A stretch of 64,000 bases of DNA from an uncultured Verrucomicrobiota bacterium (lineage in GTDB: Bacteria > Verrucomicrobiota > Kiritimatiellia > RZYC01 > CAZAYP01). The position numbers and the translations under genes are program-made. The stretch spans positions 82,725 to 146,724 of the forward strand of contig CAZAYP010000002.1 of the NCBI GenBank assembly GCA_964489425.1, in the 5' to 3' direction. This document shows, in pieces, positions 1 to 64,000 of the stretch (positions are counted from its first letter, which is position 1; every line of letters begins with the position of its first letter). A model generated the notes under the pieces. It worked only from the letters and a program-made list of their open reading frames with translations. It ran no database searches and was not told where the DNA came from.

Positions 1-390
1 AGCTTTGCCGTGTGGTTGGCGTTGCGGCGGGTGCTGGCGGAAGCCGACTTGGCCATGTGGCTGGGACTGCGCCGGGTCAGCCGCGGTGCGCTCCTGACCC
101 TGTTGCTGGTGTTTGTCATATTGTTCGGGCACCTGGTGTTTGACTACTTCGGGTTCACCGTGCCGAAGTATCCGTCCGGGGTCCGGCCCCCGCTGATGGG
201 GATCCCGCTGTTCTGGCCTTTTTATGAGAATTGTTATTGTTCGTCATGGACGTTGTTCCCGCCCATGGCGAAGAACAGCCTGGCGGGCCTCTTCAGCTGG
301 CAGAACCTGCGCGTGATAGTGATTGAACTGGCGTTGAGCGCCCCGCTGGCCGTGGGGGTCCTGTGGTGGAAAAGCCGGCGCCGCGCTTGA
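1..390 (+). CDS. 3' fragment of a hypothetical membrane protein; the ORF is open at the window edge
   Basis: Frame-1 ORF runs from base 1 with no upstream start. It has hydrophobic stretches (LLTLLLVFVILFGHLVF, LALSAPLAVGVLWW) and a stop at 388-390. No family recognised. Confidence 0.35.
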   Translation, partial: SFAVWLALRRVLAEADLAMWLGLRRVSRGALLTLLLVFVILFGHLVFDYFGFTVPKYPSGVRPPLMGIPLFWPFYENCYCSSWTLFPPMAKNSLAGLFSWQNLRVIVIELALSAPLAVGVLWWKSRRRA

Positions 391-434
391 GGCCGGCCGC
401 CGGCTGGCGCTTCTGACCCGGCCCTGACGTACCC

Positions 435-833
435 TCAGCCGCGGAACGGGCGCGCGGCCGGAGGCTGTTCCTCGATCACTTTCCTCTGGATATGGTCCAG
501 GTATCGGTCCGCTTCCTCGACGCTGGTGAAGATGGCTTCCTTGGGCAGGATCTCGGCGATCTCAAGGACCTTGGCGATCTGGGGCTGCACGTTGGTCATG
601 AGGAACGACCCGTCGCGCTGCTGCATGGTTTTGCGGGCTTTGAGCAGGACGCGCAGCCCCATGCTGCTGATGTACTGGAGTTCCGCCAGGTCCAGGATCA
701 GGCCTTTGGCGCGGCCGAAGAGCGCCGCCATCTGCTCGTCGCACAAGCGGTGGGTGTCCGTGTCCAGACGGCCCTTGAGCTTGACAATGTAAATAAACCC
801 CGGCCGTTCCTGGATGTTGATGGCAAGTGGCAT
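435..833 (-). CDS. STAS-domain anti-sigma-factor antagonist (SpoIIAA/RsbV-like)
   Basis: 132-aa product MPLAINIQERPGFIYIVKLKGRLDTDT...LILDLAELQYISSMGLRVLL matches the STAS fold pattern (tandem beta-strand start, conserved S/T, GLxxL). ATG chosen at 833 inside the longer ORF 435..932 because its N-terminal extension is Pro/Arg-rich junk. Confidence 0.8.
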   Translation of the reverse strand: MPLAINIQERPGFIYIVKLKGRLDTDTHRLCDEQMAALFGRAKGLILDLAELQYISSMGLRVLLKARKTMQQRDGSFLMTNVQPQIAKVLEIAEILPKEAIFTSVEEADRYLDHIQRKVIEEQPPAARPFRG

Positions 834-858
834 GGGTGGTTCCTTTCCCCGGGCAGGG

Positions 859-1200
859 TCAGCTGCAGGCCTCGACGGCGGCCGGCACATCTTCGTAAAT
901 ATCGAACACCTTGAAGGCGCGGGTGATCTCAAAAACCATGCGTGGCTTTTTCTGCAGGCGCGCGATCTTCAGGTCGCCGCCCTGTTCGCTGATGCGCTTG
1001 AGCGCGGCCATTAAAACCCCCAGGCCCGCGCTATCCATCACTGTCACGCCGGCCAGATCCAAAACGTAGTTCTTGATGCCGGGTTCGGCCCGGACAATGT
1101 TGAGAAACTGCTCGCGAAAATCATCGGCCGTGGCCGCGGTCATCGGTTCCGCCACCGCCAGTATACCCACTTCGCCTTGTTTTGAAAACATCACCGCCAT
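859..1200 (-). CDS. STAS-domain anti-sigma-factor antagonist, second tandem copy
   Basis: 113-aa product ...GILAVAEPMTAATADDFREQF...YVLDLAGVTVMDSAGLGVLMAAL. GGAGGG ribosome-binding site 6-9 nt upstream of the ATG at 1200. Confidence 0.8.
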   Translation of the reverse strand: MAVMFSKQGEVGILAVAEPMTAATADDFREQFLNIVRAEPGIKNYVLDLAGVTVMDSAGLGVLMAALKRISEQGGDLKIARLQKKPRMVFEITRAFKVFDIYEDVPAAVEACS

Positions 1201-1408
1201 GGCCTGCCCTCCTTAAAAAGTGGATTCACTATGGCAGGTGCGCCTGGGCCTTGCAATCCTATATTTGCCGGTTGCAATACGCGCGCGGATGCTGGGCCGC
1301 GGCATCCCTTGGGTGAGCGCCAAGATATCCGGGGCTGAAAAAAGTTGCGCTATCCATAGTGCGCGGACATACTGCTGCCTGGCTTTACCCAATGGAGGAG
1401 GTTGTACC

Positions 1409-4400
1409 ATGAAAAAATATATTTCATCGATTTCTGCAAGCGGGTTGCTGCTGTGGCTGGCGCTGGCAGGGGCGGTGCAGGCGGAATCCTACCGCGGCGA
1501 TCTGAACGCCTGGGGCACCAGTTGGATGGCCCAGGACACGGCGTTTGGGAGCCTGTGGAAGGTGACCGTGACCGCGGCCGCCACGACGGCCACCTCCACC
1601 TATAAATTCGATCAGGATGGCGACTGGAACCCGCAGTGGGGCATGCGCACGGGCTACACGACCAATGCCGTGGCCAACAGTTCCATCGGCCGCACGCGGG
1701 CCAGCCTGGATCTCGGCGGGGATCCGGGCAACCACACCAACAGCGTGAGCGCCGGAAAACGCTACACTTTTGTCATGGAAGGGGCCCCGGATTGGTGGGA
1801 CCGGCGCTACGTGATCATGGAGACGGATGCGGACCCCATCAACATCCTCAACGTGTTTGATGACAGCGCCAACCGCTGGACCAACAGCGTCACGGTCAAC
1901 ATCCAGCTCAGCGCTAGCAAAAGCGCCCAGGAAACCATCTGGGTGCGGTTCAGCAAGGACAGTTGGGCGTCCAGCCAACTGGCGCCGCTGGCGGCCGGGT
2001 CGGGCACAAACTACGCGGCGACCATCTCCGGCACGCCGGCCGGGACGAACGTGTCCTACTACGTGTTCACCTCCACCATGCCTTCCAACATCCTGCCCAA
2101 CTCCTTTGACCTTTGCACCCTGCGCGGCAAGACGCTGGGCCTCGGCACCAACTATTCCTACAGCACCGCGTTCGGCAACTGCTGGCACTTTCCCGGCAAC
2201 GCCGAGCCCTCGGGCGCGTACATGCGCAATCCCACCAACCCGGCGGCCGACGAGGCCGTGTTCATCTACACCGGCAACTATGTTCCGGACGGCAACCAGA
2301 CTGGCGGCACGCTCTATTACCGCAAATCCGATGTGGCGGCCTGGACCGCGACCAACTTGAGCTACGATTCACTCAGCGGCGACAACAAGTATTGGAAAGC
2401 CGATATCCCGGCGGCGACGTACAGCGCCGGCGACACGGTCCAGTACTACCTGGCCGTCACCTATTCCGACCGCTGCCCAACCTACCTGGGCACGACCAAT
2501 GCGGGCGTGGGGCTGGTCAAGTACGGTTACGCCACCAACGCGCAGCTCCGCCCGTTTTCGTTCACCTACACGGCCCCGGTGGCCGACCTGGGCAACGCCT
2601 GGCACATGCCCGACAACTACGAGCCTGCCGGCGCCTACATGCGCAACCCGCGCACCCCCTACACCAACGACGATGTCTACGTGTATAACGGCAACCAGTT
2701 CCAGGGCGGCGGAAACCCCGGCGACCAGACGGGCGGCACCCTGTATTACCGCTTGCGGCCCGCCGGCGGCTGGCAGTCCACGAACCTGGCGTTTGACCTT
2801 GAAACCGGCAACAACAAGTACTGGAAAAGCATGATCCCCAAGGGGACGTTCCGGGCCACCAACGAGGTCGATTACTACCTGAAAATCACTTACAACGATC
2901 ATGACGATACCTATCTTGGCACCACGAATAGCGGGACATCCTGCCAGACGTATTCCCTGGCCGCGGACGCCCAGGCCCACCCGTTCATGTTCGCCTATGG
3001 CGGCGACCCGGGCACCGAGGCGGGGTTCATGTGGCACGCCAGCAACCGCGTCAGCCTCGGCAGCGGCAACGTTCAGGTCTGGGTCAAAATTGGCTACGCC
3101 CAGGGCAGTGGCTCCAACCGCTGGGTGGACAACGCCGTGATCTATTACACCACCAACGGCACGGACCCGGCCATCACCGGCAAGGGCGTGCCTGGCAATG
3201 CCAGCACCTTCGTCCAGGCCATGACGTTTGACCACATGGAAGAAGACTCGTTCGAGGACGGTGACGCCATGTGGTGGGTGGGCACGGCCACCAACCTGCC
3301 GCAGAGCGACGGCTCGGAAATCCGCTACAAGATCGGGTCATGGAACGGATCGGGCACGGAGCGGTTTGCGGAATACAACAGCGTGGGCGGCACGCCCAGC
3401 GCCATCTTCAACTTCTCGCTGTTCGTGGCCGGCGCCGCCAACCTGATGGTCAACGGCAAGAACGCGGACTACACCGCCACCAAGCTGTTCATCGATGAAA
3501 TCGCCGGCGAGACCCAGGCGGTTGTGGTCGTGTACACGCCCGGGGTCGGTGGCGCCTCCAACGTGCAGGTGTACTGCAACCTCAACCGGCGCGACCAGGT
3601 CAATGTGGACTACACCAACCAATACATCCGTGCCGACGGCTATGCCGACGGCATCAAGCCGCCCGATGGCAACCTGATCACGCCTGCGGATACCGGGGCA
3701 TACTACACGGCTTTTGCCATGACAGCGGGCGGGGGCGGCACGTACTACTGGACCGGGCGCGTCACCCGCTGCGGTGCCTACCGCATCACCGCCCGCTACC
3801 AGAAGGACGCGCCGGCGGCCACCAACTGGACCTGGTACTCCACGGGCAGCATCCGTGACCACGCCGTGGTGGTGTCGCCCCGCAAAATCCATGAGCTGAC
3901 CATGTACGAGCTGAACACGCTCACCATCAAGGCGGCGGGGGATTCCGAAGGCGGCCGCAGCACGTTCAAGGACCTGCTGGCCGGCGACCAGGACAGCTTT
4001 ACCAACTTCAACCTGGGTTACCTGAACAAGATCCAGGCCAACTGCCTGTGGTTCCAGCCCATCCATCCCAATGCCGAGACCACGCGCGGCAACCCCGGCG
4101 CCTGCGTGCCCGGCAGCCCGTATGCCACGCGCGATTACTTCGCGGTCTCGAAATGGTACGGCGACGCCACCACCGAGGACGACGCGCTCGCGGAGTTCAC
4201 CAACTTCGTGGCCGCCTGCGACGCCTATACCGGCACCGTCGGCACCATCAACATCATGCTCGACGGCGTGTTCAACCACACCGCGTGGGACGCCGAGTTC
4301 GGCAACGCCGGCGTGACCTTCGGGTTCGCCACCAACAAGGACGACAAGATCGGCTGGTTCAAGCCCTCCTGGTATTCGCTCTGGACCGATTACGGCGAGC

Positions 4401-6361
4401 CGGGCACGTACTTCCACACCGTGTACAGCAACGACTTTGCCACCGCGCCGGACCGCGGCGACTTCGGCAAGTGGGACGACGTGACCGAGTTGTACTACGG
4501 CAAGTATAGCGCCCTCGTGCGCCACAACCCGGACAACAACGGCGACTACCTGAACGAGGGCGACGTGTATGACTTCACCGGCATGGGCACCAACACCATG
4601 GACCTGTGGAAATATATCGGCTACTACCCCGAATACTGGCTCCGGCAGACCGGCCACTGCGGCACCAACAGCAGCCCGGTGGACGGCGCATATGCCGCGC
4701 GCCTAGCCCGCGACAACCGCGGCCTGGACGGGTTGCGTTGCGACTTCGGCCAGGGCCTGCCGCCCCAGGCCTGGGAGTACATCATCAATCGCACGCGGAG
4801 CATCAAGTGGAACTTTGTGTTCATGGCCGAGACGCTTGATGGCGGCGTGCCGGGCTATCGATCCAACCGCCACTTTGACGTGCTCAACGAGAACCTCGTG
4901 TTCAAGTTCACCCAGGAGCACATCAGCAACTCGTGGGAGTTCCGGCAGGCGCTGGAAGACCGGCGCACCTCGTACAGCGGCGGCGCCATCCTGCTCAACC
5001 TGACCGGCCACGACGAGGTCATGCCGTACAACGACTGCTGGATGACCGCGTCGCGCTACGGCGCCGTGTCCATGGTGGATGGCATCCCCATGATTTTCTA
5101 CGGCCAGGAACAGGGCATCCAGGCCTACGCGGGCAACGAGGGCTCCATCGCCAACACCGGGTTCAAGAAGTTCGAGCTGAACTTCGGCAAGTACATCCCG
5201 GACTTCAAACAGTGGAACCAGCTCACCGTCTGGCAGCAAACGCCGCCCAATAGCGTTGGGATGGCGCAGTGGTACGGCCGGGTCAACTGGGCGCGGCTCA
5301 ACAGCGCCGCGTTGCAGAGCCCCAACCGCTACTTCTTGAGTCGCACGGCCGGCGGCGATAACGCGCGCATCCTGGCCGTGGCCAAGTATGAGAGCTACGG
5401 CGCGTCACCCACAAACAGCGACGTGGTGCTGGCGTTTGCCCTGATTCTGAACGACACGCATGACGACGCCAGCGACACCTACGACCTCCAGGGCGCCTGG
5501 GCTTCGCTGGGCATGAGCACGTCCAAGTATTACAACGCGCGCAACCTGGCCGCCAGCGACGCATCCGCGTACCTGTGGCCTTCCAACAGGCTCGGCGCGG
5601 AGATCTATAACAACGGCATCTGGGTCAACCTCACCTCGGACAAGAACGGGCACACCATCACCGACGACGGATCCCTGGTCCAGTACCTCAAGGTGGAGGA
5701 GTTTGATCCGCCCTCGGAATACAAGATTGTGGCCACGGCCGGCGCTAACGGCACCATCACGCCGTCGGGCGACGTGCTGGTGCCCGCCGGCGGCAGCACC
5801 AGTTTCGTGGTCCGGGCGGCCACGTTCTACCGCATCGCCGCCGTGGCGACCAACGGCAACGCGATCAGCGCGGTGTTCAACAATACGTCCACCAACTACA
5901 CGTTTACGTGGACCAGCGTGAACGCCACCGGTGTCATCGCCGCCACCTTCACGGACCAACTGGCCTCCAGCAATACGCCCGTAGCCTGGCTGGCCGGCTA
6001 TTATCCCGGCGCCACGAACTACGATCAGTTGGCGCTGAGCGATACGGACAACGACTTGCTCGCGGCCTGGCAGGAGCGGATTGCCGGCACCGTGCCGACC
6101 AACCGCCTCTCCATGCTCGAGGCCACCGTGAACTACAACGCTGCGCCCGGCGTGCCCAACGTGGTGCGCTGGACCGGCTCGGACCAGGCGGGCCGCATGT
6201 ACCGCGTGTACTGGGGCGGTGACCTGTTCCGCGGCGTGACCAACCTGGCGCAGGACAACATTACCAACGCCTACCCGGCCTTGAATGTCTACACCGATGC
6301 GGTCCGCGGCGCCACGGCCACGGGCATCTTCTACCGGATCGGCGTGCGGATTGCGAATTAG
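1409..6361 (+). CDS. Giant secreted GH13-family alpha-amylase-like glycoside hydrolase with N-terminal triplicated beta-modules and a C-terminal FN3-like module
   Basis: ATG at 1409 preceded by GGAGGAG; signal peptide MKKYISSISASGLLLWLALAGAVQA. GH13 catalytic regions DGVFNHTAWD, GLRCDFGQGLP, FMAETLDG, LTGHDEV. Three ~140-aa repeats starting WHFPGN / WHMPDN / MWHASN (about 2170-3350). The ORF-track start at 1220 is an unsupported upstream extension. Confidence 0.9.
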   Translation: MKKYISSISASGLLLWLALAGAVQAESYRGDLNAWGTSWMAQDTAFGSLWKVTVTAAATTATSTYKFDQDGDWNPQWGMRTGYTTNAVANSSIGRTRASLDLGGDPGNHTNSVSAGKRYTFVMEGAPDWWDRRYVIMETDADPINILNVFDDSANRWTNSVTVNIQLSASKSAQETIWVRFSKDSWASSQLAPLAAGSGTNYAATISGTPAGTNVSYYVFTSTMPSNILPNSFDLCTLRGKTLGLGTNYSYSTAFGNCWHFPGNAEPSGAYMRNPTNPAADEAVFIYTGNYVPDGNQTGGTLYYRKSDVAAWTATNLSYDSLSGDNKYWKADIPAATYSAGDTVQYYLAVTYSDRCPTYLGTTNAGVGLVKYGYATNAQLRPFSFTYTAPVADLGNAWHMPDNYEPAGAYMRNPRTPYTNDDVYVYNGNQFQGGGNPGDQTGGTLYYRLRPAGGWQSTNLAFDLETGNNKYWKSMIPKGTFRATNEVDYYLKITYNDHDDTYLGTTNSGTSCQTYSLAADAQAHPFMFAYGGDPGTEAGFMWHASNRVSLGSGNVQVWVKIGYAQGSGSNRWVDNAVIYYTTNGTDPAITGKGVPGNASTFVQAMTFDHMEEDSFEDGDAMWWVGTATNLPQSDGSEIRYKIGSWNGSGTERFAEYNSVGGTPSAIFNFSLFVAGAANLMVNGKNADYTATKLFIDEIAGETQAVVVVYTPGVGGASNVQVYCNLNRRDQVNVDYTNQYIRADGYADGIKPPDGNLITPADTGAYYTAFAMTAGGGGTYYWTGRVTRCGAYRITARYQKDAPAATNWTWYSTGSIRDHAVVVSPRKIHELTMYELNTLTIKAAGDSEGGRSTFKDLLAGDQDSFTNFNLGYLNKIQANCLWFQPIHPNAETTRGNPGACVPGSPYATRDYFAVSKWYGDATTEDDALAEFTNFVAACDAYTGTVGTINIMLDGVFNHTAWDAEFGNAGVTFGFATNKDDKIGWFKPSWYSLWTDYGEPGTYFHTVYSNDFATAPDRGDFGKWDDVTELYYGKYSALVRHNPDNNGDYLNEGDVYDFTGMGTNTMDLWKYIGYYPEYWLRQTGHCGTNSSPVDGAYAARLARDNRGLDGLRCDFGQGLPPQAWEYIINRTRSIKWNFVFMAETLDGGVPGYRSNRHFDVLNENLVFKFTQEHISNSWEFRQALEDRRTSYSGGAILLNLTGHDEVMPYNDCWMTASRYGAVSMVDGIPMIFYGQEQGIQAYAGNEGSIANTGFKKFELNFGKYIPDFKQWNQLTVWQQTPPNSVGMAQWYGRVNWARLNSAALQSPNRYFLSRTAGGDNARILAVAKYESYGASPTNSDVVLAFALILNDTHDDASDTYDLQGAWASLGMSTSKYYNARNLAASDASAYLWPSNRLGAEIYNNGIWVNLTSDKNGHTITDDGSLVQYLKVEEFDPPSEYKIVATAGANGTITPSGDVLVPAGGSTSFVVRAATFYRIAAVATNGNAISAVFNNTSTNYTFTWTSVNATGVIAATFTDQLASSNTPVAWLAGYYPGATNYDQLALSDTDNDLLAAWQERIAGTVPTNRLSMLEATVNYNAAPGVPNVVRWTGSDQAGRMYRVYWGGDLFRGVTNLAQDNITNAYPALNVYTDAVRGATATGIFYRIGVRIAN

Positions 6362-6539
6362 CCGGACCTGGAACTTCGTCATGAAGCGCCAATGCGGCAC
6401 CGGGTGGCGCATGAGGACCCATGCCCTTGGTCCCCCGACATGGTGCGTGGTGGGTTGGGGCCGTATATATTGATTTGCAGAATAAATGTCCGAATTTCCA
6501 GAACCAGATTCTCTCGCAGGGTCGCTGAGCCGCAGAGAT

Positions 6540-6615
6540 CCAGATCCTGCCCTGCGTCTCCGCGGGAAGATATTCCGGTCCCGATTCCTGCATGGTGGGC
6601 TGGACTACCGCTGAA
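6540..6615 (+). repeat. Repeat family rep2, left part, interrupted by MITE copy A; the remainder lies at 6823-6850
   Basis: About 90% identical to 25612-25716 (ccagatcc..gatatt..ggtcccgattcctgcatggtgggctggactaccgctgaag.tctgaagccag.tgggg). Confidence 0.7.
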
Positions 6616-6822
6616 CCTAAATGCAGCATTTGAATTAACTACGAAACACGCGAATAACGCGAAACTCGTTGCCGCAGAAAGAAGAGCGGACACAAGTTGA
6701 GAATAACATCGTTCACCTGTTGGGTGAAGGAAGAATTCGATCCATTGCCGTACATATTTAGCAGAGAGTCAAAGGGATGCATTCGCGTGATTCGCGTGTT
6801 TCGTAGTTCATCTGCTCTTTCT
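6616..6822 (-). mobile_element. MITE-like non-autonomous element, copy A (about 207 bp, 27-bp subterminal inverted repeats)
   Basis: Reverse complement of 31488-31695. Subterminal inverted repeats aactacgaaacacgcgaat(a/t)acgcgaa / ttcgcgt(t/g)attcgcgtgtttcgtagtt. About 45% GC in a 65% GC background. Inserted inside rep2, possibly with a gctgaa target-site duplication. Confidence 0.75.
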
Positions 6823-7165
6823 AGGCTGAAGGTCTGAAGCCAGATGGGGCGAACGGTCCCCGTGAGCCGTCCGGTCTTTCCGGACAATTATTATGAAAAA
6901 CCCTACAACAGGCAGATTTCAATCGGGAACTCAGGAAAGCCGGAACGGAGCCTGCATGTCTTTGAAAACCAGCAGGGATCGGCCGTCTTTTCCAAGATTC
7001 TTGCGTTCCAGATTCGTCAACGCTGCCTTTCATCAAGAACGACTGTTACCCCTTGCCATTGCGGGTGTTGACAGGGGAGATGAAATGACCCTGCGAAAAG
7101 CCGTATCCAGCTTGCACGCACGGTGGCATCGGACGCGCGATGCCCATTTTCCCGTGCTTTATTTA

Positions 7166-7194
7166 TTGCGGTGGCGGTAGCTTGTGGCTATACA
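7166..7194 (+). promoter_or_regulatory. Candidate sigma70-like promoter (TTGCGG-17-TATACA) for the small gene at 7231
   Basis: Hexamers 7166-7171 and 7189-7194 with a 17-nt spacer, about 37 nt upstream of the ATG in a lower-GC tract. Sigma-factor consensus for this taxon is unknown. Confidence 0.25.
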
Positions 7195-7230
7195 TGCCAA
7201 GGAGAAGCGCCTGTGGATAAGGAGGAGAAT

Positions 7231-7599
7231 ATGGAAACCAAATTGACCGTGATCGTTGGACTGGTGGCGGCCGTGTTGGCTGGGTATGTCGTGGCGGCGG
7301 CTGAACCCAACGCTGAACCGGCCTTCAAGGGCATGGAACTCTATTCATGGAAACCCGTCGGTGAAGATTGGTACTTCAGCCTTCTCGTGGGCACGAACAG
7401 GGAAAAGTCGGAAGAAGAAATCAAGACGCCGGAAAACACCATCGTCGGCTGGGAAGCATTGAAGAAACGCCTTGAGCAACTCGCCGCGGGCGAACAAGTG
7501 TTTTGGCGGAATCTGGCGCAGGAAGCCGTGCCGGAGGCCCGGGTCCAGGAATTGAAGTCGTTTTGTGCCGGGATCAAGGTCAGCCTGGAACAGCTATGA
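7231..7599 (+). CDS. Small secreted hypothetical protein (122 aa)
   Basis: AAGGAGGAG ribosome-binding site at 7219-7227; signal peptide METKLTVIVGLVAAVLAGYVVAAA; good codon bias. No family recognised. Confidence 0.7.
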   Translation: METKLTVIVGLVAAVLAGYVVAAAEPNAEPAFKGMELYSWKPVGEDWYFSLLVGTNREKSEEEIKTPENTIVGWEALKKRLEQLAAGEQVFWRNLAQEAVPEARVQELKSFCAGIKVSLEQL

Positions 7600-7629
7600 G
7601 CACGGTAAAGAGCGGCCTTTATAGCCGGC

Positions 7630-7728
7630 AGGCGGCGTCGACGGAGCGCCGCTCTCCACCTGAGAATAATGATCGCGCCGATGGAGGGCGCCGCTCCGTC
7701 GGCGCCGATAACGGACCATCATTCTGCA
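7630..7728 (+). repeat. Repeat family rep3, copy 1; a ~100-bp structured element immediately 3' of a stop codon
   Basis: About 93% identical to 25351-25455. Internal complementarity cgacggagcg...cgctccgtcg and agaat(a)atgat...atcattct. Confidence 0.7.
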
Positions 7729-7858
7729 ACTCCCAATAAGCCGTTCTGACAACTGAACCCATGGTGGTTCCTGCTGGTCTTCCTCGATGCGGACAGATCC
7801 ATTCAACATGGATAGCCAGGATGTTCAGGATGCTTCGACTGCATTAGGTTCAACTGCG

Positions 7859-10800
7859 CTATTCCGTTTGAATCCGGTAAAATCCGCGCGGGGCGGCCGG
7901 ATCCATGACGTGGAAGATGTTCAGCGGCGGAGTGGCGGGCAGGTCGCCGGCCAGGGGCGCGAAGGCTTGTCGCAGGTCGGGCGTGTGCAGGATCCGGTAC
8001 CATTCGTTGCTGCGGCTGAGCCAGCGGATGACCAATGTTCCATCCGCCCAGACGCATTGGGCAACGTACAGCGCCTGCGCCTGGGCGGGGTAGGGGCCGT
8101 ACGGTTCCGAGGTTCCATCCGTGAGCAGGGCAACCACCCGGTATTGATACACGGTGTTCACGCCGGCATCCATGTCCTCCACGCAGTAGCTTGCGCCAAC
8201 GCCCCCCTGGGACAAGCCATCGGCGGGGATCGGGCCGGCGGAGACCGCGATCCATACCCCGCGATCCGGATCCCAACGATAGAGGTAGAACCCCGCCAGG
8301 TCCTGTTCCGCGCCGGTTTGCCAGCACACTTGGATGCGGCCGTTTTCCTCGTGCAGCGCGAACCCGTGGATGGCCATGGCCGTGGGCTGTGAGTAATAGG
8401 CGAACGCGTTCGTTTTTATCGTGATGCCAAAGCTGGTCGAACAGACCCGCACATCGCCCGTGGTCGCGCCCGGCGCCATGCCGGTCCGGACCACCACCTG
8501 CGTGGAGTCCTGGCTGACGATCTCCGTTGCGGCCACGTTGCACAAGATCACGTCCGTGATGTCCCCGCCGTTGCCCAAGTCCTGGCCGCCGATCACCACC
8601 GTGATGCCGCCCGTGATGCTGACCAGGTCCGGCTCGACGGTGGCAATGGAGCCCGTGGGATTGTACGTGTACGCCGCGTTCAGCCGGCACTCGCCGAGAC
8701 TGGCGGACTGGATGCGGATGTCCACCGCGCCGGTGACCGTGGCCGCGGGCATGATCCACTGCACCCACGCCGCGGCCTGCGTGACCGCCACCACGGCCTG
8801 CGCCCCAATCCAGAGGTTGGTGATGTCGTTGCCGTTGCCCAGCGCGCCGTTGTTGACCGTGACCTGGTTGCCGCCTGCGTACGGGCCGTTCTGGTCGCTG
8901 ATCTCGTACACCTTGACGAGGTTGGTCACGCCGGGCGCGGCGTTCCAGTTGGTGTCGCCGGACTGCTGCGCGGCCACGCGCACGTCGCCGGCGCCGGTGA
9001 ACGAGAGGTTGGTATAGTCGCTGATCATGCCCGGACCGGCCGTCACCTCGAAGCTGACCGGCAACCCGGCATCCGTCGTGGCCGCCAGACCGAGCTCGGT
9101 GCTGGACAAGGGCGGATCGGGCTGGGTAAACCCCGAGATCGCCTGCTGGGCCCGGGCCACGTCGAGGAGGCCGGCGGCATGGCCGGAGTGGTTGGCATTG
9201 GCGACCGTGCCGGTTACCGCGTACGACCCGGCGTTGACCGGCGCTCCAGCGCCTCCGTCGTAGGTAAAGCTCACGCTCAGCCCCGCGGGCATGGTCGTGG
9301 CGCTGGCGGCGCGAGCGGTGCCATCGTACACCTGCTGCAACGAGCCCAGGTACACCGCCGCCGCGGCCGGGCTGATCACCAGCTGGTCCACGGTCTGGCC
9401 GCTGTAGTTGGCTTCCACCACCAGCCCGGTCACCGTGTACGACCCGGCGTTGGTCGGCGCGGAGGCCTGGCCGTTATAGGTCAGCGCCACGGTCAGCCCG
9501 ACCGGGTCGGTGACGGCGCTGGCGTTCCTGGCTGTGCCGTCGTAGGTCTGCAGCAGGTCGCCCAGGCTCACTGTCGCGGCTTGCCGGCTTACCTGCAGTG
9601 CCGCCACAGCCTGGCCGGCGTAGTTCACCTCGGTCACCATGGCCGTGACGGCATAGGTCCCAGCATTGGTCGGCGGCCATCCGAGCCCGTTGTAAGTCAC
9701 CACCACGGTCAGGCCGGTCGGTGTGGTGCCCACGGTGACGGCGCGGGCGGTGCCGTCATACGCCTGGTCCAACCCGCTCAAGGTCACTGCGGCCACGGCT
9801 TGCGTAATCTGCAACCCGATGGTCACGTCCCATGGGCTGTTGGTGGCCTCGGCCGACCATACGGTGACCGTGCCCGCGTAACTGCCGGCGTCCAACCCGG
9901 CCACGCTTACTGTTCCGGATATGGTCATGCCGGCGTTCCCCGCCAGCCATCCCGCCGCCGGCGCCACGCCCAGCCACGCGCCCGCGCCCTGGCGCGCGAT
10001 GTTGGTGAACTGCAGCGCCGCCCCTCCCGCATTGGTCAGCACGAAGGCGGCCGCCGGCGGGTCGCTGCCATAGGCTGTCACGTAGTCCAGGCGGCCGGTG
10101 CTTGTTCCCAACGCCGCTGGTTCCACACCTTCGCCTTGCACGTTGATGAGGTAGGGTGCGTTGGTGGTCCCGTTGTGTACGATGTCCACCAGCGCCGTGT
10201 ACGTTCCCAGACCCGGCGGCCGGAACACGAGCGCGAAGTTCGTGGCTGCGCCCGGCGGCAGCTCGTCCTGGAAGCAAAGGAACTCGAATGCGCCGGCGCC
10301 GGTTCCGTTGGTCAAGGCGCCGCTCACCACCAGGTTGGTGGTGCCGTTGTTGCCGAACGTGAACCAGTTGGTTCGCGCCCGGGCTACGCCCACCCCGCCG
10401 AAGTCCGTGCCGGAAGCTGCGGCGGCCGGCGCGGCATTGGCCAGCAGCACGCCGTTGGTCCCGCGGATCCAGATCACCACGTTGTGCACGAAAAACCGGT
10501 TGGTCTTGGCCGGCGCCGCCTCCCGGTTGGCGTCCCCGGCTTGGCTCGCCACCACGCTCACAAACCCCGTGCTGCTGAAGGTCAGGTTGGTCAGGTCGGC
10601 GATGGCGCCCGGCCCCTCCACCACCGCAAAATCCACCGGCAGGCCCGACGCGGCGCTGGCGCCCAGCGCCACCAGGTTGGTCAGGTACTGGTCCGGGATG
10701 GCTGGGAACGCGATGGCCTGCGCCGCCGGGGTGACCACCATGTTGGTGACGCTTTCGCCGGCGTACAGCGCATCGACCACTGTGCCGGTCACGGCGTAGG

Positions 10801-13800
10801 TGCCGGCGTTGGTCGGGGCCCAGGCCAGGCTGTCGTAGGTGAAGCTGACAGACAACCCCGCGGGCATGGTGGTGGCGATCGCACTGCGCGCCGTGCCGTC
10901 GTAGACTTGGTTTAATCCGCCGCTGAAATATACGGTCGCGTCCGCCTTGGTCACGCTAATGGTGTTGGTAATATCCGGCGCGGCGTCCCAGTTGGCGTTG
11001 CCGGGCTGGCTGGCTTTCAGGCTCACCGTGCCCGCGCCGGTGAAGAGAAGGTTGGTGCCGGCGCTGAGGCTGGCGGGGCCGGCGTGGACCGCGAAACTCA
11101 CGGCCAGGCCCGATCCGGCGCTGGCGGCCAGGCCCAGGCGGTTGGTGGCCACCTGGGCGCCGGGAGAGGGGAACGTGATGGTCTGTGCGGCTTGCGCCAC
11201 GGCCAGGGTCCCGGTCATTGCTCCGGCGTACACGGCGTCCACCACGGTGCCCGTGACCGCGTAATTGCCGGCGCCCACGGGCGCTGAACCGCCGCCGTTG
11301 TAGGTGATGCTCACGGTCAGGCCGGCGGGCATGGTGGTGGCGGTGACGTTGCGGGCCGTCCCATCGTATGTCTGCGCCAGGCCCTGCAAGAAAACCTCGG
11401 CCGCGGCCTTGGCCACCACCAGGATGCCGGTGCTGCCGCCCGCGTACAGGTCTTCGATGATGGTCGCGGCCACCGCGTAGGAACCCGGGTTGGTTGGCGG
11501 CCATTCCAGGTCATCGTAGGTCAGGCTGACGGTCAACCCGGCGGGCATGGTGGTGGCGGTGACGGCGCGGGCGGTGCCGTCGTACACTTGGTTCAAATCC
11601 TCGAAATAAACCGCTGCGTCCGCCTTGGTCACGTTGAACGTGTTGGTGACCTCAGGCGCGGTTTCCCAGTTGCCGTCGCCAGCCTGGCCTGCGACCAAGG
11701 TCACCATGCCTGTGCCGGTAAACGTCAGGTTGGTGGCATCGGCCAGGAACCCCGGGCCCGCAGTCACGGAAAACGCCACTTCGAGGCCGCTGGTTGCGCT
11801 GGCGGCCAATCCCAGTTGGTTGGTGGCAAGTTGCGCGCCGGGGGAGGGGAAATCGATCGCCTGCGGCGCTTTGGCCACGGCCAACGTGCCGTTGGTCCAT
11901 CCTTCGTACAAGGCTTCGACCACCAGGCCGGTGACGGCATACACCCCGGCATTGGTTGGCGGCCATTCCAGGTCATCGTAGGTAAGGCTGACGGTCAACC
12001 CGGCGGGCATGGTGGTGGCGGTCGCGGCGCGAGCGGCGCCGTTGTACATCTGGGCCAGGTTCGCCAGGTAGACCGCGGCGCGGGCGCGGGAAACCGTGAA
12101 CGTGTGGCAGACATCCGCGGCTGGGTTCCAGTTGGAGGTGCCGGCCTGGCTGGCCGCCACTTCGACCTGGCCCGCGCCGGAAAACGAGAGGTTGGTTCCA
12201 TCCGTGATGGAAGCCGGCCCGTCATCCACCACGAAGCTCACTGCCAGGCCGGACGATGCCTGCGCCGCCAAGCGCAAGAGGTTGGTCGCGGATTGCGGGC
12301 CAGGGATGGAAAAGTTGGTGATGGCTTGATCCGCCCGGGCAAGGTCCAGGATGCCTAAGGCTTTGCCCGAATAATTGGCATCGGCAACCGTGCCGGTGAC
12401 CGCGTAGGCGCCGGCGTTGACCGGTGCGCTGGCGCTGCCATTGTAAGTGAAACTCACGGTCAAGCCGGCGGGCATGGTGGTGGCGGTCGCGGCGCGGGCG
12501 GTGCCGTCGTACACCTGCTGCAACGACTCCAGGTACACCGCCGCATCGGCCGGGCTGATGACCAGCGTGTCCACGGCCACCCCGCTGTAGTTGACCTCCA
12601 CCACCGTCCCGGTCACAACGTACGACCCGGCATTGGTTGGCGTGGCCGCGTGCCCGTTGTAGGTCAGCGCCACGGTCAGCCCGGCGGGGTCGGTGACGGC
12701 GCTGGCGCTCTTGGCTGAGCCGTCGTAGGTCTGCAGCAGATCTCCCAGGTTAACCTCCGCCGTCTGCTGGCGTACCAGGAGCGTATCCACGGCCTGGCCG
12801 GCGTAGTTCACCTCGGTCACCATCGCGGTGACGGCATAGGGTCCGGCATTGGTGGGCGCCCATCCGAGGCCGTTGTAAGTCACCACCACGGTCAGGCCGG
12901 TAGGCGTGGTGCCCACGGTGATGGCGCGGGCGGTGCCGTCGTAGGCCTGGTCCAGCGCGCCCAGCGTCACCGCGGCCACGGCCTGCGTCACCTGCAATCC
13001 CACGGTTATGTCCAGCGGGCTGTTGGTGGCCTCGGCCGACCACACGGTTACCGTGCCTGCGTAGCTGCCGGCGTCCAGGCCTGCCGCGGAAACCTGGCCG
13101 GTCACGGTCGTGGCCGTGTTCCCCGCCAGCCATCCCGCCGCCGGCGCCACGCTCAGCCACGTGCCCGCGCCCTGGCGCACGATGTTGGTGAACTGCAGCG
13201 CCGCTGCGCCCAGGTTGGTCAGCACCAAGGCCGCCGCTGGCGGAGCCACCCCGTAGGCGGTCGCGTAGTCCAGGCGGGCGGTGCTTGTCCCCAACGCCGC
13301 GGGTTCCACGCCTGTGCCCTGCACGTTGATGAGATACGGCACGTTGGTTGTTCCATTATGCGCGATTTCCACCAGCGCCGTGCAGGGCCCAAGCCCTGAC
13401 GGACGGAACGCCATGGCGAAGTTGGCGTAGGTGCCAGCCAACACGTTGTTGGTCAGGCCGACCATCTCGAATGATTCCGCTCCAGTTCCATTGGTGGTGC
13501 TGCCGCTCACCACCAAATTCGTTGTGCCATTGTTGCCCAACCGGAACCAGTTGGTTTGCGTGCGGCCGACGCCCACGGCGCCGAAATCCGTGCCCGCGGC
13601 CAGGGCCGCCGGCGCCTCGTTGACCAGCAAGGCCCCGTTGGTGCCCCGGATCCAGATCACCACGTTGTGCACGAAAAACCGGTTGGTCATGGCCGGCGCC
13701 GCGTCCCAGTTGGCATCCCCGGCCTGGCTCGCCGCCACGCTCACAAACCCGGTGCTGCTGAAGGTCAGGTTGGTCAGGTCGGCGATGGCGCCTGGCCCTT

Positions 13801-16648
13801 CGGTCACCGCAAAGCTTACCGCGAGCCCCGACCCGGCGCCGGCGCCCAGCGCCACCTGGTTGGTCAAGTATTGGTCCGCCACGGCCGGGAACGTAATGGT
13901 CTGCGTCCCCGGGGCCACCACCAGGTTGGTGACGCCTTCGCCGGCGTAGAGCGCCTCGGCCACGGTCCCGGTCACGGTGTAGGTCCCGGCATTGGTCGGC
14001 GGCCAGGCCAGGCTGTCGTAGGAGAGGCTCACGGTCAACCCGGCGGGCATGGTGGTGGCGGTGACCGCGCGGGCGGTGCCGTCATACGACTGGCTCAGTC
14101 CGCTGAAGAATACGGAAGCGCCCGCCTGGGTTACGCTGAAGGTGTTGGTGACGTCCGGCGCGGGTCCCCAGTTGGCGTTGCCGGGCTGGCTGGCTTTGAG
14201 GCTCACCGCGCCCGCGCCGGTGAAGAGGAGGTTGGTGCCAGCGCTGAGGCTGGCGGGGCCGGAAAGGACCGCGAAACTCACGGACAGGCCGCTGGACGCG
14301 CTGGCGGCCAGGCCCAGGCGGTTGGTGGCCACCTGGGCGCCGGGGGCGGGGAACGTGATGGTCTGCGCCGCCTGCGCCACGGCCAGGGTCCCGGTCATTG
14401 CTCCGGCGTACAGGGCGTCCACCACGGTGCCGGTGACCGCGTAATTGCCGGCGCTCACGGGCGCGGATCCGCCGCCGTTGTAAGTGATGCTGACGGTCAG
14501 TCCGGCCGGCATGGTGGTGGCCGTGACCGTGCGGGCGGTGCCGTCGTACGTCTGCGCCAGGCCCTGCAAATACACGCCCGCCGGGGCCCGGGTCACCGTG
14601 ACCAGGTTGGTGACATCGGCCGCGGCCAACCAGTTGCTGTTGCCGGCCTGGCTGGCGCGCAGGATCACGGTCCCGGCGCCGTAAAAGGAAAGATTCGTTG
14701 CGTCGGCCAAACTGCCCGGGCCCCCCAGCACCGCGAAACTGACCGCCAGGCCGGCGGACGACGTGGCCGCCAGCCCCAGCCGGTTGGTGGCCTCCTGGCC
14801 GGGGATGGCCGGGAAACTGATGGTTTGGCCGGCCTTGTTGACCGTGAGGGCAACGGTGATTTTCTGCGGGCTGTTGGTGGCGTCCGGGGCCGTGACCTGG
14901 TTGGTGGCCAGGTAGGTTCCGGCGTTCAAACCGGCCGTAGCAACGCCGGCGGTATGGATGCGCGAGGTCGCGCCTGCGACGACCCCGGTGGGATCCAGGA
15001 TGGACAGCCAGCCGCTGGCGTTGGCCCCGTACGCGATGCGGTTGGAATACCCGAATGCCGCCTGGCCGGCGTTGGTCATCGTTACCAACTGCGCGGCGGG
15101 ATCGGCGGCCAGGTACGTGGCGGTAAACGCCAGGCTGGTCGGGGCCGCACCGATAGCGCCCGCCGTGATGCCCGTGCCACAAAGATTGATCCGGTAGGGC
15201 GAGTTGGTCGTATTGTTGGCGATGACCAGGATGGCGGTATGCACGCCGGGAACCGCCGGGCTGAACACGATCGAAAAGTTGCTGCAGGTGCCGGGCGACA
15301 CCGTATCCGGCAGGCCGTGCACCACGAACCGTGCTGCGCTTGCGCCGTTCGTGGTCCAGGACGACAGGTTGAAACTCACCGCGCAGGTGTTGGTGATGAA
15401 GAGCGTGTTGGTCAGCGCCCGGCCGGCCACGAAAGCGCCGAAATCGGTGCCCACGGCGCTGCCGGCCGCCGCGTCGTTTTCAAGCACGGCATGGTTGACG
15501 CCCAGCACGGCCAGGGCATGATCCGCGGCGATTTCCAGCGGGCGGGCCGCATTGAACAGGTGATTGGACGCCACGTTCTGATAGCCGGCCCATACCCAGT
15601 TGGACGAGCGGGCCAAGCTGGAAATCCGGAGTTCGTCGAGGCCGCCCCGGAAAAAATAGGTGGTATGCTTGCCAAACTGCAGCTCCTGGGTGCTCATGGT
15701 GAAGGTGTACAGGTTGGAATTGATCTGGAGACCGTTGCGGTAGAGCCGCCACATGCCGCCGGCCGGGTTGGCCACGGTCAGATCATAGCGATGCCAGTTG
15801 CCGTTGTTCAGGAAGGGGTCGGTGGGGAACACCTTGCCGTTGGCATAAATGTAATTGCCGGCCGAGGCGTTGTCCTGGATGATGAAGCGATTGACCCCGC
15901 TGCCCAGATCGCTCGAAATCTGGGCGCCTTCCATGTGCCCGGTTTCCGACATCCACCACGATATGGAAAACGCCGTGCGGCCCTGCAGCGGGTTGATGCC
16001 GGCGCCCAATCCCACGTAGGCCGAGGTGCCGTTGAATCCCTGGCCGCCCGCGATCATTCCGGGCGCATTGGTGTTGTTGGAGGCGGCCCCGTGATAGCGG
16101 TTGGAGGTTGAGTCCATGACTGCGGGGGCGGATAAGTGCCACACGCCAAGGTACGCTTGAGACCATGTGGCGCCGCTGGTGCGGCAGGGGGGCGCGGTTT
16201 GTCCGCTTTGGCCCCAGTAAGCCCAGATGTGCGCGTTGGTGTTGGGCACGGACGGGACCTGCACCCAGGCGCAGGAGGCGCCATTGGTGTTCCAGGATTC
16301 GATCTCGTGGTTCAGTTGCAGCACGCCGTTGCTGTTCATGAACAGGAGGTCCGCATTCGTGCCCGAGAGCATCTGGCTGTAATGGAACCCGCCACCCATA
16401 CCGTTGGAGAAAACCACGAGGACCGGAAAATTGGTCAGGTTCTCCGTGCGTTGGTAGCCGGGCAACGCGATTTTCATGCGGTAGTTCCACGCCTCGGCAA
16501 TGCCCGGCACGAACAGGCTGGCGGCCAGGGCCATGGAAATCATCAACGACAGCGAGACCCGGGTACCAAAACACCGGTATGAGCATGACAGAGAGCGCAA
16601 GCACGACGCCATGGTCCGGAGAACGATGACCCACCGTATTTTCATCAC
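7859..16648 (-). CDS. Giant (2929 aa) secreted surface protein: N-terminal LamG/ConA-like region followed by a long array of MBG (YDG) / Ig-like repeats and a C-terminal FN3-like module
   Basis: Continuous ORF. Recurring ...YDGTARAVTATTMPAGLTVS.TY......PTNAGTYAVTGTV... units typical of MBG domains. DELRISSLARSSNWVWAGY motif typical of LamG-like jelly-rolls. A hydrophobic signal (MISMALAASLFVPGIAEA) follows a 35-aa basic extension, so the true start may be at about 16543. Contains a ~3.18-kb internal tandem duplication. Confidence 0.9.
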   Translation of the reverse strand: MMKIRWVIVLRTMASCLRSLSCSYRCFGTRVSLSLMISMALAASLFVPGIAEAWNYRMKIALPGYQRTENLTNFPVLVVFSNGMGGGFHYSQMLSGTNADLLFMNSNGVLQLNHEIESWNTNGASCAWVQVPSVPNTNAHIWAYWGQSGQTAPPCRTSGATWSQAYLGVWHLSAPAVMDSTSNRYHGAASNNTNAPGMIAGGQGFNGTSAYVGLGAGINPLQGRTAFSISWWMSETGHMEGAQISSDLGSGVNRFIIQDNASAGNYIYANGKVFPTDPFLNNGNWHRYDLTVANPAGGMWRLYRNGLQINSNLYTFTMSTQELQFGKHTTYFFRGGLDELRISSLARSSNWVWAGYQNVASNHLFNAARPLEIAADHALAVLGVNHAVLENDAAAGSAVGTDFGAFVAGRALTNTLFITNTCAVSFNLSSWTTNGASAARFVVHGLPDTVSPGTCSNFSIVFSPAVPGVHTAILVIANNTTNSPYRINLCGTGITAGAIGAAPTSLAFTATYLAADPAAQLVTMTNAGQAAFGYSNRIAYGANASGWLSILDPTGVVAGATSRIHTAGVATAGLNAGTYLATNQVTAPDATNSPQKITVALTVNKAGQTISFPAIPGQEATNRLGLAATSSAGLAVSFAVLGGPGSLADATNLSFYGAGTVILRASQAGNSNWLAAADVTNLVTVTRAPAGVYLQGLAQTYDGTARTVTATTMPAGLTVSITYNGGGSAPVSAGNYAVTGTVVDALYAGAMTGTLAVAQAAQTITFPAPGAQVATNRLGLAASASSGLSVSFAVLSGPASLSAGTNLLFTGAGAVSLKASQPGNANWGPAPDVTNTFSVTQAGASVFFSGLSQSYDGTARAVTATTMPAGLTVSLSYDSLAWPPTNAGTYTVTGTVAEALYAGEGVTNLVVAPGTQTITFPAVADQYLTNQVALGAGAGSGLAVSFAVTEGPGAIADLTNLTFSSTGFVSVAASQAGDANWDAAPAMTNRFFVHNVVIWIRGTNGALLVNEAPAALAAGTDFGAVGVGRTQTNWFRLGNNGTTNLVVSGSTTNGTGAESFEMVGLTNNVLAGTYANFAMAFRPSGLGPCTALVEIAHNGTTNVPYLINVQGTGVEPAALGTSTARLDYATAYGVAPPAAALVLTNLGAAALQFTNIVRQGAGTWLSVAPAAGWLAGNTATTVTGQVSAAGLDAGSYAGTVTVWSAEATNSPLDITVGLQVTQAVAAVTLGALDQAYDGTARAITVGTTPTGLTVVVTYNGLGWAPTNAGPYAVTAMVTEVNYAGQAVDTLLVRQQTAEVNLGDLLQTYDGSAKSASAVTDPAGLTVALTYNGHAATPTNAGSYVVTGTVVEVNYSGVAVDTLVISPADAAVYLESLQQVYDGTARAATATTMPAGLTVSFTYNGSASAPVNAGAYAVTGTVADANYSGKALGILDLARADQAITNFSIPGPQSATNLLRLAAQASSGLAVSFVVDDGPASITDGTNLSFSGAGQVEVAASQAGTSNWNPAADVCHTFTVSRARAAVYLANLAQMYNGAARAATATTMPAGLTVSLTYDDLEWPPTNAGVYAVTGLVVEALYEGWTNGTLAVAKAPQAIDFPSPGAQLATNQLGLAASATSGLEVAFSVTAGPGFLADATNLTFTGTGMVTLVAGQAGDGNWETAPEVTNTFNVTKADAAVYFEDLNQVYDGTARAVTATTMPAGLTVSLTYDDLEWPPTNPGSYAVAATIIEDLYAGGSTGILVVAKAAAEVFLQGLAQTYDGTARNVTATTMPAGLTVSITYNGGGSAPVGAGNYAVTGTVVDAVYAGAMTGTLAVAQAAQTITFPSPGAQVATNRLGLAASAGSGLAVSFAVHAGPASLSAGTNLLFTGAGTVSLKASQPGNANWDAAPDITNTISVTKADATVYFSGGLNQVYDGTARSAIATTMPAGLSVSFTYDSLAWAPTNAGTYAVTGTVVDALYAGESVTNMVVTPAAQAIAFPAIPDQYLTNLVALGASAASGLPVDFAVVEGPGAIADLTNLTFSSTGFVSVVASQAGDANREAAPAKTNRFFVHNVVIWIRGTNGVLLANAAPAAAASGTDFGGVGVARARTNWFTFGNNGTTNLVVSGALTNGTGAGAFEFLCFQDELPPGAATNFALVFRPPGLGTYTALVDIVHNGTTNAPYLINVQGEGVEPAALGTSTGRLDYVTAYGSDPPAAAFVLTNAGGAALQFTNIARQGAGAWLGVAPAAGWLAGNAGMTISGTVSVAGLDAGSYAGTVTVWSAEATNSPWDVTIGLQITQAVAAVTLSGLDQAYDGTARAVTVGTTPTGLTVVVTYNGLGWPPTNAGTYAVTAMVTEVNYAGQAVAALQVSRQAATVSLGDLLQTYDGTARNASAVTDPVGLTVALTYNGQASAPTNAGSYTVTGLVVEANYSGQTVDQLVISPAAAAVYLGSLQQVYDGTARAASATTMPAGLSVSFTYDGGAGAPVNAGSYAVTGTVANANHSGHAAGLLDVARAQQAISGFTQPDPPLSSTELGLAATTDAGLPVSFEVTAGPGMISDYTNLSFTGAGDVRVAAQQSGDTNWNAAPGVTNLVKVYEISDQNGPYAGGNQVTVNNGALGNGNDITNLWIGAQAVVAVTQAAAWVQWIMPAATVTGAVDIRIQSASLGECRLNAAYTYNPTGSIATVEPDLVSITGGITVVIGGQDLGNGGDITDVILCNVAATEIVSQDSTQVVVRTGMAPGATTGDVRVCSTSFGITIKTNAFAYYSQPTAMAIHGFALHEENGRIQVCWQTGAEQDLAGFYLYRWDPDRGVWIAVSAGPIPADGLSQGGVGASYCVEDMDAGVNTVYQYRVVALLTDGTSEPYGPYPAQAQALYVAQCVWADGTLVIRWLSRSNEWYRILHTPDLRQAFAPLAGDLPATPPLNIFHVMDPAAPRGFYRIQTE

Positions 16649-16740
16649 AGCATCCAGTCATCAATGTACCCCGTTGCTATATATCTGTACATTTTAGTGA
16701 TAAACTTCCCCGCTCCTTCGGCAATAGTTTAGTAAAACGC

Positions 16741-16769
16741 TTAACAAGCTCGGGCCGCTTATGTATGAT
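16741..16769 (+). promoter_or_regulatory. Candidate sigma70-like promoter (TTAACA-17-TATGAT) in the AT-rich divergent intergenic region, driving the gene at 16852
   Basis: Hexamers at 16741-16746 and 16764-16769. The 200-bp intergenic region is about 42% GC against a 65% background. Confidence 0.3.
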
Positions 16770-16851
16770 ATATTTAACGAAGAGTCCCTGAGGGTGTACT
16801 GATATGCAAAATGGGCACAACAGGCAGACTGGCATCCTGACGGTGGAGAAC

Positions 16852-19800
16852 ATGGCCATGACGAGACGCACGATTGTTTTTTTGGCGGTGGTGGCGGCGG
16901 TCATCAGTGCCGCGGGATGGTTTCCCCAGGAAGCCCGCGCCGAGGCTATGCTGCAGTATTTCAACACCAGCTACGCCGAAATTACGGACAAGATGCCGGA
17001 ACTGGCCGAGGCCGGATACTCCTCGATCTGGCTGCCGCCACCCACCAAGGGCAGCGGCGGGTTGTCCGTGGGGTATGACCTGTGGGATCCGCTCGACATC
17101 GGCGGCAAGGACCAGCGCGGCAGCATCCGCACCCGCTACGGCACCGAGGCCGAGTTGATGATCCTGCTCGAAACCGCGCACCGGTTCGGCATTCGCATTT
17201 ACTTCGACAACATCATGAATCACCGTGCGTTCGACATCCCGGGGTACAACGAGGGCACGGACATTTACATCTATCCGGGCATGGTGCCGGAGGATTTCCA
17301 CCTGCGCGTGACCGAGGAAGGCTACTATCGCAAGTGGGACAACTGCCGCGACTGGAACAGCACCTGGCAGGTGCAGAACCTGGGCCTGGCCGACCTGATC
17401 GACATCGCCCACGAAACCCCCAACGACAACTTTGGCGCCAACGAGGGCGATGACCACCCGAAAATCAGCTTCATTCGCCATCCCAACAATCCCGAGTATT
17501 ACCTGGACACGGATTTGCCCATCAGCGTCGGATATGGAATCTACAGTTGGTCCGAGTACACCTTTGCCAACAAGGAACCCTATGACGACGTGGGCTATAC
17601 CAACGCCTCCGCCGTGTTTGTGTCGGCGGCCGTGGGCAACGGCAAGTTCGACTGGGAAGACCTTAACGCCAACGGCCAGCACGATGTGGGCGAGACGGGC
17701 GAGTCGTTCGACGATACCGGCCTGGATCCCTCCCGCTGGACCAGTGCGGATCGCGGCTACGGCGACGGCAAGTACAACATGGGCAACCCCGGCTACGAGG
17801 ATGTGGGCGCCTACCTGATCCGCGCCGGGCGCTGGCTCATGGATTACACCCGGGCGGACGGCCTGCGGCTCGACGCGGTCAAGCATGTGCCGGCCTACTT
17901 CTTCGGCGATTACGGCAGCGATACCAGCGGCAATGGCTACTGCGGCGGCGCCCAGGTCCAGTTCAACGTCAGCCGCGGTTTTTCCGACTGGGACAACCAT
18001 CGCGACACGGTCTTCAACACCGAGGGCAACCGCGACGATGCCATGATGTTCGGCGAGCATCTGGGCGAGCCGCCGGGCTATGGCGACTATCTCGGCCGCG
18101 GCATGCGGCTGGTCGACAACCCCCTGCGCAACGAGTTCAACAGCCGCCTGGGCAGCCCGTGGAACGGCCTGAGCGGTTATGACCAGTCCGGCTACGGCGG
18201 CTTTTCCGCCGCCTGCGGCGTGATGCACGCCCAGAGCCACGACAACGACTACGCCTCGCGCCGCGAGCTGCAGCATGCGTTCTATTTCACCCGCGATGGA
18301 CTCGGCCTGCTCTACACCGACGGCAACCACCATGCCGAAACCCTGGGCGAGAGCGGCGGCGCGTTCCCGCGCCATGCCAACACCGCGTTCCTCGGCCAGT
18401 GGGGCGACCTGCGCATCCCCAACCTGCTCTACATCCACGAGCAATTCGGCCGCGGCTACCAGAAAGGCGTGTGGTCGGACGGCGACTACGTGGCCTACCA
18501 GCGCATGGACTGGCGCCAGGGCGGCAGCACCGACGGCGACAAGGTTGTCATGCTGATCATGATCAACGACGACTATTCCGGCGGCCAGGCGCGCGACATC
18601 CGCGGCAGCATCAGCTTCGGCCATACCCCGTTCGTGGACGATGCCTATCTCTACAACTACTCCACCTACGGCGGCGGCTTTTACACCTATGCCTCGGCGC
18701 TCAACACCGTGATCGTGCCGGCCGGCGGCTACTTCGTGTTTTCGTGGCGCACGCCCGAGGAATCGGCGCTGTGGTCGGGCTTCGGCGGCGACCCGGTCAC
18801 ATTTTATGAGAACGGCCGGCAGGCGGGCACGATGTCCTACACCCGCACGGATGGCCCGGACGGCGACGCCAACTACAATCCTTACGGCGTGGCCGACACC
18901 AACGCGGCGGATTACTCTTACACCTACACCATCCCGCGCGTGACCTCGTCCACCAACCTGCGGATCGTGGCGCGCGCGGACGGGTCGGCGGCCAACGTGC
19001 TGCTGCGCCTGGACGGCGGCGTGGACCTGGACGGCGACGGCCGCGACAACCCGCCGGCCTTGTCCTCGGACGTGTACCTCGGCTTCGAACAACCGAGCTT
19101 CGTGAAGCGCATTTACAAGGAAAAGTTCGCCGCCGCCGACTCGGCCCGCAACCGGATCGGGTCCGCCGGCGCCGAGACCTACCACATGACCATTGGCTCG
19201 ACCGGCTACCGCACCAACTACAGCAACGGTGCCAACGACTGGGACAACAGCGAAACCGCCATGTGGATCTGGCACAACCCGCAATCCACCACTGATCTTG
19301 GCCCCAATCATTTTACCCCCGCGCCGGATAGCGCCGCCGGCACCTCGATCACCGTGTGGGTCAAGTCCGGAAACCAGTTCAACATGAACAACGTGGCCCT
19401 GTACTACACCACCAACGGCACCACCTGGCCCGAGGGCGCCGGCGGCGAGGGGTACGAGCAGACGCGCGTGGTGCCGTTCGCCTGGGACCACAACCAGTAC
19501 GAGTCCACCACCAACGACTGGTGGAAGGCCACCATCCCCGCCTTGCCCGCCGGCACCGTGCTGCGCTACAAGATCGGCTGCTACAAGCAGCAGGGCGAGG
19601 GGACCTGGTCCGTCACCTGGCCGGCCGATGCCGGCGCCGTGGCCACCAAGCTGAACCGCATGGGCGTGTGGGAAGTCACCAACATCAACGCCGCCGCCTT
19701 GACCGTGTACCCGCACAACGATTACGGCAACAAGTACACCGGGCTCCGGGAAGGGTTCCACCTGCTGACCGCGCGCGCGTTCCTCGAGCGCGATGCCCGC

Positions 19801-22800
19801 GCCGCACTCTACAACACGTTCAAGCAGACGTTCTACTACGACGCGGCTCGGCCCGGCGGCTACATCCAGTACCCGGCCGCGGACGGCGACGCGGTGGGCG
19901 GCCAGCAGTACGGCGCCGTGGTGCGGTCGGACCATTCCGTGCGCGAAGCGTGGTTCCACATCGATGATGCTGATCCGAGCAACGACGACACGGCCACCGG
20001 CGTGGCCAACGGCAACGGCAACGGGTTCGAGCCATACACGGACGGCAACAACGACGGCGGCTACGACCTCGGCGAAGCCTTTGAGGACCTGAACCAGAAC
20101 GGCTCGTGGGACAGCAACATCGGCCAGTCCTGGGTGCACGCGTACCAGACCACGCCCGGCGACATGGCCACCGACTATCCCAAGGAGTGGCGGTTCACTT
20201 ATAACAACATTCCCGCCGGCGGCAGCAACGCGACCATCGCCGTGCGCCTGCGCGAGTGGTCCAGCGCCGAACGCGCCGTGTTCACCAACTACACCGACAC
20301 CACCGGCCACTTCACCACGCTCACGCGCACGGTCAAGACCTGGGGCCCGGACGTGCGCATGTTCATCGCCTGGCCCCAGCAGGACGGCGACACCGTGGGC
20401 GAAGGCTACGTGATGAAAACCTACTTCACCAAGTCGCTGGCCGACGGCCTGAGCGAGCAGGACCTCATCAACCGGTTCCTCATCAAGATCCAGAGTTCCG
20501 AGTCCGGCCGCACCACCGGCGGCGTGGCCCAGAGCCGCAGCGCGTACTCCATCGACTGGGACGAGGGCGATTACTATGCGCTGCTCTTCACCCTGCCGAA
20601 CCTGTACAACGGCGATCCCAACTGGCTGCATGGCCTCGAAGTCACGCATGAACGGCCCAGCATGGCTGACTTGGTGGCCACGCGCCTGGTCAAGGCGGCC
20701 CAGGCCGAAGAAGCCCCGTATGTCGCCATTATCGAGCCGCCCGAGTACGGCTCGGACGGCAGCCCACACGAGATCATCATCCCGGACGAAGCTGCGCCCA
20801 GCCCGGAAGAGTTGCGGACCACGGTCCGCGTCGAAACCGCCACCAACGTGGCCACGTTGAACATCTCGTTCGGGTCGTGGCCGGCGGACTATTTCCCCGG
20901 CGGCGGCATGAGCTTCGTCAGCAACAGCATTGTCGGCAGCACCAAGTATTGGGACTACGATTGGTCCAACCTCGTAGCCGGCACGTACCGGTTCACCGCC
21001 TGGGTGTTCACGCCGTCGGGCGCTTCCAACTCAGCCTCGCGCAACGCCACGGTCGTGCAGCGCGAGTGGGTCAGCGCCAATACCAATGATTTGGACGACG
21101 ATGATGACGGGTTGCTGGACGATAACGAGACCACCGCCGAGCCCCTGCCAAGCTTGCGTGAAATCAATCCGGAACCCAACCCGGAGAACTGGGACAACGG
21201 CGAAGTCCATATCCATTACGCCTATGGCAAGTCCCTGCCGCAAAGCCCGGACAGCGACGCCGACGGCCTGTCCGACGGCCTCGAGGTCGGCTGGCGCAAC
21301 CCGGCCTCGGCCACCGACACCAACGCCGACACCAACGGCGACGGCTGGCCGAATTTCCGCGCGGACTATGATCCGCCCTTTTACAACACGCTGGACAACG
21401 AGGGCAAGGTGCCGGGCGTCAACAGCCGCAGCCAGGGCGGCGACCGCGCGCTGCAGCTCTACGGCTCGACCACGGATCCCTCCAACCCGGACACGGATTA
21501 CGACGGCCTGCCCGACGGCATCGAGGACGCCAACCGCAACGGCTGGGTGGAGGGCGACGGCGCCGTGATCGATCCCACGTGGGACCCGTGGCTTGCGCGC
21601 TCGTGGCCCAACGACCGCCTGGATGTCGGCGAGACCTGGACGGAAACAGATCCCAACGATTCAGATACGGACAACGACAACTTGAGCGACGGCAACGGCG
21701 AAGACAAGGATTTTGACGGCCGGATCGCCGGCGACGCCAACACCAACCGCGTGTACAACGCAGGCGAAGAGTGGAGCGAGACCGATCCGCTCAATGCCGA
21801 CACGGACGACGACGGCCTGACGGATGGCTGGGAGGTCCAGTATAACTTCGATCCATTGGACGACGGCAGCAACAGCCTGCGCACCGCCGTGGCCGCGGAC
21901 GGCAACGTGACGAACGGTGCGGCCGGCGACCCGGACGCCGACACGTTCGACAACGCCACCGAGCTCGCCAACGGCACCAACCCGCGCTATGCCGATACCG
22001 GCGTGCCGCCGCCCGAAGGTACCATCACCATCGGCCGCGGGCCGGCGCTCGGCATCACCGGCGGCGTCACCAACTACCAGGAATTCACCGACTGGACCGC
22101 CGCGGATCTGATCGCGCTGGACGATTACAACAACGGCGGCAGCCAGGCCGTGGACATTTACCGCGCCTGGGACGGGTTTGACAGTTCGCGCGACCTGGTC
22201 GCGTTTTATGCCCACGACGGCGGCGATCTGGCCCTGGGCGGCGATGGCATGTTCTATTTCCGCGTCGATTTGCAGGATCTCCAGGCCCTGGCCGAAGACG
22301 CCTACGTGGATATTTACGTGATCGTGGACATGAACAGCCCGACCATCGGCGAGTACAGCCTGCCCGATTCCGCCGACCTGGTCACGGAAATGAAGTGGGA
22401 GGCCGCCGTGGCCGTTTACGGCGGCAACAACGGCCGCGTGTACGTGGATACCGAGCGCGGCAACAACTCGCTGTCGGCCGTCGATGACCTGGCGCCCTTC
22501 GGGGTGGTGGCACGCAACCAGGCCACAGCCAGCGGCTTTGGCCAGGCCTATTTCAACTCCGATCTCGACGCCGTGGAGTTCTCCATCAGCCGCCAGGCGC
22601 TGCGTGACGCCGGCTGGAACGGGCTCAACCCGAACCAGCTCAACTACCAGGTCTACACCACCAAGGACGGCACCCAGAACAGCCCCTTGGGCCCGGGCGA
22701 CATCGGCGGCCGCAACGACCTGCGCGACTCGATCACCGACGACTGGGTCTGCTCCGATTACTGGCGCGACCAGAACAACATCATCGCCAACGGCCGCCTC

Positions 22801-25329
22801 TACGGCCACCTCGGCCGGTCCGCGGACAACGATTTCGGCAAGAGCGCCAAGATCGCCATGGTGATGCACGGCAACCAGGCCATCCAACCCGGCAGCGAGA
22901 TCCAGGACTTGGTAAACAACGGCGTGGGCGCCGGCTATCACCGCGCGCTGGACGTGCACGAGGTGTTTAGCCAGCCGATGAACCTGCACATCACGCCCAC
23001 CCTGGCCGCGGCCCTGGAGTGGGCCCGGGTGGACACGAATGCCAGCGCCACCTGGCGCGACGGTCCCACGTTCAACGACCGGCTCCGCACGCTGGTGGCC
23101 ACCAACGTGGTGTGGCTGCTCGGCAGCACGTTTTCGGATCACATCCTGCCGTACTTCACGTCCGCATTCAACGCGGACAACGCCAGCCTGGCCGGCGAGT
23201 TTCTGCACACGATTTACGGCGCCCAGTTCACCGGCAGCACCCCGTTCTGGCCCGCGGAGCGCGTGCTCGATGACGATGTGTTCGCCAAGATCCAGGCCAT
23301 GGGATTCGGCTTTACCATCATGGATGCCGACACCCACATGTGGGAATGGTTCGGCCGCTACGCCGCGCTCGGCGACGACGGGTACCGCGTCAACCGCGTG
23401 CATGGCGTGTACTGTTTTGTGATCAACAACGCCGCGTGTGAATACCGGTTCGCCAACACCGACAGCGGGCTGGGCACGGCCCTGCGCGAGCTGCTCAACC
23501 GGCGCGCCCGCAGCAGCACCCAGGACCAGTTGGTCACCATCCTGAGCAATTGGGAGGATTTCGGCAGCAGCTCCCAGGCCGACGCTTATGACCGCAACCT
23601 GCGCTGGCTGGCCAACCACCCCTGGACCCAGCTGGTCAGCCTCGAGGAAGTCGCGGCCGGCGAAGTGGACACCGACGGCGACGGCAACGGCAACTACTTC
23701 GGCAACATCGATCGTGGCTCACCCACGCTCTCCAAGCAGGGCCACAACTGGGTCAACCATTCCACCCAGGGCGATTACGACAGCTGGTATTGCGGGTCCG
23801 GGCAGGAGGAAAGCCTGCAGAACAAGCAGTTCGATATCCGGCCGGGTACGCAAGTGCCCACGGCGTACGGCATGTTGTACTTCACCGGCATCATCAGCCA
23901 GGCCTGGGAGCGCGTCAACGCCATCGCCAACTCCAACGTCGCGCAACTGGCGCGCGCCGTGCTGCACGCCTCGCTGTTCGAGACCGCGTTCCACGACGAG
24001 GACAACAACAACCTGAGCCGCTTCAGCACCGGCGACTACATCTACCCCGACTCCTCCTCCAACAGCCTTGCCGCGTTCGCTGCCAACGCGCAATCCCAGA
24101 CCCGCCTGGCCGCCATGTACGCCCGCGTGGACACCTGGGCCGCGTCGGCTGCGGGCGTGACCACGCCGCAGGCTTCCGCGGAGGACGTGGACCTGGACGG
24201 CGAGAGCGAGTACCTGCTCTACAACAACCGCGTGTGCGCCGTGTTCGAGCGTATCGGCGGCCGCTTGGTCGCGGCCTGGTACCGCGACGTGGTGGACAGC
24301 CAGGTGTACCAAGTGGTGGGCAACGCCGCCGGCTACAGCGGCGCGGCCACGGAAGAGGAGGGGACCTACAACGTCGAGACCAACCGCGACGTGGTGGCCT
24401 ACCGCACCTCCTGCCTCAAGGACTGGTGGCTGGCGCCCGCTGGCACCGCCCAGTACGTCAACGATCTGTACGCCGCGGCCGGCGTGGCCGGCGGCTGGCG
24501 GTTCACCTCCAGCGACGGCAAGATTCAGAAAACCATCACGCTGGCCACCAACACGCCCAAGCTCGAAGTGGCCTACGTGCTGTCCGGCGTCGGCGCCACC
24601 AGCCTGTATGTCCGCAACGGGCTGTCGCCGAACCTGTACAATCTGCTGCTGCGCGGCCAGCGCACCCTGGCCCCGGCGCGCGCCAGCGGCGGCGTGGTGA
24701 GCGTGGCCGAGACCAACTACGCGACCACGGTGACCGCGTGGCTCGGGTATGGCGATGCGGGCCACGCCGCGGGCTACATCGATTCCGCGGTGGACGACAA
24801 CCCCGGCTCGGGCGTCAGCTTTTACACGCTCAACATGCGCAACCAGGCCCAGACCCACCAGGTCGAGCTGGTGGGCACCAACACGTTTACCTTTGCGCTG
24901 GGGTTCAGCGCCGGCGCGTCCGACTGGGACAGCGACGGCATGCCGAACACGTACTCCGACCGCTACGACCTGGAGGCTCATCCGCAGGGCGGCGCTGACC
25001 AGGACGCCGACGGGGATCGCATTTCCAACAAGGACGAGTACGTGGCCGGCACCAGCCCGCTGGACGGCACCGATTATCTCTACGTGAACGATCCGACGCT
25101 CCAGGGCAGCAATATCCGCCTGCTGTTCCCTACGGAACTGAACCGGCGGTACTTCGTCTGGTATAAAAACAACCTGTTGCGCGATGCCACATGGAGCTTG
25201 GCCACGCCGGCCGGCCTCAGCGGCACTGGCGCCGGTTACCAGTGGACGGATGATGGCGCGCATACCGCGCCCCCGCCCGGCGTGGCCACCAGCCGCTATT
25301 ACCGGATCGAAGTGGCTCTGCCGGACTAG
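16852..25329 (+). CDS. Giant (2825 aa) secreted multi-enzyme: GH13_5-like alpha-amylase, putative CBM module, TSP3-type calcium-binding repeats, GH57-like domain, C-terminal FN3-like module
   Basis: GGAGAA then ATG at 16852; signal MAMTRRTIVFLAVVAAVISAAGW. N-terminus LQYFNTSYAEITDKMPELAEAGYSSIWLPPPTK...GYDLWDPLDIG...RTRYGTEAELM...IYFDNIMNHRA...GLRLDAVKHV is characteristic of liquefying alpha-amylases. Dx(D/N)xDGxxD repeats at about 21090-21990. Segment 22840-23500 carries GH57-like motifs (HGNQAIQP, FWPAERVL, IMDADTHMWEWFG). Confidence 0.9.
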   Translation: MAMTRRTIVFLAVVAAVISAAGWFPQEARAEAMLQYFNTSYAEITDKMPELAEAGYSSIWLPPPTKGSGGLSVGYDLWDPLDIGGKDQRGSIRTRYGTEAELMILLETAHRFGIRIYFDNIMNHRAFDIPGYNEGTDIYIYPGMVPEDFHLRVTEEGYYRKWDNCRDWNSTWQVQNLGLADLIDIAHETPNDNFGANEGDDHPKISFIRHPNNPEYYLDTDLPISVGYGIYSWSEYTFANKEPYDDVGYTNASAVFVSAAVGNGKFDWEDLNANGQHDVGETGESFDDTGLDPSRWTSADRGYGDGKYNMGNPGYEDVGAYLIRAGRWLMDYTRADGLRLDAVKHVPAYFFGDYGSDTSGNGYCGGAQVQFNVSRGFSDWDNHRDTVFNTEGNRDDAMMFGEHLGEPPGYGDYLGRGMRLVDNPLRNEFNSRLGSPWNGLSGYDQSGYGGFSAACGVMHAQSHDNDYASRRELQHAFYFTRDGLGLLYTDGNHHAETLGESGGAFPRHANTAFLGQWGDLRIPNLLYIHEQFGRGYQKGVWSDGDYVAYQRMDWRQGGSTDGDKVVMLIMINDDYSGGQARDIRGSISFGHTPFVDDAYLYNYSTYGGGFYTYASALNTVIVPAGGYFVFSWRTPEESALWSGFGGDPVTFYENGRQAGTMSYTRTDGPDGDANYNPYGVADTNAADYSYTYTIPRVTSSTNLRIVARADGSAANVLLRLDGGVDLDGDGRDNPPALSSDVYLGFEQPSFVKRIYKEKFAAADSARNRIGSAGAETYHMTIGSTGYRTNYSNGANDWDNSETAMWIWHNPQSTTDLGPNHFTPAPDSAAGTSITVWVKSGNQFNMNNVALYYTTNGTTWPEGAGGEGYEQTRVVPFAWDHNQYESTTNDWWKATIPALPAGTVLRYKIGCYKQQGEGTWSVTWPADAGAVATKLNRMGVWEVTNINAAALTVYPHNDYGNKYTGLREGFHLLTARAFLERDARAALYNTFKQTFYYDAARPGGYIQYPAADGDAVGGQQYGAVVRSDHSVREAWFHIDDADPSNDDTATGVANGNGNGFEPYTDGNNDGGYDLGEAFEDLNQNGSWDSNIGQSWVHAYQTTPGDMATDYPKEWRFTYNNIPAGGSNATIAVRLREWSSAERAVFTNYTDTTGHFTTLTRTVKTWGPDVRMFIAWPQQDGDTVGEGYVMKTYFTKSLADGLSEQDLINRFLIKIQSSESGRTTGGVAQSRSAYSIDWDEGDYYALLFTLPNLYNGDPNWLHGLEVTHERPSMADLVATRLVKAAQAEEAPYVAIIEPPEYGSDGSPHEIIIPDEAAPSPEELRTTVRVETATNVATLNISFGSWPADYFPGGGMSFVSNSIVGSTKYWDYDWSNLVAGTYRFTAWVFTPSGASNSASRNATVVQREWVSANTNDLDDDDDGLLDDNETTAEPLPSLREINPEPNPENWDNGEVHIHYAYGKSLPQSPDSDADGLSDGLEVGWRNPASATDTNADTNGDGWPNFRADYDPPFYNTLDNEGKVPGVNSRSQGGDRALQLYGSTTDPSNPDTDYDGLPDGIEDANRNGWVEGDGAVIDPTWDPWLARSWPNDRLDVGETWTETDPNDSDTDNDNLSDGNGEDKDFDGRIAGDANTNRVYNAGEEWSETDPLNADTDDDGLTDGWEVQYNFDPLDDGSNSLRTAVAADGNVTNGAAGDPDADTFDNATELANGTNPRYADTGVPPPEGTITIGRGPALGITGGVTNYQEFTDWTAADLIALDDYNNGGSQAVDIYRAWDGFDSSRDLVAFYAHDGGDLALGGDGMFYFRVDLQDLQALAEDAYVDIYVIVDMNSPTIGEYSLPDSADLVTEMKWEAAVAVYGGNNGRVYVDTERGNNSLSAVDDLAPFGVVARNQATASGFGQAYFNSDLDAVEFSISRQALRDAGWNGLNPNQLNYQVYTTKDGTQNSPLGPGDIGGRNDLRDSITDDWVCSDYWRDQNNIIANGRLYGHLGRSADNDFGKSAKIAMVMHGNQAIQPGSEIQDLVNNGVGAGYHRALDVHEVFSQPMNLHITPTLAAALEWARVDTNASATWRDGPTFNDRLRTLVATNVVWLLGSTFSDHILPYFTSAFNADNASLAGEFLHTIYGAQFTGSTPFWPAERVLDDDVFAKIQAMGFGFTIMDADTHMWEWFGRYAALGDDGYRVNRVHGVYCFVINNAACEYRFANTDSGLGTALRELLNRRARSSTQDQLVTILSNWEDFGSSSQADAYDRNLRWLANHPWTQLVSLEEVAAGEVDTDGDGNGNYFGNIDRGSPTLSKQGHNWVNHSTQGDYDSWYCGSGQEESLQNKQFDIRPGTQVPTAYGMLYFTGIISQAWERVNAIANSNVAQLARAVLHASLFETAFHDEDNNNLSRFSTGDYIYPDSSSNSLAAFAANAQSQTRLAAMYARVDTWAASAAGVTTPQASAEDVDLDGESEYLLYNNRVCAVFERIGGRLVAAWYRDVVDSQVYQVVGNAAGYSGAATEEEGTYNVETNRDVVAYRTSCLKDWWLAPAGTAQYVNDLYAAAGVAGGWRFTSSDGKIQKTITLATNTPKLEVAYVLSGVGATSLYVRNGLSPNLYNLLLRGQRTLAPARASGGVVSVAETNYATTVTAWLGYGDAGHAAGYIDSAVDDNPGSGVSFYTLNMRNQAQTHQVELVGTNTFTFALGFSAGASDWDSDGMPNTYSDRYDLEAHPQGGADQDADGDRISNKDEYVAGTSPLDGTDYLYVNDPTLQGSNIRLLFPTELNRRYFVWYKNNLLRDATWSLATPAGLSGTGAGYQWTDDGAHTAPPPGVATSRYYRIEVALPD

Positions 25330-25350
25330 AACATAGGAATAGGTCGCGCC

Positions 25351-25455
25351 AGACCCTGACGGCGGCGACGGAGCGCCGTCCTCCACCTGAGAATCATGAT
25401 CGCGCCGATGGAGGGCGCCGCTTCGTCGGCGCCGATAACGGACAATCATTCTGAA
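25351..25455 (+). repeat. Repeat family rep3, copy 2, immediately 3' of the stop at 25329
   Basis: About 93% identical to 7630-7728. Confidence 0.7.
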
Positions 25456-25466
25456 AAACCAAACCT

Positions 25467-25572
25467 AGAAAGAGCAGATAAACTACGAAACACGCGAATT
25501 ACACGAATTTCTGCGGCAACGAGTTTCGCGTTATTCGCGTGTTTCGTAGTTAATTCAAATGCTGAATTTAGG
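25467..25572 (+). mobile_element. MITE-like element, copy B; an internally deleted (~106 bp) derivative
   Basis: Retains both 27-bp subterminal inverted repeats and both termini (agaaagagcagat..., ...caaatgctgaatttagg) but lacks the ~105-bp central segment present in copies A and C. Confidence 0.7.
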
Positions 25573-25611
25573 ATAAATATTCTCGCGCAAAGACGCCAAG
25601 CCGCCAAGAAG

Positions 25612-25716
25612 CCAGATCCGGCTTTGCGTCGCCGTGTCTTGGCGAGATATTATTCTGGTCCCGATTCCTGCATGGTGGGCTGGACTACCGCTGAAGATCT
25701 GAAGCCAGGTGGGGTG
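25612..25716 (+). repeat. Repeat family rep2, intact copy; it overlaps and encodes the last ~19 codons and the TAA stop of the histidine-kinase gene
   Basis: Aligns with the split copy at 6540-6615 and 6823-6850. On the minus strand it reads ...PGFRSSAVVQPTMQESGPE*. Confidence 0.7.
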
Positions 25717-28700
25717 GCGGCGGCCTTGGCAGCGCCTGCTTCCGGCAGAACGCGTTGCAGCACGGCGATCAGTTGATCCGGTTTAATCGGTTTCGCGATG
25801 TAGTCGTCCATGCCCGCCGCCAGAAACCGCTCGCGGTCGCCCGGCATGACATGTGCGGTCATGGCCACTATCGGCAGGCGGAGAACGGATGAAGGATGAG
25901 GGATGAAGGATGAATCCTCCGCCTTCCGATCTCTGACTTCATCCGTCATCCTTCCGCCTTCATCCTTTTCTTTGGCGCGAATGCGCCGCGTCGCTTCCAG
26001 GCCATCCATGACCGGCATTTGGATGTCCATGAAGACGAGATCGTAGTCGTTCTTTTCCAGCGCGGCGAGCGCCTGCGCGCCATGTTCCGCCACCTCCACA
26101 CGCGCGCCCAGCTTGCGGAGCAGAAACCGGGCCGCAAGCTGATTGGTCGCGTCGTCCTCGACCAGTAAAATCCGGGCGTTGAATTGCAGGTCAGCGCTGG
26201 TTCTCGCGCCCTGCGGCTGGCGCTCGATGTCTGTTGGCGCGCAAACGGTCAGCGGGAGGGTCAGCACGAACGTCGAGCCCTGGCCCAACGCGCTTTGCGC
26301 CGTGATGTCGCCGCCCATGAGCCGGGCCAGATCCCGCGCAATGGCCAGCCCCAACCCCGTGCCGCCAAAACGCCGGATATTGGAATCGTCCACCTGCATG
26401 AAGGGGGAAAACAGTGCGTCGAGCTTCTCCGCCGGGATGCCGATGCCCGTATCAACCACCGAAAAGCGCAGCCAGATTGTTGGTTTTTCGTTCTTCGTTC
26501 TTTGTTCTACGTTTATCCTTAATCCGTTATCCTTCATCCTTTCAACGCGCACCGCCACCGTGACGCGCCCTTGTTCCGTGAACTTGATCGCGTTGCCAAT
26601 CAGATTGAACAGAATCTGGCGCAGGTGTTCACCGTCGCCACGCACGGCTTGGGGCGCATCCTCCGCTACGTCGCACCCGAATTCCAGGCGCTTGTCGCGG
26701 GCCTGAAGTTCCATGACGGCGGCGATATCCCCCAGCAAGGTTCGCACGTTGAAATCGGATTCGCGAATCTCCATTCTTCCGGCTTCGATCCGGGAAAGGT
26801 CCAGAATCTCATTGATCACATGGAGCAGCGCCTGGCCGCTTTTTTCGATGGTCTGCACAAATAGCCGCTGTTCGTCGTCAAGCTGCGTAGCGCCCAGCAG
26901 GTGGGCAAACCCAAGCACCCCGTTCATGGGCGTGCGGATCTCATGGCTCATGTTGGCCAGAAAACGGCTCTTCGCCACCGTCGCCGCCTCCGCCGCCTCC
27001 TTGGCCTCGCGCAGCGCATCCTCTGCCCGTTTGCGCTCGGTGATGTCCTGGAGGGACCCCGACAGGCGGACGACGCGTCCGTCTTTCTTCTCGGCTTGTC
27101 CGTGGGCCAGGCACGTCCGGGTGGCGCCGTCCATGCAGAGGGCGTGCAGCTCGAGCTCGTAGGGGGTGCCTTCGCGGAGGGCGGCTGCCACGGCTTCGTT
27201 CAGCTGGCGGAAATCCTCCGGCGTATAGAGGGAGGAATGCTCCGCGAAGGAGGGGGCGCCCAGGTCCGGGGCGCGCCGGAAGATGCGGAAGAGTTCGTCC
27301 GACCAGATGACGGTGTCGCTGGCCACCTCCCATTCCCAACTGCCGACGTGGGCGAGGGCTTCTGTTTGCTCGAATATGGCCTGCTTGCGTTGCAGATCTT
27401 CCTCGACCCGCTTGCGCTCGGTGATGTCAGCGAAGACACAGGCGAACTGGTTGGGCGTGGGCCGGAAGGCCGACACCATGAAGATTTTTCCCAGTGCGCC
27501 GGAGTGGTTCTCGAAGGAGGCTGGTTCACCGGTCAGGGCCACCTTCCCGTAGGTTTCGATCCAGTGGCGCTCGGTGCCCGGCAGGACTTCCAAGACGGTC
27601 TTGCCGACAACATCCTGCGCCTTCAAGCCAGTCATGCGCTCGAAGGCCGGGTTGACGGCCAGAAAACGATAGTCCACCGGTTTTCCCGCCGCATCACAAA
27701 CGATCTCATGCAGGGCGAAGCCATCCAGCATCTCGCGGAACAGCGTCTGGTATTGCTGCTCGGCCCGGTGGTAGGCCGTCATGTCAACCGCCGAAGCTGC
27801 CACATACTGGGGCGCGCCCCGTTCATCCTTGAGGAGTACCCCGTTCATCAGCATGGGAAATTCCGTCCCGTCCCGATGGAGATGCCAGACCTCCGTGGGC
27901 TTGAAATGACCCTCCCGCAGCATGGTGGCAATAAGATGTTCCACCAGATCCATTCGTTCCGGGCTGTGAAACACGGAAAGAGGACGGCCCATCAGTTCCT
28001 CGGGAGTGTATCCGTGGATACTGGCAAAGAACCGGTTTACATACAGCAAATGGCCTTGAAGATCGGCAATCGCCTTGCCATAAACCGCATGGTCTGAAAT
28101 CGTCTTGAATCGCCTGTTCTCCTCCTCGGCACGTTTTCGCTCTGTGATGTCGCGCAGGAAACAGAAGAACAAGCCCAACTTGAACGTCGTGCTGACTTCA
28201 ACCTCGATGATCTTGCCATCCTTGCGGCGGTGCTTGGTCTCAAAGCGGTCTATGCCATCCTTGCGATTCGCTTCAATATGCTTGGCCGTCTCATCCGGGG
28301 TTTCTGCGGCGTCCAGATCGGAAATGCACATGGCGAGCAGTTCCTCCCTGCTGTAGCCGCTCATCCGGCAAGCAGCCTCGTTGACATCCAGAAACCGCCC
28401 CTGAACGTCCATCAGCCAGAAGCCATCCATGGCTGCGTGAAGGATGTTTCGGTGCCGCCACTCGCTTTCCCGCAACGCCTCATCGGAGCGTTTTTGCTCC
28501 GTGATGTCGCGCACCGTTCCGGCCATCCGGATCGGTTGTCCGGCATCGTCGAAGAAGGTCTCCGCGACTTCATGAACCATCCGTTCTGATCCATCTGGCC
28601 AAACGATGCGATGTTCCACATTAAAGGGTTTTCGTTCACACCATGCAGCCTGCGTCACTGTATTCATCATGGATCGGTCATCGGGATGAACACATTCGAA

Positions 28701-29300
28701 GAAGGCTTCCATCGTCGGATCGAAAGTGTCTTTCTGAACGCCAAATATACGGAATGTCTCATCCGACCAAATAAGAGCATGGGTCCGTACATCCAATTCC
28801 CAGCCCCCGACATGCGCGATGCGCTGCGCTTCCTCAAGCCTTGACTCGCTCTCCCGCAGCGCCTCGTTGTTTTTGCGGATGTGTTCCGCTTGGAGGAGGT
28901 TTTCTATCGAGATCGAAAGCATCAGCAGTAAGTTGCTGAGCAGTTCGTTGTGGGCGGGGGAAAGCGGAGGGGATGTGTGGGGCAGGATGAGTACGCCCAG
29001 GGTGGCGTTCCCGGCGGCCAGGGGGATCACGCGAAAGTGGTCGTCACGGGTTAAGAGGCACGCCTCTTGCGGAGGAACGGCTTCTTTCCGAATTGTGCAC
29101 GATTCACATGCGCTGTGTCTGCCCGCCGGGCCCCCGCATTCTTTCAGACACAAGATCGCGTCATGCAATCCCATAACGGTTTTAATCGCATGTTCCGCAA
29201 AATCGGCCTTCTGCTGAATGGATGGCAACGCGCTCAGAAAGCTGGCAGCGGCCAGGAGTTGGGTGGCGATTTTTTCGGCGGGTTGCGGCTCCTGGCTCAT
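25650..29300 (-). CDS. Hybrid sensor histidine kinase (multi-PAS, HisKA, HATPase_c, receiver domain)
   Basis: Repeated PAS-like blocks separated by ...DITERKRAEE... linkers. H-box FLANMSHEIRTPMNGVLGF; G-boxes DTGIGIP and GTGLGLAIARDL; receiver ARILLVEDDATNQ...DLVFMDIQMPVMDG...PIVAMTAH...YIAKPI. Start ATG overlaps the upstream MEDS gene stop (ATGA). Confidence 0.9.
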   Translation of the reverse strand: MSQEPQPAEKIATQLLAAASFLSALPSIQQKADFAEHAIKTVMGLHDAILCLKECGGPAGRHSACESCTIRKEAVPPQEACLLTRDDHFRVIPLAAGNATLGVLILPHTSPPLSPAHNELLSNLLLMLSISIENLLQAEHIRKNNEALRESESRLEEAQRIAHVGGWELDVRTHALIWSDETFRIFGVQKDTFDPTMEAFFECVHPDDRSMMNTVTQAAWCERKPFNVEHRIVWPDGSERMVHEVAETFFDDAGQPIRMAGTVRDITEQKRSDEALRESEWRHRNILHAAMDGFWLMDVQGRFLDVNEAACRMSGYSREELLAMCISDLDAAETPDETAKHIEANRKDGIDRFETKHRRKDGKIIEVEVSTTFKLGLFFCFLRDITERKRAEEENRRFKTISDHAVYGKAIADLQGHLLYVNRFFASIHGYTPEELMGRPLSVFHSPERMDLVEHLIATMLREGHFKPTEVWHLHRDGTEFPMLMNGVLLKDERGAPQYVAASAVDMTAYHRAEQQYQTLFREMLDGFALHEIVCDAAGKPVDYRFLAVNPAFERMTGLKAQDVVGKTVLEVLPGTERHWIETYGKVALTGEPASFENHSGALGKIFMVSAFRPTPNQFACVFADITERKRVEEDLQRKQAIFEQTEALAHVGSWEWEVASDTVIWSDELFRIFRRAPDLGAPSFAEHSSLYTPEDFRQLNEAVAAALREGTPYELELHALCMDGATRTCLAHGQAEKKDGRVVRLSGSLQDITERKRAEDALREAKEAAEAATVAKSRFLANMSHEIRTPMNGVLGFAHLLGATQLDDEQRLFVQTIEKSGQALLHVINEILDLSRIEAGRMEIRESDFNVRTLLGDIAAVMELQARDKRLEFGCDVAEDAPQAVRGDGEHLRQILFNLIGNAIKFTEQGRVTVAVRVERMKDNGLRINVEQRTKNEKPTIWLRFSVVDTGIGIPAEKLDALFSPFMQVDDSNIRRFGGTGLGLAIARDLARLMGGDITAQSALGQGSTFVLTLPLTVCAPTDIERQPQGARTSADLQFNARILLVEDDATNQLAARFLLRKLGARVEVAEHGAQALAALEKNDYDLVFMDIQMPVMDGLEATRRIRAKEKDEGGRMTDEVRDRKAEDSSFIPHPSSVLRLPIVAMTAHVMPGDRERFLAAGMDDYIAKPIKPDQLIAVLQRVLPEAGAAKAAATPPGFRSSAVVQPTMQESGPE
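25884..25970 (+). repeat. In-frame heptamer tract 1 inside the kinase receiver domain: an imperfect palindrome built of GGATGA(A/G) units
   Basis: Plus strand reads ggatgaa ggatgag ggatgaa ggatgaa tcctccgccttccgatctctga cttcatcc gtcatcc ttccgcc ttcatcc. It encodes a 29-aa insertion (DEGGRMTDEVRDRKAEDSSFIPHPSSVLR) in the alpha3-beta4 loop. Confidence 0.6.
26483..26545 (-). repeat. In-frame heptamer tract 2 inside the kinase HATPase domain: nine degenerate NGANNAA heptamers, low GC
   Basis: Minus strand reads ggatgaa ggataac ggattaa ggataaa cgtagaa caaagaa cgaagaa cgaaaaa ccaacaa (63 bp = 21 codons). It encodes the extra MKDNGLRINVEQRTKNEKP between the VTVAVRV and IWLRFSVVDTGIG strands. First 28 bp are 23/28 identical to tract 1. 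Confidence 0.6.
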
Positions 29301-29953
29301 GGCATGGGGCTCCGAACGGCGCTGGGGATGCGGCGCGCAAACTCCTGGAGGAACTCCTGCGGGGGGAGGTAGTAGGGATTATGAACGATCTGGCCGCGCA
29401 CGATCATCATCGGATGCACCCGCAGGGCATCCATGATCAAGGCGCCGCTGAAGCGATTGGCATCATACTGGCAAATGGCGCTGAGCGGATGCGTTTGCAA
29501 CACGATATTGACCCAGGCCTCATATTCCATGAGTCGTTCGGAGCCGGGAATGCCCTTCAAGGCCCAGCTCATCTCGCCACTGACGCGGGCCTGGCGATAA
29601 CCCTGCGCCACCGCGCCCGTGTAGAACGCCTTGAGCCGTTCCAGCATGTCCTCCACCACGAAAGCGCCGCCCGGACAATACGCGCTCAGGGTATCTTGTA
29701 CGGCAAGATTCCTGGCGGACGTTTCGGCGGCGACGTCAATCTGCATGTCATTCAGCCATGCGACCACCTCGTCTTTGGTCATCACATCCGCAAAATAGGC
29801 CACCTGCTCGCCGCTGAGCAAGCCGGCACCGAGGAACTTTCCGATGATGCGCCGCCGTTCGGCGTCATCTTGAAAGATCATGCACAGGTGGGCTCCAGCC
29901 GCGAATTTTCTCTCCGTAAAGCCCAGCGATATTTCCTGATGATTATCACACAT
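29297..29953 (-). CDS. MEDS-domain (DcmR-like sensory) protein, co-transcribed with the hybrid kinase
   Basis: Product MCDNHQEISLGFTERKF...VSGEMSW...QYDANRFSGALIMDALRVHPMMIVRGQIVHNPYY fits the MEDS pattern. AAGGAAA precedes the ATG at 29953; an alternative ATG at 29995 adds 14 aa. Stop overlaps the kinase start. Confidence 0.55.
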   Translation of the reverse strand: MCDNHQEISLGFTERKFAAGAHLCMIFQDDAERRRIIGKFLGAGLLSGEQVAYFADVMTKDEVVAWLNDMQIDVAAETSARNLAVQDTLSAYCPGGAFVVEDMLERLKAFYTGAVAQGYRQARVSGEMSWALKGIPGSERLMEYEAWVNIVLQTHPLSAICQYDANRFSGALIMDALRVHPMMIVRGQIVHNPYYLPPQEFLQEFARRIPSAVRSPMP

Positions 29954-30160
29954 CGCATTTTCCTTGGGACCACGTTCCATCCCATATTGATACACGCATC
30001 ACCCATCCGTAGCGCGTTCCTGGACGACCGGCGGCATGATGGCACCGCCGGTTGTTGTTGTCGAGTTCGCGCACGAGAAAAACCACCCCTCGGCCTGCGG
30101 CCAGGTCAGCTGCCGAGGTGCGAGGTCGGATGAACCAACTTGTTGGCTTCCGTCTTCTTC

Positions 30161-30284
30161 CTCGTTGTCGTTGTCGTTGTCGTGATCGTCGTCGTGATCG
30201 ATCGTCTTCGCCATCCGGATTTTCCGGTCTCGATTACGATTACGACAACCGTCTGGCTATCGCCTCACTGACAACGACAACGAA
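30161..30284 (+). repeat. (GTTGTC)n hexamer tract plus inverted repeat in the divergent intergenic region between the MEDS/kinase operon and the LamG gene
   Basis: tcgttgtcgttgtcgttgtcg (30161-30181) pairs with tgacaacgacaacgaac (30268-30284). It also contains gatcgtcgtcgtgatcgatcg and cgattacgattacgac. Confidence 0.55.
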
Positions 30285-30389
30285 CCCCATCGATCAGGTA
30301 AATATTATGGGCTTTGAGGTTCCCTTGGACAATTCTGCTTGTTTTGGCCATATCTCCTGACATGCTGGGCACTTAAAGGAGGTGCACGC

Positions 30390-31268
30390 ATGCAATTCAG
30401 ACCATTGCGGACCGGGTTGCTGGCCAGCCTGAGCCTGGCGCTGGCGGGCGCAGCACAACCGGTCCTTGACAGTTTCGACTCCAACGGACGCCTCGCCTGG
30501 TCCAACCAGCAGATTGGCGCGCAGTACGTGGTGCAATGGGCGGCCGCCCTGACCGGGACCTGGCACGGGTCCTGGCAGACTCTGGACGACCTTGCGGCCA
30601 CCAGCGCCAGCCGGTCGGTCGATGTTCCCATGTTCTACCGCGTTGGTCAGTTGCCGACCACAGGCTTGGTCGCGCACTACCCGCTGACCCTGGACGCCGC
30701 GGACATTTCCACCAATGGGCTGAACGGCAGCCTGTACGCCATGACCACCGGGGTCGGCCGGACGTCCCAGGAAGCCGCCCTGTATTTCCTGCAGACCAAT
30801 TCCTGCGTCCAGTGCAGCGCGGATGCGCGCCTGGACCTCGTTCCCGCCATGACCATCAGTTTCTGGTTCCGGACCCTTTCCACCAATCTCCAGAACCTGC
30901 TGGGCCGTTTTGACGGTGATTCAAAGGGTTACAACTTGAGGATCGACAATGGCGCCTTGAACATGTTGCTCAACAATTCCACCCGGGTCACGGCGCCCAA
31001 CGCCATCCTCACGGGCGTCTGGTACCACGTGTCCGCCACCTACGCCGACCCGGTCCACATCCTGTACTTAAATGGCGAACAGCAGGCCCGCGCCGACAAC
31101 TGGCAGGGCTACGTCCCGGCCACCAACGCGCTGGTCCTGGGTCGGAAATACAACAACCTCTTTGGCCTGTTTGACCCAGTCGGCTTCCAGGGCGCCATGA
31201 AAGACCTGCGCCTGTACAACCGCGCGCTGGCGCCGGACGAAATCCGCATGTTGTACGAGTGGCGGTGA
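30390..31268 (+). CDS. Secreted LamG (concanavalin-A-like) domain protein with an N-terminal FN3-like module
   Basis: AAAGGAGGTG ribosome-binding site, then ATG at 30390; signal MQFRPLRTGLLASLSLALAGAA. LamG signature ...MKDLRLYNRALAPDEIRMLYEWR. N-terminal 60 aa (...YVVQWAAAL..W..W..L....FYRVGQL) resemble the terminal module of the giant proteins. Confidence 0.85.
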   Translation: MQFRPLRTGLLASLSLALAGAAQPVLDSFDSNGRLAWSNQQIGAQYVVQWAAALTGTWHGSWQTLDDLAATSASRSVDVPMFYRVGQLPTTGLVAHYPLTLDAADISTNGLNGSLYAMTTGVGRTSQEAALYFLQTNSCVQCSADARLDLVPAMTISFWFRTLSTNLQNLLGRFDGDSKGYNLRIDNGALNMLLNNSTRVTAPNAILTGVWYHVSATYADPVHILYLNGEQQARADNWQGYVPATNALVLGRKYNNLFGLFDPVGFQGAMKDLRLYNRALAPDEIRMLYEWR

Positions 31269-31415
31269 AAGAAAGAAAATGAAAAGGGGTCCGTACGCAA
31301 GGCCTCAGTGAAACGGGGTGATCAGGCGCCGGGCTTGGGATGGGCGCCCATCATCAGTCGTCGTTTCCGAACCGGCTACAGGGGAAGCCTACGATGCAGC
31401 ACCTTGTTCATTTTT

Positions 31416-31442
31416 CCTCACGGAGCCACGGAGGTCACGGAG
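31416..31442 (+). repeat. Outer 27-bp inverted repeat (left arm) flanking MITE copy C; its partner is at 31791-31817
   Basis: cctcacggagccacggaggtcacggag against the reverse complement of ccccgtgtctccgtgcctccgtgagag (22 of 26 positions match). Confidence 0.5.
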
Positions 31443-31487
31443 AACAGCGCCGCTCAGGTCATGGATGGCGCGAGTCATGCTTCATCC

Positions 31488-31695
31488 AAGAAAGAGCAGA
31501 TGAACTACGAAACACGCGAATTACGCGAATGCATCCCGTTGACTCTCTGCTAAATATGTACGGTAATGGCCCGAATTCTTCCTGCACCCAACAGGTGAAC
31601 GATGTTATTCTCAGCTTGTTCGCCCGTTCCTCTTTCTGCGGCAACGAGTTTCGCGTTATTCGCGTGTTTCGTAGTTAATTCAAATGCTGAATTTA
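31488..31695 (+). mobile_element. MITE-like element, copy C (full length, 208 bp)
   Basis: Same element as 6616-6822 (reverse complement) and 25467-25572 (deleted derivative). About 44% GC. Confidence 0.75.
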
Positions 31696-31935
31696 GGTTC
31701 ATGGATTCCAGCAGCAAATCAAAAGGCAAGTGGGGTTCCTTTCCTCGCATGACGCAGAACCACGATCGCTCCGATTCTTTTTGCGTTCATCCCCGTGTCT
31801 CCGTGCCTCCGTGAGAGTCTCCCCGCCTGGCTGAGGCCTTACTTCTGCCGTGGAAATTTCTTTGACAACGGCGCGTGCGTTGGGCACAATCGCGCATCAA
31901 TCGAATCATAGCAATCATGTAACAGGAGCAAGGTA

Positions 31936-32088
31936 ATGTCCCGACATCCGAGTCTGAAATCGTCCGGCAAGATCCGGACCCGGCGCAATGTTCTGAAGCG
32001 GTTTGAGCGCATTGACATCCTGCGCGCCACGGGCAAGTGGAAAGAGGGCGACAAGCCCGTGGGACTGCCGAAGACCAAGTCGGTTTGA
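31936..32088 (+). CDS. Small basic protein (50 aa), sbp-like; absent from the ORF track because it is under 60 aa
   Basis: AGGAGCAAGG ribosome-binding site at 31924-31933; product MSRHPSLKSSGKIRTRRNVLKRFERIDILRATGKWKEGDKPVGLPKTKSV, strongly basic. It resembles a conserved small basic protein family that begins MSxHPSLK and contains NVLKRFER. Confidence 0.6.
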   Translation: MSRHPSLKSSGKIRTRRNVLKRFERIDILRATGKWKEGDKPVGLPKTKSV

Positions 32089-32119
32089 TCGCGCCCGAGG
32101 GGCGCGGAATTCGGGGACG

Positions 32120-32150
32120 GGGCCGGCCATGCCGGCCCTGAACCATTTTA
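32120..32150 (+). terminator. Candidate intrinsic terminator after the small basic protein gene
   Basis: Perfect 8-bp GC stem gggccggc / gccggccc with a 3-nt loop, followed by tgaaccatttta. It lies between convergent genes. Confidence 0.35.
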
Positions 32151-32660
32151 AAGGTCGTAGAGCTTGTCGTCCCGTGCCGGGGCGCGCCGGGGCCCGGCCG
32201 CGTTGCCCCCGGTGGCGGCGCCGGGGAGGATAAAGGGCTCTTCTTCGGTTTCCATCAAGTCGCCCATTTCCTGCTCGATTTTATCGGGGTCTTCGCCGGC
32301 TTCCATGCGCTGCACCGCCTGCTCCATGCTGGCGCCAAAGCGCATGCCGGTCATGTCGGAAAGGCGGCGCATGAGCCGGGCGGCCTGGCGCGGGTCTTCC
32401 TCGTTCATGGACTCGGCTTCGCGTGCCAGGGTCTCCATGGCGCCTTCCATGCGCCGCTCATCGATAGGTAGGTCGTCCCCGCCGTCCTCACCATTTACGC
32501 CATCCGCCGCCCGGCCGGTGGCGGCGAACCGCGACACCTGGCGCTCCATGCGGGCGCCTTGGCAGCGGGGGCAGGCGGGCGTCTTGCGGGTGTTGACGCG
32601 CTTGGAGAAGAAGCTGAACACCGTGTTGCAGTGCGGGCAGAAGAATTCATACACCGGCAT
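32148..32660 (-). CDS. FmdB-family zinc-ribbon regulatory protein
   Basis: N-terminus MPVYEFFCPHCNTVF...CPRCQG is the FmdB CxxC...CPxC ribbon. The acidic tail is typical of the family. Confidence 0.8.
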   Translation of the reverse strand: MPVYEFFCPHCNTVFSFFSKRVNTRKTPACPRCQGARMERQVSRFAATGRAADGVNGEDGGDDLPIDERRMEGAMETLAREAESMNEEDPRQAARLMRRLSDMTGMRFGASMEQAVQRMEAGEDPDKIEQEMGDLMETEEEPFILPGAATGGNAAGPRRAPARDDKLYDL

Positions 32661-32775
32661 GGCGGACCTCCATGGATGGGTCCCGGGCAGGTTGCGCGTC
32701 CCAGGTGGAATGGGGGCTTGGGCGCCGGCCGGGCATCATACCATTTCCGCATGAGGATCGGTACTTATCTGGGCT

Positions 32776-32796
32776 CCCCGCCTTTTCAAGGCGGGG
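32776..32796 (+). repeat. GC hairpin CCCCGCC-ttttcaa-GGCGGGG; a similar hairpin CCCCTCC-ttgcaaa-GGAGGGG lies at 32887-32907
   Basis: Two similar 7-bp-stem, 7-nt-loop hairpins 110 bp apart, in the 280-bp gap between the nuclease and FmdB genes. No U-tract follows either. Confidence 0.4.
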
Positions 32797-32940
32797 GGGG
32801 ACCCGAAGGGTGGGGCGGTTGTTCCGGGTTCCACCCACCGTGATATCGGGGCGCGGACCATCCATAACCACCCCGGCCTGCGGCCACCCCTCCTTGCAAA
32901 GGAGGGGAGCTTGTATGCTTGTTCTCATGCGGAAATGGTA

Positions 32941-33894
32941 TCAGTCGCCCGCCTCCAGCTCCGGGCGGCAAAGCTCCAGGAAATTGCAATGTTGGCAGAG
33001 GGTGCGGTCGCAGGCCAGCTCCCACTCTTCCCGGGGCCGGGGCGCATTGCGCCGTGTATCGCCATCCACCAGGTACTCGGCCATGTCCAGCACCGAGGCG
33101 CGGACATGGTCGCGCATCTGCTCGAGGCGCGCCGCGTTCATCTGGCCCACGGCCACCTGGCCCGGCTGGAGATACTCGATATAGATAAAAATATCGTCCG
33201 GCGCGACGTGCTGCTTTTCGTGGGCCCACAGGCCGTACAGCGCGAGCTGGTTTTCGTGCTCCGGTTTGACCTGCCCGGCTTTCCAGTCGTGGATATGGAT
33301 CTGGGCGTCGCGGCGGTAGACGTAATCCGGGATGGCATAGATCTTGATGTTGTCCAGGGTAAAGGATTCCGGGTCGCCGCCGCCGGGGATGGCAATGGGC
33401 ACCTCGTGCTCCGGCCGCACCTCGCGCAGGCGCGGCCACACGCGCTCGACAAAGTGGCCGAGGCATTTTTTCACCGCGGCGGTCAAGGCGGCGGTTTTTT
33501 CCGTTTCCGCGGCCTTGTCCCACTCCCCGTAATAGTGCTCGCGCAGGCAGCAGTACTGCTTGGGATTCGCCTGCCAGTCGCGGCGCTTGGATTCGCTCCA
33601 CGCCTGGTTGAGGTAGGGCCGCGCGGCCTGCTCGTAGGCATCGTCCGCGGTCACGATTTTTCCAGACTGCAACTGGCGCAAGGCCCAGAGCACGGCGCGT
33701 TCAGCGCCCAACCCCTGCAGGGAAAAGATGTTGTTCATTTTTCCCAGCTGGTACGCCTTGCGCTGGGTGGGCGTGGCCTGCTTGTCCCACCCGCCCCACG
33801 CGCCATACTTGGACCAGTAGCGCTTGCGCCGGCAGGCGTCGAAATCTTCGGCAGCCGAGTGGGACCATGAAAAAGAGTTCGCCAGGGGGGCCAC
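32941..33894 (-). CDS. PD-(D/E)XK-superfamily nuclease with a C-terminal 4Fe-4S cysteine cluster (Cas4/RecB-nuclease-like), stand-alone
   Basis: Motifs IPDYVYRRDAQIHIHDWKAG (D...D/ExK), QLALYGLW (QhxxY) and a C-terminal CDRTLCQHCNFLELC (C-x4-C-x2-C-x5-C). GTG at 33894 sits 2 nt after the upstream lipoprotein stop; the alternative ATG is at 33738. The track ORF 32941..34356 extends into and overlaps the upstream gene and is rejected. Confidence 0.65.
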   Translation of the reverse strand: MAPLANSFSWSHSAAEDFDACRRKRYWSKYGAWGGWDKQATPTQRKAYQLGKMNNIFSLQGLGAERAVLWALRQLQSGKIVTADDAYEQAARPYLNQAWSESKRRDWQANPKQYCCLREHYYGEWDKAAETEKTAALTAAVKKCLGHFVERVWPRLREVRPEHEVPIAIPGGGDPESFTLDNIKIYAIPDYVYRRDAQIHIHDWKAGQVKPEHENQLALYGLWAHEKQHVAPDDIFIYIEYLQPGQVAVGQMNAARLEQMRDHVRASVLDMAEYLVDGDTRRNAPRPREEWELACDRTLCQHCNFLELCRPELEAGD

Positions 33895-33896
33895 GC

Positions 33897-34382
33897 TCAG
33901 GGCTCCTGCGGCACGCCGGCAATCAGCCCATTGAGCGTGTCCATCAGATGCTCCATGGTGCCCGCGGAGGTGGAATTGGCCGGATATTTTTTGACATCCA
34001 CGCGGTACACGTAGCGGTGGGCATAAAGCACGTTGAGCACCGGCTGATCCGCCCCGGCGCGGGGGCTGCTCTCGATTGCGAAGCGGCCCCGGACCAGCGG
34101 GCTGTCGAAAGCGACCTCGGTGGCGTTGGATGCCACGCTGTCGATCCGGGTCACGCAGCCTTCGCGCTTGAGCAGCACGATGACGTTGGAGATCACCGTG
34201 GGCTGGGCTTCGGGCGATGAGATCATCCCGGACGAGAGCCGGCTTTCGCGCAGCATGTGGCCCTTGCCATTGCCGGTTTGCCGGATGGGTTGGCGTGCGA
34301 CAAAGGATGGCGAGCTGCATCCCAAGAGAAGCGCGATCATCGCCGTAACCGCCCATCCGGCGGCGTGTTTCAAGCTGCCCAT
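33897..34382 (-). CDS. Hypothetical lipoprotein
   Basis: Signal plus lipobox MGSLKHAAGWAVTAMIALLLGC|SS. No family recognised. Translationally coupled to the nuclease gene. Confidence 0.6.
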   Translation of the reverse strand: MGSLKHAAGWAVTAMIALLLGCSSPSFVARQPIRQTGNGKGHMLRESRLSSGMISSPEAQPTVISNVIVLLKREGCVTRIDSVASNATEVAFDSPLVRGRFAIESSPRAGADQPVLNVLYAHRYVYRVDVKKYPANSTSAGTMEHLMDTLNGLIAGVPQEP

Positions 34383-34643
34383 TCCACCAGTCCCAAGGTC
34401 ATTAATACTTTCTGTCAACATTACTCAACCGCGCGCGTGTGGCAAGCGGAATTTATGGCTATTTGGCGGCGCCCGCCGCGCGGCCCGCACCCGACTCCGA
34501 AACGCGCTTTCCAGCTTTCCGGACATGGGCCAGTTGTCCCTTGACTTACTTGCCCCCGACGTTCAAAGTCCTGTGAAATTTGACCGTGGCAGGTGCTGCC
34601 CGGATGGCGTGGCGATGGCCGCCAGGCGCCCAACGAGGTGATT

Positions 34644-36368
34644 ATGAAAAGCAGACGGTCTGGATTGGGATGGTGTGGTGCCTTGGCGTGCCTGGCGTGG
34701 GGGGTGGCCTGCCAGTCGCCCGGCCAGTGGATGACCGAGACCTATCAGTTGTCCAACGGATGGAACGCGATTTACCTGCGCTTGACCCCCTGGCCGGACG
34801 ACCTGGACACGCAACTGGGCGCATTGCCCGTTCGCGCCGTGCACTGCTTCTCGCGCTTGCAGGACACCCGCCAGTTCTCCGCTGACTCCGGCGGTGGCGT
34901 GGAGCGCGGGGCCGAGTGGTCGACGTGGTTCCCGGAGTCGTCGCCGTTCAGGCAGTTGACGTCGCTGTGGTCGCTGAACGGCAACGTCGCCTACATCGTG
35001 GAGTGCACCAACAGTTGCACCTGGCAGGTCACCGGCATTCCGGTGCGGCCATTGAAGCTGTGGCTGGCCAACGACTGGAACCTGGCCGGGCTGCCGGTGA
35101 ACCGCACGCGGCAGGTCCTGTTCACGGAGTTTTTCCGCCACGCGCCGAACCTTGATCTAACGCCCAGCATGGCCGGCGGCAAGGTCAGCCGCACGCTGCC
35201 AGACGGGCGGCAACAGGACATTTCCTCGCAGACCCACCGGATGGGCATCCATCCACAGGAAGCCTACTGGATCAAGTCCGGGGGGCTGTCGGCCTACATG
35301 GGAACGGTGATGGCTGAATGCCCGCGAGGCAAGCTGTGGTTCCCGCCGCGCGTCAACATCAACACGCTGGTGCTCAAGAACCATTGGGGATCCAACCAGG
35401 CGGTCACCGTGCGCCTGCTGTCCGGCGGCGCCCCGCCGGCCGGCGCGCCGCCCCGGGTCGGGGATGTGCCGCTGATGTATTTCGACGCCGCGGTCACCAA
35501 CGGGGACAGCGCGTGGCGGCCGTTCACGACATCGGCCAGCCTGGTCCAGAACGTGGCCAGCGGCGGCCAGTGGCAAATCGACTGGGCCGTGGATCGCTCG
35601 GCCATGCCGCTGCCGCCCGACACCAACGCGACCTGGCAAAGCGTCATGGAAATAGCGGATGAAGGCGGCACCTTGATCTGGTTGCCGGTGACCGCGGAAG
35701 CCGGCGCGGAGGATTCGCCGGATGCGCTGTGGCCCAGCGGGCTGTGGGTGGGGGAGGTGGATCTTTCCCGCGTCAACGAGATTGCGGCCGACGGCGTCAT
35801 CAGCCCCCAGCCCACGCTGGGCCCCTTGACGATGCGGCTGATCCTGCACGTCACCCGCATGGGCCAGGTGCGTCTGCTGCAGCAGGCCGTGATGGTCTGG
35901 ACCTACACCGTGGACGACGGGGTCACCAGCGCGTATTACCGGGTCTTTTCCGGCGCGTCGACCCTGCCGGTGGGATCCAAGGCCACGCGGGTCAGCAGCG
36001 TGGCGTTTCCCTATGGCCTGAACACCATGCTGAGCGGCAGCTTCCCGGGCACGCTGACCGGATCGTATGTCATCGGTTACGACGATGCGGCCAATCCCTT
36101 CAAGCACGTTTATAATCCCAACCATGACAATGTCGACCCCGATGGGGAGCCGCTGGCCGAGGGCATGGAATGCTATTCCATCACCAACACCATCACCCTG
36201 GTCCTGAACAGCGCGGCGGCATCCACCAACCATGCGTCCTTGTGGAATCCGGAAGAAGAAATCAGCGGGCAATACACCCATATCATCACGGGGTTGCGAC
36301 CCGACCCGGTGCAGGCGGAAGGGCGCTGCACGTTGCGGCGGGTGAACCAGACCGGTACGATCGAATAG
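34644..36368 (+). CDS. Hypothetical secreted protein (574 aa), first gene of the fibre-like locus
   Basis: GAGGTG ribosome-binding site, then ATG at 34644; signal or lipoprotein-like N-terminus MKSRRSGLGWCGALACLAWGVAC. No recognised domains. Confidence 0.75.
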   Translation: MKSRRSGLGWCGALACLAWGVACQSPGQWMTETYQLSNGWNAIYLRLTPWPDDLDTQLGALPVRAVHCFSRLQDTRQFSADSGGGVERGAEWSTWFPESSPFRQLTSLWSLNGNVAYIVECTNSCTWQVTGIPVRPLKLWLANDWNLAGLPVNRTRQVLFTEFFRHAPNLDLTPSMAGGKVSRTLPDGRQQDISSQTHRMGIHPQEAYWIKSGGLSAYMGTVMAECPRGKLWFPPRVNINTLVLKNHWGSNQAVTVRLLSGGAPPAGAPPRVGDVPLMYFDAAVTNGDSAWRPFTTSASLVQNVASGGQWQIDWAVDRSAMPLPPDTNATWQSVMEIADEGGTLIWLPVTAEAGAEDSPDALWPSGLWVGEVDLSRVNEIAADGVISPQPTLGPLTMRLILHVTRMGQVRLLQQAVMVWTYTVDDGVTSAYYRVFSGASTLPVGSKATRVSSVAFPYGLNTMLSGSFPGTLTGSYVIGYDDAANPFKHVYNPNHDNVDPDGEPLAEGMECYSITNTITLVLNSAAASTNHASLWNPEEEISGQYTHIITGLRPDPVQAEGRCTLRRVNQTGTIE

Positions 36369-36412
36369 CGCGGCGCGCCCGGTTGGCGCGCCAGAACGGA
36401 GCGGGAGCGAAC

Positions 36413-37486
36413 ATGAAAAAAACGTGGCGGCAGGGCAGCGGCTGGGCGGCGGGCCTGGTCTTGGGACTGGGGTTGGCGGGGCTGGCGCAGGCCGGCGGCG
36501 TACCCCTGCTGATGAACTACCAGGGCACGCTGGCCGATGCCGCGGGCAAAGCCCTCGCCAACCAGAACCTGACCGCAAATTTCAGGATCTACGATGCGGC
36601 CAAGGGGGGCGTCATGCTCTGGGGGACGCGCCAGTTGGTGACCACGGATACCAACGGGATCTTCAACGTCACGTTGGGTGGCGGCGGAGCCAACGTGCCC
36701 GGGGCCAGCAACCAGGTGCAGTCGCTGCAGGGCGTGTTTGCGGGCGATGGTTCGGACAGCCGGTGGTTCGAGGTGGAAGTGGAGTACAGCCGGACCGCGG
36801 CCATGGCGCCGCGCCAGCGGTTCCTGGCGTCGCCGTACGCGTACCAGGCCGGCAACGCGACCGGGTCGCAAGGTGATTTCAACGTGGGCGACGTGTTGAT
36901 GGTGAAATCCAACGCCACGTTCCAGCGCACGCTGCTGATCACCAACAGCACCCGGGAATCGCTCGTGTTCCATGGCAGCCTGGCCAGCAGCAGCAGCCTG
37001 AGCGTGAGCCAGAAGATGGACGTGGCGGCCAGCCAGATGGACGTGAACGGCAACCTGGGCGTGGCCGGCAACGCGGTGTTCACCAATCCCGTGGCGCTGA
37101 TGAACGGCGTCACGTTCAACGGGCCGGCGGCGTTTCACAACGGCGTGTCGCTGCGCGGCAACACCCAGGTGTTCGGCCCGTGGCGCCTGCTGTCCACCTG
37201 GGGCACCGGCAGCGGATCGCATTCGGACCACGGCACGATCACGACCAACAGCCTGCTCGTGCTGCAATACCATACGGAGGCCGCCCACGACGGCGACATG
37301 ACGATCACGTTCACCGTGGACGGCAAGACCAACTTCTATTTCAAGGCCGACTGGAACACGGGATACACGGATGACTTGCGGTACCGTGACCAGACCATGT
37401 TCACCGTGCCCGCCAACTCATCCTGGGCCATTTCCACCGGCGACGGCAACATCGGGTATTCCGTGTATGTCCGCTCGCTGCCCTAA
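36413..37486 (+). CDS. Secreted protein, paralog 1 of a tandem triplet with a tail-fibre-like N-terminal motif
   Basis: Signal MKKTWRQGSGWAAGLVLGLGLAGLAQA. Motif LLMNYQGTLADAAGKALANQNLTANFRIYDAAKGGVMLWGTRQLVTTDTNGIFNVTLGGG...PRQRFLASPYAYQAGNA, shared with the next two genes. Confidence 0.8.
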   Translation: MKKTWRQGSGWAAGLVLGLGLAGLAQAGGVPLLMNYQGTLADAAGKALANQNLTANFRIYDAAKGGVMLWGTRQLVTTDTNGIFNVTLGGGGANVPGASNQVQSLQGVFAGDGSDSRWFEVEVEYSRTAAMAPRQRFLASPYAYQAGNATGSQGDFNVGDVLMVKSNATFQRTLLITNSTRESLVFHGSLASSSSLSVSQKMDVAASQMDVNGNLGVAGNAVFTNPVALMNGVTFNGPAAFHNGVSLRGNTQVFGPWRLLSTWGTGSGSHSDHGTITTNSLLVLQYHTEAAHDGDMTITFTVDGKTNFYFKADWNTGYTDDLRYRDQTMFTVPANSSWAISTGDGNIGYSVYVRSLP

Positions 37487-37510
37487 CGATCAAGATCCGA
37501 GGAGCGCAAC

Positions 37511-38482
37511 ATGACAAGACAGCAAATGGCGACGTGGTTGGCGGTGGTGGCCCTGCCGTGGGCGGCGGGGTGGGGCGCGGCGCAGGTGCCGGCCGAGATG
37601 TACATGCAGGGGCAGTTCCTCAAGACCAACGGAACCACCCCGGATACGGGCGCGCATGCGCTCACGGCAACGATCTACAAGAACGGCGCGTCGGCGCTGG
37701 CCAAGACCTTCACCGTGACCGCGGGCGTGGACGGTGTGGCCGGGTTCAGCATTGCGGATGGCGCGCTGCCGGCGATATTCCAGGGCAGCACCAACACGGC
37801 GTTCCAGCTGACCGGGGGGACGCGCCAGCCGTATGTCACCACGCCGTATGCCTTCGCGGCCGCCAACCTGCCCAAGGCGTCCGGCAACTTCACGGTATGG
37901 GGCAACCTCACGGTGAGCAGCAACGCCGAACTGAACGCGCTGACCGCGGAGAACGGGGGAACGGTCAGCGGGCCGCTGATGGTTCGCGGGTCCGCCCTGT
38001 TCACCAACATGGCCCAGGTCACCTTCAACAACAACATGAATGTGTCCGGCGGCATGGTGGCCCAGGGCCCGGTACAATCTTTATACAATGCGCAGTTCAC
38101 CAGTGCGGCCACCTCCCATTTTTATGCGGCCACCAACGATATCTGCCTCAGCAATACCACGATCCACACGACGTTCGGGGTCATCACGCAGGCGGTGCAG
38201 GGCGTGGGCAACAGCGGCACGGCCACCGAGGATGGGTTCCTCATGGTCTGGCTGAAAGTTACCACCCACGGCGCGGACGGAGTTTACGTGACCATCGATG
38301 GGCTCCAGTTCAAGATCCGGCACTACCTCAACTCCAATGCCGGCACCCAGGATCTTTCGATATACAACGGGTACACCTACCCGGTTGCGGCTGGGTCTAC
38401 CTGGAGCGTGGCGCTGGTCTCCCAGGGAGATTCGGGAATCAACATAACATGTTACTGGATGCCGCTGCGGGGTGGCGGATGA
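37511..38482 (+). CDS. Secreted protein, paralog 2 of the triplet
   Basis: CCGAGGAGCG ribosome-binding site; signal MTRQQMATWLAVVALPWAAGWGAAQ; motif EMYMQGQFLKTNGTTPDTGAHALTATIYKNG...RQPYVTTPYAFAAANL. Confidence 0.8.
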   Translation: MTRQQMATWLAVVALPWAAGWGAAQVPAEMYMQGQFLKTNGTTPDTGAHALTATIYKNGASALAKTFTVTAGVDGVAGFSIADGALPAIFQGSTNTAFQLTGGTRQPYVTTPYAFAAANLPKASGNFTVWGNLTVSSNAELNALTAENGGTVSGPLMVRGSALFTNMAQVTFNNNMNVSGGMVAQGPVQSLYNAQFTSAATSHFYAATNDICLSNTTIHTTFGVITQAVQGVGNSGTATEDGFLMVWLKVTTHGADGVYVTIDGLQFKIRHYLNSNAGTQDLSIYNGYTYPVAAGSTWSVALVSQGDSGINITCYWMPLRGGG

Positions 38483-38505
38483 AAACCCGGAAACGAGGTG
38501 CGAAG

Positions 38506-39582
38506 ATGAACCGAATACTTTGGGCCGCGGCCTTGGGATGCCTGGGGCTTGCCGCGCATGGCCAGTACGTTCCAGACCAGATGAATTACCAGGCGATCCT
38601 GACGGACTACCGGGGCCAGGCGGTGACGAGCGTCATTTGCCAGGTCAAGTTCCGGTTGTACGATGAGGCCCAGGGCGGCAACCTGATATGGGGCGAGACC
38701 CTGGCGGTCACGACGACGGTGCGCGGCCTGTTCAGCGTGGTCCTGGGCACGGGCGCCGGCTTGGGCGAACCGACCGAGGCTACCAACCTGCGCGCCGCCT
38801 TCGCCTCCGGAACGCTGGTCGAGCAGCGGTATCTGGAGTTGCAGCCGTACACCCCGGAAGGCACCTTGCAGTCGCCCATCGCGCCCCGGCAACGGTTCCT
38901 GACCGCGCCGTACGTGTTCCAGGCCAACGATGCCCAGGAGGCGCTGGGCAGTTTCCAGGTGCGCGGGGCGCTCTACTCGCGCAATGCCGGCACGGACGTG
39001 AGCCGGCTGATCATGACCAACGCGGGTAGCTCCATCACGACGTTCGGCGACATGGTGATGGATGGGTCGCAGAAGACCGGCACGGCCGTTAACGCGAGTT
39101 TCAGCAGCACCACGGCGGTGCACTCGGCGGATGTGGATGCGTTGCGGGTGCATGGCAACCTGGCCGTGAGCCAGACCATGACCGTGGGCGGCACGGCGCT
39201 GTTTTACCAGGCGGTGTCCGCGGCGGACCCGGTTTTCCAAAAGGGCATGCGGGTGCAAGGGGTGCGCGCCCTGGGCAAGTACCAGAAGATCGCCAGCAGC
39301 ACGAACCGCCTGCCCTCGCGCGTGGCGCCGGGCGATGGGTTTGCGTTGATCTATTATAAAACGGATGGTTGGGATAGCTGCGAGTTGTCCGTTTCCAATC
39401 GCAGCATCGGATTTTCCTTGAAACACAAAGTGGATTGCGGCGCCTGCACCACGCACACGCTGCAATTCTATACGACTGGCCTTTACCCGATCGCCAAGGG
39501 CGACACCTGGTCCGTGCAGTTGCAGGACGGCGGGTCCAGCCATTCGTTGTTCGACGTCTATTGGATCCCGTACGGGTATTGA
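38506..39582 (+). CDS. Secreted protein, paralog 3 of the triplet
   Basis: GAGGTG ribosome-binding site, then ATG at 38506; signal MNRILWAAALGCLGLAAHG; motif QMNYQAILTDYRGQAVTSVICQVKFRLYDEAQGGNLIWGETLAVTTTVRGLFSVVLGTGAG...PRQRFLTAPYVFQANDA. The track shows it only as part of a 682-aa mis-framed ORF. Confidence 0.8.
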   Translation: MNRILWAAALGCLGLAAHGQYVPDQMNYQAILTDYRGQAVTSVICQVKFRLYDEAQGGNLIWGETLAVTTTVRGLFSVVLGTGAGLGEPTEATNLRAAFASGTLVEQRYLELQPYTPEGTLQSPIAPRQRFLTAPYVFQANDAQEALGSFQVRGALYSRNAGTDVSRLIMTNAGSSITTFGDMVMDGSQKTGTAVNASFSSTTAVHSADVDALRVHGNLAVSQTMTVGGTALFYQAVSAADPVFQKGMRVQGVRALGKYQKIASSTNRLPSRVAPGDGFALIYYKTDGWDSCELSVSNRSIGFSLKHKVDCGACTTHTLQFYTTGLYPIAKGDTWSVQLQDGGSSHSLFDVYWIPYGY

Positions 39583-39593
39583 AGGGAGCGTAT

Positions 39594-42500
39594 ATGAACA
39601 GCCTCTATGCCAGGAGGATGCGGTGGAGCCGGGCCTTGGCCCTGGCCGTGACCGGGGTGCTGGCCACCTCTGCGTTGCAGGCCCAGACCGTGGCTGGCAG
39701 TTACTCGGTCCGCCTGCCCACGGTGCTGCCGTTTACCAACGGCAACCCGAACATGACTTCCGTGCCCATTCTCAGCGGCGGCAACACCGGCGGGGTGAAA
39801 GCGACCAATAACCTGGGCGCAGTCAGCCTGCAGTTGCCGCAATCCGCGTTTGGCCAGAACCTGGAGCACCTCGAGCCGGACGCATACCTTGGCCAGATCC
39901 TGCAGCCGCCCGTGTCCTCCAATGGCGTGGGCGTGAACTGGGCGCTCATGACCAACAGTGCATTTATCAATCCGACCGGCAACGCGTTCTTCGAGCCCTC
40001 CATGGGCGTGATGTATGCGGCGGTCGGCGGCGAGGTGGAAATCCAGTGGCGATTCCTTGACGGGTCCACCCAGGCCACGACCTACGTGGTGGAATCGGCG
40101 CCGGCCGGCCGGCCCTATCGCGTGTACTGGACCGATCCGCCCTACAATGCCCCCAAGGTGACCTTCAGCGATACCGTGTTCATCAAGTTCCATTACAACA
40201 CCCAGGTCTCCGCACCGGTCTACGTGCAGACCACGAATAACGGCGTGGTGAACAGCAACGTGGTGAAAGGCCTCTACATCGACTCGGCCAACAGCGTCAA
40301 TGCCGTGGGCGGCATGCAGGGCATGATTGTCGCGCAATACTTCAAGACCGGGATGTACGATGAGCAGGTCAGCCCGGAGGCGGTGATTGTCATCGAGGTC
40401 ATGCCCCCGGACATCCAGACGCTGGACGCCCACCTGGGCACGCGCATCCTCCCGCAGGGCGGCTGGGCTGAGGTCGATGAGCTGACGCCCCTGGTCACCG
40501 CCGGCCTGGATCCCGAAGCGCCTTACCTGTACCAGCATTCGTCCGCGGACGGGTCGGCGATTCCCAAGCTGGACTGGCTGTTCCCCGTCCATGGGTCCCG
40601 GGCCGATCCCTGGAACATCGAAATCTATTGGGAAGTGCCGGACCTGATGGGCACCCCCTGGTTTTACGAGGTGGATTGGTATGCGGCCGACTGGCCGCGC
40701 TATTGTTTCCCCTTTGTGCGCGGCGAACCCGATAATCCCGGCGTGCCGTTGTATTTCCCCACAAACCTGACGCCCTCCCTGGAGGCTTACCAGGACCCGG
40801 CCAGCGGCTGCGCCCAAATGCAGGACGCCCAGACCCTCGTGACCATCACCAACGCGGGTCGCTGCCTGGTCCAACTCACCTCGGCGGACGACAACATCTG
40901 GTACCTGCCGTTGCAACTCGTGGGGCGGGCGTCCAAAGGCAGCGACCTCCTGCCGCTGGATTGGTCCATAGGCCGCGAGATTCAGCCGGTGCCTACGGCG
41001 CGTTCGATCCTGTTCGAGGGGGACAGCACGGCCCGCACCACGCTGGAGGCCATGACCCTGGGCAGCAATTTCACGCTTGAATGCTGGGTCTATGCCGCCA
41101 ACCTGGACATCCAGAGCAACGCCCAGTTGTGCGTGTTTGACAAAAACCGGCAGGGCGCCGTTGCGTGGAGCAACGAGGTTACCCTGGCCATCCAGACCGG
41201 CGCCAGTGCGGCGCCGGGCACCGTGGTGGCCACCATGGGTTCCGGCAAGGCCAACCCGGCCACCCTGGCCACGCTGACCAGCACCAACCGCCTGAGCTCG
41301 ATGGAGTGGACCCACCTGGCCCTGACGCTGCAGGGGCAGAAGCTGACCATTTACCTTAATGGCGCCAGCGGCGGCCAGGTGCTGCTGGGGACCAACGGGG
41401 TGCGGCAGACCGCGCGGGAGCCCATCTACATCGGGGCCCCGGCCACCACCAACACGGCGCCGTTTGTCGGCATGGTGGACAATATCCGGGTGTGGAATGC
41501 CGCGTTGACCGCGGAGGACATCAATAACTCGATGCTGGGTAATTACCTGGGGATCCCGGTCAGCACCCTGACCAACATGGGCTTGATCGCCTATCTGCCG
41601 GTGGACGATGACGACACGTTGTTGCGGCTGTATGACCTGACCGGCCGGCATACGGCCACGGTCCAGAATTGCATGATGCCGTATGTCGGCGCCGTGGGCA
41701 AGACGTTCGAGCGGAACTATTCGGCCATGCATGGCTACGTGTACCCGCCCTACGGCGTAGACTACAACACCAACTTCTACACCGAACCATCGGAAGCCGA
41801 TCCCAATGCGGTCAACGCGATTTTTGCCGTCAACACCAATAATGGCCTGGAAATTTGGTGGTACCAGGCGTTCCAGGAGCCGGCCATGCCGTCCCCGGTG
41901 TACCTCCCCAACTGGGTGCAGCGGTTCGCGAACCATTGGCCCGGGGCCACGGCCAGCCCCCAGATCATTCTCGCCAGCGGCGCCGGTAGCGCGGCGGGCG
42001 GCATCTATGACCAGGGGTTCTACATGGCCATGGATACCAATGACTCGGCCGGCGTGGCCATTCTGCACAAGGGCGAATATTTCACCGGCCCGTTCTCGGT
42101 GGGCGTCTGGGTTTACGCGCGTTACCTGCCGCCGGCCGGGAAGAAGGAAGTGATCTGCTCGTTCGGCAACCCGCTCACGGCCACGTCGGAAGTTGACCGG
42201 GTGGCCTTGAGCATCCGTTCCGACGCCCAGTTGGAACTGGCTACGGATACCGGGGGTGCCGTCACGACGCTGGCCGGCGGTATCTTCGCGACGGGCCGCT
42301 GGGTCTACGTCATGGCCATGGTGGATCCGGGCAATGCCCAGTTGTTCCTGGACAACCAACTCCAGGCAACCAGTGCCAGCCTGCTGATGCCGGAGAACGT
42401 GACGCGCACCAACTGCCTGATCGCCTGGTCGGAAACATTGGGCGTGGCGAAGTTCTGGGGCGGCATCGATGAACTGCGCATCTGGTCCACAACCTTGGAC

Positions 42501-45500
42501 GATCAGGAGCGGCAGGCCGCCATGTACAACGTGGCGAACGGGATGAACACGCTGGAACTGACGACCTATATCCCGTTCACCCCGATCAAGGGTCATCTGG
42601 TCCAGGATCTGGTAACCGGGTACAAAGGCCTCATGTTGTATGCCACGTTTGCCGAACCCGGCGCGCCGGCCCTGGGCTCGCGCAAGTACACGCCGCAGGA
42701 GCATGCCGGGATCTATTATCAGAACGATAACACGCTTCCGGGCTTCAACCCCAACGAGGAACACGCCCTGCTGAATCGCGAGGGCGGTTACGACGTGGCC
42801 TATGCATTCCGCAACGACCTCAACCCCGTGTTCGGCGAGTCAGAGCCGTTTGTGCTTGTAAACTACATCGACCAGCTCACCGGGTTGCCGGCCATGGACG
42901 TGCTGCACGTCGCGCGGACCAACGAGATGTACCCGACGTTCGTGGATGCCACCCTCGCCGCGCAGCAGCTCGCCGGCCCGCATCCGCTGGACCTGGTGCC
43001 GTCGCACTGGACCGGCGCCGACATCCACGAGACCGGCCCGGCCTGGCAGTCCAAGCGGACGAAGGCGTGGTACGCCGTGGCTGGCGGCTCCTCGGCCACG
43101 GCCACCGCCAAGGTCGTCATGCGCAACTACTACCCGCAACAACCCGGGTACTGGTTCCCGGGGCTGTCCGCCGGCCTGCAGCCGGCACTTAACACCCCCA
43201 TCCCGTGGCTGCCCACCCTGTCGGCCTCCGATTACACCAAGTCCGACTACCCGACCAGCGGCCTGCCGCAGCAGGTGAGTTGGACCATCTCCTGGCCGGA
43301 TAACATTCCGACCCTGGCCGTGGGTGATACCCTGACCGTGGCGCGCGACGGGCTGCCTGACATCTGGGACCAGTTGAGCGTCGACATCGCGTACCAGCAG
43401 TCGACAACCAATCCCGCCATGCAGGATCGCATCAGCGTGTTCCTGTTCGATCCGTTGTGCCCGCGCGGCGCCACCTTGCCGCGGGAACTGGCCGAGTACG
43501 GGTTCGTGGTCGGCGGCCCCAACCCCACGATCTACATGCGCCAGGGCCGGTACTATTTCAACAACCTGCCGCCGGATTTGAGCGGCCGGTTTTTCTTTGA
43601 TCCCATGCTCAACCAGAGCAACCTGGTGCTGGTGGGCGAATACAACCAGCCCGTGGCCGGCCAGGGTTACTTGCTGGTCAACGAACTCACCGATGACCAG
43701 CGGGCCATCCTGATCGGCCTGGCGCCCTCCAACAACGAATACATCGCCGAATGGACCCAGGCCGTCGGGTTGCTGGCCAATGATGCGGTGGAAGTGCTGC
43801 CCAACCAGCCGTTCACCGGTATTGCCCTGAACGCGCCGGGCATGGGCGCAGGTTACGTGACGCTGGCCTTCAACGCCGCCACCAACCCGTTGCTGGGCGT
43901 GGGCCCGGGCAGCCCGGTCAACATGACGACCCTGCTGGTAGTCACCAACCTGGCCACGGGCGCGGTGATTCCGCTGGAAGATGAATACAACCTGCTGTCG
44001 GAGCAGATGAACATGCTGTTCAACCTCGATTTCGCCGGCGAGCCCGGCAACTTCGAGTTTGAGTGGCGCTGGAGCGAGCCTAACGCCAACGGCACCACGC
44101 CCACGGATCCCCTGACCTGCGATGTGTTCACCAATGGCCTGGGCATCAACAACCTGGTGCTCAACGGCCAGTCGCCCGAGGACCTGCTCAACCGGTTCTT
44201 TGCCGTGCGGTACCGGGCCGTGACCGGGGTGGTGGCCAGCGTGACCGGCACCAACTGGAGCGACTTCACCAGTTTTGCCCTGGCGGAAGGTTGGGTGCAG
44301 CGGATTCTGAACGCGTTGACGCCGTTCGAACAGCGCATGCGCGATCTATACAACAACGCCGTGGAAACGCAGGTCAGCATGATCATCGCCGCCGGCGCGC
44401 CGTACGAGGGGCCGATTGCCTTGAACCAGGACAATGTCAACAATGTCGGGCTGATCCAGATGTACCAGACGGTACTAAACCGGGCGCGCGCGGTCATGGA
44501 TGAGGCCGAACTGCACGATGCCAACGCCAACCAGCAACTGCTGCTGGCCGCCTCGCGCCTCAACGATCTGTACATGCTGCTGGGCAACGAGGCCTATGCC
44601 GATGCCATGGATCCCACCATCGGGTTCGGGTCGACCCTGACGCTGAACAACTCGGCGCCCATGCCGCTGGATTACGGCGCCTTGGCGTCCAGCCTGTTCT
44701 GCTTCGACAACCAGGTGGCGTCGCTGCTCGAGGAAGAATTGGCCCTGCTGCGGGGGCGTGGCAACGCCATCCTGGCTCCGGGCATGGGGCTGACGCCGGT
44801 CTACAACCGCCTGTTCTGGAACTACACCAAGGGCATCACCGCCGGCGAGGTGGCGTATTCCGTTAACTATGACATCAACGGCCACACCAACGTGATCATC
44901 GATGCCGAGACCGCGGCCGTGCGGTTCCCCCAGGGCCATGGGGACGCCTGGGGTTACTACCTCGACGCCCTCACGGTGTACTATAACCTGCTGAAGCTGC
45001 CGTGGTTTGATTGGGGGCTGCCCTCCATTTCCCCGATGCTGATGAACAATGTCACCATCGACGCGGATTACTTCGACGAGAAGAAGTTTGCCGAGGCTGG
45101 CGCGGCGTTGGCGCGTACCGGCGCTGAACTGATCGACCGCACCTATCGGCAGGGCTACACCGAGTCCCAGCAAAGCCTGTTCCCCGCGTACGAGGACGCC
45201 GACACCAACCGCGCCTGGGGCGTGGGCGAGTGGGGCACCCGGGTCGGGGTGGGCGCCTTGTGCAACTGGATGGTCGGCAACTCGCTGCTGCCGCTGCCGT
45301 CGTCGTGGCTCACCAATAGCACCTCGCTGGGCATGGCGGGCGCCGGGTACGCCCAGTGCGCCGCGGGCAACTATTTTGCCGGGGATTTCACCGTTGAAAT
45401 GTGGCTCTGGCTGCGCGGCCAGAACTTGGATCGGTCCATGGCCCTGCTGGACTTTAACGGGGCGGATGCGGCCAGCCGCGTGGCGTTGTACCTGGCGCCC

Positions 45501-48470
45501 ACCAATCGCGCGCCGGTGCTGGCCGTGTCCACCGGCGGCCCGGCCACGACCGTGACGGCGGGCGACGGCCTCGCTACCGGGGAGTGGGTGCATGTGGCCG
45601 CGGTGCTGAGCGGCGCCCAGGCCAGCCTGTATGTGAATGGCGGCCTGGTCGGCCAGGACACCGGCATGCGGAGTCCCGGCCATGTCCGCTGGACCAGCAA
45701 CTATGTGGGCGCGGCCGTGGCGCAGAACATGGCCGCGTTTGCGGGTCGCCTGGCGGAGATGCGCATCTGGAACACCGCGCGCACCGCGTCCGAATTGTCG
45801 GAAACCATGAACCAGCGCCTTAACGGCGACGAGGCCGGCCTGGTGTCGTACTGGCCCGCCAACGAAGGCGGCGGGACCTTGCTCCTGGACCGCACGTACA
45901 ATGGATGCAGTGCCGTGGCCATGGGTATGGTTGACTGGACCAACAGCATGCCCGACTTGGCCAACAACTATGCTTACGACGATCCCAACATCCTGAAAAT
46001 CGACCGGACCACCGTCCAGGCCCTGCCGGAGATTGCGACGCACCTGGCCGCGGTGCAACAGGCGGTGGACAATGCCGATCACGGCCTCAACCCGCTCGGA
46101 TTGGCCCATTCCGCCGTGCCGTTCGATATCAACCCGGCGGAGATCGACAGCGGCCGGACGCACTTCGAGCAGATTCTCAGCCGCGCCGAAGTCGCGCTGA
46201 ACAACGCCCGGCAGGCGTTTGATGCCGCCGAAGACGCCGGCCGCATGTTGCGGCACCAGCAGCAGAACGCCAATAATTTTCAGGCCGCGGTCATCAGCCA
46301 GGAGGCGGATTACACGCGCCGGTTGGTCGAACTGTATGGCTATCCCTACTCCGACGATATCGGCGCGGGCAAGACGTATCCCTCCGGGTATGATGGCCCT
46401 GACTTCTACCACTACATGTACGTGGATATGAGCGCGCTGGGCTGGAGCGGGACCGACATTGAGCCTATCGAGGCGCGAACCTACAAGTTTTCGGGCGACG
46501 GCAAGGATTCCACCCTCAATCCCTATGGCTATGCCACCAACCTGCCGGCGGGCGAACTCACCAAGGGCTGGACCAACATCATCGAGTTCCACTATTCGGC
46601 GCTTGGGTTGCCGTGCAAGCCGGCCACCTTCGCCGGCAGCCGCCGCGCCGAGGGGCGGCTCCAGAAAGCCTACAACGAGTTTCTCAAGGCATTACTCGTC
46701 TATCGCCACGCCCTGGTGGAATACGACAACAAGACCGAGTTTCTCGTCGATACGGTGAAGTGGTACACTTCCCAGTTTGCCCCCTGGAAGTTGCGCGACT
46801 ACCAGAACGAGGCCGGTTACCTGTATCTTAAGGAAGCCCAGTCAACGCTGGACCTGTTCTACAAGATTCGCAAAGCGTTCATTGAAAATAAGGAGAAGCA
46901 CGCCCAGGCCAACGCCGCCAATGTTCAGAACGCGGCGCCCAACAGCACGATTTTCGGCATGGATAGCGGCGGCGACTTGACGTGGATCGTCCGTCAGGCG
47001 TTACGCGCCTGTATCCAGGTCCGTGAAGCCCTCTACGCGATAAAAACCATCAAGATGGATACCGTCCATTTCGCCAGCAAATGGTTTCTGGAAACCGTGG
47101 CCGCCGGCAAAGACCTGGCCAAGCTGAACCATGATTACGATCTGGAAAAAATTAACGAGGAAACCAAGATCGATGAACTGGTCAACCTTCAGGCGGAGTT
47201 GCTGGCCACCGTGAAGGTGGCGTACCAGGGCATGATCCAGGCTTACGAAGAAGCGCTGGCCGTTGAACAGGAAGCCGAACGCCTGCTGGGCAGCCGCGAG
47301 CGCGATCGCGAAGAAGGCGCCAACCGCGTGGCCAGCATGCGCTATAATGACATGGCCTTCCGCATCTTCCGCAACGATGCCCTGGGCCGCTACTCGTCGA
47401 CCTTCAATCTCGCCGCCATGTACACGTACCTGGCTGCCAAGGCCTATGACTATGAAACCGCCCTGCTGCCGGCCGAGTCCGTCACGGATCCCGGCAGCCG
47501 GTTCCTCGGCGATGTCGTGCGCGCCCGGACCTTGGGGCTGGTGGTCAATGGCGAGCCGCAGGTGGGTGGCCCCGTGGGCGATCCGGGGTTGGCCGATATT
47601 CTGGCGCGGATGAAAGCCAACTGGGCCGTGCTCGAAGGCCGGTTCGGGTTCAACAACCCCGAGCGCGAGACCAGCCGGTTCTCGCTGCGCACCGAGCTCT
47701 TCCGCATCCTGCCCGGGCCCACGGGCGATAAAAACTGGCGTACGGCGCTGGAGGGCTGCCGGGTGGATGACTTGTTCGTGCTGCCGGTGTTCCGCCGCTA
47801 TTGTATTCCGTTTGCCGCTCAGGATGGCCTGCAGAGCAAGGAACCCGGCTTGGTCATCCCGTTCAGCACTACCGTGGACTTCGGCTACAACTTCTTCGGC
47901 AAGGAACTGGCCAGCGGCGACAATTCCTACGATCCGTCGCACTTCGCCACCAAGATCCGCAGCGTGGGGGTCTGGTTCAGCAACTACAACAACAACGCGT
48001 CCAGTTCGGGAGCCGGCCTGGCCACCGCGCCGCGAATCTACATCGTGCCGGCCGGTTTGGACTTCATGCGGTCGCCCACGGACCTGACCGGCCAGACCCT
48101 GCGCTCGTGGCAGGTTCAGGACCAGGCCATCCCGCTGCCGTACATCATCGGGGCCTCCGACCTGGATGAACCCGACTGGATCCCGCTGTATGACTCCCTG
48201 CCGGATTCGCTGGCCGCCATGCGCCGCTATCCCTCCATGCGCGCCTACCATGACGGCGGCGCATGGGACAGCTCGCAGTTGACCTACAACAGCCGGCTGG
48301 TCGGCCGGTCGGTCTGGAACACGGAGTGGTACTTGATCATTCCCGCGGGCACGCTGAACAGCGACCGCACCCTGGCGCTGGAATACTTCATTTACGGCGT
48401 CGATGGCGATGGCAACGGGATCAAGGACGTCCTCCTGTTCTTCGAGACGTATTCATACGCGGGAAACTGA
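39594..48470 (+). CDS. Giant (2958 aa) secreted protein with three LamG/ConA-like domains and an alpha-helical C-terminal third
   Basis: GAAGGGAG ribosome-binding site; signal MNSLYARRMRWSRALALAVTGVLATSALQA. Three LamG signatures (MVDNIRVWNAALTAEDINNSM, GIDELRIWSTTLDDQERQAAM, LAEMRIWNTARTASELSETMNQ). Residues about 2150-2800 are predicted helical. Confidence 0.9.
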   Translation: MNSLYARRMRWSRALALAVTGVLATSALQAQTVAGSYSVRLPTVLPFTNGNPNMTSVPILSGGNTGGVKATNNLGAVSLQLPQSAFGQNLEHLEPDAYLGQILQPPVSSNGVGVNWALMTNSAFINPTGNAFFEPSMGVMYAAVGGEVEIQWRFLDGSTQATTYVVESAPAGRPYRVYWTDPPYNAPKVTFSDTVFIKFHYNTQVSAPVYVQTTNNGVVNSNVVKGLYIDSANSVNAVGGMQGMIVAQYFKTGMYDEQVSPEAVIVIEVMPPDIQTLDAHLGTRILPQGGWAEVDELTPLVTAGLDPEAPYLYQHSSADGSAIPKLDWLFPVHGSRADPWNIEIYWEVPDLMGTPWFYEVDWYAADWPRYCFPFVRGEPDNPGVPLYFPTNLTPSLEAYQDPASGCAQMQDAQTLVTITNAGRCLVQLTSADDNIWYLPLQLVGRASKGSDLLPLDWSIGREIQPVPTARSILFEGDSTARTTLEAMTLGSNFTLECWVYAANLDIQSNAQLCVFDKNRQGAVAWSNEVTLAIQTGASAAPGTVVATMGSGKANPATLATLTSTNRLSSMEWTHLALTLQGQKLTIYLNGASGGQVLLGTNGVRQTAREPIYIGAPATTNTAPFVGMVDNIRVWNAALTAEDINNSMLGNYLGIPVSTLTNMGLIAYLPVDDDDTLLRLYDLTGRHTATVQNCMMPYVGAVGKTFERNYSAMHGYVYPPYGVDYNTNFYTEPSEADPNAVNAIFAVNTNNGLEIWWYQAFQEPAMPSPVYLPNWVQRFANHWPGATASPQIILASGAGSAAGGIYDQGFYMAMDTNDSAGVAILHKGEYFTGPFSVGVWVYARYLPPAGKKEVICSFGNPLTATSEVDRVALSIRSDAQLELATDTGGAVTTLAGGIFATGRWVYVMAMVDPGNAQLFLDNQLQATSASLLMPENVTRTNCLIAWSETLGVAKFWGGIDELRIWSTTLDDQERQAAMYNVANGMNTLELTTYIPFTPIKGHLVQDLVTGYKGLMLYATFAEPGAPALGSRKYTPQEHAGIYYQNDNTLPGFNPNEEHALLNREGGYDVAYAFRNDLNPVFGESEPFVLVNYIDQLTGLPAMDVLHVARTNEMYPTFVDATLAAQQLAGPHPLDLVPSHWTGADIHETGPAWQSKRTKAWYAVAGGSSATATAKVVMRNYYPQQPGYWFPGLSAGLQPALNTPIPWLPTLSASDYTKSDYPTSGLPQQVSWTISWPDNIPTLAVGDTLTVARDGLPDIWDQLSVDIAYQQSTTNPAMQDRISVFLFDPLCPRGATLPRELAEYGFVVGGPNPTIYMRQGRYYFNNLPPDLSGRFFFDPMLNQSNLVLVGEYNQPVAGQGYLLVNELTDDQRAILIGLAPSNNEYIAEWTQAVGLLANDAVEVLPNQPFTGIALNAPGMGAGYVTLAFNAATNPLLGVGPGSPVNMTTLLVVTNLATGAVIPLEDEYNLLSEQMNMLFNLDFAGEPGNFEFEWRWSEPNANGTTPTDPLTCDVFTNGLGINNLVLNGQSPEDLLNRFFAVRYRAVTGVVASVTGTNWSDFTSFALAEGWVQRILNALTPFEQRMRDLYNNAVETQVSMIIAAGAPYEGPIALNQDNVNNVGLIQMYQTVLNRARAVMDEAELHDANANQQLLLAASRLNDLYMLLGNEAYADAMDPTIGFGSTLTLNNSAPMPLDYGALASSLFCFDNQVASLLEEELALLRGRGNAILAPGMGLTPVYNRLFWNYTKGITAGEVAYSVNYDINGHTNVIIDAETAAVRFPQGHGDAWGYYLDALTVYYNLLKLPWFDWGLPSISPMLMNNVTIDADYFDEKKFAEAGAALARTGAELIDRTYRQGYTESQQSLFPAYEDADTNRAWGVGEWGTRVGVGALCNWMVGNSLLPLPSSWLTNSTSLGMAGAGYAQCAAGNYFAGDFTVEMWLWLRGQNLDRSMALLDFNGADAASRVALYLAPTNRAPVLAVSTGGPATTVTAGDGLATGEWVHVAAVLSGAQASLYVNGGLVGQDTGMRSPGHVRWTSNYVGAAVAQNMAAFAGRLAEMRIWNTARTASELSETMNQRLNGDEAGLVSYWPANEGGGTLLLDRTYNGCSAVAMGMVDWTNSMPDLANNYAYDDPNILKIDRTTVQALPEIATHLAAVQQAVDNADHGLNPLGLAHSAVPFDINPAEIDSGRTHFEQILSRAEVALNNARQAFDAAEDAGRMLRHQQQNANNFQAAVISQEADYTRRLVELYGYPYSDDIGAGKTYPSGYDGPDFYHYMYVDMSALGWSGTDIEPIEARTYKFSGDGKDSTLNPYGYATNLPAGELTKGWTNIIEFHYSALGLPCKPATFAGSRRAEGRLQKAYNEFLKALLVYRHALVEYDNKTEFLVDTVKWYTSQFAPWKLRDYQNEAGYLYLKEAQSTLDLFYKIRKAFIENKEKHAQANAANVQNAAPNSTIFGMDSGGDLTWIVRQALRACIQVREALYAIKTIKMDTVHFASKWFLETVAAGKDLAKLNHDYDLEKINEETKIDELVNLQAELLATVKVAYQGMIQAYEEALAVEQEAERLLGSRERDREEGANRVASMRYNDMAFRIFRNDALGRYSSTFNLAAMYTYLAAKAYDYETALLPAESVTDPGSRFLGDVVRARTLGLVVNGEPQVGGPVGDPGLADILARMKANWAVLEGRFGFNNPERETSRFSLRTELFRILPGPTGDKNWRTALEGCRVDDLFVLPVFRRYCIPFAAQDGLQSKEPGLVIPFSTTVDFGYNFFGKELASGDNSYDPSHFATKIRSVGVWFSNYNNNASSSGAGLATAPRIYIVPAGLDFMRSPTDLTGQTLRSWQVQDQAIPLPYIIGASDLDEPDWIPLYDSLPDSLAAMRRYPSMRAYHDGGAWDSSQLTYNSRLVGRSVWNTEWYLIIPAGTLNSDRTLALEYFIYGVDGDGNGIKDVLLFFETYSYAGN

Positions 48471-48556
48471 AGAAAACGAGGAATGAGGAATGATGAACGA
48501 TGACCATCGGACGATAGGTTTCATAAGCATTGGCAGATTTTCCAGCGAGGCCCAAT

Positions 48557-49417
48557 ATGAAGAATAACCTGGTGGCTGGGGTGATCGCATGTGTTGTGGT
48601 TTCATCATTCATCGTTCAGTATTCATCGTTCTCTTCCCCCCCCATGCCATCCTTCCGCTACTTCGGCATGCTGGTGGATGAATACGGCTGGCCGTGCCGG
48701 GCGGACAGCGACACCGCGCTGGTGCTTTCCGTGCGCACCAACGAGTGCAGCCAGGCGGAGACCGACGAGCAGTTGGGCTACGGCATCAACTACGTCATCG
48801 AGGCGCCCATGGATTATCCCAACGCCAGCGCCTATGCTCCCTATGCGGCGCGGCCGGGCGATCCCGCGAGCCTGGCCGTGTGGGTGGGCGACGTGCAGCA
48901 GCCCCTGATGTCCACATCCGCCCTGCCGGCCATTGGCCAGCCCGGCCAGGCCGTGCGCGTGAATCTCAACCTGGGCACGGATACGGACCACGACGGCCTG
49001 TCCGACGAATGGGAGACCGACCTGATCATCAATAATTCCGGTGGCCTCTTCACCAACATCACCCAGGTGCTGGCCGGCGATGACTTTGACGGCGACGGCG
49101 CGACCAATGGGGATGAGTTTCGTGCCGGCACCGCGCCGGAGTGGGCGGGCGACGTCTTCGCCGTGTACGATTGGATGGCAGTGGAAAGCAACGGACTGGC
49201 GCTTTGTTTTTACACCGTCCAGGGCATGACCTATGAGCTGTTTTCCGTACCCTCCACGTTGGCCAACCGGGAGTTGGCCTGGCAGCGGACTGCGTTTCGC
49301 ACCAGCCCCGGGGGCGGGAACGCCTATACCTTCACGGCCCCCGCCTCGGAGCGCGCGTTCTTCTACGCGTATCCCACCAACACGGTCAAGCTGTTCCGGC
49401 TGCAGATCATGAAGTGA
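48557..49417 (+). CDS. Secreted protein with TSP3-type calcium-binding repeats and a C-terminal FN3-like module
   Basis: Signal MKNNLVAGVIACVVVSSFIV; repeats DTDHDGLSDEWETD and DDFDGDGATNGDE; C-terminus ...VKLFRLQIMK. Confidence 0.75.
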   Translation: MKNNLVAGVIACVVVSSFIVQYSSFSSPPMPSFRYFGMLVDEYGWPCRADSDTALVLSVRTNECSQAETDEQLGYGINYVIEAPMDYPNASAYAPYAARPGDPASLAVWVGDVQQPLMSTSALPAIGQPGQAVRVNLNLGTDTDHDGLSDEWETDLIINNSGGLFTNITQVLAGDDFDGDGATNGDEFRAGTAPEWAGDVFAVYDWMAVESNGLALCFYTVQGMTYELFSVPSTLANRELAWQRTAFRTSPGGGNAYTFTAPASERAFFYAYPTNTVKLFRLQIMK

Positions 49418-49482
49418 TCCATCCGGCGCGGCCGGATTGATGCCTTGTGCGATCAGCTGGCACGGACTAGACTGCAAAAACC

Positions 49483-51093
49483 ATGGATCGCACGTTACAA
49501 AAAGAAATTAATCGCCGCCGGACGTTTGCAATTGTTTCGCACCCGGACGCGGGCAAGACCACGTTGACCGAAAAGCTGCTGCTTTACGGGGGCGCGGTCC
49601 AGCTTGCCGGATCCGTGACGGCCCGCAAAAACCAGCGGGCCACCACGTCCGACTGGATGGAACTGGAGAAACAGCGCGGCATTTCGATCAGCTCGACGGT
49701 GTTGCAGTTCGAGTACCGGAACTTCCGCATCAACCTGCTGGACACCCCCGGCCACAAGGACTTCTCAGAAGATACGTACCGCGTGCTGACGGCCGTGGAT
49801 GCGGCGATCATGGTCATCGACGCCGGCAAGGGCATCGAGAGCCAGACCCGCAAGCTGTTCGAGGTGTGCCGGCACCGCGGCGTCCCGATCTTCACGTTCA
49901 TGAACAAGCTGGACCGGCCGACCATGGAACCCCTGGCGCTCCTCGACGACCTGGAGAGCGTCCTCGGCATCAACGCCTATCCGATGAATTGGCCGCTGGG
50001 AACCGGCCTGGACTTCCGGGGCGTGTGGGACCGCCGCACGCGCATGGCGTATCTCTACGAGCGCACGCCCGGCGGCGTGTACCGGGCGCCCGTGTCCACG
50101 GCCGGATTGTCCGATCCCGTGGTGCGGGAACGGTTGGACGAACAAACCTATCGGCAAGTGTGTAGCGAGGTGGAGATGCTGGACGGCGCGGGCGCTGAAT
50201 TCCAGCCCGCCGAAGTATTGGCCGGGGAAACCACGCCCGTCTACTTTGGTAGCGCCTTGAACAATTTTGGCGTTCAGCTTCTGCTTGACGGGTTTCTTGA
50301 CTGTTCCTCCGCGCCCACGGGCCGCCGCAGCCGCGCGGGGGTGATCACGCCCGGCCACGCGGCCTTCTCCGGTTTCGTGTTTAAGATCCAGGCCAACATG
50401 GACCCGCGCCATCGCGACCGGATCGCTTTTGTGCGCGTGGTGTCGGGCAAGTTCCAGCGGAACATGTCCGTCATCCATAGCCGCACCGGCAAGGCGATCC
50501 GGCTGACCCGGGCCACGAAGCTGCTGGGGCAGGAGCGGGAAACCATCGAGAACGCGTATCCCGGCGATGTCGTCGGGATTGTCGGGACCGCCGCGTTCGG
50601 CATCGGCGACACGCTCACCGAAGACCCGGGCATCGTGTATGACGAGATCCCGCATTTCGCGCCCGAGTGTTTTGCGTTCATCGAAAACCCGGTGCCCGCG
50701 AACTTCAAGCGGTTCCGCAGCGGCATGACCCAACTGCTGCAGGAGGGCGTGGTCCAGTGTTTTGAGCTGGCCGACTCCACGCGGAAGGTACCCCTGCTGG
50801 GCGCGGTGGGACTCCTGCAGTTCGAGGTGGTTCAGTACCGGCTTGAGAACGAATACGGCGCCGTGTCCCGCATCGAAAGCGCCCCCTGGAAGGTGGCGCG
50901 CTGGCTGCATTCCGAGGTGCCGGACGCCGAACTGGTCCTGCCACTGGAAGCCCGCCTGGCGCTTGATCGAGAGGGTCACCGCGTGTTGTTGCTGGGCGAC
51001 GAATGGCAGTTGCGCTACGTCCAGGAGCACAATCCCCGTGTGCGGTTGAGCGACCTGCCGCTGGCCACGGCGCCGGTTGCCGCGACCCCTTGA
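49483..51093 (+). CDS. prfC: Peptide chain release factor 3 (RF3 GTPase)
   Basis: RRTFAIVSHPDAGKTTLTEKLL, DWMELEKQRGISI, LLDTPGH, FMNKLDR, GFVFKIQANMDPRHRDRIAF: RF3 signature throughout the full length. Confidence 0.95.
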   Translation: MDRTLQKEINRRRTFAIVSHPDAGKTTLTEKLLLYGGAVQLAGSVTARKNQRATTSDWMELEKQRGISISSTVLQFEYRNFRINLLDTPGHKDFSEDTYRVLTAVDAAIMVIDAGKGIESQTRKLFEVCRHRGVPIFTFMNKLDRPTMEPLALLDDLESVLGINAYPMNWPLGTGLDFRGVWDRRTRMAYLYERTPGGVYRAPVSTAGLSDPVVRERLDEQTYRQVCSEVEMLDGAGAEFQPAEVLAGETTPVYFGSALNNFGVQLLLDGFLDCSSAPTGRRSRAGVITPGHAAFSGFVFKIQANMDPRHRDRIAFVRVVSGKFQRNMSVIHSRTGKAIRLTRATKLLGQERETIENAYPGDVVGIVGTAAFGIGDTLTEDPGIVYDEIPHFAPECFAFIENPVPANFKRFRSGMTQLLQEGVVQCFELADSTRKVPLLGAVGLLQFEVVQYRLENEYGAVSRIESAPWKVARWLHSEVPDAELVLPLEARLALDREGHRVLLLGDEWQLRYVQEHNPRVRLSDLPLATAPVAATP

Positions 51094-51096
51094 GCC

Positions 51097-51762
51097 ATGG
51101 CCCCATTGCCACCGCCAGAGGCTTGCCCGGTTTGTTCTTCGGGCCGGACCGCGCGATTCCAAAGCATCGCTGACCGCGAGTACTGGCGCTGCACGACGTG
51201 CCTGGCGATCTTCCTCCACCCTGCGCAGCATCCGGATCCCGGGGCGGAAGAAGCCCGCTATCGTCTTCACCAAAATGATCCGGGCGACCCGGCCTATCGC
51301 CGCTTCCTCGCCAGGCTGGCCCAGCCGCTCCTGGCCCGGCTCGCGCCGGGCCGCGAAGGTTTGGATTACGGCTGTGGGCTGGCCCCGGCGTTGGCCGAGA
51401 TGCTGCGCGAGGCTGGGCACCGCGTGCGCTTGTACGACCCGTTCTTTCAGCCCGACGCGGCGGCCTTGGAGCAGACCTACGATTTCATCACCTGCACCGA
51501 AGTCGTGGAACACTTTCATCACCCGGCCTGCGAGTTCGCCCGGTTGGACGCCCTGCTGCGGCCCGGCGCCTGGCTTGCCATCATGACCCGTTTCCAAACC
51601 GATGATGAGCGCTTCGAGAACTGGCATTACCGGCGGGACCTGACGCATGTGGTGTTCTATCGCGGCGAAACATTTCAACTCTTGGCCGCGCGTTTCGGCT
51701 GGGATTGCGAGATCCCGGTCAGGGACGTGGTGCTGATGCGCCAACGCCGCGGGTGTGCTTGA
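51097..51762 (+). CDS. Zn-ribbon / class I SAM-dependent methyltransferase-like protein
   Basis: CPVCSS...CTTC ribbon, then DYGCGLAPALAEML, the glycine-rich SAM-binding motif. Start overlaps the prfC stop by 4 bp. Confidence 0.65.
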   Translation: MAPLPPPEACPVCSSGRTARFQSIADREYWRCTTCLAIFLHPAQHPDPGAEEARYRLHQNDPGDPAYRRFLARLAQPLLARLAPGREGLDYGCGLAPALAEMLREAGHRVRLYDPFFQPDAAALEQTYDFITCTEVVEHFHHPACEFARLDALLRPGAWLAIMTRFQTDDERFENWHYRRDLTHVVFYRGETFQLLAARFGWDCEIPVRDVVLMRQRRGCA

Positions 51763-51836
51763 CAACGATGGCCGCCCGTGGCAGTAAAACGCGAACAATG
51801 ACGCGGGCCCGGCCCGCAAGAGGGAGTGCCAGCAAA

Positions 51837-54800
51837 ATGACAATGCGCGCGATTCCTGCTTGGTGGTTCCATGGCGTGGCGATGATCGGCTTGGCCGCGG
51901 TAACCTGCCAGGCCCAGTTTGTGGAAAACGGGCAGTCCTACCAAAACCGATCCAAGGGCACGAGCCTCAAGGCCGGCGACCCGATTTCCGCGGCGAATGG
52001 CGCGTTTTCCGACGAGTGGCTGCTGTTCGACCTGGGTGGGCCCATGGACTTGTATTTCAAGCTGATGTACCGGTCCGATCCGAACTACACGTGGAAGCGG
52101 AACCCGCAGGATTTTCCCCGGAATGATTTTGGCGACTATCAGCGGGTGCCGTTTTCGTGGGCGCCGGCGCCCATCATGGCCGTGGATGTGTGGGGAGGGC
52201 TGGCCGAGGTGGTGTTGCCCGAGGGCGATGTCATCAATTTCACCGGGTCCTTGGCCTCGGCCTGGGGCCTTGTGGATACATCCACCTTGGGCGATCCGCT
52301 CACCCGGGACAATGGCGTGCCGGTGGCCTACCAACTCCAGCAGAGCGGCGACTGGTTCTATTTCCTGGATCCCGAAACCGGGCGCTGCCTGATGTTCCAG
52401 TACTTTTCCAACACCCAGACGCGCGTGCGCTACGTTGTGGACCGTAACGGCAACCGGCTGGATTACACCTATGCCACTTGGACGAACACGAACCCGACGC
52501 GGATTTCGGATGGCCTGGGGCGTTCCCTTGACTTCATGTATTATTCGGGCAGCGGCGGCGAGAGCAACGGGTTGATGCGCGTGACGGACCACACGGGCCG
52601 GCACGTGGACTTTTGTTATACCGGGTTGGCGCCGGACAACCGCAATCTGTACACCCTGCGGGCTTTCAGCAATGCAGCCGGCCAGGTCACCACGTTTCTG
52701 TACCAGCCCAACCCGGTGGTGGGGCGCAAGTGCGAATTGCTCAGCCGGATCGTGACGCCGCTGGGCACAAGCCTTGTGTCCAACGAGTATGGCGCGGTGG
52801 CCCTGGCCGGGTACATGCCGGAAACGCGCGTGGTCCGCCAGGAGGATGCCTTGGGCCATGGCACCACGTTCGCCTATGAAAATGGGGCGGGCAGCTCGTA
52901 CGTGGCGCGCGTAGCATATCCTGACGGCACGTCGGAAATCTATGAGCATTTTTACCACCACGCTCCGCCCAAGGCGCTGACCGATGGCGCGGGCGCAACC
53001 ATGCGGTTTGCCAAAAACGACCACGAGCAGATAACGGCGGTGACCGATCGCCTGGGCGGCGTCACCGCGCTTGTTTATGACCCGGCGCGCCGGTGCCTGG
53101 CAGGCATGACCAATGCGTCCGGCCAGGCGCTGTCATTCCAGTATGGCTCGGTGACCCAAGGCTTCTTCAATCCTTACACGCTGCAAACCGTGTATTTTGG
53201 CATGGACCAGCTGGACCGGATGCTCCTGCCGGACGGTACACAAGAAACTTACTATTACGATAGCCGCGGCAATGTGACCTCAACCGTGGATCAGGCCGGC
53301 CAGGCGTGGGCCATTGCCTACAACAGCCTGGGCCTGCCCACGGCGATCCGCAACCCGGCCGGCGGCATGATCGTGAGCACATGGACAACCAACGGCACGC
53401 TCGCGGCGCAGGCTGATGCGGACGGTGTTCGGGAAAGCTACGGCTACGATGGCGCGTTCCGGTTAGTCGCCGTCACCAACGGTCTGGGCGGTGTGCGCCG
53501 GATGCAATATGATGCCCTGGACCGCGTGACCAACGCCGTCGATGAACTGGGGCATGCGTACAGTTTCTCTTTCGACGCCAACGGCAACGGGATCCGCGTG
53601 ACGGATCCGCTGGGATACTCGACCTTGTACTTTTACGATCGGATGGACCGGTTGACCAACATCACGGATCGCAGCGGCCATGCCTCTGTATATTCCTATG
53701 ACGTCATGGGCCGCTTGCAATCGTTTTGCGCACCAGACGGTGTAACCCGGCAATATGGGTATGACGCGCGCGGCTGGCAGGTCCGCGCCGCGATCGGCCC
53801 GGCCACGTGGAGCAACACCTATGATGCCGAGGGGCTCCTTCGTCAGGCATACACCCCGGCCGGCCGCACCTGGTTTCAAGATGTGAACGCGTTGGGCGAT
53901 GCAACCAACATCGTGGGCGCCGCAGGGCAACGGGTGACCATGACCTACGACTCCCTGCGTCGTCCGCTGGCCGCAACCGACGCCCGCGGTCAGTCGGTTA
54001 CGTTCCAATACGACCCGCGCGGCATGCTGACCCGCGCCGCTGTCGCCGGGCTGGGCGCCACCTCCAATAGTTTCAATGCCTTGGGCTTGTTGAGTGGCTT
54101 GCATGACCTGAACGGGCAGGTTTGGGCTTTCGGATACAGTGCCGCGGGCCGGCTGACTTCGCAAACCGACCCATTGGCCAACGCGATCAGCCTGACCTAT
54201 GATGCGGCCGGCCGGATGACCGCCCGATGCTCTCCAGGCCCCGGCGGCAGCAGCGTTACAAACCGGTACCAGTTCGATGCAGCCGGCAATCTCGTGAACA
54301 TCGTTTACAGCGATGGCACGGCGGTCCCCTTTGCCTATGATGCGCGCGGCGACCTGGTCTCTGCCGCCGGCATCGCGCTTGCACGCGATGCCGAGGGCCG
54401 CGTGACCAACACGGTCAGCGGCGGCGCGGCGTTCGGCGCATCGTACAACGCGGCCGGCCGGCTATCGGCGCTTACCTATTACAACGGCGGCCTCACCGTG
54501 TGGTATGAGTACGACGCCAACAACGGCCTGTTGCGTCGGGTGTCCAACAGCCTGACCGCGGCCTCGGTCTCGTTCCAGCACGATGCCGATGGTTTGGTCA
54601 CCAACCTGGTGCGTGGCAACGGCGTCCAAGCCTCGTTTGCTTATGACGCAGCCGGGCAGATGGTGCGGTTGCGCGATGGCAGTTTTCTGGATATCCGGAC
54701 AGCCTGCGACGCGGCCGGCCAGGCTACGCAGCAGGTGGCCACCTTGCCGCTGGACCCCGTGGCCTTGGTGGCCCCGGGGTTGCGCTCCAATCGCTACGAT

Positions 54801-56033
54801 GCCGCCTCCGGTATCGCCGGTGGCTATGCTTGCGATGCCTTGGGCCGCGTCACCCATACGCCTCACGGCGCCGTGGCCTGGGACGCGGCCGACCGGGTCA
54901 CGGGTTTGGGCCCGTCCACGTTCGCGTACGATGGCGTCGGGGCGTTGGCCATGCGCATCCAGCAAGGGCAGACCAACGTGTTTTGCTATAATTACGCTCT
55001 GCCGAACACCGCGGTTATGACCGAGCGTAATGGCGCCGGGGCCGTGCAACGCTATTACGTTTGGACCCCGGACGGCGACCTGCTGTTCATGATCGAAGCT
55101 GGGGCCACGAATGCCACGCGCTATGCCCATTTTGATCTTTCCGGCAACCTGGTGGCCTTAAGCGATGCGGCGGGCCAAATCACCGACACCTATGCGTACG
55201 ACCCGTTCGGCAAGTTGCTGGGCCATATCGGAGCCTCCATGCAACCCTGCACGTTTAACGGGAAAGCTGGCGCCCGCCGCGAAGGCGACCACGATTACTA
55301 TCGGATCGGCGCGCGCTGGTACGACGCCAATACCGGCCGGTTCCTGAGTCGCGAACCGCTCTGGCCCCAGTGGCGAGATCCGCGCCAGGCCAATCCCTAT
55401 CCCTACGCGCAGTTGGCGCCCATCCTGCGCGTGGACCGCAACGGCCTGAACGTTACCGATGCCCTGCTGCAGGGATACCAGGACCGGAATGAGGCGTTGA
55501 GAGAGGCTGCCGCCACTTACGGTGAATACACCCGGGACATGAGCTTTATGCTGGGCGCCTGGCAAGCCAGCGATCCTCAAACTCGACTGAACGCGCTGGA
55601 CGATCCCAAGCGCCGCGCCGCCACGTGGAAGACGCTGTTCCGGTGGGTGCAGCTTGAACAAGAGGTCAAGCTGCGTAGACTGCGGTTGCTCAAGTGGATC
55701 GCCGGCAACCGCCGCGCCATCCAGAAGGCGCTCGTCAATGTCCGCGCCCTGAAACCTGTAGTGCAACTACGCCTCGATAAATTCAAGCGGGAGGAACAGG
55801 CGCGCCTCCGCGACCTGCGGAATCGCTTGCCTTATGTTTGGGACGAAGCCCAGGCCGCCACAGCGCGCGGCGACTTCGAGGCCGCCCGGAAGTTGGCTGC
55901 TTCCATCAGTACCGGGAAGTGGATCGAGCGCAATGACGAGGCCGCCCAGGCGCAACTTCACTACGTAAATGGATTGGAGGATGCCCTGGAAGGCATCCTC
56001 CAGCAGGAGCAGAAGCTGAACCAGCAACCCTGA
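51837..56033 (+). CDS. Secreted RHS/YD-repeat protein with an uncharacterised ~225-aa C-terminal (putative toxin) domain
   Basis: AGGGAG ribosome-binding site; signal MTMRAIPAWWFHGVAMIGLAAVTCQA. Many YD repeats (YxYDxxGRL). RHS core terminus YYRIGARWYDANTGRFLSREPL at about 55300-55365, followed by a Lys/Arg-rich helical domain with no recognised family. Confidence 0.85.
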   Translation: MTMRAIPAWWFHGVAMIGLAAVTCQAQFVENGQSYQNRSKGTSLKAGDPISAANGAFSDEWLLFDLGGPMDLYFKLMYRSDPNYTWKRNPQDFPRNDFGDYQRVPFSWAPAPIMAVDVWGGLAEVVLPEGDVINFTGSLASAWGLVDTSTLGDPLTRDNGVPVAYQLQQSGDWFYFLDPETGRCLMFQYFSNTQTRVRYVVDRNGNRLDYTYATWTNTNPTRISDGLGRSLDFMYYSGSGGESNGLMRVTDHTGRHVDFCYTGLAPDNRNLYTLRAFSNAAGQVTTFLYQPNPVVGRKCELLSRIVTPLGTSLVSNEYGAVALAGYMPETRVVRQEDALGHGTTFAYENGAGSSYVARVAYPDGTSEIYEHFYHHAPPKALTDGAGATMRFAKNDHEQITAVTDRLGGVTALVYDPARRCLAGMTNASGQALSFQYGSVTQGFFNPYTLQTVYFGMDQLDRMLLPDGTQETYYYDSRGNVTSTVDQAGQAWAIAYNSLGLPTAIRNPAGGMIVSTWTTNGTLAAQADADGVRESYGYDGAFRLVAVTNGLGGVRRMQYDALDRVTNAVDELGHAYSFSFDANGNGIRVTDPLGYSTLYFYDRMDRLTNITDRSGHASVYSYDVMGRLQSFCAPDGVTRQYGYDARGWQVRAAIGPATWSNTYDAEGLLRQAYTPAGRTWFQDVNALGDATNIVGAAGQRVTMTYDSLRRPLAATDARGQSVTFQYDPRGMLTRAAVAGLGATSNSFNALGLLSGLHDLNGQVWAFGYSAAGRLTSQTDPLANAISLTYDAAGRMTARCSPGPGGSSVTNRYQFDAAGNLVNIVYSDGTAVPFAYDARGDLVSAAGIALARDAEGRVTNTVSGGAAFGASYNAAGRLSALTYYNGGLTVWYEYDANNGLLRRVSNSLTAASVSFQHDADGLVTNLVRGNGVQASFAYDAAGQMVRLRDGSFLDIRTACDAAGQATQQVATLPLDPVALVAPGLRSNRYDAASGIAGGYACDALGRVTHTPHGAVAWDAADRVTGLGPSTFAYDGVGALAMRIQQGQTNVFCYNYALPNTAVMTERNGAGAVQRYYVWTPDGDLLFMIEAGATNATRYAHFDLSGNLVALSDAAGQITDTYAYDPFGKLLGHIGASMQPCTFNGKAGARREGDHDYYRIGARWYDANTGRFLSREPLWPQWRDPRQANPYPYAQLAPILRVDRNGLNVTDALLQGYQDRNEALREAAATYGEYTRDMSFMLGAWQASDPQTRLNALDDPKRRAATWKTLFRWVQLEQEVKLRRLRLLKWIAGNRRAIQKALVNVRALKPVVQLRLDKFKREEQARLRDLRNRLPYVWDEAQAATARGDFEAARKLAASISTGKWIERNDEAAQAQLHYVNGLEDALEGILQQEQKLNQQP

Positions 56034-56082
56034 TCGCTGCGTGCGGTGCGGCGGATCGCGATGGAGCCGGCGCGAGCCGATC

Positions 56083-58626
56083 CTATCGGGCCGGGATCAG
56101 CGTGAGGTGCAGGGGGGCGGAAACGTCCGGCTGGCAGAAGGCGAATTCCAACGTGCGCCCCGGCTTGATATCCGCCGATAACGGGCCAAACGGCAGCAAC
56201 CCATGGGACTGGGTCCAGCGCGCAGCGGTCATTTCCTGGCCATTGAGCAGCACGCGGACGGCGCCGGCCGGGAGCCCATGGAACCGGAACGTCCAGTGGC
56301 GTTCCGCCGCCGCTTCCAGCCGGCCTTCAGTGGCTGCAACGGAAAGCGAGCGCTGCGGACCGCTGCTGATGAACTCGAGGCGCGTGCTGCGGAATCCGCC
56401 GTCCAGGTAGGCGTTTGAGTTGCCGTCATCCTCATACAGTTCGCGGGTTGTGACATGATCCTGATCGGTGCAAAACAAGTCCACCGCCACCTCCGGCCAT
56501 TGGGCCTGCCCGGCGTTTTGACGCAGCGGGATGGAGAAGACCATGCCGCCACCGCGCGCCAGCATGGGAACCTGGGTGAGCGGGGCCGCCTGTTCGTGGT
56601 GTCGGGGCCCGGAAAACGCTTGTCCGGTCCAGGCATCAAACCAGGTGCCAGGCGGGATCCACAGGGAGCGGGTGGTGGCGGGTTGCTCCGGCCGGCCCCA
56701 GAGGAATTCAAACATGGTGTGCCAGGTGCCATAGCTTCGATATTCCAGTTCCACGGCATACGAGCGCCCGGCCACCAGGTCCAGGTCAGCCCATTTGTAG
56801 ACTGGGCCAGGATTTTCAAAGTCATCGATCAAGACTCGGTCATCAAGGCGCAGGCGGGCTCCATCATCGGTGCGCACGCCCAGGCGGTAGCTGCCGCTGG
56901 CGGGGATGGGGCCCAGCGTGCCGGTCCAGCGCGCCGAAAACCCGTGCTGGGGCAATCCTTCCGCCGGCGGGCGGCCGAACCATCCGTGGTTTACCTCGGG
57001 CTCTACGCTGCGGAAGGCGGGATCGCCTTGCAAGCGGTCGTTGCCGTAATACGCGGCGTCCAGTCCCGGTGCCCCGCTGGCGGCGCGCAGCATGGCGGTG
57101 GGCACGGGGGTCAAGGGCACGGCCGCCTGCACCACGGGCGCTACCAGCAGGTCCGGCCCAAGCAAATACTGCGAGGCATCGGCGGCTTCGGGATGTTGTG
57201 GCCATTCCAGGTCACACCGCCGCAGCATGGGCGTGCCCGTGGTGAACGCCGCGCGCGCCGCCGCATAGATGGTGGGCAACAGGCGGTACCGCAGGCGGAC
57301 GTATTCTACCACGATCCGCTCGGCTTCCTCTCCAAACTTCCACGGGAAGCGGTGCAGCTTGTAGGAGCAATGCGGCCGGCAGACCGGGGACAACGCGCCA
57401 TATTGCATGAAACGGATGTACAGTTCGGCCGGGGGCGTGTCGTGATGACCACCCAGATCGTCGCTGACATACGGCAGCAGGGAAAGCACGCCGCTATTGA
57501 CGGCATTGCTCACCGCCCGCTGCAGGTGATCCCACGCGGCGCGGGTGTCGCCTGTCCACCAGATGGGATAGCGGTGGGCGGCCGGGTGGCTCGGGGCGTT
57601 GAAATAGCCGCTGTCAATGCCGTCCACGTTGGACATGATCAGGGGCCGCAGGCCTGGCCGGTGATGCTGGGTTACATCGTGATAGACGCGCATGCCCCAG
57701 GTTTCCTTGCCCAGCTCAGGGGCTGGAGACAGCAGCGCGGTGTGCCAGTTGCGGTCAAACCACCAATAATCCACGCCCATGGCGAGCAGCTTGGAGAGCC
57801 CCTCGGCGCGGTAGCGGAGCTCCGCGGGATCAAGGGCGGCCGGCGCAACCGGTTCCGGGTGGTCGTTCAGCATGACGCGCACGCCGCGTTCGTGAACGGC
57901 CTTGATAAACCCCGGCAGGTCCGGGAACAACTCGGTATTAATTTCGTAGCCGTGCGACGCGCCCACGCGCCAGTCCGTATCGAGCACGAAGATGTCCAGG
58001 GGGATGCCGCGGCGCTGGTACTCGTCGATCGTGGCCAGCGCTTCGTCCTGGCGGTAGGGGTAGTACCGGCTGTCGATCAGCCCGAAGGCGCACAGCGGCG
58101 GGATCGGGATGGGGCCGGTCAGCCGCAAAAAATCGGCGGCCAGTTGCCGGTACCCGCCGGCCCCGGGCAGGAACACGTAAATGTCGCGCGCCGGATTGGT
58201 TAGGTCCCAGCCGGCGGATGGTCCGTCCGGCGGCGGCAGCGCGCCCCACGGCGGCGGGACCATGCGCGGCAGGTCCGCGAACGCCCAGCCATCCGCGGCC
58301 GCAGAGGGCACGGGCAGGAGCCGCTTGGCCGGCACGGGGATGGCCCCATCGAACACCAGCGTTCCGGCTTGGTTCCGAATGCGGACATCCGCGATCCGGG
58401 GCTGGAGCCTTTCCACCGTGATGGTAAACTCGCCCAGGCGCAGGCAGGTGCCTCCCGATGAAGGGCATGGTTCCAAGGCGGCGCCCGGCCAATCGCGGTT
58501 GACCACGCAGAAGGTGGGCCGATCCTCGAAACCCTTGGGGCCGGCTTCTTCGATTCGTATCAAGGTGGGGGCCAGCGCCTGAACCCTTAGCTGGGAAGCA
58601 ACCAGAACGGACGCAATGGTGTTCAT
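56083..58626 (-). CDS. GH31-family alpha-glucosidase/alpha-xylosidase-like hydrolase with an inserted PA14 domain
   Basis: VDYWWFDRNW and IWWTGDTRAAW catalytic-region motifs; PA14-like FSARWTGTL...YRLGVRTDDGARLRLDDRVLIDDF. Start is either 58626 or 58644; neither has a clear ribosome-binding site. Confidence 0.8.
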   Translation of the reverse strand: MNTIASVLVASQLRVQALAPTLIRIEEAGPKGFEDRPTFCVVNRDWPGAALEPCPSSGGTCLRLGEFTITVERLQPRIADVRIRNQAGTLVFDGAIPVPAKRLLPVPSAAADGWAFADLPRMVPPPWGALPPPDGPSAGWDLTNPARDIYVFLPGAGGYRQLAADFLRLTGPIPIPPLCAFGLIDSRYYPYRQDEALATIDEYQRRGIPLDIFVLDTDWRVGASHGYEINTELFPDLPGFIKAVHERGVRVMLNDHPEPVAPAALDPAELRYRAEGLSKLLAMGVDYWWFDRNWHTALLSPAPELGKETWGMRVYHDVTQHHRPGLRPLIMSNVDGIDSGYFNAPSHPAAHRYPIWWTGDTRAAWDHLQRAVSNAVNSGVLSLLPYVSDDLGGHHDTPPAELYIRFMQYGALSPVCRPHCSYKLHRFPWKFGEEAERIVVEYVRLRYRLLPTIYAAARAAFTTGTPMLRRCDLEWPQHPEAADASQYLLGPDLLVAPVVQAAVPLTPVPTAMLRAASGAPGLDAAYYGNDRLQGDPAFRSVEPEVNHGWFGRPPAEGLPQHGFSARWTGTLGPIPASGSYRLGVRTDDGARLRLDDRVLIDDFENPGPVYKWADLDLVAGRSYAVELEYRSYGTWHTMFEFLWGRPEQPATTRSLWIPPGTWFDAWTGQAFSGPRHHEQAAPLTQVPMLARGGGMVFSIPLRQNAGQAQWPEVAVDLFCTDQDHVTTRELYEDDGNSNAYLDGGFRSTRLEFISSGPQRSLSVAATEGRLEAAAERHWTFRFHGLPAGAVRVLLNGQEMTAARWTQSHGLLPFGPLSADIKPGRTLEFAFCQPDVSAPLHLTLIPAR

Positions 58627-58788
58627 GCGGCCACTATAAAACATGACGCCCGGGGCCGCAATGCCGGCGTGTTGGTTCCCGGTCGCGCGTGGTTCAGCGC
58701 TTTCTTTTCCACGATCACTTGGCTATAACTTCTCGTGTCCGGTGGATGGAATCCGGCGACTATAACCGATGAAGATGGGAGCTGAATT

Positions 58789-60441
58789 ATGATCAGGAAA
58801 AAAGTGGCTTGCCTCGTGGCGTTGGGTTTTGCGATGGCTTGGGGCATGGTGGCCGGCGCCGGGGAGGCCAAGGTGACCGTCCGCGTCGTGGCCGATTCTT
58901 TGCCGGATCCGCAACAGGTGTTCCTGAGCGGGCAGGGGGCTCTGCTTGGGGATTGGAAGGCCGATGGCGTGCCCCTCGAACAGCAACCGGATCAAAGCTG
59001 GGTCGTCACCTTGCCTGTGCCTGCTCCCGCCACGTTGGAGTTCAAGGTCACGCGCGGCTCATGGGCTACGGAGGCGCTGGACAAGGAATTGAAGGTGCCC
59101 GGCAACACGGTCCTGGAAGTTACGGGTGACCAGACCCTGCAGATCGCGGTGCCCAAGTGGAAAGACGAACTGCCGTCGTCGGCCTCCGGCCAGGTCACGG
59201 GTACGCTCAAGTACCACCGCAATATGGAAGGCGATGGCCTGTTGCCCCGCGACGTGCTGGTCTGGCTGCCGCCGAGCTATGACCAGGACCCTGAGCGTCG
59301 GTACCCGGTGCTGTATATGCACGATGCCCAGCAGGTTTTTGATCCGGCTACATCCACGCACGGTGTGGATTGGGGCGTGGACGAAGCCGTGACCCGCCTG
59401 GCGGCCGACGGCCTGATGCAGGAGATCATCGTGGTCGCCACGACCTGCACGTCGGAACGCTTTGCGGATTACGCCGACGGCGAAAAGGGGAAAGCGTACC
59501 AGCGATTCATGGTTCAAAAGCTAAAGCCATTTATTGACCAGAACTATCGTACCCGGCCGGAGCGCGAGCACACCGCAGTCATGGGCGCGTCCATGGGCGG
59601 CCTGGCTTCCTTCCTGCTGGCCTGGCGTCACCCGGACGTGTTCAGCATGGCCGGGTGCCTGTCTTCAGCGTTCTGGCCGCCGCTCCTGCGCGAGGTGGCC
59701 GCCTATGACGGGCCGGCCAAAGACGTCCAGCTTTACATGGATAACGGGGGCGTGGGCCTGGAGCGGATCCTCCAGTCCGGCAACGACTGGATGCTGGAAG
59801 CCTTGCAGAAAAAGGGATTTGTTCTGGGGCAGAACCTGGTGTGGGTGCAGGATGCTGCAGCGGAGCACAACGAGGCGGCCTGGGCGCAGCGCGTGTGGAT
59901 GCCGCTGCGCTGGTTCTTCGGAACCGGTCCGCAGGATTGGGTGGCGGCGCTGCCGCTGCCGGCGGCCCCTTTGTTCGCTGAGCGGGACAAGGAGGACGTG
60001 CCGGTCACCGACCTGCCGGACATGAAGATCACCGGATGCCAGGCATCCTTGGGGCACCGGGGCCGTGCAGAAGCCAGCCAGAGTTGGGAGTGCCTCAGGG
60101 GAGCATCGGTTGCGGCGCCGGACCAACCCTTGGAATGGGTCGGCCTGGCCTGGGTGTTTGATGGCGATATCACGAACTATGTGGCTGGCAGCGGAGTTGC
60201 TCCCGATTCCGGGTCGTCGGCGCTGGTCACCGTGGATGTCCCGGCTGGCCGTTACCTTGAGTTTCAACACCCAGGTGACTGGTCGGACATGGAGGAAACC
60301 TATCACTTCATTTTCGGGTGGTGGCTGCCGCGCCATCAATATGAAGCTGCGGGGCCGGTGGTTGAGCGATATTCCGCCTGGCCGTTGGAATCCACGGACA
60401 AGGCGGTCCGCGTATTCGTGCCCTTCGAACAGATACCGTAA
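58789..60441 (+). CDS. Secreted esterase (alpha/beta-hydrolase, putative-esterase family) with an N-terminal beta-sandwich (CBM/Ig-like) module and a C-terminal unknown domain
   Basis: Signal MIRKKVACLVALGFAMAWGMVAGA; YPVLYMHDAQQVFD...TAVMGASMGGLASF (GxSxGG nucleophile elbow). Confidence 0.8.
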   Translation: MIRKKVACLVALGFAMAWGMVAGAGEAKVTVRVVADSLPDPQQVFLSGQGALLGDWKADGVPLEQQPDQSWVVTLPVPAPATLEFKVTRGSWATEALDKELKVPGNTVLEVTGDQTLQIAVPKWKDELPSSASGQVTGTLKYHRNMEGDGLLPRDVLVWLPPSYDQDPERRYPVLYMHDAQQVFDPATSTHGVDWGVDEAVTRLAADGLMQEIIVVATTCTSERFADYADGEKGKAYQRFMVQKLKPFIDQNYRTRPEREHTAVMGASMGGLASFLLAWRHPDVFSMAGCLSSAFWPPLLREVAAYDGPAKDVQLYMDNGGVGLERILQSGNDWMLEALQKKGFVLGQNLVWVQDAAAEHNEAAWAQRVWMPLRWFFGTGPQDWVAALPLPAAPLFAERDKEDVPVTDLPDMKITGCQASLGHRGRAEASQSWECLRGASVAAPDQPLEWVGLAWVFDGDITNYVAGSGVAPDSGSSALVTVDVPAGRYLEFQHPGDWSDMEETYHFIFGWWLPRHQYEAAGPVVERYSAWPLESTDKAVRVFVPFEQIP

Positions 60442-60468
60442 CGCGCTGGGCGGGCGCCTATCTAACGC

Positions 60469-60708
60469 TTATTCTCGATGGGGCAGGTCGCGGCCATGGT
60501 GGCCACGCTTGCGTCCGTTCAGGCCATCGGCATCGTCGCGCGCGCTGCCTTTCCAATTGCGCCGGCCCTTGCCGGGTTTGGCCCATCCGTCAAGACGATC
60601 CTCCTCCTGGATCCACTCGGCAAACTTTTCATCGATCACGTCCGGCAAGGGCTGGATGTGGAGCTTGGGCGGCTCTGTTTCCTGGGGCTGGGGCTGAGGC
60701 TCCGGCAT
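60469..60708 (-). CDS. Small hypothetical protein (79 aa), Pro/Glu-rich N-terminus
   Basis: GGAAAGGAAG ribosome-binding site 6 nt upstream of the ATG; otherwise unsupported. Confidence 0.35.
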   Translation of the reverse strand: MPEPQPQPQETEPPKLHIQPLPDVIDEKFAEWIQEEDRLDGWAKPGKGRRNWKGSARDDADGLNGRKRGHHGRDLPHRE

Positions 60709-61153
60709 ATATCTTCCTTTCCTGCTGGTTGCCGATGGTGGAGGAGTGGGTCACAATGAATTGGGAAAAAGCCTTGAGTATTGGAAAACCATGCCCGGCG
60801 GGCGCCCCGTCAAGCCACGCACCAGTTTAGTTTGTTTTCATGGTTGCACTTCAAGCACCTGGTCTTACGACCCGGCTGGCATCCAAGCACCACGGACACC
60901 ATAACTACCCATCTGCCTAATAACGTAAGGTCAATGCGCATTTTTGTAAATAGCAAATATGCAGTTTGTGCTGGCCGCGCGACCCGGCAACGTCCCGTGG
61001 GCCGGCCCCGGAACGTTTGGCCATGGGACAATATTGTGGCTGGATCTGCTTCCCTTTTGGTTGGGTATGGCTACCATACCAGTGCATGAGGATGGACCTG
61101 TGAAAAACCCGGCGCCGGTGGTTTCACCACCGCAGAACGTCGTGGCGCGGTGG

Positions 61154-61786
61154 ATGGCCCTGGATAAAACCCAGGCCGCCATCATCCTGGGCGGCGGGTA
61201 CCTGTTCTTTTCCCTGGTCGGCAACATGGCCGCCACCAAGGTCACCTACCTGGGCCCGCTGGTGGCCGATGCCGGGTTTATCTATGCGCTGACCTTTACG
61301 TGGCGCGACCTGATCCACAAGCAGCTGGGCAAGAAAGCGGCGGTCACCAGCATCCTGCTGGCCGGCGTGGTCAACCTGCTGGCCGCGCTGTATTACCAGC
61401 TCGTGGTGGTGCTGCCCGCGGAGACCGACTGGGCGGCAGCCGGCGGCCAGGCGGCCTGGGCTTTCCTCTTCGGCATCCAGGGGCGCGTGGTGCTGGCCTC
61501 GCTGCTGGCGCAGGTCGTGGCCGAACTGGCCGACACTTGGACCTACCACGTCTGGACGGCAGGCATCGGCCGCAACCGGCCCCAGTGGCTGCGCGTGGTG
61601 GTGTCCAACACCATGTCCATTCCGATCGACAGCCTGCTGTTCCCGATCATTGCGTTCGGCGGGGTGCTCGGCGCCGGCGTGATTCTCCAGATGGTGTGGA
61701 CCAACATCGCGATCAAGGTCATGATCACCGCCGTGGTGTTCTGGACCATTTACCTGGTGCCGGAAAAGCCCATCTACCACGAATGA
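61154..61786 (+). CDS. YhhQ/VUT-family queuosine-precursor transporter
   Basis: NMAATKVTYLGPLVADAGFIYALTFTWRDLIHKQLGKKAA matches the YhhQ signature; multiple TM helices. Start could instead be 61067 or 60959. Confidence 0.7.
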   Translation: MALDKTQAAIILGGGYLFFSLVGNMAATKVTYLGPLVADAGFIYALTFTWRDLIHKQLGKKAAVTSILLAGVVNLLAALYYQLVVVLPAETDWAAAGGQAAWAFLFGIQGRVVLASLLAQVVAELADTWTYHVWTAGIGRNRPQWLRVVVSNTMSIPIDSLLFPIIAFGGVLGAGVILQMVWTNIAIKVMITAVVFWTIYLVPEKPIYHE

Positions 61787-61807
61787 TCCCAACGGGCAGG
61801 CCGCCCC

Positions 61808-64000
61808 TCAATTGGGCGGCGGGACAAAATAGAAGCCGTTGTTCACCCAGATCGTGTAATAGCACGCCTGGCCCGAGGGAACCGGGCCGTGCCGGTACAC
61901 CTGGTTGGTATCCTCGTAGATAATCGCGCCGTCAGCGGCATTGGAGGGGTAATGCTCGGGATGGTACATGACCCGCACCAGTTGGTTGGAAAGCCCGCAG
62001 ATGAGCGGGTTGGTCCATCGCAGGACCACGTTGCTCTCGAACGCAAAAGCCTGGAACCAGAACGCCGGGTAGCCGGTGGTGATGGTGTAGAGGCTGGTGG
62101 CCTGGTTGTTCAGCTCGTTGTTTTCCGCCAGCGTGTTCTGGCTGTCCACGAACGCGCGGAAGGTTTTCTGGCCGTTGACCGATCCGGTCTCCAGCCGGTT
62201 GAAGCTGATGATCTTGGTCTGGTTGGTCGCCAGCAGGCCGACCACGGACGATAAATCGCCCAGTTCTCCGGCGGCCGCCGTGGTGGTCTTGTTCACCCAC
62301 ACGGACAGCACGCCGGCGTTGACCGGTTCCGTGCTTTTGTTTTGTACCAGCACGTGGGCATCCAGCGTGCGGTCGTAATCGTCGTAATAAATGCTCATGG
62401 CCAGGATGGCCACGTCCACGTGCCGGTATACTTCGAACCGGCCCGTGACGGCGCGGGTTTGATCCAGGGCCATGGTCAGCGGGTTCTGGTTGGTCTGCGC
62501 GTTCGGAACCCCGAGCCAGCCGCCGAACATGTAGCCGGCGGACGGCGCCGCGGTGATCGTGATGCTGCCGCCCAGCGCGTACCAGCCGGCATTGGAACCA
62601 CGGACCACGCCGGGTCCGGCTGCGGCGCGCGAAAAATAGACGTTGGTCTTCCACAACCAGGAGAGGACTGCATCGTTGGTGACCAGCATGACGCAGTTCG
62701 AGCCGGTGCCGCTGGCGGGCGCGTGGTCGCTCAGGCTCCAGCCGTGGCCCACGTACTGGGTGCCGTCGCCGGTCAGCACCGCGCCGGTCAGGCGGTTCGT
62801 GATGCTGGTTCCGTAGCGGTTGGTCCACCAACCGGCCTCCGGGCTGCAGCCCCCATGTTCGCTCAGGATCCACAGGGTGTGGTGGTCGCGCCTAAAATGG
62901 GCGGCAATGGACCGGGCGCGGTTCATGACCAGGGTGATGGCCAGATCGTTCGTGTTGGCCGCGGGCACGTCGCCGCGCCAGCCATGGAAGGAAACCAGGG
63001 CCGCGGGTTCGGCGGTGACGGTCACGCTGCTGCCCATGGCGTACCAGCCGGTGACTGCGCCGGTGACCTGCCCCGTGCCCACGGCCTGCGCCTGGAACAG
63101 CACGTTGGTGGCGCCCCAGAGCCAGGTGAGGGTGGCGTCGTTGGTCAGCGCCAGCCGCAGGTTGGTGGCCGTGCCCGAAATGGCGTCCACGCCGGCCAGC
63201 GACCATCCGGCCGCCACGTACTGCGTGCCGGCCGCATCCACGGCCGGCGTCCAAATCCAGTTGGTGAGCAGGGCCCCATGGCCCACGGTGTGCACGCCGG
63301 CCGGTGGGCAGGCCGTGCCGTGCTCGCTCAGCACCGTGAATTGCCGCGTTTCGCTCCAGAACCGCGAGGTGACGCAGTGCCGGCTGTCGAGGGTCAGCGT
63401 GAGCGGGTTGTTGTTGGTCAGCACGGCGGGGAGGTCGCCGGCCCAGCCGGCAAAATGGGCGCCGGCGGATGGCACGGCGGTGACCGTCACGGAGCCCCCC
63501 AGGGGATACCAGCCGCTGGCGTGGCCGTGGTTGAGGCCGCCGGCCTGTGCCGCGGCATCGAAGCGCACCAGGGTTCCGCCTTCCCACAGCCAGGTCAGCG
63601 TGGCGTTGTTGGTGATGGTCATGGCCATGATGTTGGTGGTCCCGGAGGCCGGGCTGTGCCCCGCCAGGATCCAGCCGGAGCAGACCCTTTGCGTCCCCTG
63701 GCCGGCGGCGGCCGGCGACACCACCTGGTTGATGAGGGTGCAATGATCGTCGTAGGAATACATGCCTGGCGCCGGAGTGGCCGGGCCATACGCCGAGTCC
63801 ACCGTCAGGGCGTACTGGTCAATGTGAAAGCGGGCCGTGACCGACCGCGCGCAGTCCATGGCCAGGGTGATGGCCGGATTGTTGGTCAACAGGTCGGGCA
63901 GGTCGCCGGCCCAGCCCTTGAACACCGCGTAGGCATTGGGGGTCGCCGTAACCGTCACGCTGGAGCCCCAGGCTTTCCAGCCGCCGGTTGACCCGTCCAC
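61808..64000 (-). CDS. Partial (N-terminus beyond the window) giant surface protein with InlB-B-repeat-like domains, a CARDB-like domain and a C-terminal FN3-like segment
   Basis: Recurrent ...F.GWAGDLP..LTNNP(L/I)TL.MD..R.VTA.F units; CARDB-like NAGVLSVWVNK...FVDSQNTLAENNELNNQAT. The ORF is open at 64000. Confidence 0.8.
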   Translation of the reverse strand: MDGSTGGWKAWGSSVTVTATPNAYAVFKGWAGDLPDLLTNNPAITLAMDCARSVTARFHIDQYALTVDSAYGPATPAPGMYSYDDHCTLINQVVSPAAAGQGTQRVCSGWILAGHSPASGTTNIMAMTITNNATLTWLWEGGTLVRFDAAAQAGGLNHGHASGWYPLGGSVTVTAVPSAGAHFAGWAGDLPAVLTNNNPLTLTLDSRHCVTSRFWSETRQFTVLSEHGTACPPAGVHTVGHGALLTNWIWTPAVDAAGTQYVAAGWSLAGVDAISGTATNLRLALTNDATLTWLWGATNVLFQAQAVGTGQVTGAVTGWYAMGSSVTVTAEPAALVSFHGWRGDVPAANTNDLAITLVMNRARSIAAHFRRDHHTLWILSEHGGCSPEAGWWTNRYGTSITNRLTGAVLTGDGTQYVGHGWSLSDHAPASGTGSNCVMLVTNDAVLSWLWKTNVYFSRAAAGPGVVRGSNAGWYALGGSITITAAPSAGYMFGGWLGVPNAQTNQNPLTMALDQTRAVTGRFEVYRHVDVAILAMSIYYDDYDRTLDAHVLVQNKSTEPVNAGVLSVWVNKTTTAAAGELGDLSSVVGLLATNQTKIISFNRLETGSVNGQKTFRAFVDSQNTLAENNELNNQATSLYTITTGYPAFWFQAFAFESNVVLRWTNPLICGLSNQLVRVMYHPEHYPSNAADGAIIYEDTNQVYRHGPVPSGQACYYTIWVNNGFYFVPPPN

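Follow-up and report, generated by a model that had tools for sequence, protein, structure and literature searches.

An FN3-derived terminal module on exported proteins of Verrucomicrobiota and its possible role in surface docking

Module-bearing genes of the window

The whole 64-kb stretch of DNA analysed here (the window) lies in an alpha-glucan-degrading neighbourhood with GH13, GH31 and CBM20. Five of its genes, referred to as carriers A, B, C, E and G, had been predicted to share a terminal module, and all five segments were found on the proteins concerned. Carrier A (1409..6361, forward strand) encodes a 1650-aa GH13 exoprotein with an alpha-amylase domain (Pfam Alpha-amylase) and a signal-peptide-like N-terminus (1409-1483, forward strand) which passed the signal-peptide rule. 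It ends in module A (6107..6358, forward strand), an 84-aa copy of the ATPP type reading LSMLEATV...GIFYRIGVRIAN, for which the original prediction had given a start at 6130, one base out of frame, the codon beginning at 6131. Directly upstream lies a degenerate TSP3-like turn, LSDTDNDLLAAWQERIAGTVPTNR (6035..6106, forward strand), which aligns with the D.DGDG..N..E..AGTdPtn segment of other family members. The carrier matched the database protein P0001 (1650 aa) from end to end with 122 bits, the module lying at 1568-1650. Module B (7862..8074, reverse strand; ALYVAQCVW...LPATPPLNIF...RGFYRIQTE), a 71-aa copy of the same type, belongs to a 2928-aa adhesin-like giant (7859..16645, reverse strand) in which Pfam recognizes 12 MBG_3 matches as well as Ig-like and TIG domains. 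This carrier matched the database protein P0002 (2928 aa) with 117.9 bits and the module at 2858-2928.

The modules of carriers C and E are W-type variants. Carrier C (16852..25329, forward strand; the ORF opens at 16804) is a GH13-containing giant exoprotein with a Pfam Alpha-amylase match at residues 60-153 and a signal-peptide-like N-terminus which passed the crude rule. Its module, of 85 aa (25072..25326, forward strand), reads DYLYVNDP...RYFVWYKNNL...SRYYRIEVALPD and is preceded by a TSP3-like turn, DQDADGDRISNKDEYVAGTSPLDGT (24997..25071, forward strand), read from the sequence and aligning with the TSP3 segment of the family. Carrier E (30390..31268, forward strand) is a small, 292-aa LamG protein (Pfam Laminin_G_3), also present as the exact protein on public contigs, and its 66-aa module (30456..30653, forward strand) follows directly on the signal peptide (30390-30455, forward strand). 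The same N-terminal placement was also observed in the Limisphaera locus L037.

Carrier G (48557..49417, forward strand) is the last gene of the M-N-O-F-G cluster and, according to its Pfam TSP3_bac match and to cluster comparison, encodes a small exported protein made up of an N-domain, TSP3 repeats and a module. The TSP3 turn (49076-49150) and the divergent module (49151-49372, ending RAFFYAY) together occupy 49076..49372 on the forward strand, as placed by phmmer, MAFFT and AF2. When the TSP3 turn was included, phmmer matched family members in register at about 1e-7, while the module without the turn gave nothing significant; MAFFT also set G in register with the family, and the AF2 model showed six strands with a pLDDT of 68. 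Nevertheless, hhalign against the family reached a probability of only 1.7%. It had been proposed that the terminal LFRL of this protein was the equivalent of FYRI, a register which is probably wrong, since both the alignment and the model place the F strand at RAFFYAY, ending at 49372. It follows from the in-register alignment and from the model, where pLDDT falls below 50 for residues 103-113, that the terminal ...KLFRLQIMK is an extra low-confidence tail (PTNTVKLFRLQIMK; 49373..49414, forward strand), which appears in the alignments as an insertion or additional segment.

Homology and fold

The first question is whether five such segments recur through common origin or through chance repetition of a short FYRI motif. 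The copies are not significantly alike in pairwise phmmer comparisons, the HMM built from any four never recovered the omitted fifth, and one spurious antisense ORF also ends in FYRV, all of which would suit chance. Against chance, the strict motif [FY][FY]R[IVL] has a frequency of only 1.5e-4 per position in six-frame ORFs, yet it was found within the last 14 residues of 3 of 16 plausible genes, with a loose form in one more. An independent family HMM, for which 147 database proteins were used and those of the window itself left out, placed exactly these five ORFs ahead of all others among 782 from six frames, with E values of 3.7e-21 for B, 7e-13 for A, 0.007 for C, 0.049 for E and 0.54 for G, each match falling at the expected place. 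The homology of A and B is thus strongly supported at the sequence level. C and E, in turn, are significant both with the profile of their own subtype (W-type HMM, E 8.7e-4 and 3.8e-4, respectively; 2.4e-6 for B) and by hhalign against the family (93.7% probability, E 1.9e-7, and 83.9%, E 7.7e-6). These results, together with hundreds of homologues outside the window, refute a chance motif for A, B, C and E and make it extremely improbable as a general explanation. For G alone, the homology may be limited to the TSP3 turn.

An HMM built from the five copies had been suggested as the way to find further members, and this succeeded only in part: apart from the leave-one-out failures mentioned, MAFFT misaligns C and G, so that only A, B and E entered the profile for the exhaustive search. 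This three-sequence profile, run against 1.84e9 proteins, found 401 cluster representatives at E <= 1e-3. A word-index homologue search returned nothing with the five-module profile or with the last 129 aa of A, and only six short fragments with a profile of 65 modules; such an index gives few candidates for divergent short domains.

The module very probably belongs to a large and uncurated family of domains that goes back to fibronectin type III (FN3) and has strands A, B, C, C', E and F but no strand G. In the AF2 model of module A with its TSP3-like turn (pLDDT 84, pTM 0.69), six strands are present and the chain ends with strand F, the last strand being FYRIGVRI; the turn, modelled jointly with the module, has a pLDDT of 79-92. 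When the 65-module profile was compared with solved structures, PDB 3mpc_A, an 'Fn3-like protein', was matched at E 5e-5 over strands A to F, and 5g56_A at E 7.6e-4. In these alignments, the FYRI of the module lies on the F strand of Fn3 (YYYVV), and strand G has no counterpart. Foldseek against the PDB likewise gave FN3 domains as its best matches, although weak ones (E >= 0.057), and the 50 best comprised mostly FN3 domains, FN3-derived binders and other Ig-like domains, none of them described as a type IX secretion system (T9SS) C-terminal domain (CTD). Moreover, only 4-8 residues follow the R of FYR in 136 of 139 cases, and tandem copies run directly into a proline-rich linker. Since there are six strands, a chain ending in F, so short a tail and such a transition into the linker, the module is best regarded as a truncated FN3 variant and not as the canonical seven-strand sandwich (A B E / C' C F G). 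The sandwich cut off after the F strand which had been proposed from the sequence was supported by the structure prediction and by the Fn3 profile match; on the other hand, the length had been underestimated at ~65 aa, the copies actually measuring 66-85 aa, because strand A had been omitted.

Two subtypes are represented in the window. The ATPP subtype (A and B) follows the consensus v.l.W.S..gr.Y.V....dL..gF..la..lpATPP.NvYtD......FYRi.v and frequently has a TSP3 calcium-binding turn fused in front of it, while the W subtype (C and E) also forms proline-linked tandem arrays. The comparison with bacterial Fn3 domains (PF00041; 3MPC; the Fn3 of Clostridium thermocellum Xyl5A, 5G56) shows a common strand order, A, B, C, C', E, F, and shared conserved positions: the W of strand B, the Y of strand C, the L that follows C and the (F/Y)Y of F. 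Unlike these domains, the module has no G strand, the chain end or a linker coming 4-8 residues after FYR, and it possesses its own ATPP.N.YTD loop and an Arg after FY. It is also invisible to Pfam fn3 (PF00041), which matched none of the modules even at E <= 10. The same model does match other, internal domains of the same carriers, and these canonical domains are missed by the module HMM. No model of Pfam-A or NCBIfam matched the beta-sandwich of the module, and a literature search found no description of it.

Position, carriers and comparison with known systems

The preference for the end of the chain extends well beyond the window, as had been anticipated, and the family HMM does not hit ordinary FN3 domains equally well. 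Among the top 150 proteins, the last module copy lies at most 8 residues from the C-terminus in 141, and in 55 genome loci the ORF stops at most 10 residues after the module in 50 of 54 cases, so that about 93% of carriers end with the module. Since the search profile was seeded with A, B and E, these statistics describe the subfamilies nearest to those three copies; the 55 loci, in turn, were found with a five-sequence alignment conserving LPATPP[VML]NV and represent the ATPP subtype only. Of the loci, 49 bear a taxon name: 31 are from Verrucomicrobiota (including Limisphaera sp. VF-2), 11 from Kiritimatiellia and 7 from Victivallales. So far, all taxon-named genome hits thus belong to Verrucomicrobiota in the GTDB sense (Verrucomicrobiae, Kiritimatiellia, Lentisphaeria). 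In addition to the terminal position, the module occurs as an internal TSP3+module cassette and in arrays of 2-5 copies.

The carriers are otherwise diverse, their domains including Peptidase_C25, GH20, GH13, LamG, PKD, BACON, FGE-sulfatase, LVIVD and MBG. With signal peptides called by eye and by a crude rule, signal-peptide-like N-termini were found in 15 of 26 carriers against 30 of 189 background ORFs (Fisher p 1e-5). The expectation that all carriers are signal-peptide proteins held in the window for A, C, E and G, but not for B, whose N-terminus, with a long N-region and a hydrophobic stretch followed by AEA|W, failed the rule. A conserved cluster contains, along with genes for fibre-like and giant LamG proteins, others for small proteins consisting of an N-domain and 1-3 modules. 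The small proteins termed 'GIPEP', with 2-3 modules, matched Amuc_1099_fam below its threshold, with 44 bits where 50 are required.

A TSP3 repeat (PF18884) stands directly upstream of 80 of 153 module copies as a D.DGDG..N..E..AGTdP turn. The signature of the bacterial repeat, D.D.DG...N..E, is confined to this upstream segment: TSP3_bac matches were obtained in G, P0010, P0018 and P0053, and the TSP3_bac and Amuc_1099-family pilus-like (NF042425) models cover the TSP3 part only, never the beta-sandwich.

The module resembles several known terminal elements. Like the module in most carriers, the T9SS CTD (Por_Secre_tail, TIGR04183/PF18962) is a beta-sandwich of ~70-85 aa which closes the C-terminal end of surface or secreted proteins exported by Sec; very diverse cargo, including C25 peptidases, and several copies per genome region are also common to both. 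Unlike it, the module is six-stranded and FN3-derived, and it also occurs in tandem, internally and at the N-terminus. Genes of the T9SS machinery (PorK/L/M/N, Sov, PorU/V), in which PorU performs the cleavage, were not seen in the 64-kb window. Membership of the T9SS CTD families was rejected, as the models PF18962, TIGR04183 and TIGR04131 (Pfam-A and NCBIfam, E <= 10) matched neither the five modules nor the family consensus nor eight members. The lineage of the module is a different one, in which T9SS is not known. Dockerin and SLH modules are similarly small, mostly terminal, attached to many unrelated exoenzymes and adjoined by a calcium-binding motif, with occasional internal, duplicate or N-terminal copies, and by analogy proteins with several modules could act as scaffolds. 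However, the fold of the module is unrelated to theirs, and its tandem arrays are made of the same module and not of a complementary one. PEP-CTERM, LPXTG and GlyGly-CTERM signals share with the module a C-terminal position, restriction to lineages and many paralogues. They differ from it in that the module is a folded domain without a hydrophobic helix or basic tail: in place of the tripartite arrangement of motif, hydrophobic helix and basic cluster, the proteins end in or just after a beta-strand. A PEP-CTERM-like signal was ruled out by the missing hydrophobic helix. A type I (RTX) secretion signal was also discarded, given that the carriers have signal-peptide-like N-termini and that the calcium motif is TSP3 and not RTX (GGxGxD).

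Candidate functions

A sorting, anchoring or oligomerisation tag had been suggested from the terminal preference of the module. The reading we tentatively prefer, with a probability of roughly 0.35-0.4, is that of a retained docking and surface-localisation domain for exported enzymes and adhesins. The carrier would be exported by Sec with the module retained, and the latter would then keep its cargo of enzymes, adhesins or fibre-associated proteins on the cell surface by binding non-covalently either to a conserved partner in the envelope or to further copies of itself, a mode resembling that of a dockerin or SLH module and not that of a cleaved export signal. The likely contact surface would be the open edge of strand F together with an adjacent conserved pole, formed by the BC and ATPP.N loops, the TSP3 turn and the free C-terminus, both features being deduced from FN3 topology and not from inspection of the model. 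For a retained domain speak the copies placed directly after signal peptides (carrier E and the Limisphaera locus L037), the internal cassette, the arrays of 2-5 copies and the clustered small proteins made of an N-domain and 1-3 modules; the Akkermansia sulfatase Amuc0953, discussed below, provides a precedent within the phylum. In the neighbouring genes, no conserved candidate receptor or sortase was found. Furthermore, FN3-like domains are often mere spacers, and a very strong C-terminal bias, in a family with many paralogues on diverse cargo, is equally what one would classically expect of a cleaved sorting signal.

The latter possibility, which we regard as rather unlikely, would have a Verrucomicrobiota-specific outer-membrane machinery recognize the C-terminal beta-sandwich in a manner analogous to the T9SS CTD, so that the cargo would cross the outer membrane and the module would then be removed or exchanged for a lipid or glycan anchor. 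Gingipains of Porphyromonas carry a T9SS CTD. The carrier P0014 is a gingipain-family Peptidase_C25 protein, and the extreme C-terminal position, the tight tail of 4-8 residues, the many paralogues with unrelated cargo and the restriction to one lineage all speak for this explanation. Moreover, the Akkermansia sulfatase Amuc0953, a surface-bound enzyme with a type I signal peptide, has been proposed by its authors to use a T9SS-CTD-like C-terminal domain or system (PMC13524802, 2026). Nevertheless, copies which are internal, in tandem or placed directly after the signal peptide would be unworkable for a strictly C-terminal signal and disfavour an obligatorily C-terminal cleaved one. The domain is preceded not by a flexible cleavable linker but by a structured TSP3 turn, with which it was modelled, no T9SS-like genes were seen within the 64-kb window, and neither the profile searches nor the Foldseek comparison described above returned anything of the CTD type.

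It is also unlikely, in our estimation, that the module is a plain structural domain, that is, a lineage-specific FN3-like spacer or stabilising cap moved about as a TSP3+FN3 cassette, without a specific partner and with a terminal bias that merely reflects how the cassette is acquired. The clear homology to ordinary bacterial Fn3-like linker domains, the internal and tandem occurrence as in other Ig-like repeats, and the fact that W, Y, L and Y, typical core positions of FN3, rank among the most conserved residues are what such a domain would show. It would give no reason, however, for being the last domain in about 93% of carriers while the canonical fn3 domains of the same proteins are internal, nor for the uniform loss of strand G throughout the family, nor for the conservation, at >=90%, of residues that do not belong to the customary FN3 core, namely P and N in the ATPP.N loop and R in FYR.

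A more specific form of surface display, to which we assign a low probability, would make the module the address tag of a Verrucomicrobiota-specific system in which the open F edge is completed in trans, locking Sec-exported enzymes and adhesins onto the surface. The complementing strand might come from an outer-membrane receptor or from another module, by beta-augmentation or by donor-strand complementation as in pili, with the tandem-module proteins ('GIPEP' proteins and W-type arrays) as scaffolds; this would be the same as the 'comparable system' postulated for Amuc0953.

Binding of an external polysaccharide or surface, instead of the cell's own envelope, by a CBM- or adhesin-like module would agree with the several carriers which are glycoside hydrolases or adhesin-like, with the alpha-glucan-degrading surroundings of the window and with the avidity that tandem copies would add, but it is improbable, as the cargo (proteases, FGE-sulfatase-domain, LamG and fibre-cluster proteins) is too mixed for one substrate, no carbohydrate-binding module was among the solved structures matched by the family profile, and no carbohydrate-binding Pfam family matched the module above threshold.

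The module bears on how Verrucomicrobiota, Kiritimatiellia and Lentisphaeria set large enzymes and adhesins on their surface, in a clade to which important degraders of marine polysaccharides belong, as does Akkermansia, which degrades mucin in the gut; for A. muciniphila, transposon and allelic tools are available (PMC13524802). In this context, a family HMM would offer a testable marker of the surface and secreted proteome of the clade and, by means of phylogenetic profiling, a handle on the machinery or receptor, while the module itself is a candidate surface-display tag. Even if it were only a structural cap, it would still constitute a well-defined new Pfam-type family, annotating the ends of hundreds of 'hypothetical' giants.

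The module family and its five carriers in the window

The window, with a G+C content of 63.7%, encodes several very large exported proteins, and the five segments proposed as copies of one terminal module were all present in its translations. ORF A (1409-6361, +) matches Pfam Alpha-amylase and carries the module at its C-terminal end, the span including the first strand being 6107-6358, while the start of 6130 first assigned to it lies one base out of frame. ORF B (7859-16645, -), with MBG_3 (12 matches), Ig-like and TIG domains, also ends in the module; a second FN3-looking domain (IHGFALHEENGRIQVCWQT...YQYRVVALLTDGTSEPYGPY, 8090-8371, -) precedes it, and this two-domain ending recurs in the database proteins P0017 and P0020. 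ORF C (16852-25329, +, open frame from 16804) had been described as GH13+GH57; Alpha-amylase (GH13) was found at residues 60-153, while GH57 was not confirmed at Pfam E <= 1e-3, and the module is C-terminal. ORF G (48557-49417, +), matching TSP3_bac, carries it at the C-terminal end, and ORF E (30390-31268, +), matching Laminin_G_3, directly after the signal peptide. Antisense ORFs of up to 1331 aa, e.g. 16774-20769 (-), 39558-42764 (-) and 21661-23619 (-), overlap the giant genes and are probably high-G+C artefacts; the FYRV end of one more of them, 47004-48452 (-), was set aside as chance.

Taken by itself, the window offers weak sequence evidence for a family: pairwise phmmer among the five segments gave no significant match and HMMs built from four copies never recovered the fifth. 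The only internal feature that stands out is the terminal motif, whose strict form [FY][FY]R[IVL] has a frequency of 1.5e-4 per position in the six-frame ORFs of the window; in 3 of 16 plausible genes it falls within the last 14 residues, and a fourth has it in a loose form. It is from outside the window that the decisive evidence for a common family comes. A profile built from modules A, B and E, used in an exhaustive search of 1.84 billion cluster representatives, returned 401 proteins (E <= 1e-3), headed by three of the window's own. An independent HMM was then built from 147 of the database proteins so found, the window's own being left out. Scanned against all 782 six-frame ORFs of the window, it ranked exactly the five carriers at the top, B (3.7e-21), A (7e-13), C (0.007), E (0.049) and G (0.54), with every hit where the module had been proposed to lie. 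In a profile-profile comparison, the match to 65 members of the family had a probability of 93.7% in the case of C, 83.9% in that of E and 1.7% in that of G. Two subtypes could be distinguished, 'ATPP' (A, B) and 'W', the HMM of the latter recovering E at 3.8e-4 and C at 8.7e-4.

A divergent module is probably present in G, which matches family members at about 1e-7 only when its calcium-binding TSP3 turn is included in the query. These alignments keep the register from strand A to strand F, the latter being placed at RAFFYAY, in agreement with MAFFT and AlphaFold2 (pLDDT 68), and the terminal PTNTVKLFRLQIMK is a low-confidence extra tail. Therefore, the equation of LFRL with FYRI in the original prediction is probably wrong; with the register of G so corrected, the observation of a recurrent module is confirmed.

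Even at a cut-off of E <= 10, neither Pfam-A (2025) nor NCBIfam (2026) had a model matching any of the five modules, the consensus of the family or eight of its members, and Pfam fn3 finds other internal domains of the carriers, never the module. Only the upstream TSP3 turn was recognised, by TSP3_bac and by sub-threshold matches to Amuc_1099_fam and MtsD. A description of the module itself was not found in the literature searched; it is an uncurated new variant of an already known fold.

Fold, position and distribution

The last 116 residues of A were modelled by AlphaFold2 with a 49-sequence alignment (pLDDT 84, pTM 0.69), which predicted that the TSP3-like segment forms two short helices, and gave six strands (37-41, 50-55, 62-69, 77-84, 91-96, 107-114), the last of which, FYRIGVRI, stops two residues short of the end. 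Among solved structures, the family profile matched the bacterial Fn3-like 3mpc_A (E 5e-5) and, at 7.6e-4, an Fn3 domain from C. thermocellum Xyl5A (5g56_A), the alignment covering strands A to F with FYRI opposite YYYVV; in Foldseek against the PDB, FN3 domains were the best matches, but weak. The proposal of an FN3-type sandwich ending after strand F is thus supported. Three canonical FN3 domains, incidentally recruited in the W-subtype work, share the F-strand motif (YYYRVAATNSDGLS), but there an FG loop and strand G follow, whereas in the module family the chain stops soon after FYR. In fact, the chain end lies 4-8 residues past the Arg in 136/139 cases and, in tandem arrays, a proline-rich linker begins immediately after the module, so the module is an FN3 derivative in which the loss of strand G is a family trait and not the result of a stop codon cutting an FN3 domain.

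Besides the FN3 core (W in strand B, Y in C, L after C, Y in F), conservation reaches 90% or more at the Ser two residues past the Trp, at P and N within ATPP.N.YTD and at the Arg of FYR. Judging from the topology of FN3, one pole would bring together the BC loop, the C'-E loop (ATPP.N), the free C-terminus and, with its TSP3 turn, the N-terminal entry. Elsewhere in the window, a partial InlB-B-repeat/CARDB protein (61808-64000, -) has an FN3-looking last 90 aa (..VVLRWTNP...ACYYTIWVNNGFYFVPPPN), which did not match the module HMMs.

The module is usually the last element of exported multidomain proteins. Among the best 150 of the 401 matches to the profile built on A, B and E, the last copy ends no more than 8 residues from the C-terminus in 141 proteins, and 25 carry two or four copies (three-sequence profile, E <= 0.01); up to five per protein appear in the exhaustive search's own table. 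The domain is also lineage-restricted: searching one genome per GTDB species for the motif LPATPP[VML]NV yielded 55 confirmed loci, whose record titles name Verrucomicrobiota in 31 (the cultured Limisphaera sp. VF-2 among them), Kiritimatiellia in 11 and Victivallales in 7, with 6 lacking a taxon name. Here the module lies within 10 residues of the stop in 50 of the 54 ORFs with an in-frame stop, so that the predicted C-terminal preference holds in both sets. The exceptions are copies directly after the signal peptide, in a Limisphaera protein (L037) and window protein E, and internal TSP3+module cassettes (P0089, P0130, P0069, L032, L022). The module is often rigidly coupled to the calcium-binding turn, a full TSP3-like turn preceding 80 of 153 copies. 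Carrier domains include Peptidase_C25 with propeptide, GH20, LamG, PKD, BACON, FGE-sulfatase, LVIVD and TIG. Signal-peptide-like N-termini are enriched among carriers, a crude rule being passed by 15/26 complete carriers vs 30/189 background ORFs (p 1e-5). One metagenomic protein of 1527 aa (P0014) is of the gingipain family, with Peptidase_C25, Propeptide_C25 and TSP3+module at its C-terminus, the position at which Porphyromonas gingipains carry the T9SS CTD.

Genetic neighbourhoods

ORF G closes a conserved cluster of genes M, N, O, F and G (34641-49417), parts of which recur in five genome loci (L044, L058, L059, L060, L061). M (34641-36365) encodes an exported protein of a type 575-610 aa long, N and O are fibre-like with sub-threshold Bdello_MAT_N matches, F is a LamG giant of 3011 aa, and G a small protein of N-domain, TSP3 and module. 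In L044 and L059, an M-like gene (BLASTP 2e-57 between M and the L044 homologue) follows the gene for a two- or three-module GIPEP protein, and in L044 a fibre-like gene comes next; F-like giants follow the M-like genes in L058 and L061, in the latter with a fibre-like gene in between. The GIPEP proteins (P0008, P0010, P0018, P0019, L044:96-1337, L059:983-2599) are small and exported, and their conserved N-domain, GIPEP(D/G)L..YG.V..., precedes TSP3 turns and 2-3 modules; they reach 44 bits (cut-off 50) with NCBIfam Amuc_1099_fam ('pilus-like system protein'), in the TSP3 part only. In several genomes, small mostly-module proteins are thus linked genetically to surface-fibre genes, as would fit a possible role as scaffold or adaptor. 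In L061, an unrelated ORF (L061:3-1586, +) lying upstream of the M-like gene ends in ...GRFEAELERRGPQRYYRVRAVR, a W-type module-like C-terminus not seeded by the search.

Downstream of the cluster, a 1442-aa protein (51705-56033, +) with 9 RHS_repeat matches and a weak DUF6531 adjoins prfC and resembles a polymorphic toxin. The region 56083-60441 encodes a GH31 into which a PA14 domain is inserted, and an esterase that begins with a CBM20 and ends with a GyrI-like domain; taken with the two GH13 giants, these genes suggest a neighbourhood for alpha-glucan/starch utilisation.

Possible role of the module

A sorting or anchoring role, as originally predicted, is plausible. In the favoured reading, the module would act as a retained docking domain holding its cargo at the cell surface, a reading to which we give a probability of about 0.35-0.4. 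A C-terminal export signal cleaved in the manner of a T9SS CTD would account for the hallmarks of a sorting signal and for a carrier from the gingipain family; nevertheless, it is unlikely, because the module also sits at the mature N-terminus, internally and in arrays, and the upstream segment is structured instead of forming a cleavable linker. A plain spacer, which would leave the terminal bias and the conserved non-core motifs unexplained, is likewise improbable, and a substrate-binding module, fitting poorly with such heterogeneous cargo, very much so. A surface-bound enzyme is known from Akkermansia muciniphila: its sulfatase Amuc0953, which carries a type I signal peptide, was located at the cell surface by a transposon mutant and whole-cell assays, with no activity in the medium, and the authors propose for it a C-terminal domain resembling the T9SS CTD (PMC13524802). 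By its distribution and position, the module is a good candidate for the surface-localisation signal still sought in Verrucomicrobiota.

Follow-up and report, generated by a model that had tools for sequence, protein, structure and literature searches.

Can a single secreted polypeptide carry two alpha-glucan-active catalytic domains of different glycoside hydrolase families? The question was raised by a first-pass annotation of a 64,000-nucleotide stretch of DNA from an uncultured member of the Kiritimatiellia (contig CAZAYP010000002.1; hereafter the window, to which all positions refer), in which a protein of 2825 aa was described as an unusual fusion of a GH13 alpha-amylase, TSP3 repeats and a GH57-like domain. 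The reading we prefer, with a probability of about 0.55, is that of a secreted and probably surface-retained alpha-glucan-processing protein with a hydrolytic GH13 head, whose C-terminal module is a '4AGT-like' GH57 domain and not a second canonical enzyme.

Gene model and distribution

The open reading frame extends from 16852 to 25329 on the forward strand and ends with the stop codon TAG. Its longest in-frame version (16804..25329, +) would encode 2841 aa, and the in-frame ATG at 16852 yields the 2825 aa discussed here. With the latter start a leader of 30 aa precedes the sequence 'EAMLQYF', which is the consensus leader length among the orthologues. That all domains reside on one polypeptide, as annotated, is borne out by the reading frame and by the conserved full-length homologues. 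The association of the GH13 and GH57-like parts is not an assembly artefact, since an NCBI protein with 100% identity is present and more than 120 homologues are full-length. A scan for promoters around the gene returned nothing above chance (one promoter-like site at 16741-16769), and a scan for terminators gave none near the stop codon and likewise nothing above chance.

The protein belongs to a widespread family. More than 180 full-length homologues of ~2700-3100 aa share 49-71% identity with it, and a protein of this type is encoded by 289 species-level genomes, with carriers in the Kiritimatiellia, Lentisphaerae, Verrucomicrobiae, Opitutales and Chthoniobacterales. The closest relatives (68-71% identity) are found in the Kiritimatiellia. 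The architecture is therefore unusual only by comparison with characterised enzymes, whereas for hundreds of PVC genomes it is the norm. In the databases these proteins are annotated as 'hypothetical' or as 'alpha-amylase family' protein only.

The GH13 amylase head

The N-terminus resembles a signal peptide (16852..16941, +; aa 1-30): as read from the sequence, it consists of MAMTRRTIVFLAVVAAVISAAGWFPQEARA followed by EA, and by eye a basic n-region, a hydrophobic core and an AxA site can be discerned. The leader is followed by a GH13 alpha-amylase catalytic domain (16942..18456, +; aa ~31-535), identified by Pfam PF00128 (38.5-44.8 bits, cut-off 22), by NCBIfam models of the PRK09441 type and by sequence matches to GH13 alpha-amylases in the PDB (1mwo, 3bc9 and B. 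licheniformis-type enzymes, E down to 1.6e-21). The best matches are to PRK09441-type (GH13_5) models, the P. woesei enzyme (GH13_7-type) and Bacillus amylases. The assignment of the N-terminus to a GH13 amylase is thus confirmed, and its type is tentatively GH13_5/_7. Like the members of the GH13 5/6/7 type (Bacillus licheniformis BLA, E. coli AmyA/PRK09441, Pyrococcus woesei 1MWO), the domain opens with 'MLQYFxxxY' and contains the block GYD...D.G......G..RT.YGT and the regions I-IV. It differs from them by an enlarged domain B, with an insertion at aa ~130-305 that contains the Ca-loop-like DLNANGQHD, and by 2300 further residues behind the GH13 domain. The alignment with the solved GH13 amylases is confined to the segments aa 43-128 and 305-357, and the NCBIfam scores of 63-108 bits fall well short of the equivalog cut-offs of 382-804.

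The catalytic apparatus is complete. Region I (DNIMNH) provides D119 and H124, region II (GLRLDAVKH) R339, the nucleophile D341 and H345, region III (FGEH) E402, and region IV (SHD) H463 and D464. All catalytic and Arg/His helper residues that regions I-IV of a retaining alpha-amylase should contain are present, as verified at the codon level, and the annotated motifs were all recovered at their positions (DNIMNHRA at aa 119, GLRLDAVKH at aa 337, MMFGEHLG at aa 398 and AQSHDND at aa 460). None of the 183 homologues departs from the triad D341/E402/D464; together with D119, H124, R339 and H345 it is invariant across the 180-183 full-length homologues. Because these residues are all present and invariant across the family, the GH13 head is probably the working hydrolase of the protein.

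The beta-sandwich chain and the TSP3 region

Behind the catalytic domain, the stretch 18457..21066 (+; aa ~536-1405) is predicted to comprise GH13 domain C and then about seven to eight beta-sandwich (Ig-like) domains. The AF2 model is nearly all-beta (pLDDT 80), and Foldseek related the Ig-like chain to the Ig-like domains of PrgB, an RTX-adhesin tandem repeat, cadherins and alpha-2-macroglobulin. One of the beta-sandwiches (19348..19596, +; aa ~833-915) bears the signature 'YYTTNGT...WWKATIP...LRYKIG' and recurs in the partner GH13 protein described below (ORF 1220-6361, aa 617-712; 35% identity, BLASTP E 6e-7). A carbohydrate-binding role of this domain is possible; the hint to CBM20 is weak (E 0.037).

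The chain leads to an Asp/Asn-rich, putatively calcium-binding region of TSP3-type repeats (21079..22011, +; aa ~1410-1720; D 17%, N 10%). Some eight Dx[DN]x[DN]Gxx[DN] loops start at aa 1415, 1467, 1493, 1547, 1559, 1605, 1628 and 1650. Between aa 1415 and 1660 (nt 21094-21830) the strict pattern yields six loops and the loose pattern eight, so that the region itself is present as annotated at 21090-21990, whereas the count of about ten was slightly generous. The Pfam model TSP3_bac (PF18884) scores 18.4-21.8 bits on the 2825-aa protein against a cut-off of 25, and many orthologues are flagged with it.

The C-terminal module

The 970-aa C-terminal module was modelled by AF2 with high confidence (pLDDT 93.8, pTM 0.93). 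Its best fold match in the PDB is 1k1x, the GH57 4-alpha-glucanotransferase of Thermococcus litoralis (TLGT; Foldseek E 4.7e-21), followed by the GH57 enzymes 3p0b, 7e1y, 9jlq, 2b5d and 4cmr. The alignment to 1k1x comprises 780 columns and covers the barrel and the beta domain. More specifically, the module starts with a beta-sandwich of the jelly-roll type (22012..22821, +; aa ~1721-1990, from the AF2 model), which has a weak Laminin_G_3 match (E 0.006) and in which R1780, D1781, R1804, D1806, W1849 and D1906 are invariant in the homologue alignment. The (beta/alpha)7 barrel (22846..23721, +; aa ~1999-2290) is supported by Pfam PF03065, the model, Foldseek, hhalign and conservation, and in the model its seven strand-helix units occupy module residues 280-535. 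It is followed by a helical sub-domain (23722..24159, +; aa ~2291-2436, from the secondary structure of the model) with the invariant residues W2312 and H2381, and by a second beta-sandwich (24160..24921, +; aa ~2437-2690, from the model and the Foldseek match to 1k1x) that resembles those of TLGT and of GH38 enzymes. The module thus shares barrel, helical part and C-terminal beta-sandwich with TLGT (PDB 1K1W/1K1X/1K1Y), at an identity of only 11-12%, and differs by the additional 270-aa jelly-roll at its N-terminus. Moreover, in contrast to known GH57 enzymes, which average 360-815 aa (PMC6037648), the module is predicted to be extracellular and is fused to a GH13 domain, an Ig-like stalk and TSP3 repeats.

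At the sequence level the relation is remote. The Pfam GH57 model PF03065 (cut-off 21.2) scores 18.1 bits on the whole protein and 23.8 bits on the isolated segment aa 1995-2300; precomputed matches to it exist in many homologues and are absent from others. A profile of the whole 970-aa module found only chance EF-hand matches among the PDB sequences, which fell on the TSP3 part. A profile of the barrel found no solved GH57 enzyme at significance; its top match was TLGT at E 0.81, which was used only for the alignment and for TLGT residues 43-151. A search for homologues of the TLGT fragment returned short fragments only. The reference for hhalign was a composite, in which the TLGT part was completed with a TLGT orthologue taken from a Thermococcales gene with a frameshift, and is not the exact TLGT sequence; its numbering (WLTERV at 120, HDDGEKFG at 212) matches the CSR positions tabulated in PMC6037648.

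Three of the five conserved GH57 regions can be recognised in the alignments, one of which, CSR-4, is taken up in the next section. CSR-1 is HGNQ (H2006, N2008, Q2009), aligned by hhalign to HNHQ of TLGT (H-x-[HN]-Q), and CSR-3 is WPAERV, aligned to WLTERV (W-x-x-E-R-V). By both hmmsearch and hhalign, E2136 (nt 23257-23259) falls on the nucleophile E123 of TLGT, a position that GH57 enzymes have at the end of strand beta4, and this Glu is invariant in 121/121 and in 79/79 homologues. Other invariant pocket residues are H2006, N2008, R2137, D2158, H2162, D2204, R2212 and W2234. Convincing counterparts of CSR-2 (GQLEIV) and CSR-5 (AQCNDAYWH) were not found in the hhalign alignments of the module. 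Fold and nucleophile bear out the GH57-like character that had been proposed for the C-terminal region, and the isolated domain also exceeds the PF03065 cut-off, which the whole protein does not.

The proton-donor position

The motifs on which the proposal of a GH57 domain had been based are all present (HGNQAIQP at aa 2006, nt 22867; FWPAERVL at aa 2132, nt 23245; IMDADTHMWEWFG at aa 2156, nt 23317), and the third was mis-assigned. We rejected IMDADTHMWEWFG as the proton-donor region, as it aligns with 'VVVDDYHF' of TLGT, after strand beta5. The true CSR-4 is LSNWEDFG (aa 2231-2238), located at the end of beta7 in the model. The distance between nucleophile and CSR-4 is 97 aa in the module versus 91 aa in TLGT. 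In the hhalign alignment Asn2233 (nt 23548-23550) coincides with the proton donor D214 of TLGT (HDDGEKFG), and the conserved E2235 with E216. Of the two catalytic positions that the first-pass annotation had proposed to inspect, the Glu is therefore in place as E2136, whereas the Asp is replaced by Asn in the alignment. Because of this replacement, it is not demonstrated that this copy unites two catalytic families.

The distribution of residues at position 2233 is informative. Among the fused homologues we counted N43/M32/D11/A10/P9/Q5 in one set and N28/D18 plus others in a second, and within the branch of the Kiritimatiellia and Lentisphaerae the residue varies freely. The canonical Asp is kept in orthologues of the Verrucomicrobiaceae, Opitutales and Chthoniobacterales (GSDWSDF, the sequence of Brevifollis gellanilyticus, LSDWEDF, MNDWENF), which suggests that the family was probably bifunctional ancestrally. 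In the stand-alone relatives the Asp is invariant (DDWE in 31/31 sequences), their FDDWEAF corresponding to HDDGEKF of TLGT. An acidic residue three positions downstream (Asp/Glu at 2236) occurs in 240 of the 261 sequences without the canonical Asp (92%) versus 43 of the 123 with it (35%). Taken with the conservation of E2235, this makes a relocated acid/base possible; the correlation is confounded by phylogeny, because the split separates two clades.

The loss of the proton donor is not without precedent. GH57 '4AGT-like proteins', in which the nucleophile region is kept and the proton donor is lost, form a recognised class (Martinovicova & Janecek 2018, PMC6037648). The 2825-aa protein likewise keeps the Glu of CSR-3 and is devoid of the Asp of CSR-4. 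Judged from its sequence, this copy probably combines a single canonical catalytic centre, that of GH13, with a '4AGT-like' GH57 domain. The module defines a clade of ~800 representatives at E <= 1e-30 in a 50%-identity library, a count to which the TSP3 repeats contribute in part. In the 1602-sequence GH57 survey (PMC6037648), no member of this clade was found under the terms searched. The Verrucomicrobia outlier reported there (Opitutaceae TAV5) was considered as a candidate member and is unrelated (479 aa, HANIQ/WNPECS).

Genomic context and the C-terminal end domain

All of the annotated carbohydrate-active neighbours are present in the window. The partner gene (1409..6361, +) encodes a second secreted giant with a divergent GH13 domain (PF00128, 29.3 bits), whose regions read MLDGVFNH, GLRCDFGQG, FMAETLDG and LTGHDE. 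In 28 of the 79 genome loci compared, a homologue of this partner lies directly downstream of the orthologue of the 2825-aa protein, on the same strand. The genes for a GH31+PA14 protein (56083-58644, -) and for a CBM20+esterase protein (58789-60441) are more than 30 kb away, with unrelated genes (RF3, RHS and a LamG giant) in between, and in other genomes the orthologues sit amid housekeeping genes. Of the proposed alpha-glucan utilisation island, the second giant GH13 gene thus stands as a conserved neighbour; apart from it, the case for an island is weak. A gene for a 2929-aa MBG/Ig giant adjoins that of the 2825-aa protein.

The protein ends in two further TSP3-like loops (aa 2691 and 2718) and a small beta-rich domain (24922..25329, +; aa 2691-2825, ending ...RYYRIEVALPD). 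An HMM of this end domain also matched the C-terminus of the partner (ORF 1220-6361, E 6.5e-8) and the ORF 48530-49417 (E 1.5e-16), and the same profile positions matched many giant proteins rich in TSP3 at their very C-termini. We propose that it is a sorting or anchoring domain common to several giant proteins. A link to the pilus-like Amuc_1099 system of Akkermansia was rejected (NCBIfam 23-30 bits versus a cut-off of 50, on the TSP3 loops only), and so was the 295-aa ORF with the same end domain as an Amuc_1099 member.

Functional interpretation

Multidomain surface amylases, such as the amylopullulanases with their two catalytic activities and the S-layer- or cell-wall-anchored amylases of Firmicutes, carry a catalytic head, domains of the beta-sandwich or CBM-like kind and, at the C-terminus, a retention domain. 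By analogy, the 2825-aa protein may be organised in the same way, being large, apparently secreted and composed of a head, beta-sandwiches and a putative retention domain. The leader would direct secretion, the beta-sandwich domains and TSP3 loops would form a stalk or spacer stiffened by Ca2+, and the last 135 aa, common to the partner and another ORF, would keep the protein at the cell surface. The '4AGT-like' module might still bind an alpha-glucan chain in its preserved -1/+1 pocket and hold or feed the polymer to the GH13 head and to the partner GH13 enzyme; that its ligand would be an alpha-glucan is suggested by family resemblance. The pocket is conserved as strongly as in an active enzyme, which is surprising for a purely binding role and speaks against this explanation.

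The conservation of nucleophile and pocket could instead mean that the protein is bifunctional, with the module active through E2136 and an acid/base that has moved to D2236, E2235 or D2204; its role could for instance be that of a 4-alpha-glucanotransferase acting by disproportionation on what the GH13 head produces. A 4-alpha-glucanotransferase is indeed the best fold match, the canonical Asp persists in part of the family and the acidic residue at +3 accompanies its loss. However, close relatives have N, M, A, P, Q, H or G at the D214-aligned position, next to the Asn found here; such variation is that of relaxed selection and not that expected at a catalytic position. The +3 correlation coincides with the division into two clades, and for GH57 'like' proteins that have lost the proton donor a typical GH57 action is considered unlikely (PMC6037648). 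We therefore consider bifunctionality of this copy possible, yet clearly less probable than the '4AGT-like' reading. More tentative still is the generalisation that these ~2800-aa proteins are undescribed, PVC-wide, two-headed alpha-glucan machines outside the cell, with a GH13 enzyme and a deeply divergent GH57-related transferase at opposite ends of the stalk, a conserved GH13 partner and, in the Kiritimatiellia and Lentisphaerae, an acid/base that moved to D/E2236.

Two further interpretations depart from the alpha-glucan theme or from catalysis altogether. The module might use its GH57/GH38 fold on another substrate, such as an alpha-mannoside, an alpha-galactoside or another polymer, in which case two unrelated specificities would be combined. 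GH38 alpha-mannosidases form the second Foldseek group (E ~1e-12), HGNQ of CSR-1 resembles HGNLQ of GH57 alpha-galactosidases (PMC6037648 supplement), CSR-2 and CSR-5 are not recognisable and the family profile has no significant match to any solved GH57. Yet the GH57 glucanotransferase is the better fold by nine orders of magnitude over 780 columns, CSR-3 is nearly identical to that of TLGT, the nucleophile is a Glu as in GH57 and not an Asp as in GH38, the HxHxD metal motif of GH38 is absent at strand beta1, and the module shares its polypeptide with one amylase and has a second as its partner; this makes a different substrate improbable. Least credible of all is a structural surface protein or adhesin in which the enzyme-derived domains only bind and neither is catalytic. 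The ~900-aa Ig-like chain with its adhesin-like fold matches, the TSP3 repeats, which are typical of surface proteins, the weak NCBIfam matches to CglD and MtsD and the adjoining MBG/Ig giant are in line with it, but a GH13 triad that is invariant along with its helper residues is the mark of an enzyme that works.

We found no paper on any member of this clade, nor a description in the searchable literature of a fusion of GH13 and GH57-like domains with TSP3 repeats. To our knowledge, the bifunctional amylases described so far consist either of two GH13 domains or of one GH57 site with two activities. The Verrucomicrobiota sensu lato (Kiritimatiellia, Lentisphaerae, Verrucomicrobiae, Opitutae and Chthoniobacterales) are among the major degraders of polysaccharides in guts, digesters, soils and waters, and a secreted protein of 2800 aa whose identity stays at 50-70% from class to class is likely central to their handling of alpha-glucans. 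The module represents a large uncharacterised clade at the edge of GH57, and with the Asp present in the stand-alone proteins and some Verrucomicrobiae and lost in the Kiritimatiellia, the clade offers a natural series for the loss or relocation of the proton donor of a retaining glycosidase. A relocated acid/base, if true, would be a novel variant of catalysis and might define a GH57 subfamily or a GH family of its own. A protein of this type is encoded by the cultured Brevifollis gellanilyticus NBRC 108608, which makes experiments feasible.

Target protein and spread of the fusion

The ORF of the target is uninterrupted at 16804..25329 on the forward strand in the ORF listing of the window, and its in-frame ATG at 16852 yields exactly the single 2825-aa polypeptide described in the first-pass annotation, of which every quoted motif was also found in its place. 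Direct reading from 16852 gives MAMTRRTIVFLAVVAAVISAAGWFPQEARA, cleavage, and then EAMLQYF, which has the appearance of a typical Sec leader with a basic n-region, a hydrophobic core and an AxA site. The GH13 barrel begins right at the mature N-terminus, as it does in the orthologue consensus.

The proposed N-terminal GH13 alpha-amylase (aa ~31-535) was borne out by Pfam PF00128 (38.5-44.8 bits versus a cut-off of 22), by matches to solved amylases and by a full set of catalytic residues. PDB matches included amylase 1mwo of P. woesei (E 1.6e-21), AmyB of H. orenii and the Bacillus liquefying amylases, with only aa 43-128 and 305-357 alignable and an enlarged domain B in between; NCBIfam PRK09441-type alpha-amylase models reached at most 108 bits, far under their equivalog cut-offs. 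The catalytic machinery comprises D119 and H124 (region I), R339, D341 and H345 (region II), E402 (region III) and H463 and D464 (region IV), and all of these except H463 were recorded as invariant in 180-183 full-length homologues. The GH13 amylase head of the target, a protein predicted to be secreted, is intact.

A total of 816 database proteins match the target at E <= 1e-10, at least 120 of them over the full length (2671-3124 aa, 49-71% identity; MAGs of Kiritimatiellia, Spartobacteria and Chthoniobacteraceae). Together with a protein at NCBI that is 100% identical to the target, these full-length homologues ruled out an assembly chimera. When one genome was scanned for each species, the conserved 970-aa module of the target (aa 1720-2690) turned up in 289 genomes, including Kiritimatiellia, Lentisphaerae/Victivallales, Verrucomicrobiaceae, Prosthecobacter, Luteolibacter, Akkermansiaceae, Opitutales and Chthoniobacterales, with Brevifollis gellanilyticus NBRC 108608 as a cultured carrier. 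In the 79 best loci nearly all ORFs that are not truncated by a contig end are 2680-3180 aa long and carry GH13 region II. The fusion had been considered unusual, and in our literature search no paper was found that describes it, the module clade or the gene pair discussed below; across homologues, however, it is the rule rather than an oddity of the window. The database names are hypothetical or 'alpha-amylase family', and one JGI entry gives all three Pfam names. The component domains (GH13, GH57-related, TSP3, Ig-like) are all of known kinds, and the family presents no new principle; it is large, strongly conserved and uncharacterised, and offers a clear experimental handle. Three MAGs each have two full-length giant GH13/GH57-like paralogues on separate contigs (L007 and L023, L010 and L018, L042 and L045).

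A GH57-type fold without the canonical proton donor

Planctomycetes, Sumerlaeia and Kiritimatiellae also have the module on its own, in stand-alone proteins of ~1000-1150 aa (30-35% identity), and it occurs in further architectures in the representative library. Its AlphaFold2 model, based on an alignment of 68 homologues (pLDDT 93.8, pTM 0.93), consists of a jelly-roll (module residues 1-270), seven strand-helix units (280-535), a helical part and a beta-sandwich (720-970). The top Foldseek match in the PDB was the GH57 4-alpha-glucanotransferase of Thermococcus litoralis (TLGT, 1k1x; E 4.7e-21, 780 aligned columns), followed by GH38 alpha-mannosidases (E ~1e-12) and then by other GH57 members, i.e. 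branching enzyme 3p0b, amylopullulanases 7e1y and 9jlq, and AmyC 2b5d. In sequence, the resemblance is slight: Pfam GH57 scored 18.1 bits on the whole target and 23.8 on the isolated barrel (cut-off 21.2), and the module family profile had no significant match among the solved GH57 sequences. The module therefore represents a deeply diverging lineage on the margin of GH57.

GH57 is defined by a (beta/alpha)7 barrel in which a Glu on strand beta4 is the nucleophile (conserved sequence region CSR-3) and an Asp on strand beta7 the proton donor (CSR-4), and by five CSRs in all, which in TLGT read HNHQP, GQLEIV, WLTERV, HDDGEKFGVW and AQCNDAYWH (PMC6037648). The family was aligned by hhalign (E 7e-6 to 1.5e-4) with a composite TLGT-type reference, assembled from TLGT residues of a profile alignment, a fragment N-terminus (P0269) and a frameshifted Thermococcales orthologue, in which WLTERV at 120 and HDDGEKFG at 212 fall at the published positions. 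In this alignment H2006-G-N2008-Q2009 of the target lies opposite H-N-H-Q (CSR-1), and LHITPTL opposite VHFSGPL. WPAERV is aligned with WLTERV (CSR-3), so that E2136 equals E123 of TLGT, and LSNWEDFG with HDDGEKFG (CSR-4), so that N2233 equals D214 and E2235 equals E216. The model agrees with this mapping, as beta4 precedes E2136 and beta7 ends at N2233; the spacing between the two positions is 97 aa, versus 91 aa in TLGT. The IMDADTH stretch, put forward earlier as one of the motifs reminiscent of GH57, aligns with VVVDDYH of TLGT after strand beta5 and is not CSR-4. The target module thus has a TLGT-like GH57 fold in which the nucleophile is kept and the canonical proton donor is gone: the predicted GH57-like domain holds for fold and nucleophile, but not for the donor, and the idea of two catalytic centres on one protein is weakened for this copy, which has Asn2233 in place of Asp. 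The HGNQ of CSR-1 (window 22867-22878) is closer to the HGNLQ listed for GH57 alpha-galactosidases in the supplement of PMC6037648 than to the HNHQP of 4-alpha-glucanotransferases.

Conservation was compared among 31 stand-alone sequences, 121 full-length fused homologues and 79 genome loci. E2136 is invariant in all three sets (31/31, 121 and 79/79). D2158, H2162 and R2212 are invariant in both protein sets and present in 76, 79 and 78 of the loci, respectively; D2204 and W2234 are invariant in the stand-alone proteins and found in 120/121 fused homologues each and in 78 and 79 loci, and W2166 is invariant in the 121. Position 2233 is Asp in 31/31 stand-alone proteins, N43, M32, D11, A10, P9 and Q5 in the fused homologues, and N28, D18, A5, H5, Q5, M5, G4 and S3 at the loci. 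CSR-4 of the stand-alone clade is nearly canonical (FDDWEAF), its second Asp aligning with D214 at default hhalign settings. Kiritimatiellia and Lentisphaerae loci mostly have SNWEDF, TMWEEF, SAWE or SHWE, the Opitutales LSDWEDF, and several Chthoniobacterales and Verrucomicrobiae MNDWENF; Verrucomicrobiaceae, Prosthecobacter and Brevifollis have GSDWSDF, with the Asp retained and Glu2235 replaced by Ser. The presence of the Asp in the stand-alone clade and in several fused lineages suggests that the fused family probably started with a complete GH57-type site and that the branch of the window later lost the canonical proton donor, while nucleophile and pocket remained under selection. The same pattern, a nucleophile with a CSR-4 that lacks Asp, is known from the GH57 '4AGT-like proteins', e.g. 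those with WLPERV (PMC6037648). Seven loci of Verrucomicrobiaceae type (L049, L056, L070, L078, L079, L082, L083) read G/H/P-S-D-W-S/T-D-F, i.e. the canonical Asp is kept and the E216 equivalent is Ser or Thr, the reverse of the change in the Kiritimatiellia branch.

Stalk, C-terminal domain and partner

Between head and module lies a stalk (aa ~536-1405), modelled by AlphaFold2 (pLDDT 80) as nearly all beta-strand in 7-8 sandwich domains, with Foldseek matches to Ig-like and adhesin chains (PrgB, an RTX adhesin repeat, cadherins, alpha-2-macroglobulin). It is followed by a TSP3 region (aa ~1410-1720; 17% Asp). The existence of this region was confirmed, and the count of about 10 repeats was a little high: the pattern Dx[DN]x[DN]Gxx[DN] gives 6 loops when applied strictly and 8 loosely, with two more near the C-terminus. 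Pfam TSP3_bac is sub-threshold in the target, yet flagged for many orthologues.

The two additional loops belong to the last 135 aa (24922-25326, +), together with a small beta domain ending in RYYRIEV. An HMM of this C-terminal domain also matches the C-terminus (5984-6358; E 6.5e-8) of the partner, a second secreted giant GH13 protein (1409-6361, +), and an ORF at 48530-49417 (E 1.5e-16); within the window the domain, of ~125-135 aa and ending in R[FY]YR, is thus common to three ORFs. Many TSP3-rich proteins of 2500-5300 aa in the representative library also have it at their extreme C-termini, and it is perhaps a hitherto undescribed domain by which PVC bacteria sort or anchor proteins. Target and partner share a second domain, the stalk sandwich at target aa 833-915 (35% identity, E 6e-7), for which there is a faint hint of CBM20.

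The partner (~1650 aa) has its own signal peptide and a very divergent GH13 domain (Pfam 29 bits only; no match among PDB sequences at E <= 0.001) with the full triad (MLDGVFNH, GLRCDFGQG, FMAETLDG, LTGHDE). In 28 of the 79 loci, from Verrucomicrobiae, Opitutales, Chthoniobacterales and Kiritimatiellia, the gene that immediately follows the target orthologue on the same strand encodes a partner homologue; target and partner are thus a conserved gene pair.

Proposed function

Taken together, we favour, with a probability of about 0.55, a reading in which the GH13 head, with the GH13 domain of the partner, would cut extracellular starch or glycogen-type glucans, and the Ig-like and TSP3 regions would form a Ca2+-stiffened spacer. 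The conserved pocket of the GH57-like module would, in the source organism, bind or hold glucan chains rather than act as a second canonical enzyme, and the C-terminal domain would retain target and partner at the cell surface. The main rival, which we consider less likely, is a module that is still active with a relocated acid/base, as might be argued from position 2236, which is Asp or Glu in 240/261 sequences without Asp2233 versus 43/123 with it; this correlation could reflect a relocated acid, or merely a clade signature.

Genomic surroundings

In the window the pair is separated by the gene of a 2929-aa giant (7859-16648, -), in which 12 MBG repeats (Pfam 819 bits) are combined with domains of the HYDIN/ASH-type Ig, BACON_2 and DUF1573 kinds. 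Since other genomes lack this gene between the two, it is probably an insertion into the pair. The other immediate neighbour of the target is a PAS hybrid histidine kinase (25650-29300, -). The first-pass annotation had also placed the target in an alpha-glucan utilisation island. The GH31+PA14 gene and the gene of a 550-aa protein with an odd combination of CBM20 starch-binding, esterase and GyrI-like/Cass2 small-molecule-binding domains (58789-60441, +) are real, and the partner is truly a conserved neighbour. However, the first two lie 31-35 kb from the target, beyond a PD-(D/E)XK nuclease, a 3011-aa giant with three Laminin_G_3 domains and a weak TafC-fimbrial match (39435-48470, +), RF3 and a 1442-aa RHS-repeat protein (51705-56033, +), and housekeeping genes, e.g. 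SecA, MutS and thiolase, surround the orthologues in one MAG of Spartobacteria and in a widespread one of Kiritimatiellae. A coherent island is not supported. Genes of giant surface proteins are unusually abundant in the window. In two unrelated MAGs (Spartobacteria and Kiritimatiellae) a Y1_Tnp gene, IS200/REP-associated and tyrosine transposase-like, adjoins the orthologue; such genes lie beside orthologues at loci L004 (8905-9894), L005 (19018-19512) and L006 (19237-19731).

What the first reader, a model, noticed from the sequence alone, without database searches (positions are those of the whole stretch)
25884..26545. In-frame GGATGAA-type heptamer tracts embedded in the hybrid histidine-kinase gene
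Two low-GC patches inside an otherwise ~65% GC coding sequence consist of tandem 7-bp units. Tract 1 (25884-25970) is an imperfect palindrome, 4 x GGATGA(A/G) followed by 4 inverted units. Tract 2 (26483-26545) is 9 degenerate units. The first 28 bp of the two tracts are 23/28 identical, so they share an origin. Both keep the reading frame (87 and 63 bp) and add 29 and 21 residues exactly at surface loops, in the receiver alpha3-beta4 loop and a HATPase loop. This looks like either palindromic-element insertion into a coding sequence (analogous to Rickettsia RPEs) or a heptanucleotide simple-sequence tract. Because 7 is not a multiple of 3, gain or loss of one unit would frame-shift the kinase, so the tracts could act as a phase-variation switch.
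Basis: partly seen in the sequence, partly recalled or inferred. Interest (0 to 1): 0.72.

Follow-up and report, generated by a model that had tools for sequence, protein, structure and literature searches.

The report
Translatable heptamer hairpin inside kinase gene
Two stretches of 7-base repeats inside a bacterial sensor-kinase gene are copies of a repeat hairpin found in many bacterial phyla: it normally sits at gene ends, but one variant can be read through by the ribosome and so persists as extra surface loops in proteins, and it does not look like an on/off switch.

Summary
The hybrid histidine kinase gene (25650-29300, minus strand) contains the only two period-7 arrays in the 64-kb window.

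- **Tract 1 (25884-25970):** a hairpin, (GGATGAN)x4, 23 nt, (NTCATCC)x4. It is open in one of six frames.
- **Tract 2 (26483-26545):** a degenerate one-armed array.
- **Position in the protein:** the tracts encode low-confidence loops, in the receiver alpha3-beta4 loop and at the tip of a beta-hairpin in the ATPase domain.

Tract 1 belongs to a family seen in many phyla. Its gene-strand arm, GGATGAA-GGCGGAA-GGATGA, occurs exactly in at least 120 metagenome contigs, 27 viral contigs and 8 loci from the genome-collection scan.

GGATGAA arrays carry TGA in all three frames. Half of 334 arms abut the end of an ORF of at least 150 codons, against 7% of control positions. The GGCGGAA unit leaves one open frame, which encodes KDEGGRMKDE...SSFILHPSS. 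That peptide is also found in frame within ValRS, UvrA, PFOR and other genes.

The phase-variation idea is not: the units are impure, related copies lie in presumably essential genes, and a homologue carries decayed inserts at the same two loops.

How the family spreads and what it does are unknown. I rate it a new variant of a known kind, of moderate to high interest.

The parts
25650..29300 (-). Hybrid sensor histidine kinase gene, 1216 aa: N-terminal module, PAS repeats, HisKA, HATPase_c, receiver. This is the host of both tracts.
   Evidence: ORF list and translation. Precomputed Pfam domains of the identical database protein P0001. PDB matches to kinase and receiver domains.
25884..25970 (-). 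Tract 1, an 87-nt heptamer-armed hairpin. It is read in frame as KEKDEGGRMTDEVRDRKAEDSSFIPHPSSV and forms the insert in the receiver alpha3-beta4 loop.
   Evidence: I3. Only 1 of 6 frames is open. RNA fold of -38 to -43 kcal/mol. 28 residues stand against 2 in PDB 7c1j. Coil with pLDDT below 50.
25887..25914 (+). Plus-strand arm GGATGAA GGATGAG GGATGAA GGATGAA. On the mRNA it is the 3' pyrimidine arm, which encodes SSFIPHPSS.
   Evidence: TRF gives 4.0 copies at 90%, and a perfect 14-nt duplication. Unit parsing.
25915..25937 (.). 23-nt centre of the hairpin. It is itself made of decayed units (CTCCGCC TTCCGAT CTCTGAC). Bases 25917-25930 are 13/14 complementary to the coding flank 25870-25883.
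   Evidence: (I7).
25938..25965 (+). Second arm TTCATCC GTCATCC TTCCGCC TTCATCC. On the gene strand this is GGATGAA GGCGGAA GGATGAC GGATGAA, which encodes KDEGGRMTDE.
   Evidence: Its gene-strand 20-mer GGATGAAGGCGGAAGGATGA recurs exactly in other genomes.
25952..25958 (-). Variant unit GGCGGAA, written TTCCGCC on the plus strand. It replaces the one unit whose TGA would be in the kinase's reading frame, and so leaves the single open frame.
   Evidence: Six-frame translation. In the sample of 26 hairpins, every element with an open frame reads DEGGR or GGRM through this unit, and 16 elements are closed in all six frames.
26483..26545 (-). Tract 2, a 63-nt one-armed degenerate array. On the gene strand it reads GGATGAA GGATAAC GGATTAA GGATAAA, then CGTAGAA CAAAGAA CGAAGAA CGAAAAA. 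It encodes RMKDNGLRINVEQRTKNEKPT at the tip of a beta-hairpin in the ATPase domain.
   Evidence: Lag-7 autocorrelation 0.70 and no fold. 1 of 3 gene-strand frames is open. 15-residue gap against PDB 7z8n. Coil with low pLDDT.
26520..26522 (-). TTA codon (TAA on the plus strand), at the position where a canonical GGATGAA unit would place TGA in the kinase's frame.
   Evidence: Sequence and frame analysis: RMKDNGLRIN here against the canonical RMKDEG*RMK.
48474..48634 (+). Related intergenic hairpin in the same genome. GAGGAAT GAGGAAT GATGAAC GATGA starts 4 nt after the stop codon of the 3011-aa ORF. The inverted arm TCATCAT TCATCGT TCAGTAT TCATCGT lies just before the next gene.
   Evidence: It folds at -57.6 kcal/mol with the arms paired. 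No T-run terminator was found.

Best explanation
**What it is.** Tract 1 is a copy of a widely distributed repeat hairpin. Each arm is about four GGATGAN heptamers, and the centre is variable. Tract 2 is a decayed one-armed array of the same unit type.

**The family's usual place.** The family normally lies at the 3' ends of genes. There the purine-rich arm, which carries TGA in all three frames because 7 is not a multiple of 3, often supplies the stop codon.

**How it can sit inside a gene.** A recurrent variant has one unit changed to GGCGGAA. This leaves exactly one of six frames open, and that frame encodes KDEGGRMKDE - loop - SSFILHPSS. Only copies in that frame, at sites where a floppy 15-30-residue loop is harmless, survive inside genes. 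In this kinase those sites are the receiver alpha3-beta4 loop and the tip of a beta-hairpin in the ATPase domain.

**Shown here:**
- the anatomy of both tracts;
- the single open frame;
- the loop positions in the protein;
- the family, its bias towards gene ends, and its in-frame copies in unrelated genes.

**Inferred:**
- the DNA arrived or arose as a repeat element and was then filtered by selection on the protein, rather than being selected for what it encodes;
- arrays change unit number by replication slippage;
- the two arms keep each other similar by pairing or conversion;
- the kinase remains functional.

The machinery that spreads or maintains the family was not identified.
For: **Anatomy and statistics in the window:**

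**Protein position:**
- Most homologues lack both segments.
- PDB 7c1j aligns on either side of a 28-residue insert. The solved receiver 4euk also has a long loop at this position.
- PDB 7z8n shows a 15-residue gap.
- The AlphaFold model gives coil with pLDDT below 50 at both inserts, between the expected secondary-structure elements.

**Family:**
- GGATGANx3 occurs in at least 120 genome loci across many phyla. About 17 would be expected by chance for 18 fixed bases in 596 Gb.
- 49 of 141 arrays have at least 2 exact TCATCC within 200 nt downstream, and none upstream.
- 26 clean hairpins have mostly 4 units per arm.
- The window's 20-mer GGATGAAGGCGGAAGGATGA occurs exactly in 8 loci of the genome scan, 27 viral contigs and at least 120 metagenome contigs.
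- Among 92 such elements the modal arm is 4 units. Loops are 2-220 nt and unrelated in sequence.

**Gene-end habitat:** 51% of 334 arms have an ORF of at least 150 codons ending within -40 to +30 nt of the arm start, against 7% of control positions. The array's own TGA is often the stop codon. The related hairpin in the window starts 4 nt after a stop codon.

**Read-through variant:**
- 16 of 26 hairpins are closed in all six frames.
- All 10 with an open frame read DEGGR or GGRM through a GGCGGAA unit.
- In-frame hairpins encoding both arms lie in an SDR, TsaD, a kinase-domain protein, PFOR, ValRS and UvrA. Single arms or arrays of the same units lie in frame in an RNR intein, PriA, MurG, CarA, glycosyltransferases, a HemN-like protein and a phage terminase.

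**Persistence and slippage:** orthologous copies stay at the same gene-end position while the flanking genes are only about 70-80% identical. The arms are conserved (30/31 nt in one pair), the loops are unalignable, and unit counts differ by 1-2. The two arms covary at the variable position: 0.78 Watson-Crick pairs against 0.67 in shuffles, with 0 of 2000 shuffles reaching the observed value.
Against: - Only one 64-kb window of the source genome is available, so dispersal within this genome is shown by one related, non-identical intergenic hairpin only.
- No empty-site ortholog of the kinase exists in the databases searched, so insertion is inferred rather than seen.
- The unrelated loops and the absence of target-site duplications argue against ordinary transposition. 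The perfect 14-nt duplication and the unit drift in tract 2 fit growth in place.
- The one homologue with the same N-terminal module has inserts in the same two loops. That could mean an old, possibly useful protein feature.
- Many taxon labels come from metagenome bins. Isolate genomes showing the hairpin or arrays include Chthoniobacter flavus and three Herpetosiphon species.
- The sets of related loci were ascertained by exact arm sequence. This inflates the apparent conservation of that arm.
Confidence: 0.78

Rival explanations
1. Phase-variation (contingency) switch. Slippage by one 7-nt unit shifts the frame and turns the kinase or its receiver on and off.
For: - The unit length is not a multiple of 3, and the two other gene-strand frames contain TGA, so a slip would truncate the protein at once.
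- Orthologous intergenic copies in other genomes differ by 1-2 units, so these arrays do slip over evolutionary time.
Against: - At most two adjacent units are identical, and tract 2 is heavily degenerate.
- The tracts lie in the last quarter of a cytoplasmic signalling gene.
- The same element type is in frame in presumably indispensable genes, where on/off switching should be harmful.
- A homologue keeps decayed inserts at the same loops.
- Both inserts are in frame, and the gene is intact in the only assembly available.
Confidence: 0.06
2. Purely local origin. The arrays grew in place inside pre-existing loop codons by replication slippage and template switching, with no imported element. 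The resemblance to other genomes is convergence of a favoured heptamer.
For: - There is a perfect 14-nt duplication in the tract 1 arm.
- Tract 2 is a one-armed array whose unit drifts from CGAAGAA to GGATGAA.
- Period 7 is the commonest repeat period in the related loci, with many different units.
- Loops are unrelated between copies and there are no target-site duplications.
- The window holds other hairpins whose arms are tandem repeats of other 6-9-nt units.
Against: The same 20-mer, with the same two-base variant unit in the same position, occurs in well over 140 unrelated contigs. A single base change would suffice to remove the stop codon, so repeated independent origin of the double change is unlikely. 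The preference for four units and the conserved arm edges also point to a defined element.
Confidence: 0.15
3. Selected protein feature. The acidic-then-Ser/Pro-rich loops (KDEGGRM...SSFIPHPSS) are kept because they serve the kinase, for example as flexible linkers, docking sites or protease sites.
For: - The same peptide recurs in many proteins.
- The homologue P0008 has inserts at both of the same loops.
- Solved plant kinases carry long natural loops at the same two positions.
Against: - Conservation is at the DNA level and includes copies closed in all six frames and intergenic copies.
- The host proteins are functionally unrelated.
- The loops are predicted to be disordered.
- The P0008 loops have diverged in both sequence and length.
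Confidence: 0.12
4. Internal RNA signal. The tract 1 hairpin acts within the mRNA, as a pause, cleavage or attenuation site that uncouples expression of the kinase core from its receiver. This would reuse the role the family may have at gene ends.
For: - The hairpin is stable, at -38 to -43 kcal/mol.
- The family is strongly tied to gene 3' ends, and its arms are conserved between orthologous intergenic copies.
- The two arms covary.
Against: - There is no T-run terminator signature and no Rfam family match.
- A translating ribosome would unwind the hairpin.
- Tract 2 has no structure.
- No transcript data are available.
Confidence: 0.1

Closest known systems
Rickettsia palindromic elements (RPE; summarised in PMC10969869)
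   Same: Both are palindromic repeats found in frame inside unrelated protein-coding genes. Both encode a conserved peptide, and both are tolerated because they fall at permissive surface sites.
   Different: - RPEs are about 150 bp, belong to ten Rickettsia-specific families and are not built from tandem short units.
- This element is about 80 bp plus a variable loop, is made of heptamers, and is seen in many phyla.
- Its usual place is gene ends, where it carries stop codons in every frame. Only one variant is translatable.
Long heptanucleotide simple-sequence repeats / cyanobacterial STRR (Mrazek 2007 and Mazel 1990, as described in PMC4679880 and PMC4692102)
   Same: Both are tandem 7-nt units over-represented in large genomes of free-living bacteria. 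Both are mostly non-coding and close to gene ends, and neither has a known function.
   Different: The literature found describes direct arrays of other units (CCCCAGT and similar, GGGNATC, TAACTGA). I found no description of the GGATGAA hairpin form, its GGCGGAA variant or its in-frame copies.
TAACTGA repeats of Beggiatoaceae, Cyanobacteria and Bacteroidetes (PMC4679880)
   Same: Both are heptamers with stop codons in all three frames in one orientation. Both have a scattered distribution across phyla. For both, copies inside ORFs occur only in the open orientation and mostly at the periphery of the protein.
   Different: TAACTGA sets are direct repeats, mostly just upstream of start codons, and only one indirect repeat was reported. 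The present family is typically an inverted pair at gene ends, and it has a variant that opens the stop-bearing orientation.
GGGNATC repeats of Xanthomonas and Nostoc (PMC4692102)
   Same: [quoted passage not shown]
   Different: Those repeats are G-quadruplex formers, under-represented in coding regions and not arranged as hairpins.
Phase-variable contingency loci
   Same: Both are short tandem units whose length is not a multiple of three, located inside a gene.
   Different: Contingency tracts are long and pure, sit near the 5' end or promoter of surface or restriction-modification genes, and vary between cells. None of the features I could test is met here.
Tandem repeats in Borg elements that create disordered protein regions (PMC9879509)
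   Same: In both cases DNA repeats add intrinsically disordered segments to proteins at tolerated positions.
   Different: Per that paper's abstract, Borg repeats are direct tandem repeats that form recently and independently within Borg genomes. They are not a conserved inverted element shared across phyla.

Membership tests
Rickettsia palindromic elements (works like; not a member) | Palindromic repeat able to form a hairpin | tested here: met
   31-nt arms that are 84% complementary. Fold of -38 kcal/mol, z = -5.5.
Rickettsia palindromic elements (works like; not a member) | In-frame copies in unrelated protein genes that encode a conserved peptide | tested here: met
   KDEGGRMKDE...SSFILHPSS occurs in frame in an SDR, TsaD, PFOR, ValRS, UvrA and other proteins.
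Rickettsia palindromic elements (works like; not a member) | Insertion at sites compatible with the protein fold | tested here: met
   Alignments to PDB structures and the AlphaFold model place both inserts in loops.
Rickettsia palindromic elements (works like; not a member) | About 150 bp, one of the RPE sequence families, genus Rickettsia | tested here: not met
   The element is 79-87 nt and built of heptamers. The host's RF3 is closest to Phycisphaerae/Planctomycetota at 77-79% identity. I did not run a direct sequence comparison with RPE consensus sequences.
Heptanucleotide long simple-sequence repeats / STRR-type arrays | Head-to-tail 7-nt units, more than chance would give | tested here: met
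   TRF arrays. They are the only two period-7 segments in 64 kb. Lag-7 autocorrelation is 0.62 and 0.70.
Heptanucleotide long simple-sequence repeats / STRR-type arrays | Predominantly non-coding and close to gene ends | tested here: met
   Met for the family: 51% of arms abut the end of an ORF, against 7% of controls. The two kinase tracts are the exceptions that lie inside a gene.
Phase-variable contingency locus | Long, pure tract of identical units | tested here: not met
   At most two adjacent units are identical. The tract 2 arrays are 80-83% matching.
Phase-variable contingency locus | Located in the 5' part or promoter of a surface, restriction-modification or similar gene | tested here: not met
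   The tracts are at codons 921-941 and 1113-1140 of 1216 in a PAS/HisKA/HATPase/receiver kinase.
Phase-variable contingency locus | Unit-number polymorphism within a population | not testable with these tools
   No read data are available. Independent Logan contigs of the same organism end before the tracts.
Miniature inverted-repeat transposable element (MITE) | Terminal inverted repeats | tested here: met
   The arms are inverted repeats.
Miniature inverted-repeat transposable element (MITE) | Target-site duplication | tested here: not met
   By eye, no consistent direct repeat flanks the 26 + 92 elements. The flanks only continue partial units, (G)AA...TT.
Miniature inverted-repeat transposable element (MITE) | Conserved internal sequence and uniform length within a family | tested here: not met
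   Loops are 2-220 nt, with no similarity between contigs apart from near-duplicate contigs.
Miniature inverted-repeat transposable element (MITE) | A parent insertion sequence with matching ends | not tested
   I did not search for a transposase gene linked to the arms.
Intrinsic (Rho-independent) terminator | G+C-rich stem followed by a run of T | tested here: not met
   The scan found no terminator-like site at tract 1, tract 2 or the 48474-48634 hairpin.
Known structured RNA families (Rfam 15) | Match at the family's gathering score | tested here: not met
   No matches at gathering score anywhere in the window. Only weak, generic microRNA-hairpin hits appear at relaxed thresholds.

The most novel reading that the evidence does not exclude
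The GGATGAA hairpin would be an undescribed class of gene-end element, conserved in sequence across many phyla. In this reading:
- an arm of four stop-bearing heptamers is kept by selection at the 3' ends of genes, as a combined three-frame translation stop and RNA or DNA hairpin;
- the element is spread or regenerated by machinery not yet identified;
- a dedicated read-through form (the GGCGGAA unit) lets it colonise coding regions and add a stereotyped disordered peptide to proteins, including housekeeping enzymes and phage proteins.

The kinase tracts would then be two fossils of that process.
Probability: 0.3. Interest if true: 0.85.

Novelty: new variant of a known kind. Interest (0 to 1): 0.64.

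Why it matters
Heptanucleotide repeats have been known as an over-represented and unexplained feature of large bacterial genomes since about 1990-2007. This locus gave a concrete handle on one such family. Its features are:
- a defined hairpin form;
- a strong tie to stop codons and gene ends;
- arms conserved between diverged orthologous sites;
- a specific variant that makes the element translatable.

Each of these can be tested with transcript 3'-end mapping, proteomics and comparative genomics in cultured carriers such as Chthoniobacter flavus and Herpetosiphon.

The family is also a second, much broader example of the Rickettsia phenomenon of repeat DNA persisting inside protein genes as surface loops. 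That matters for annotation, because many copies are called as tiny hypothetical proteins. It also matters for reading odd insertions in conserved enzymes, and for how new disordered loops arise.

For the kinase itself the practical message is that the tracts are tolerated passengers rather than a switch.

Tried and rejected
- **Exact look-ups** of the kinase, RF3, the full-length MEDS ORF and the lectin-like protein found nothing. The MEDS protein with a later start codon gave two Logan contigs, but both end before the tracts, so there are no population data.
- **No close ortholog** of the kinase appeared among 5.8 billion proteins, so no empty-site comparison was possible.
- **P0008 source, retracted.** I first took P0008 to come from a Pleurocapsa bin, because a cluster member and that bin's contig have the same length. 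That was wrong: the DNA carrying P0008 is 54-63% GC and 78% identical to the 5' end of this kinase gene. It is not syntenic with the window.
- **Peptide search** with a consensus of the element returned only tiny hypothetical ORFs. A first attempt was too short.
- **Rfam** gave nothing.
- **Terminator scan** gave nothing at any of the hairpins.
- **Literature** searches for the motif or its peptide gave nothing relevant.
- **Loop comparison** across 92 elements found no shared internal sequence, which argues against a MITE.
- **Covariation** between the arms is significant at the level of the whole element, but it is not specific to pairing register. G-T and A-C pairs are both common, so it does not show which strand, or whether RNA or DNA, is the selected form.
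- **CsrA-binding and ribosome-binding-site ideas.** AAGGAUGA resembles CsrA sites from my own knowledge, and each unit's AGGA lies 5 nt before the next unit's AUG. I considered these ideas but could not test them, so I make no claim.
Full report
**1. The observation**

The gene is a 1216-aa hybrid sensor kinase on the minus strand, 25650-29300. Its database twin carries PAS, HisKA, HATPase_c and receiver domains.

Tandem Repeats Finder reports four period-7 arrays:
- 25887-25914 (GGATGAA, 4.0 copies, 90% matches), which also reads as a perfect 14-nt unit x1.9;
- 25937-25967 (4.4 copies);
- 26483-26513 (4.4 copies);
- 26515-26541 (3.9 copies).

The tract 1 arms 25884-25914 and 25938-25968 are 84% complementary over 31 nt, with 23 nt between them. 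A sliding test for periods 5-11 over the whole window flags period 7 at only two places, and both are in this gene. The motif with up to three mismatches occurs 35 times, against 11.1 +/- 3.1 in shuffles. GC drops at both tracts.

Tract 1 folds at -38 kcal/mol, z = -5.5 against mononucleotide shuffles. A longer piece gives -43 kcal/mol and z = -2.1 against dinucleotide shuffles. Tract 2 has no fold.

**2. Reading frames**

GGATGAA contains TGA. Because 7 is not a multiple of 3, three successive units put TGA in all three frames, while the complementary TTCATCC strand is open in all three.

Tract 1 has a purine arm on each strand, yet exactly one of its six frames is open, and that is the kinase frame. 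The reason is that the one unit whose TGA would be in frame reads GGCGGAA (plus-strand TTCCGCC, 25952-25958).

In tract 2 only one of the three gene-strand frames is open. There the in-frame position reads TTA instead of TGA.

**3. Position in the protein**

In an alignment of 21 homologues most lack both segments.

Receiver domain:
- The best solved receiver, 7c1j, aligns as two blocks on either side of 28 query residues that stand against 2 of its own.
- The solved receiver 4euk has a natural long loop at the same place.

ATPase domain:
- The solved kinase 7z8n shows a 15-residue gap.
- The solved chain 7p8e carries about 75 extra residues at this position.

An AlphaFold model of the last 456 residues (mean pLDDT 77.7) gives coil with pLDDT below 50 at both inserts:
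- residues 164-180, between strands 152-163 and 181-190;
- residues 356-383, between helix 340-355 (alpha3) and strand 384-388 (beta4).

The net insertions are about 26-28 and about 15 residues.

**4. The same kind of thing elsewhere**

About 17 would be expected by chance. The hits come from Acidobacteriota, Planctomycetota, Verrucomicrobiota (including Chthoniobacter flavus Ellin428), Chloroflexota (including three Herpetosiphon species), Cyanobacteria, Armatimonadota, Bacteroidota and others.

Of 141 arrays, 49 have at least two exact TCATCC within 200 nt downstream and none has them upstream. So the arrangement is always purine arm, loop, pyrimidine arm, on both strands.

Twenty-six clean hairpins show mostly four units per arm and loops of 13-116 nt.

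About 1 or fewer would be expected by chance.

Among 92 elements ascertained by that 20-mer, the modal arm is four units. Loops range from 2 to 220 nt (median 27.5) and share no sequence between contigs, apart from near-duplicate contigs.

**5. The family's usual place**

Of 334 arms with at least three units, 51% have an ORF of at least 150 codons whose stop codon lies within -40 to +30 nt of the arm start on the same strand. The figure for random control positions in the same loci is 7%. The stop is often the array's own TGA: unit 1 in 47 cases, unit 3 in 25 cases and unit 2 in 8 cases.

In the window, a related hairpin at 48474-48634 (units GAGGAAT and GATGAAC) starts 4 nt after the stop codon of the 3011-aa ORF and folds at -57.6 kcal/mol.

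None of these hairpins has a T-run terminator signature, and none matches an Rfam family.

**6. In-frame copies in other genes**

Sixteen of the 26 clean hairpins are closed in all six frames. The ten with an open frame all read DEGGR or GGRM through a GGCGGAA unit.

Pfam confirms real host genes.

Hairpins with both arms read in frame:
- a short-chain dehydrogenase, TsaD and a protein with a kinase domain;
- pyruvate:ferredoxin oxidoreductase, ValRS (about 31 extra residues within the anticodon-binding domain) and UvrA.

A single arm or array of the same units, in frame:
- a class II ribonucleotide reductase within its intein, PriA, MurG and CarA (in the inter-domain linker);
- glycosyltransferases, a GH116 hydrolase, an ABC permease and an exosortase;
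- a HemN-like enzyme and a phage terminase.

The encoded peptide is stereotyped: KDEGGRMKDE, a short loop, then a rotation of SSFILHP. The window has KEKDEGGRMTDEVRDRKAEDSSFIPHPSSV. Several of these host genes are presumably indispensable, which argues against an on/off switching role for the family.

**7. Behaviour over time**

Several pairs of loci are orthologous.
- In one pair the element lies in the spacer between the same two genes. One arm is 30/31 identical, while the loop and the rest of the spacer cannot be aligned, and the whole stretch with its flanking genes averages 79% identity.
- In two other pairs the element sits at the same gene end. The unit count differs by one or two, and the second unit is GGCGGAA in one genome and GGATGAA or GGATGAG in the other.

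The two arms covary at the variable seventh position: 0.78 Watson-Crick pairs against 0.67 +/- 0.016 in shuffles. The effect is not specific to pairing register, and there is no clear strand bias.

So the arms are maintained, or keep each other similar, while loops drift and unit numbers slip.

**8. Relatives of this kinase**

No close ortholog exists in the protein database.

P0008 is the only homologue that shares the distinctive N-terminal 150 residues, with 78% nucleotide identity. It is not syntenic with the window. It has inserts in the same two loops, with weak period-7 signal (0.47 and 0.46) and remnants of GGATGA/CATCC pairing. This could be shared ancestry or recurrent colonisation of the same permissive loops.

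In Desulfonatronum, two congeneric kinases differ by a 16-residue indel exactly in the receiver alpha3-beta4 loop. The longer allele is a strong period-7 array, with lag-7 autocorrelation 0.65.

**9. Interpretation**

Tract 1 is best explained as a read-through copy of a gene-end heptamer hairpin, retained in a permissive receiver loop. Tract 2 is a decayed one-armed array of the same unit type in a permissive loop of the ATPase domain.

The comparison with Rickettsia palindromic elements (PMC10969869) holds for how the element behaves, but it is not a member of those families.

It belongs to the broader, poorly understood class of heptanucleotide repeats (PMC4679880, PMC4692102). I found no description of this hairpin, its variant unit or its peptide.

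Phase variation is unlikely, for the reasons given in sections 1, 6 and 8. It remains untested at the read level.

The spreading mechanism and the function at gene ends are unknown. Local slippage clearly contributes (the 14-nt duplication, the unit drift, and unit-count differences between orthologs). On its own, though, slippage does not explain the identical variant arm in so many unrelated genomes.

**10. Source organism**

RF3 (49483-51093) is 77-79% identical to proteins labelled Phycisphaerae/Planctomycetota. The same organism, or a very close strain, is present in the Logan assemblies of SRR12261224 and SRR12261227.

Noticed in passing
window 6612-6831, 31480-31701, 25464-25572: A MITE-like dispersed element of about 220 bp with terminal inverted repeats CTACGAAACACGCGAAT(T/A)ACGCGAA. 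Two full copies are 93% identical and in opposite orientation. The copy just downstream of the kinase gene is a short derivative in which the two ends are joined.
   Followed up: partly
window 25579-25695 and 6508-6615: A 117-nt repeat (78% identity) covers the last 15 or so codons and the stop codon of the kinase gene (...SSAVVQPTMQESGPE*) and the hairpin just downstream. The kinase's C-terminal tail is therefore encoded by a dispersed repeat.
   Followed up: partly
window 25360-25456 and 7633-7729: A third dispersed repeat: 97 nt, 93% identical, G+C-rich, with an internal inverted repeat. The 320-nt spacer downstream of the kinase gene is thus a mosaic of three repeat families.
   Followed up: no
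window 30150-30290; 31410-31445 with 31790-31815; 25583-25650: Other intergenic hairpins whose arms are tandem repeats of other short units: TCGTTG/CAACGA hexamers, CACGGAGN, and CGCCAAGA. The CACGGAG arms flank a nested copy of the 220-bp element. Hairpins with tandem-repeat arms look like a general habit of this genome.
   Followed up: no
window 25870-25883 and 25917-25930; 25878-25914 and 26512-26548: A 14-nt inverted repeat (13/14) pairs the coding flank of tract 1 (codons LRLPI) with the centre of the hairpin. The plus-strand arm of tract 1 is also 81% complementary over 37 nt to tract 2, which lies 597 nt away. The meaning is unknown (I7 and I1).
   Followed up: no
window 1220-6361, 7859-16648, 16804-25329, 39435-48470, 51705-56033: There are five very large ORFs (1713, 2929, 2841, 3011 and 1442 aa). 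One has extensive internal repeats at 8.9-14.8 kb. The last corresponds to a gene with RHS/YD-repeat domains in a Logan contig of the same organism.
   Followed up: no
window 29297-29953 (minus strand): A MEDS-domain gene overlaps the kinase start codon by 4 nt (ATGA), which suggests a two-gene sensory operon. The start codon used in public gene calls is the ATG at 29953, preceded by AAGGAA, and not the first GTG of the ORF.
   Followed up: partly
L008 6072-6300; L174 and L176; L025 1527-1700: In other genomes GGATGAA arrays directly adjoin arrays of quite different 7-13-nt units (TANCACC, GGCGACACGGGGA, TCNNCCC). They form islands of several short-repeat families.
   Followed up: no
L055 (CarA), L047 (glycosyltransferase), L002 (Desulfonatronum kinase), window tract 1 centre: A second recurring in-frame peptide, (S)EVRSQK, encoded by GAAGTCA-type heptamers, lies next to the TCATCC-type array in several unrelated proteins. 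The centre of tract 1 (DEVRDRK, GAAGTCAGA) resembles it.
   Followed up: no
homologues of window 49483-51093 (RF3): Several close RF3 homologues are 40-75 residues longer than the usual length of about 540 (for example 611, 601 and 594 aa). They may carry insertions of their own.
   Followed up: no
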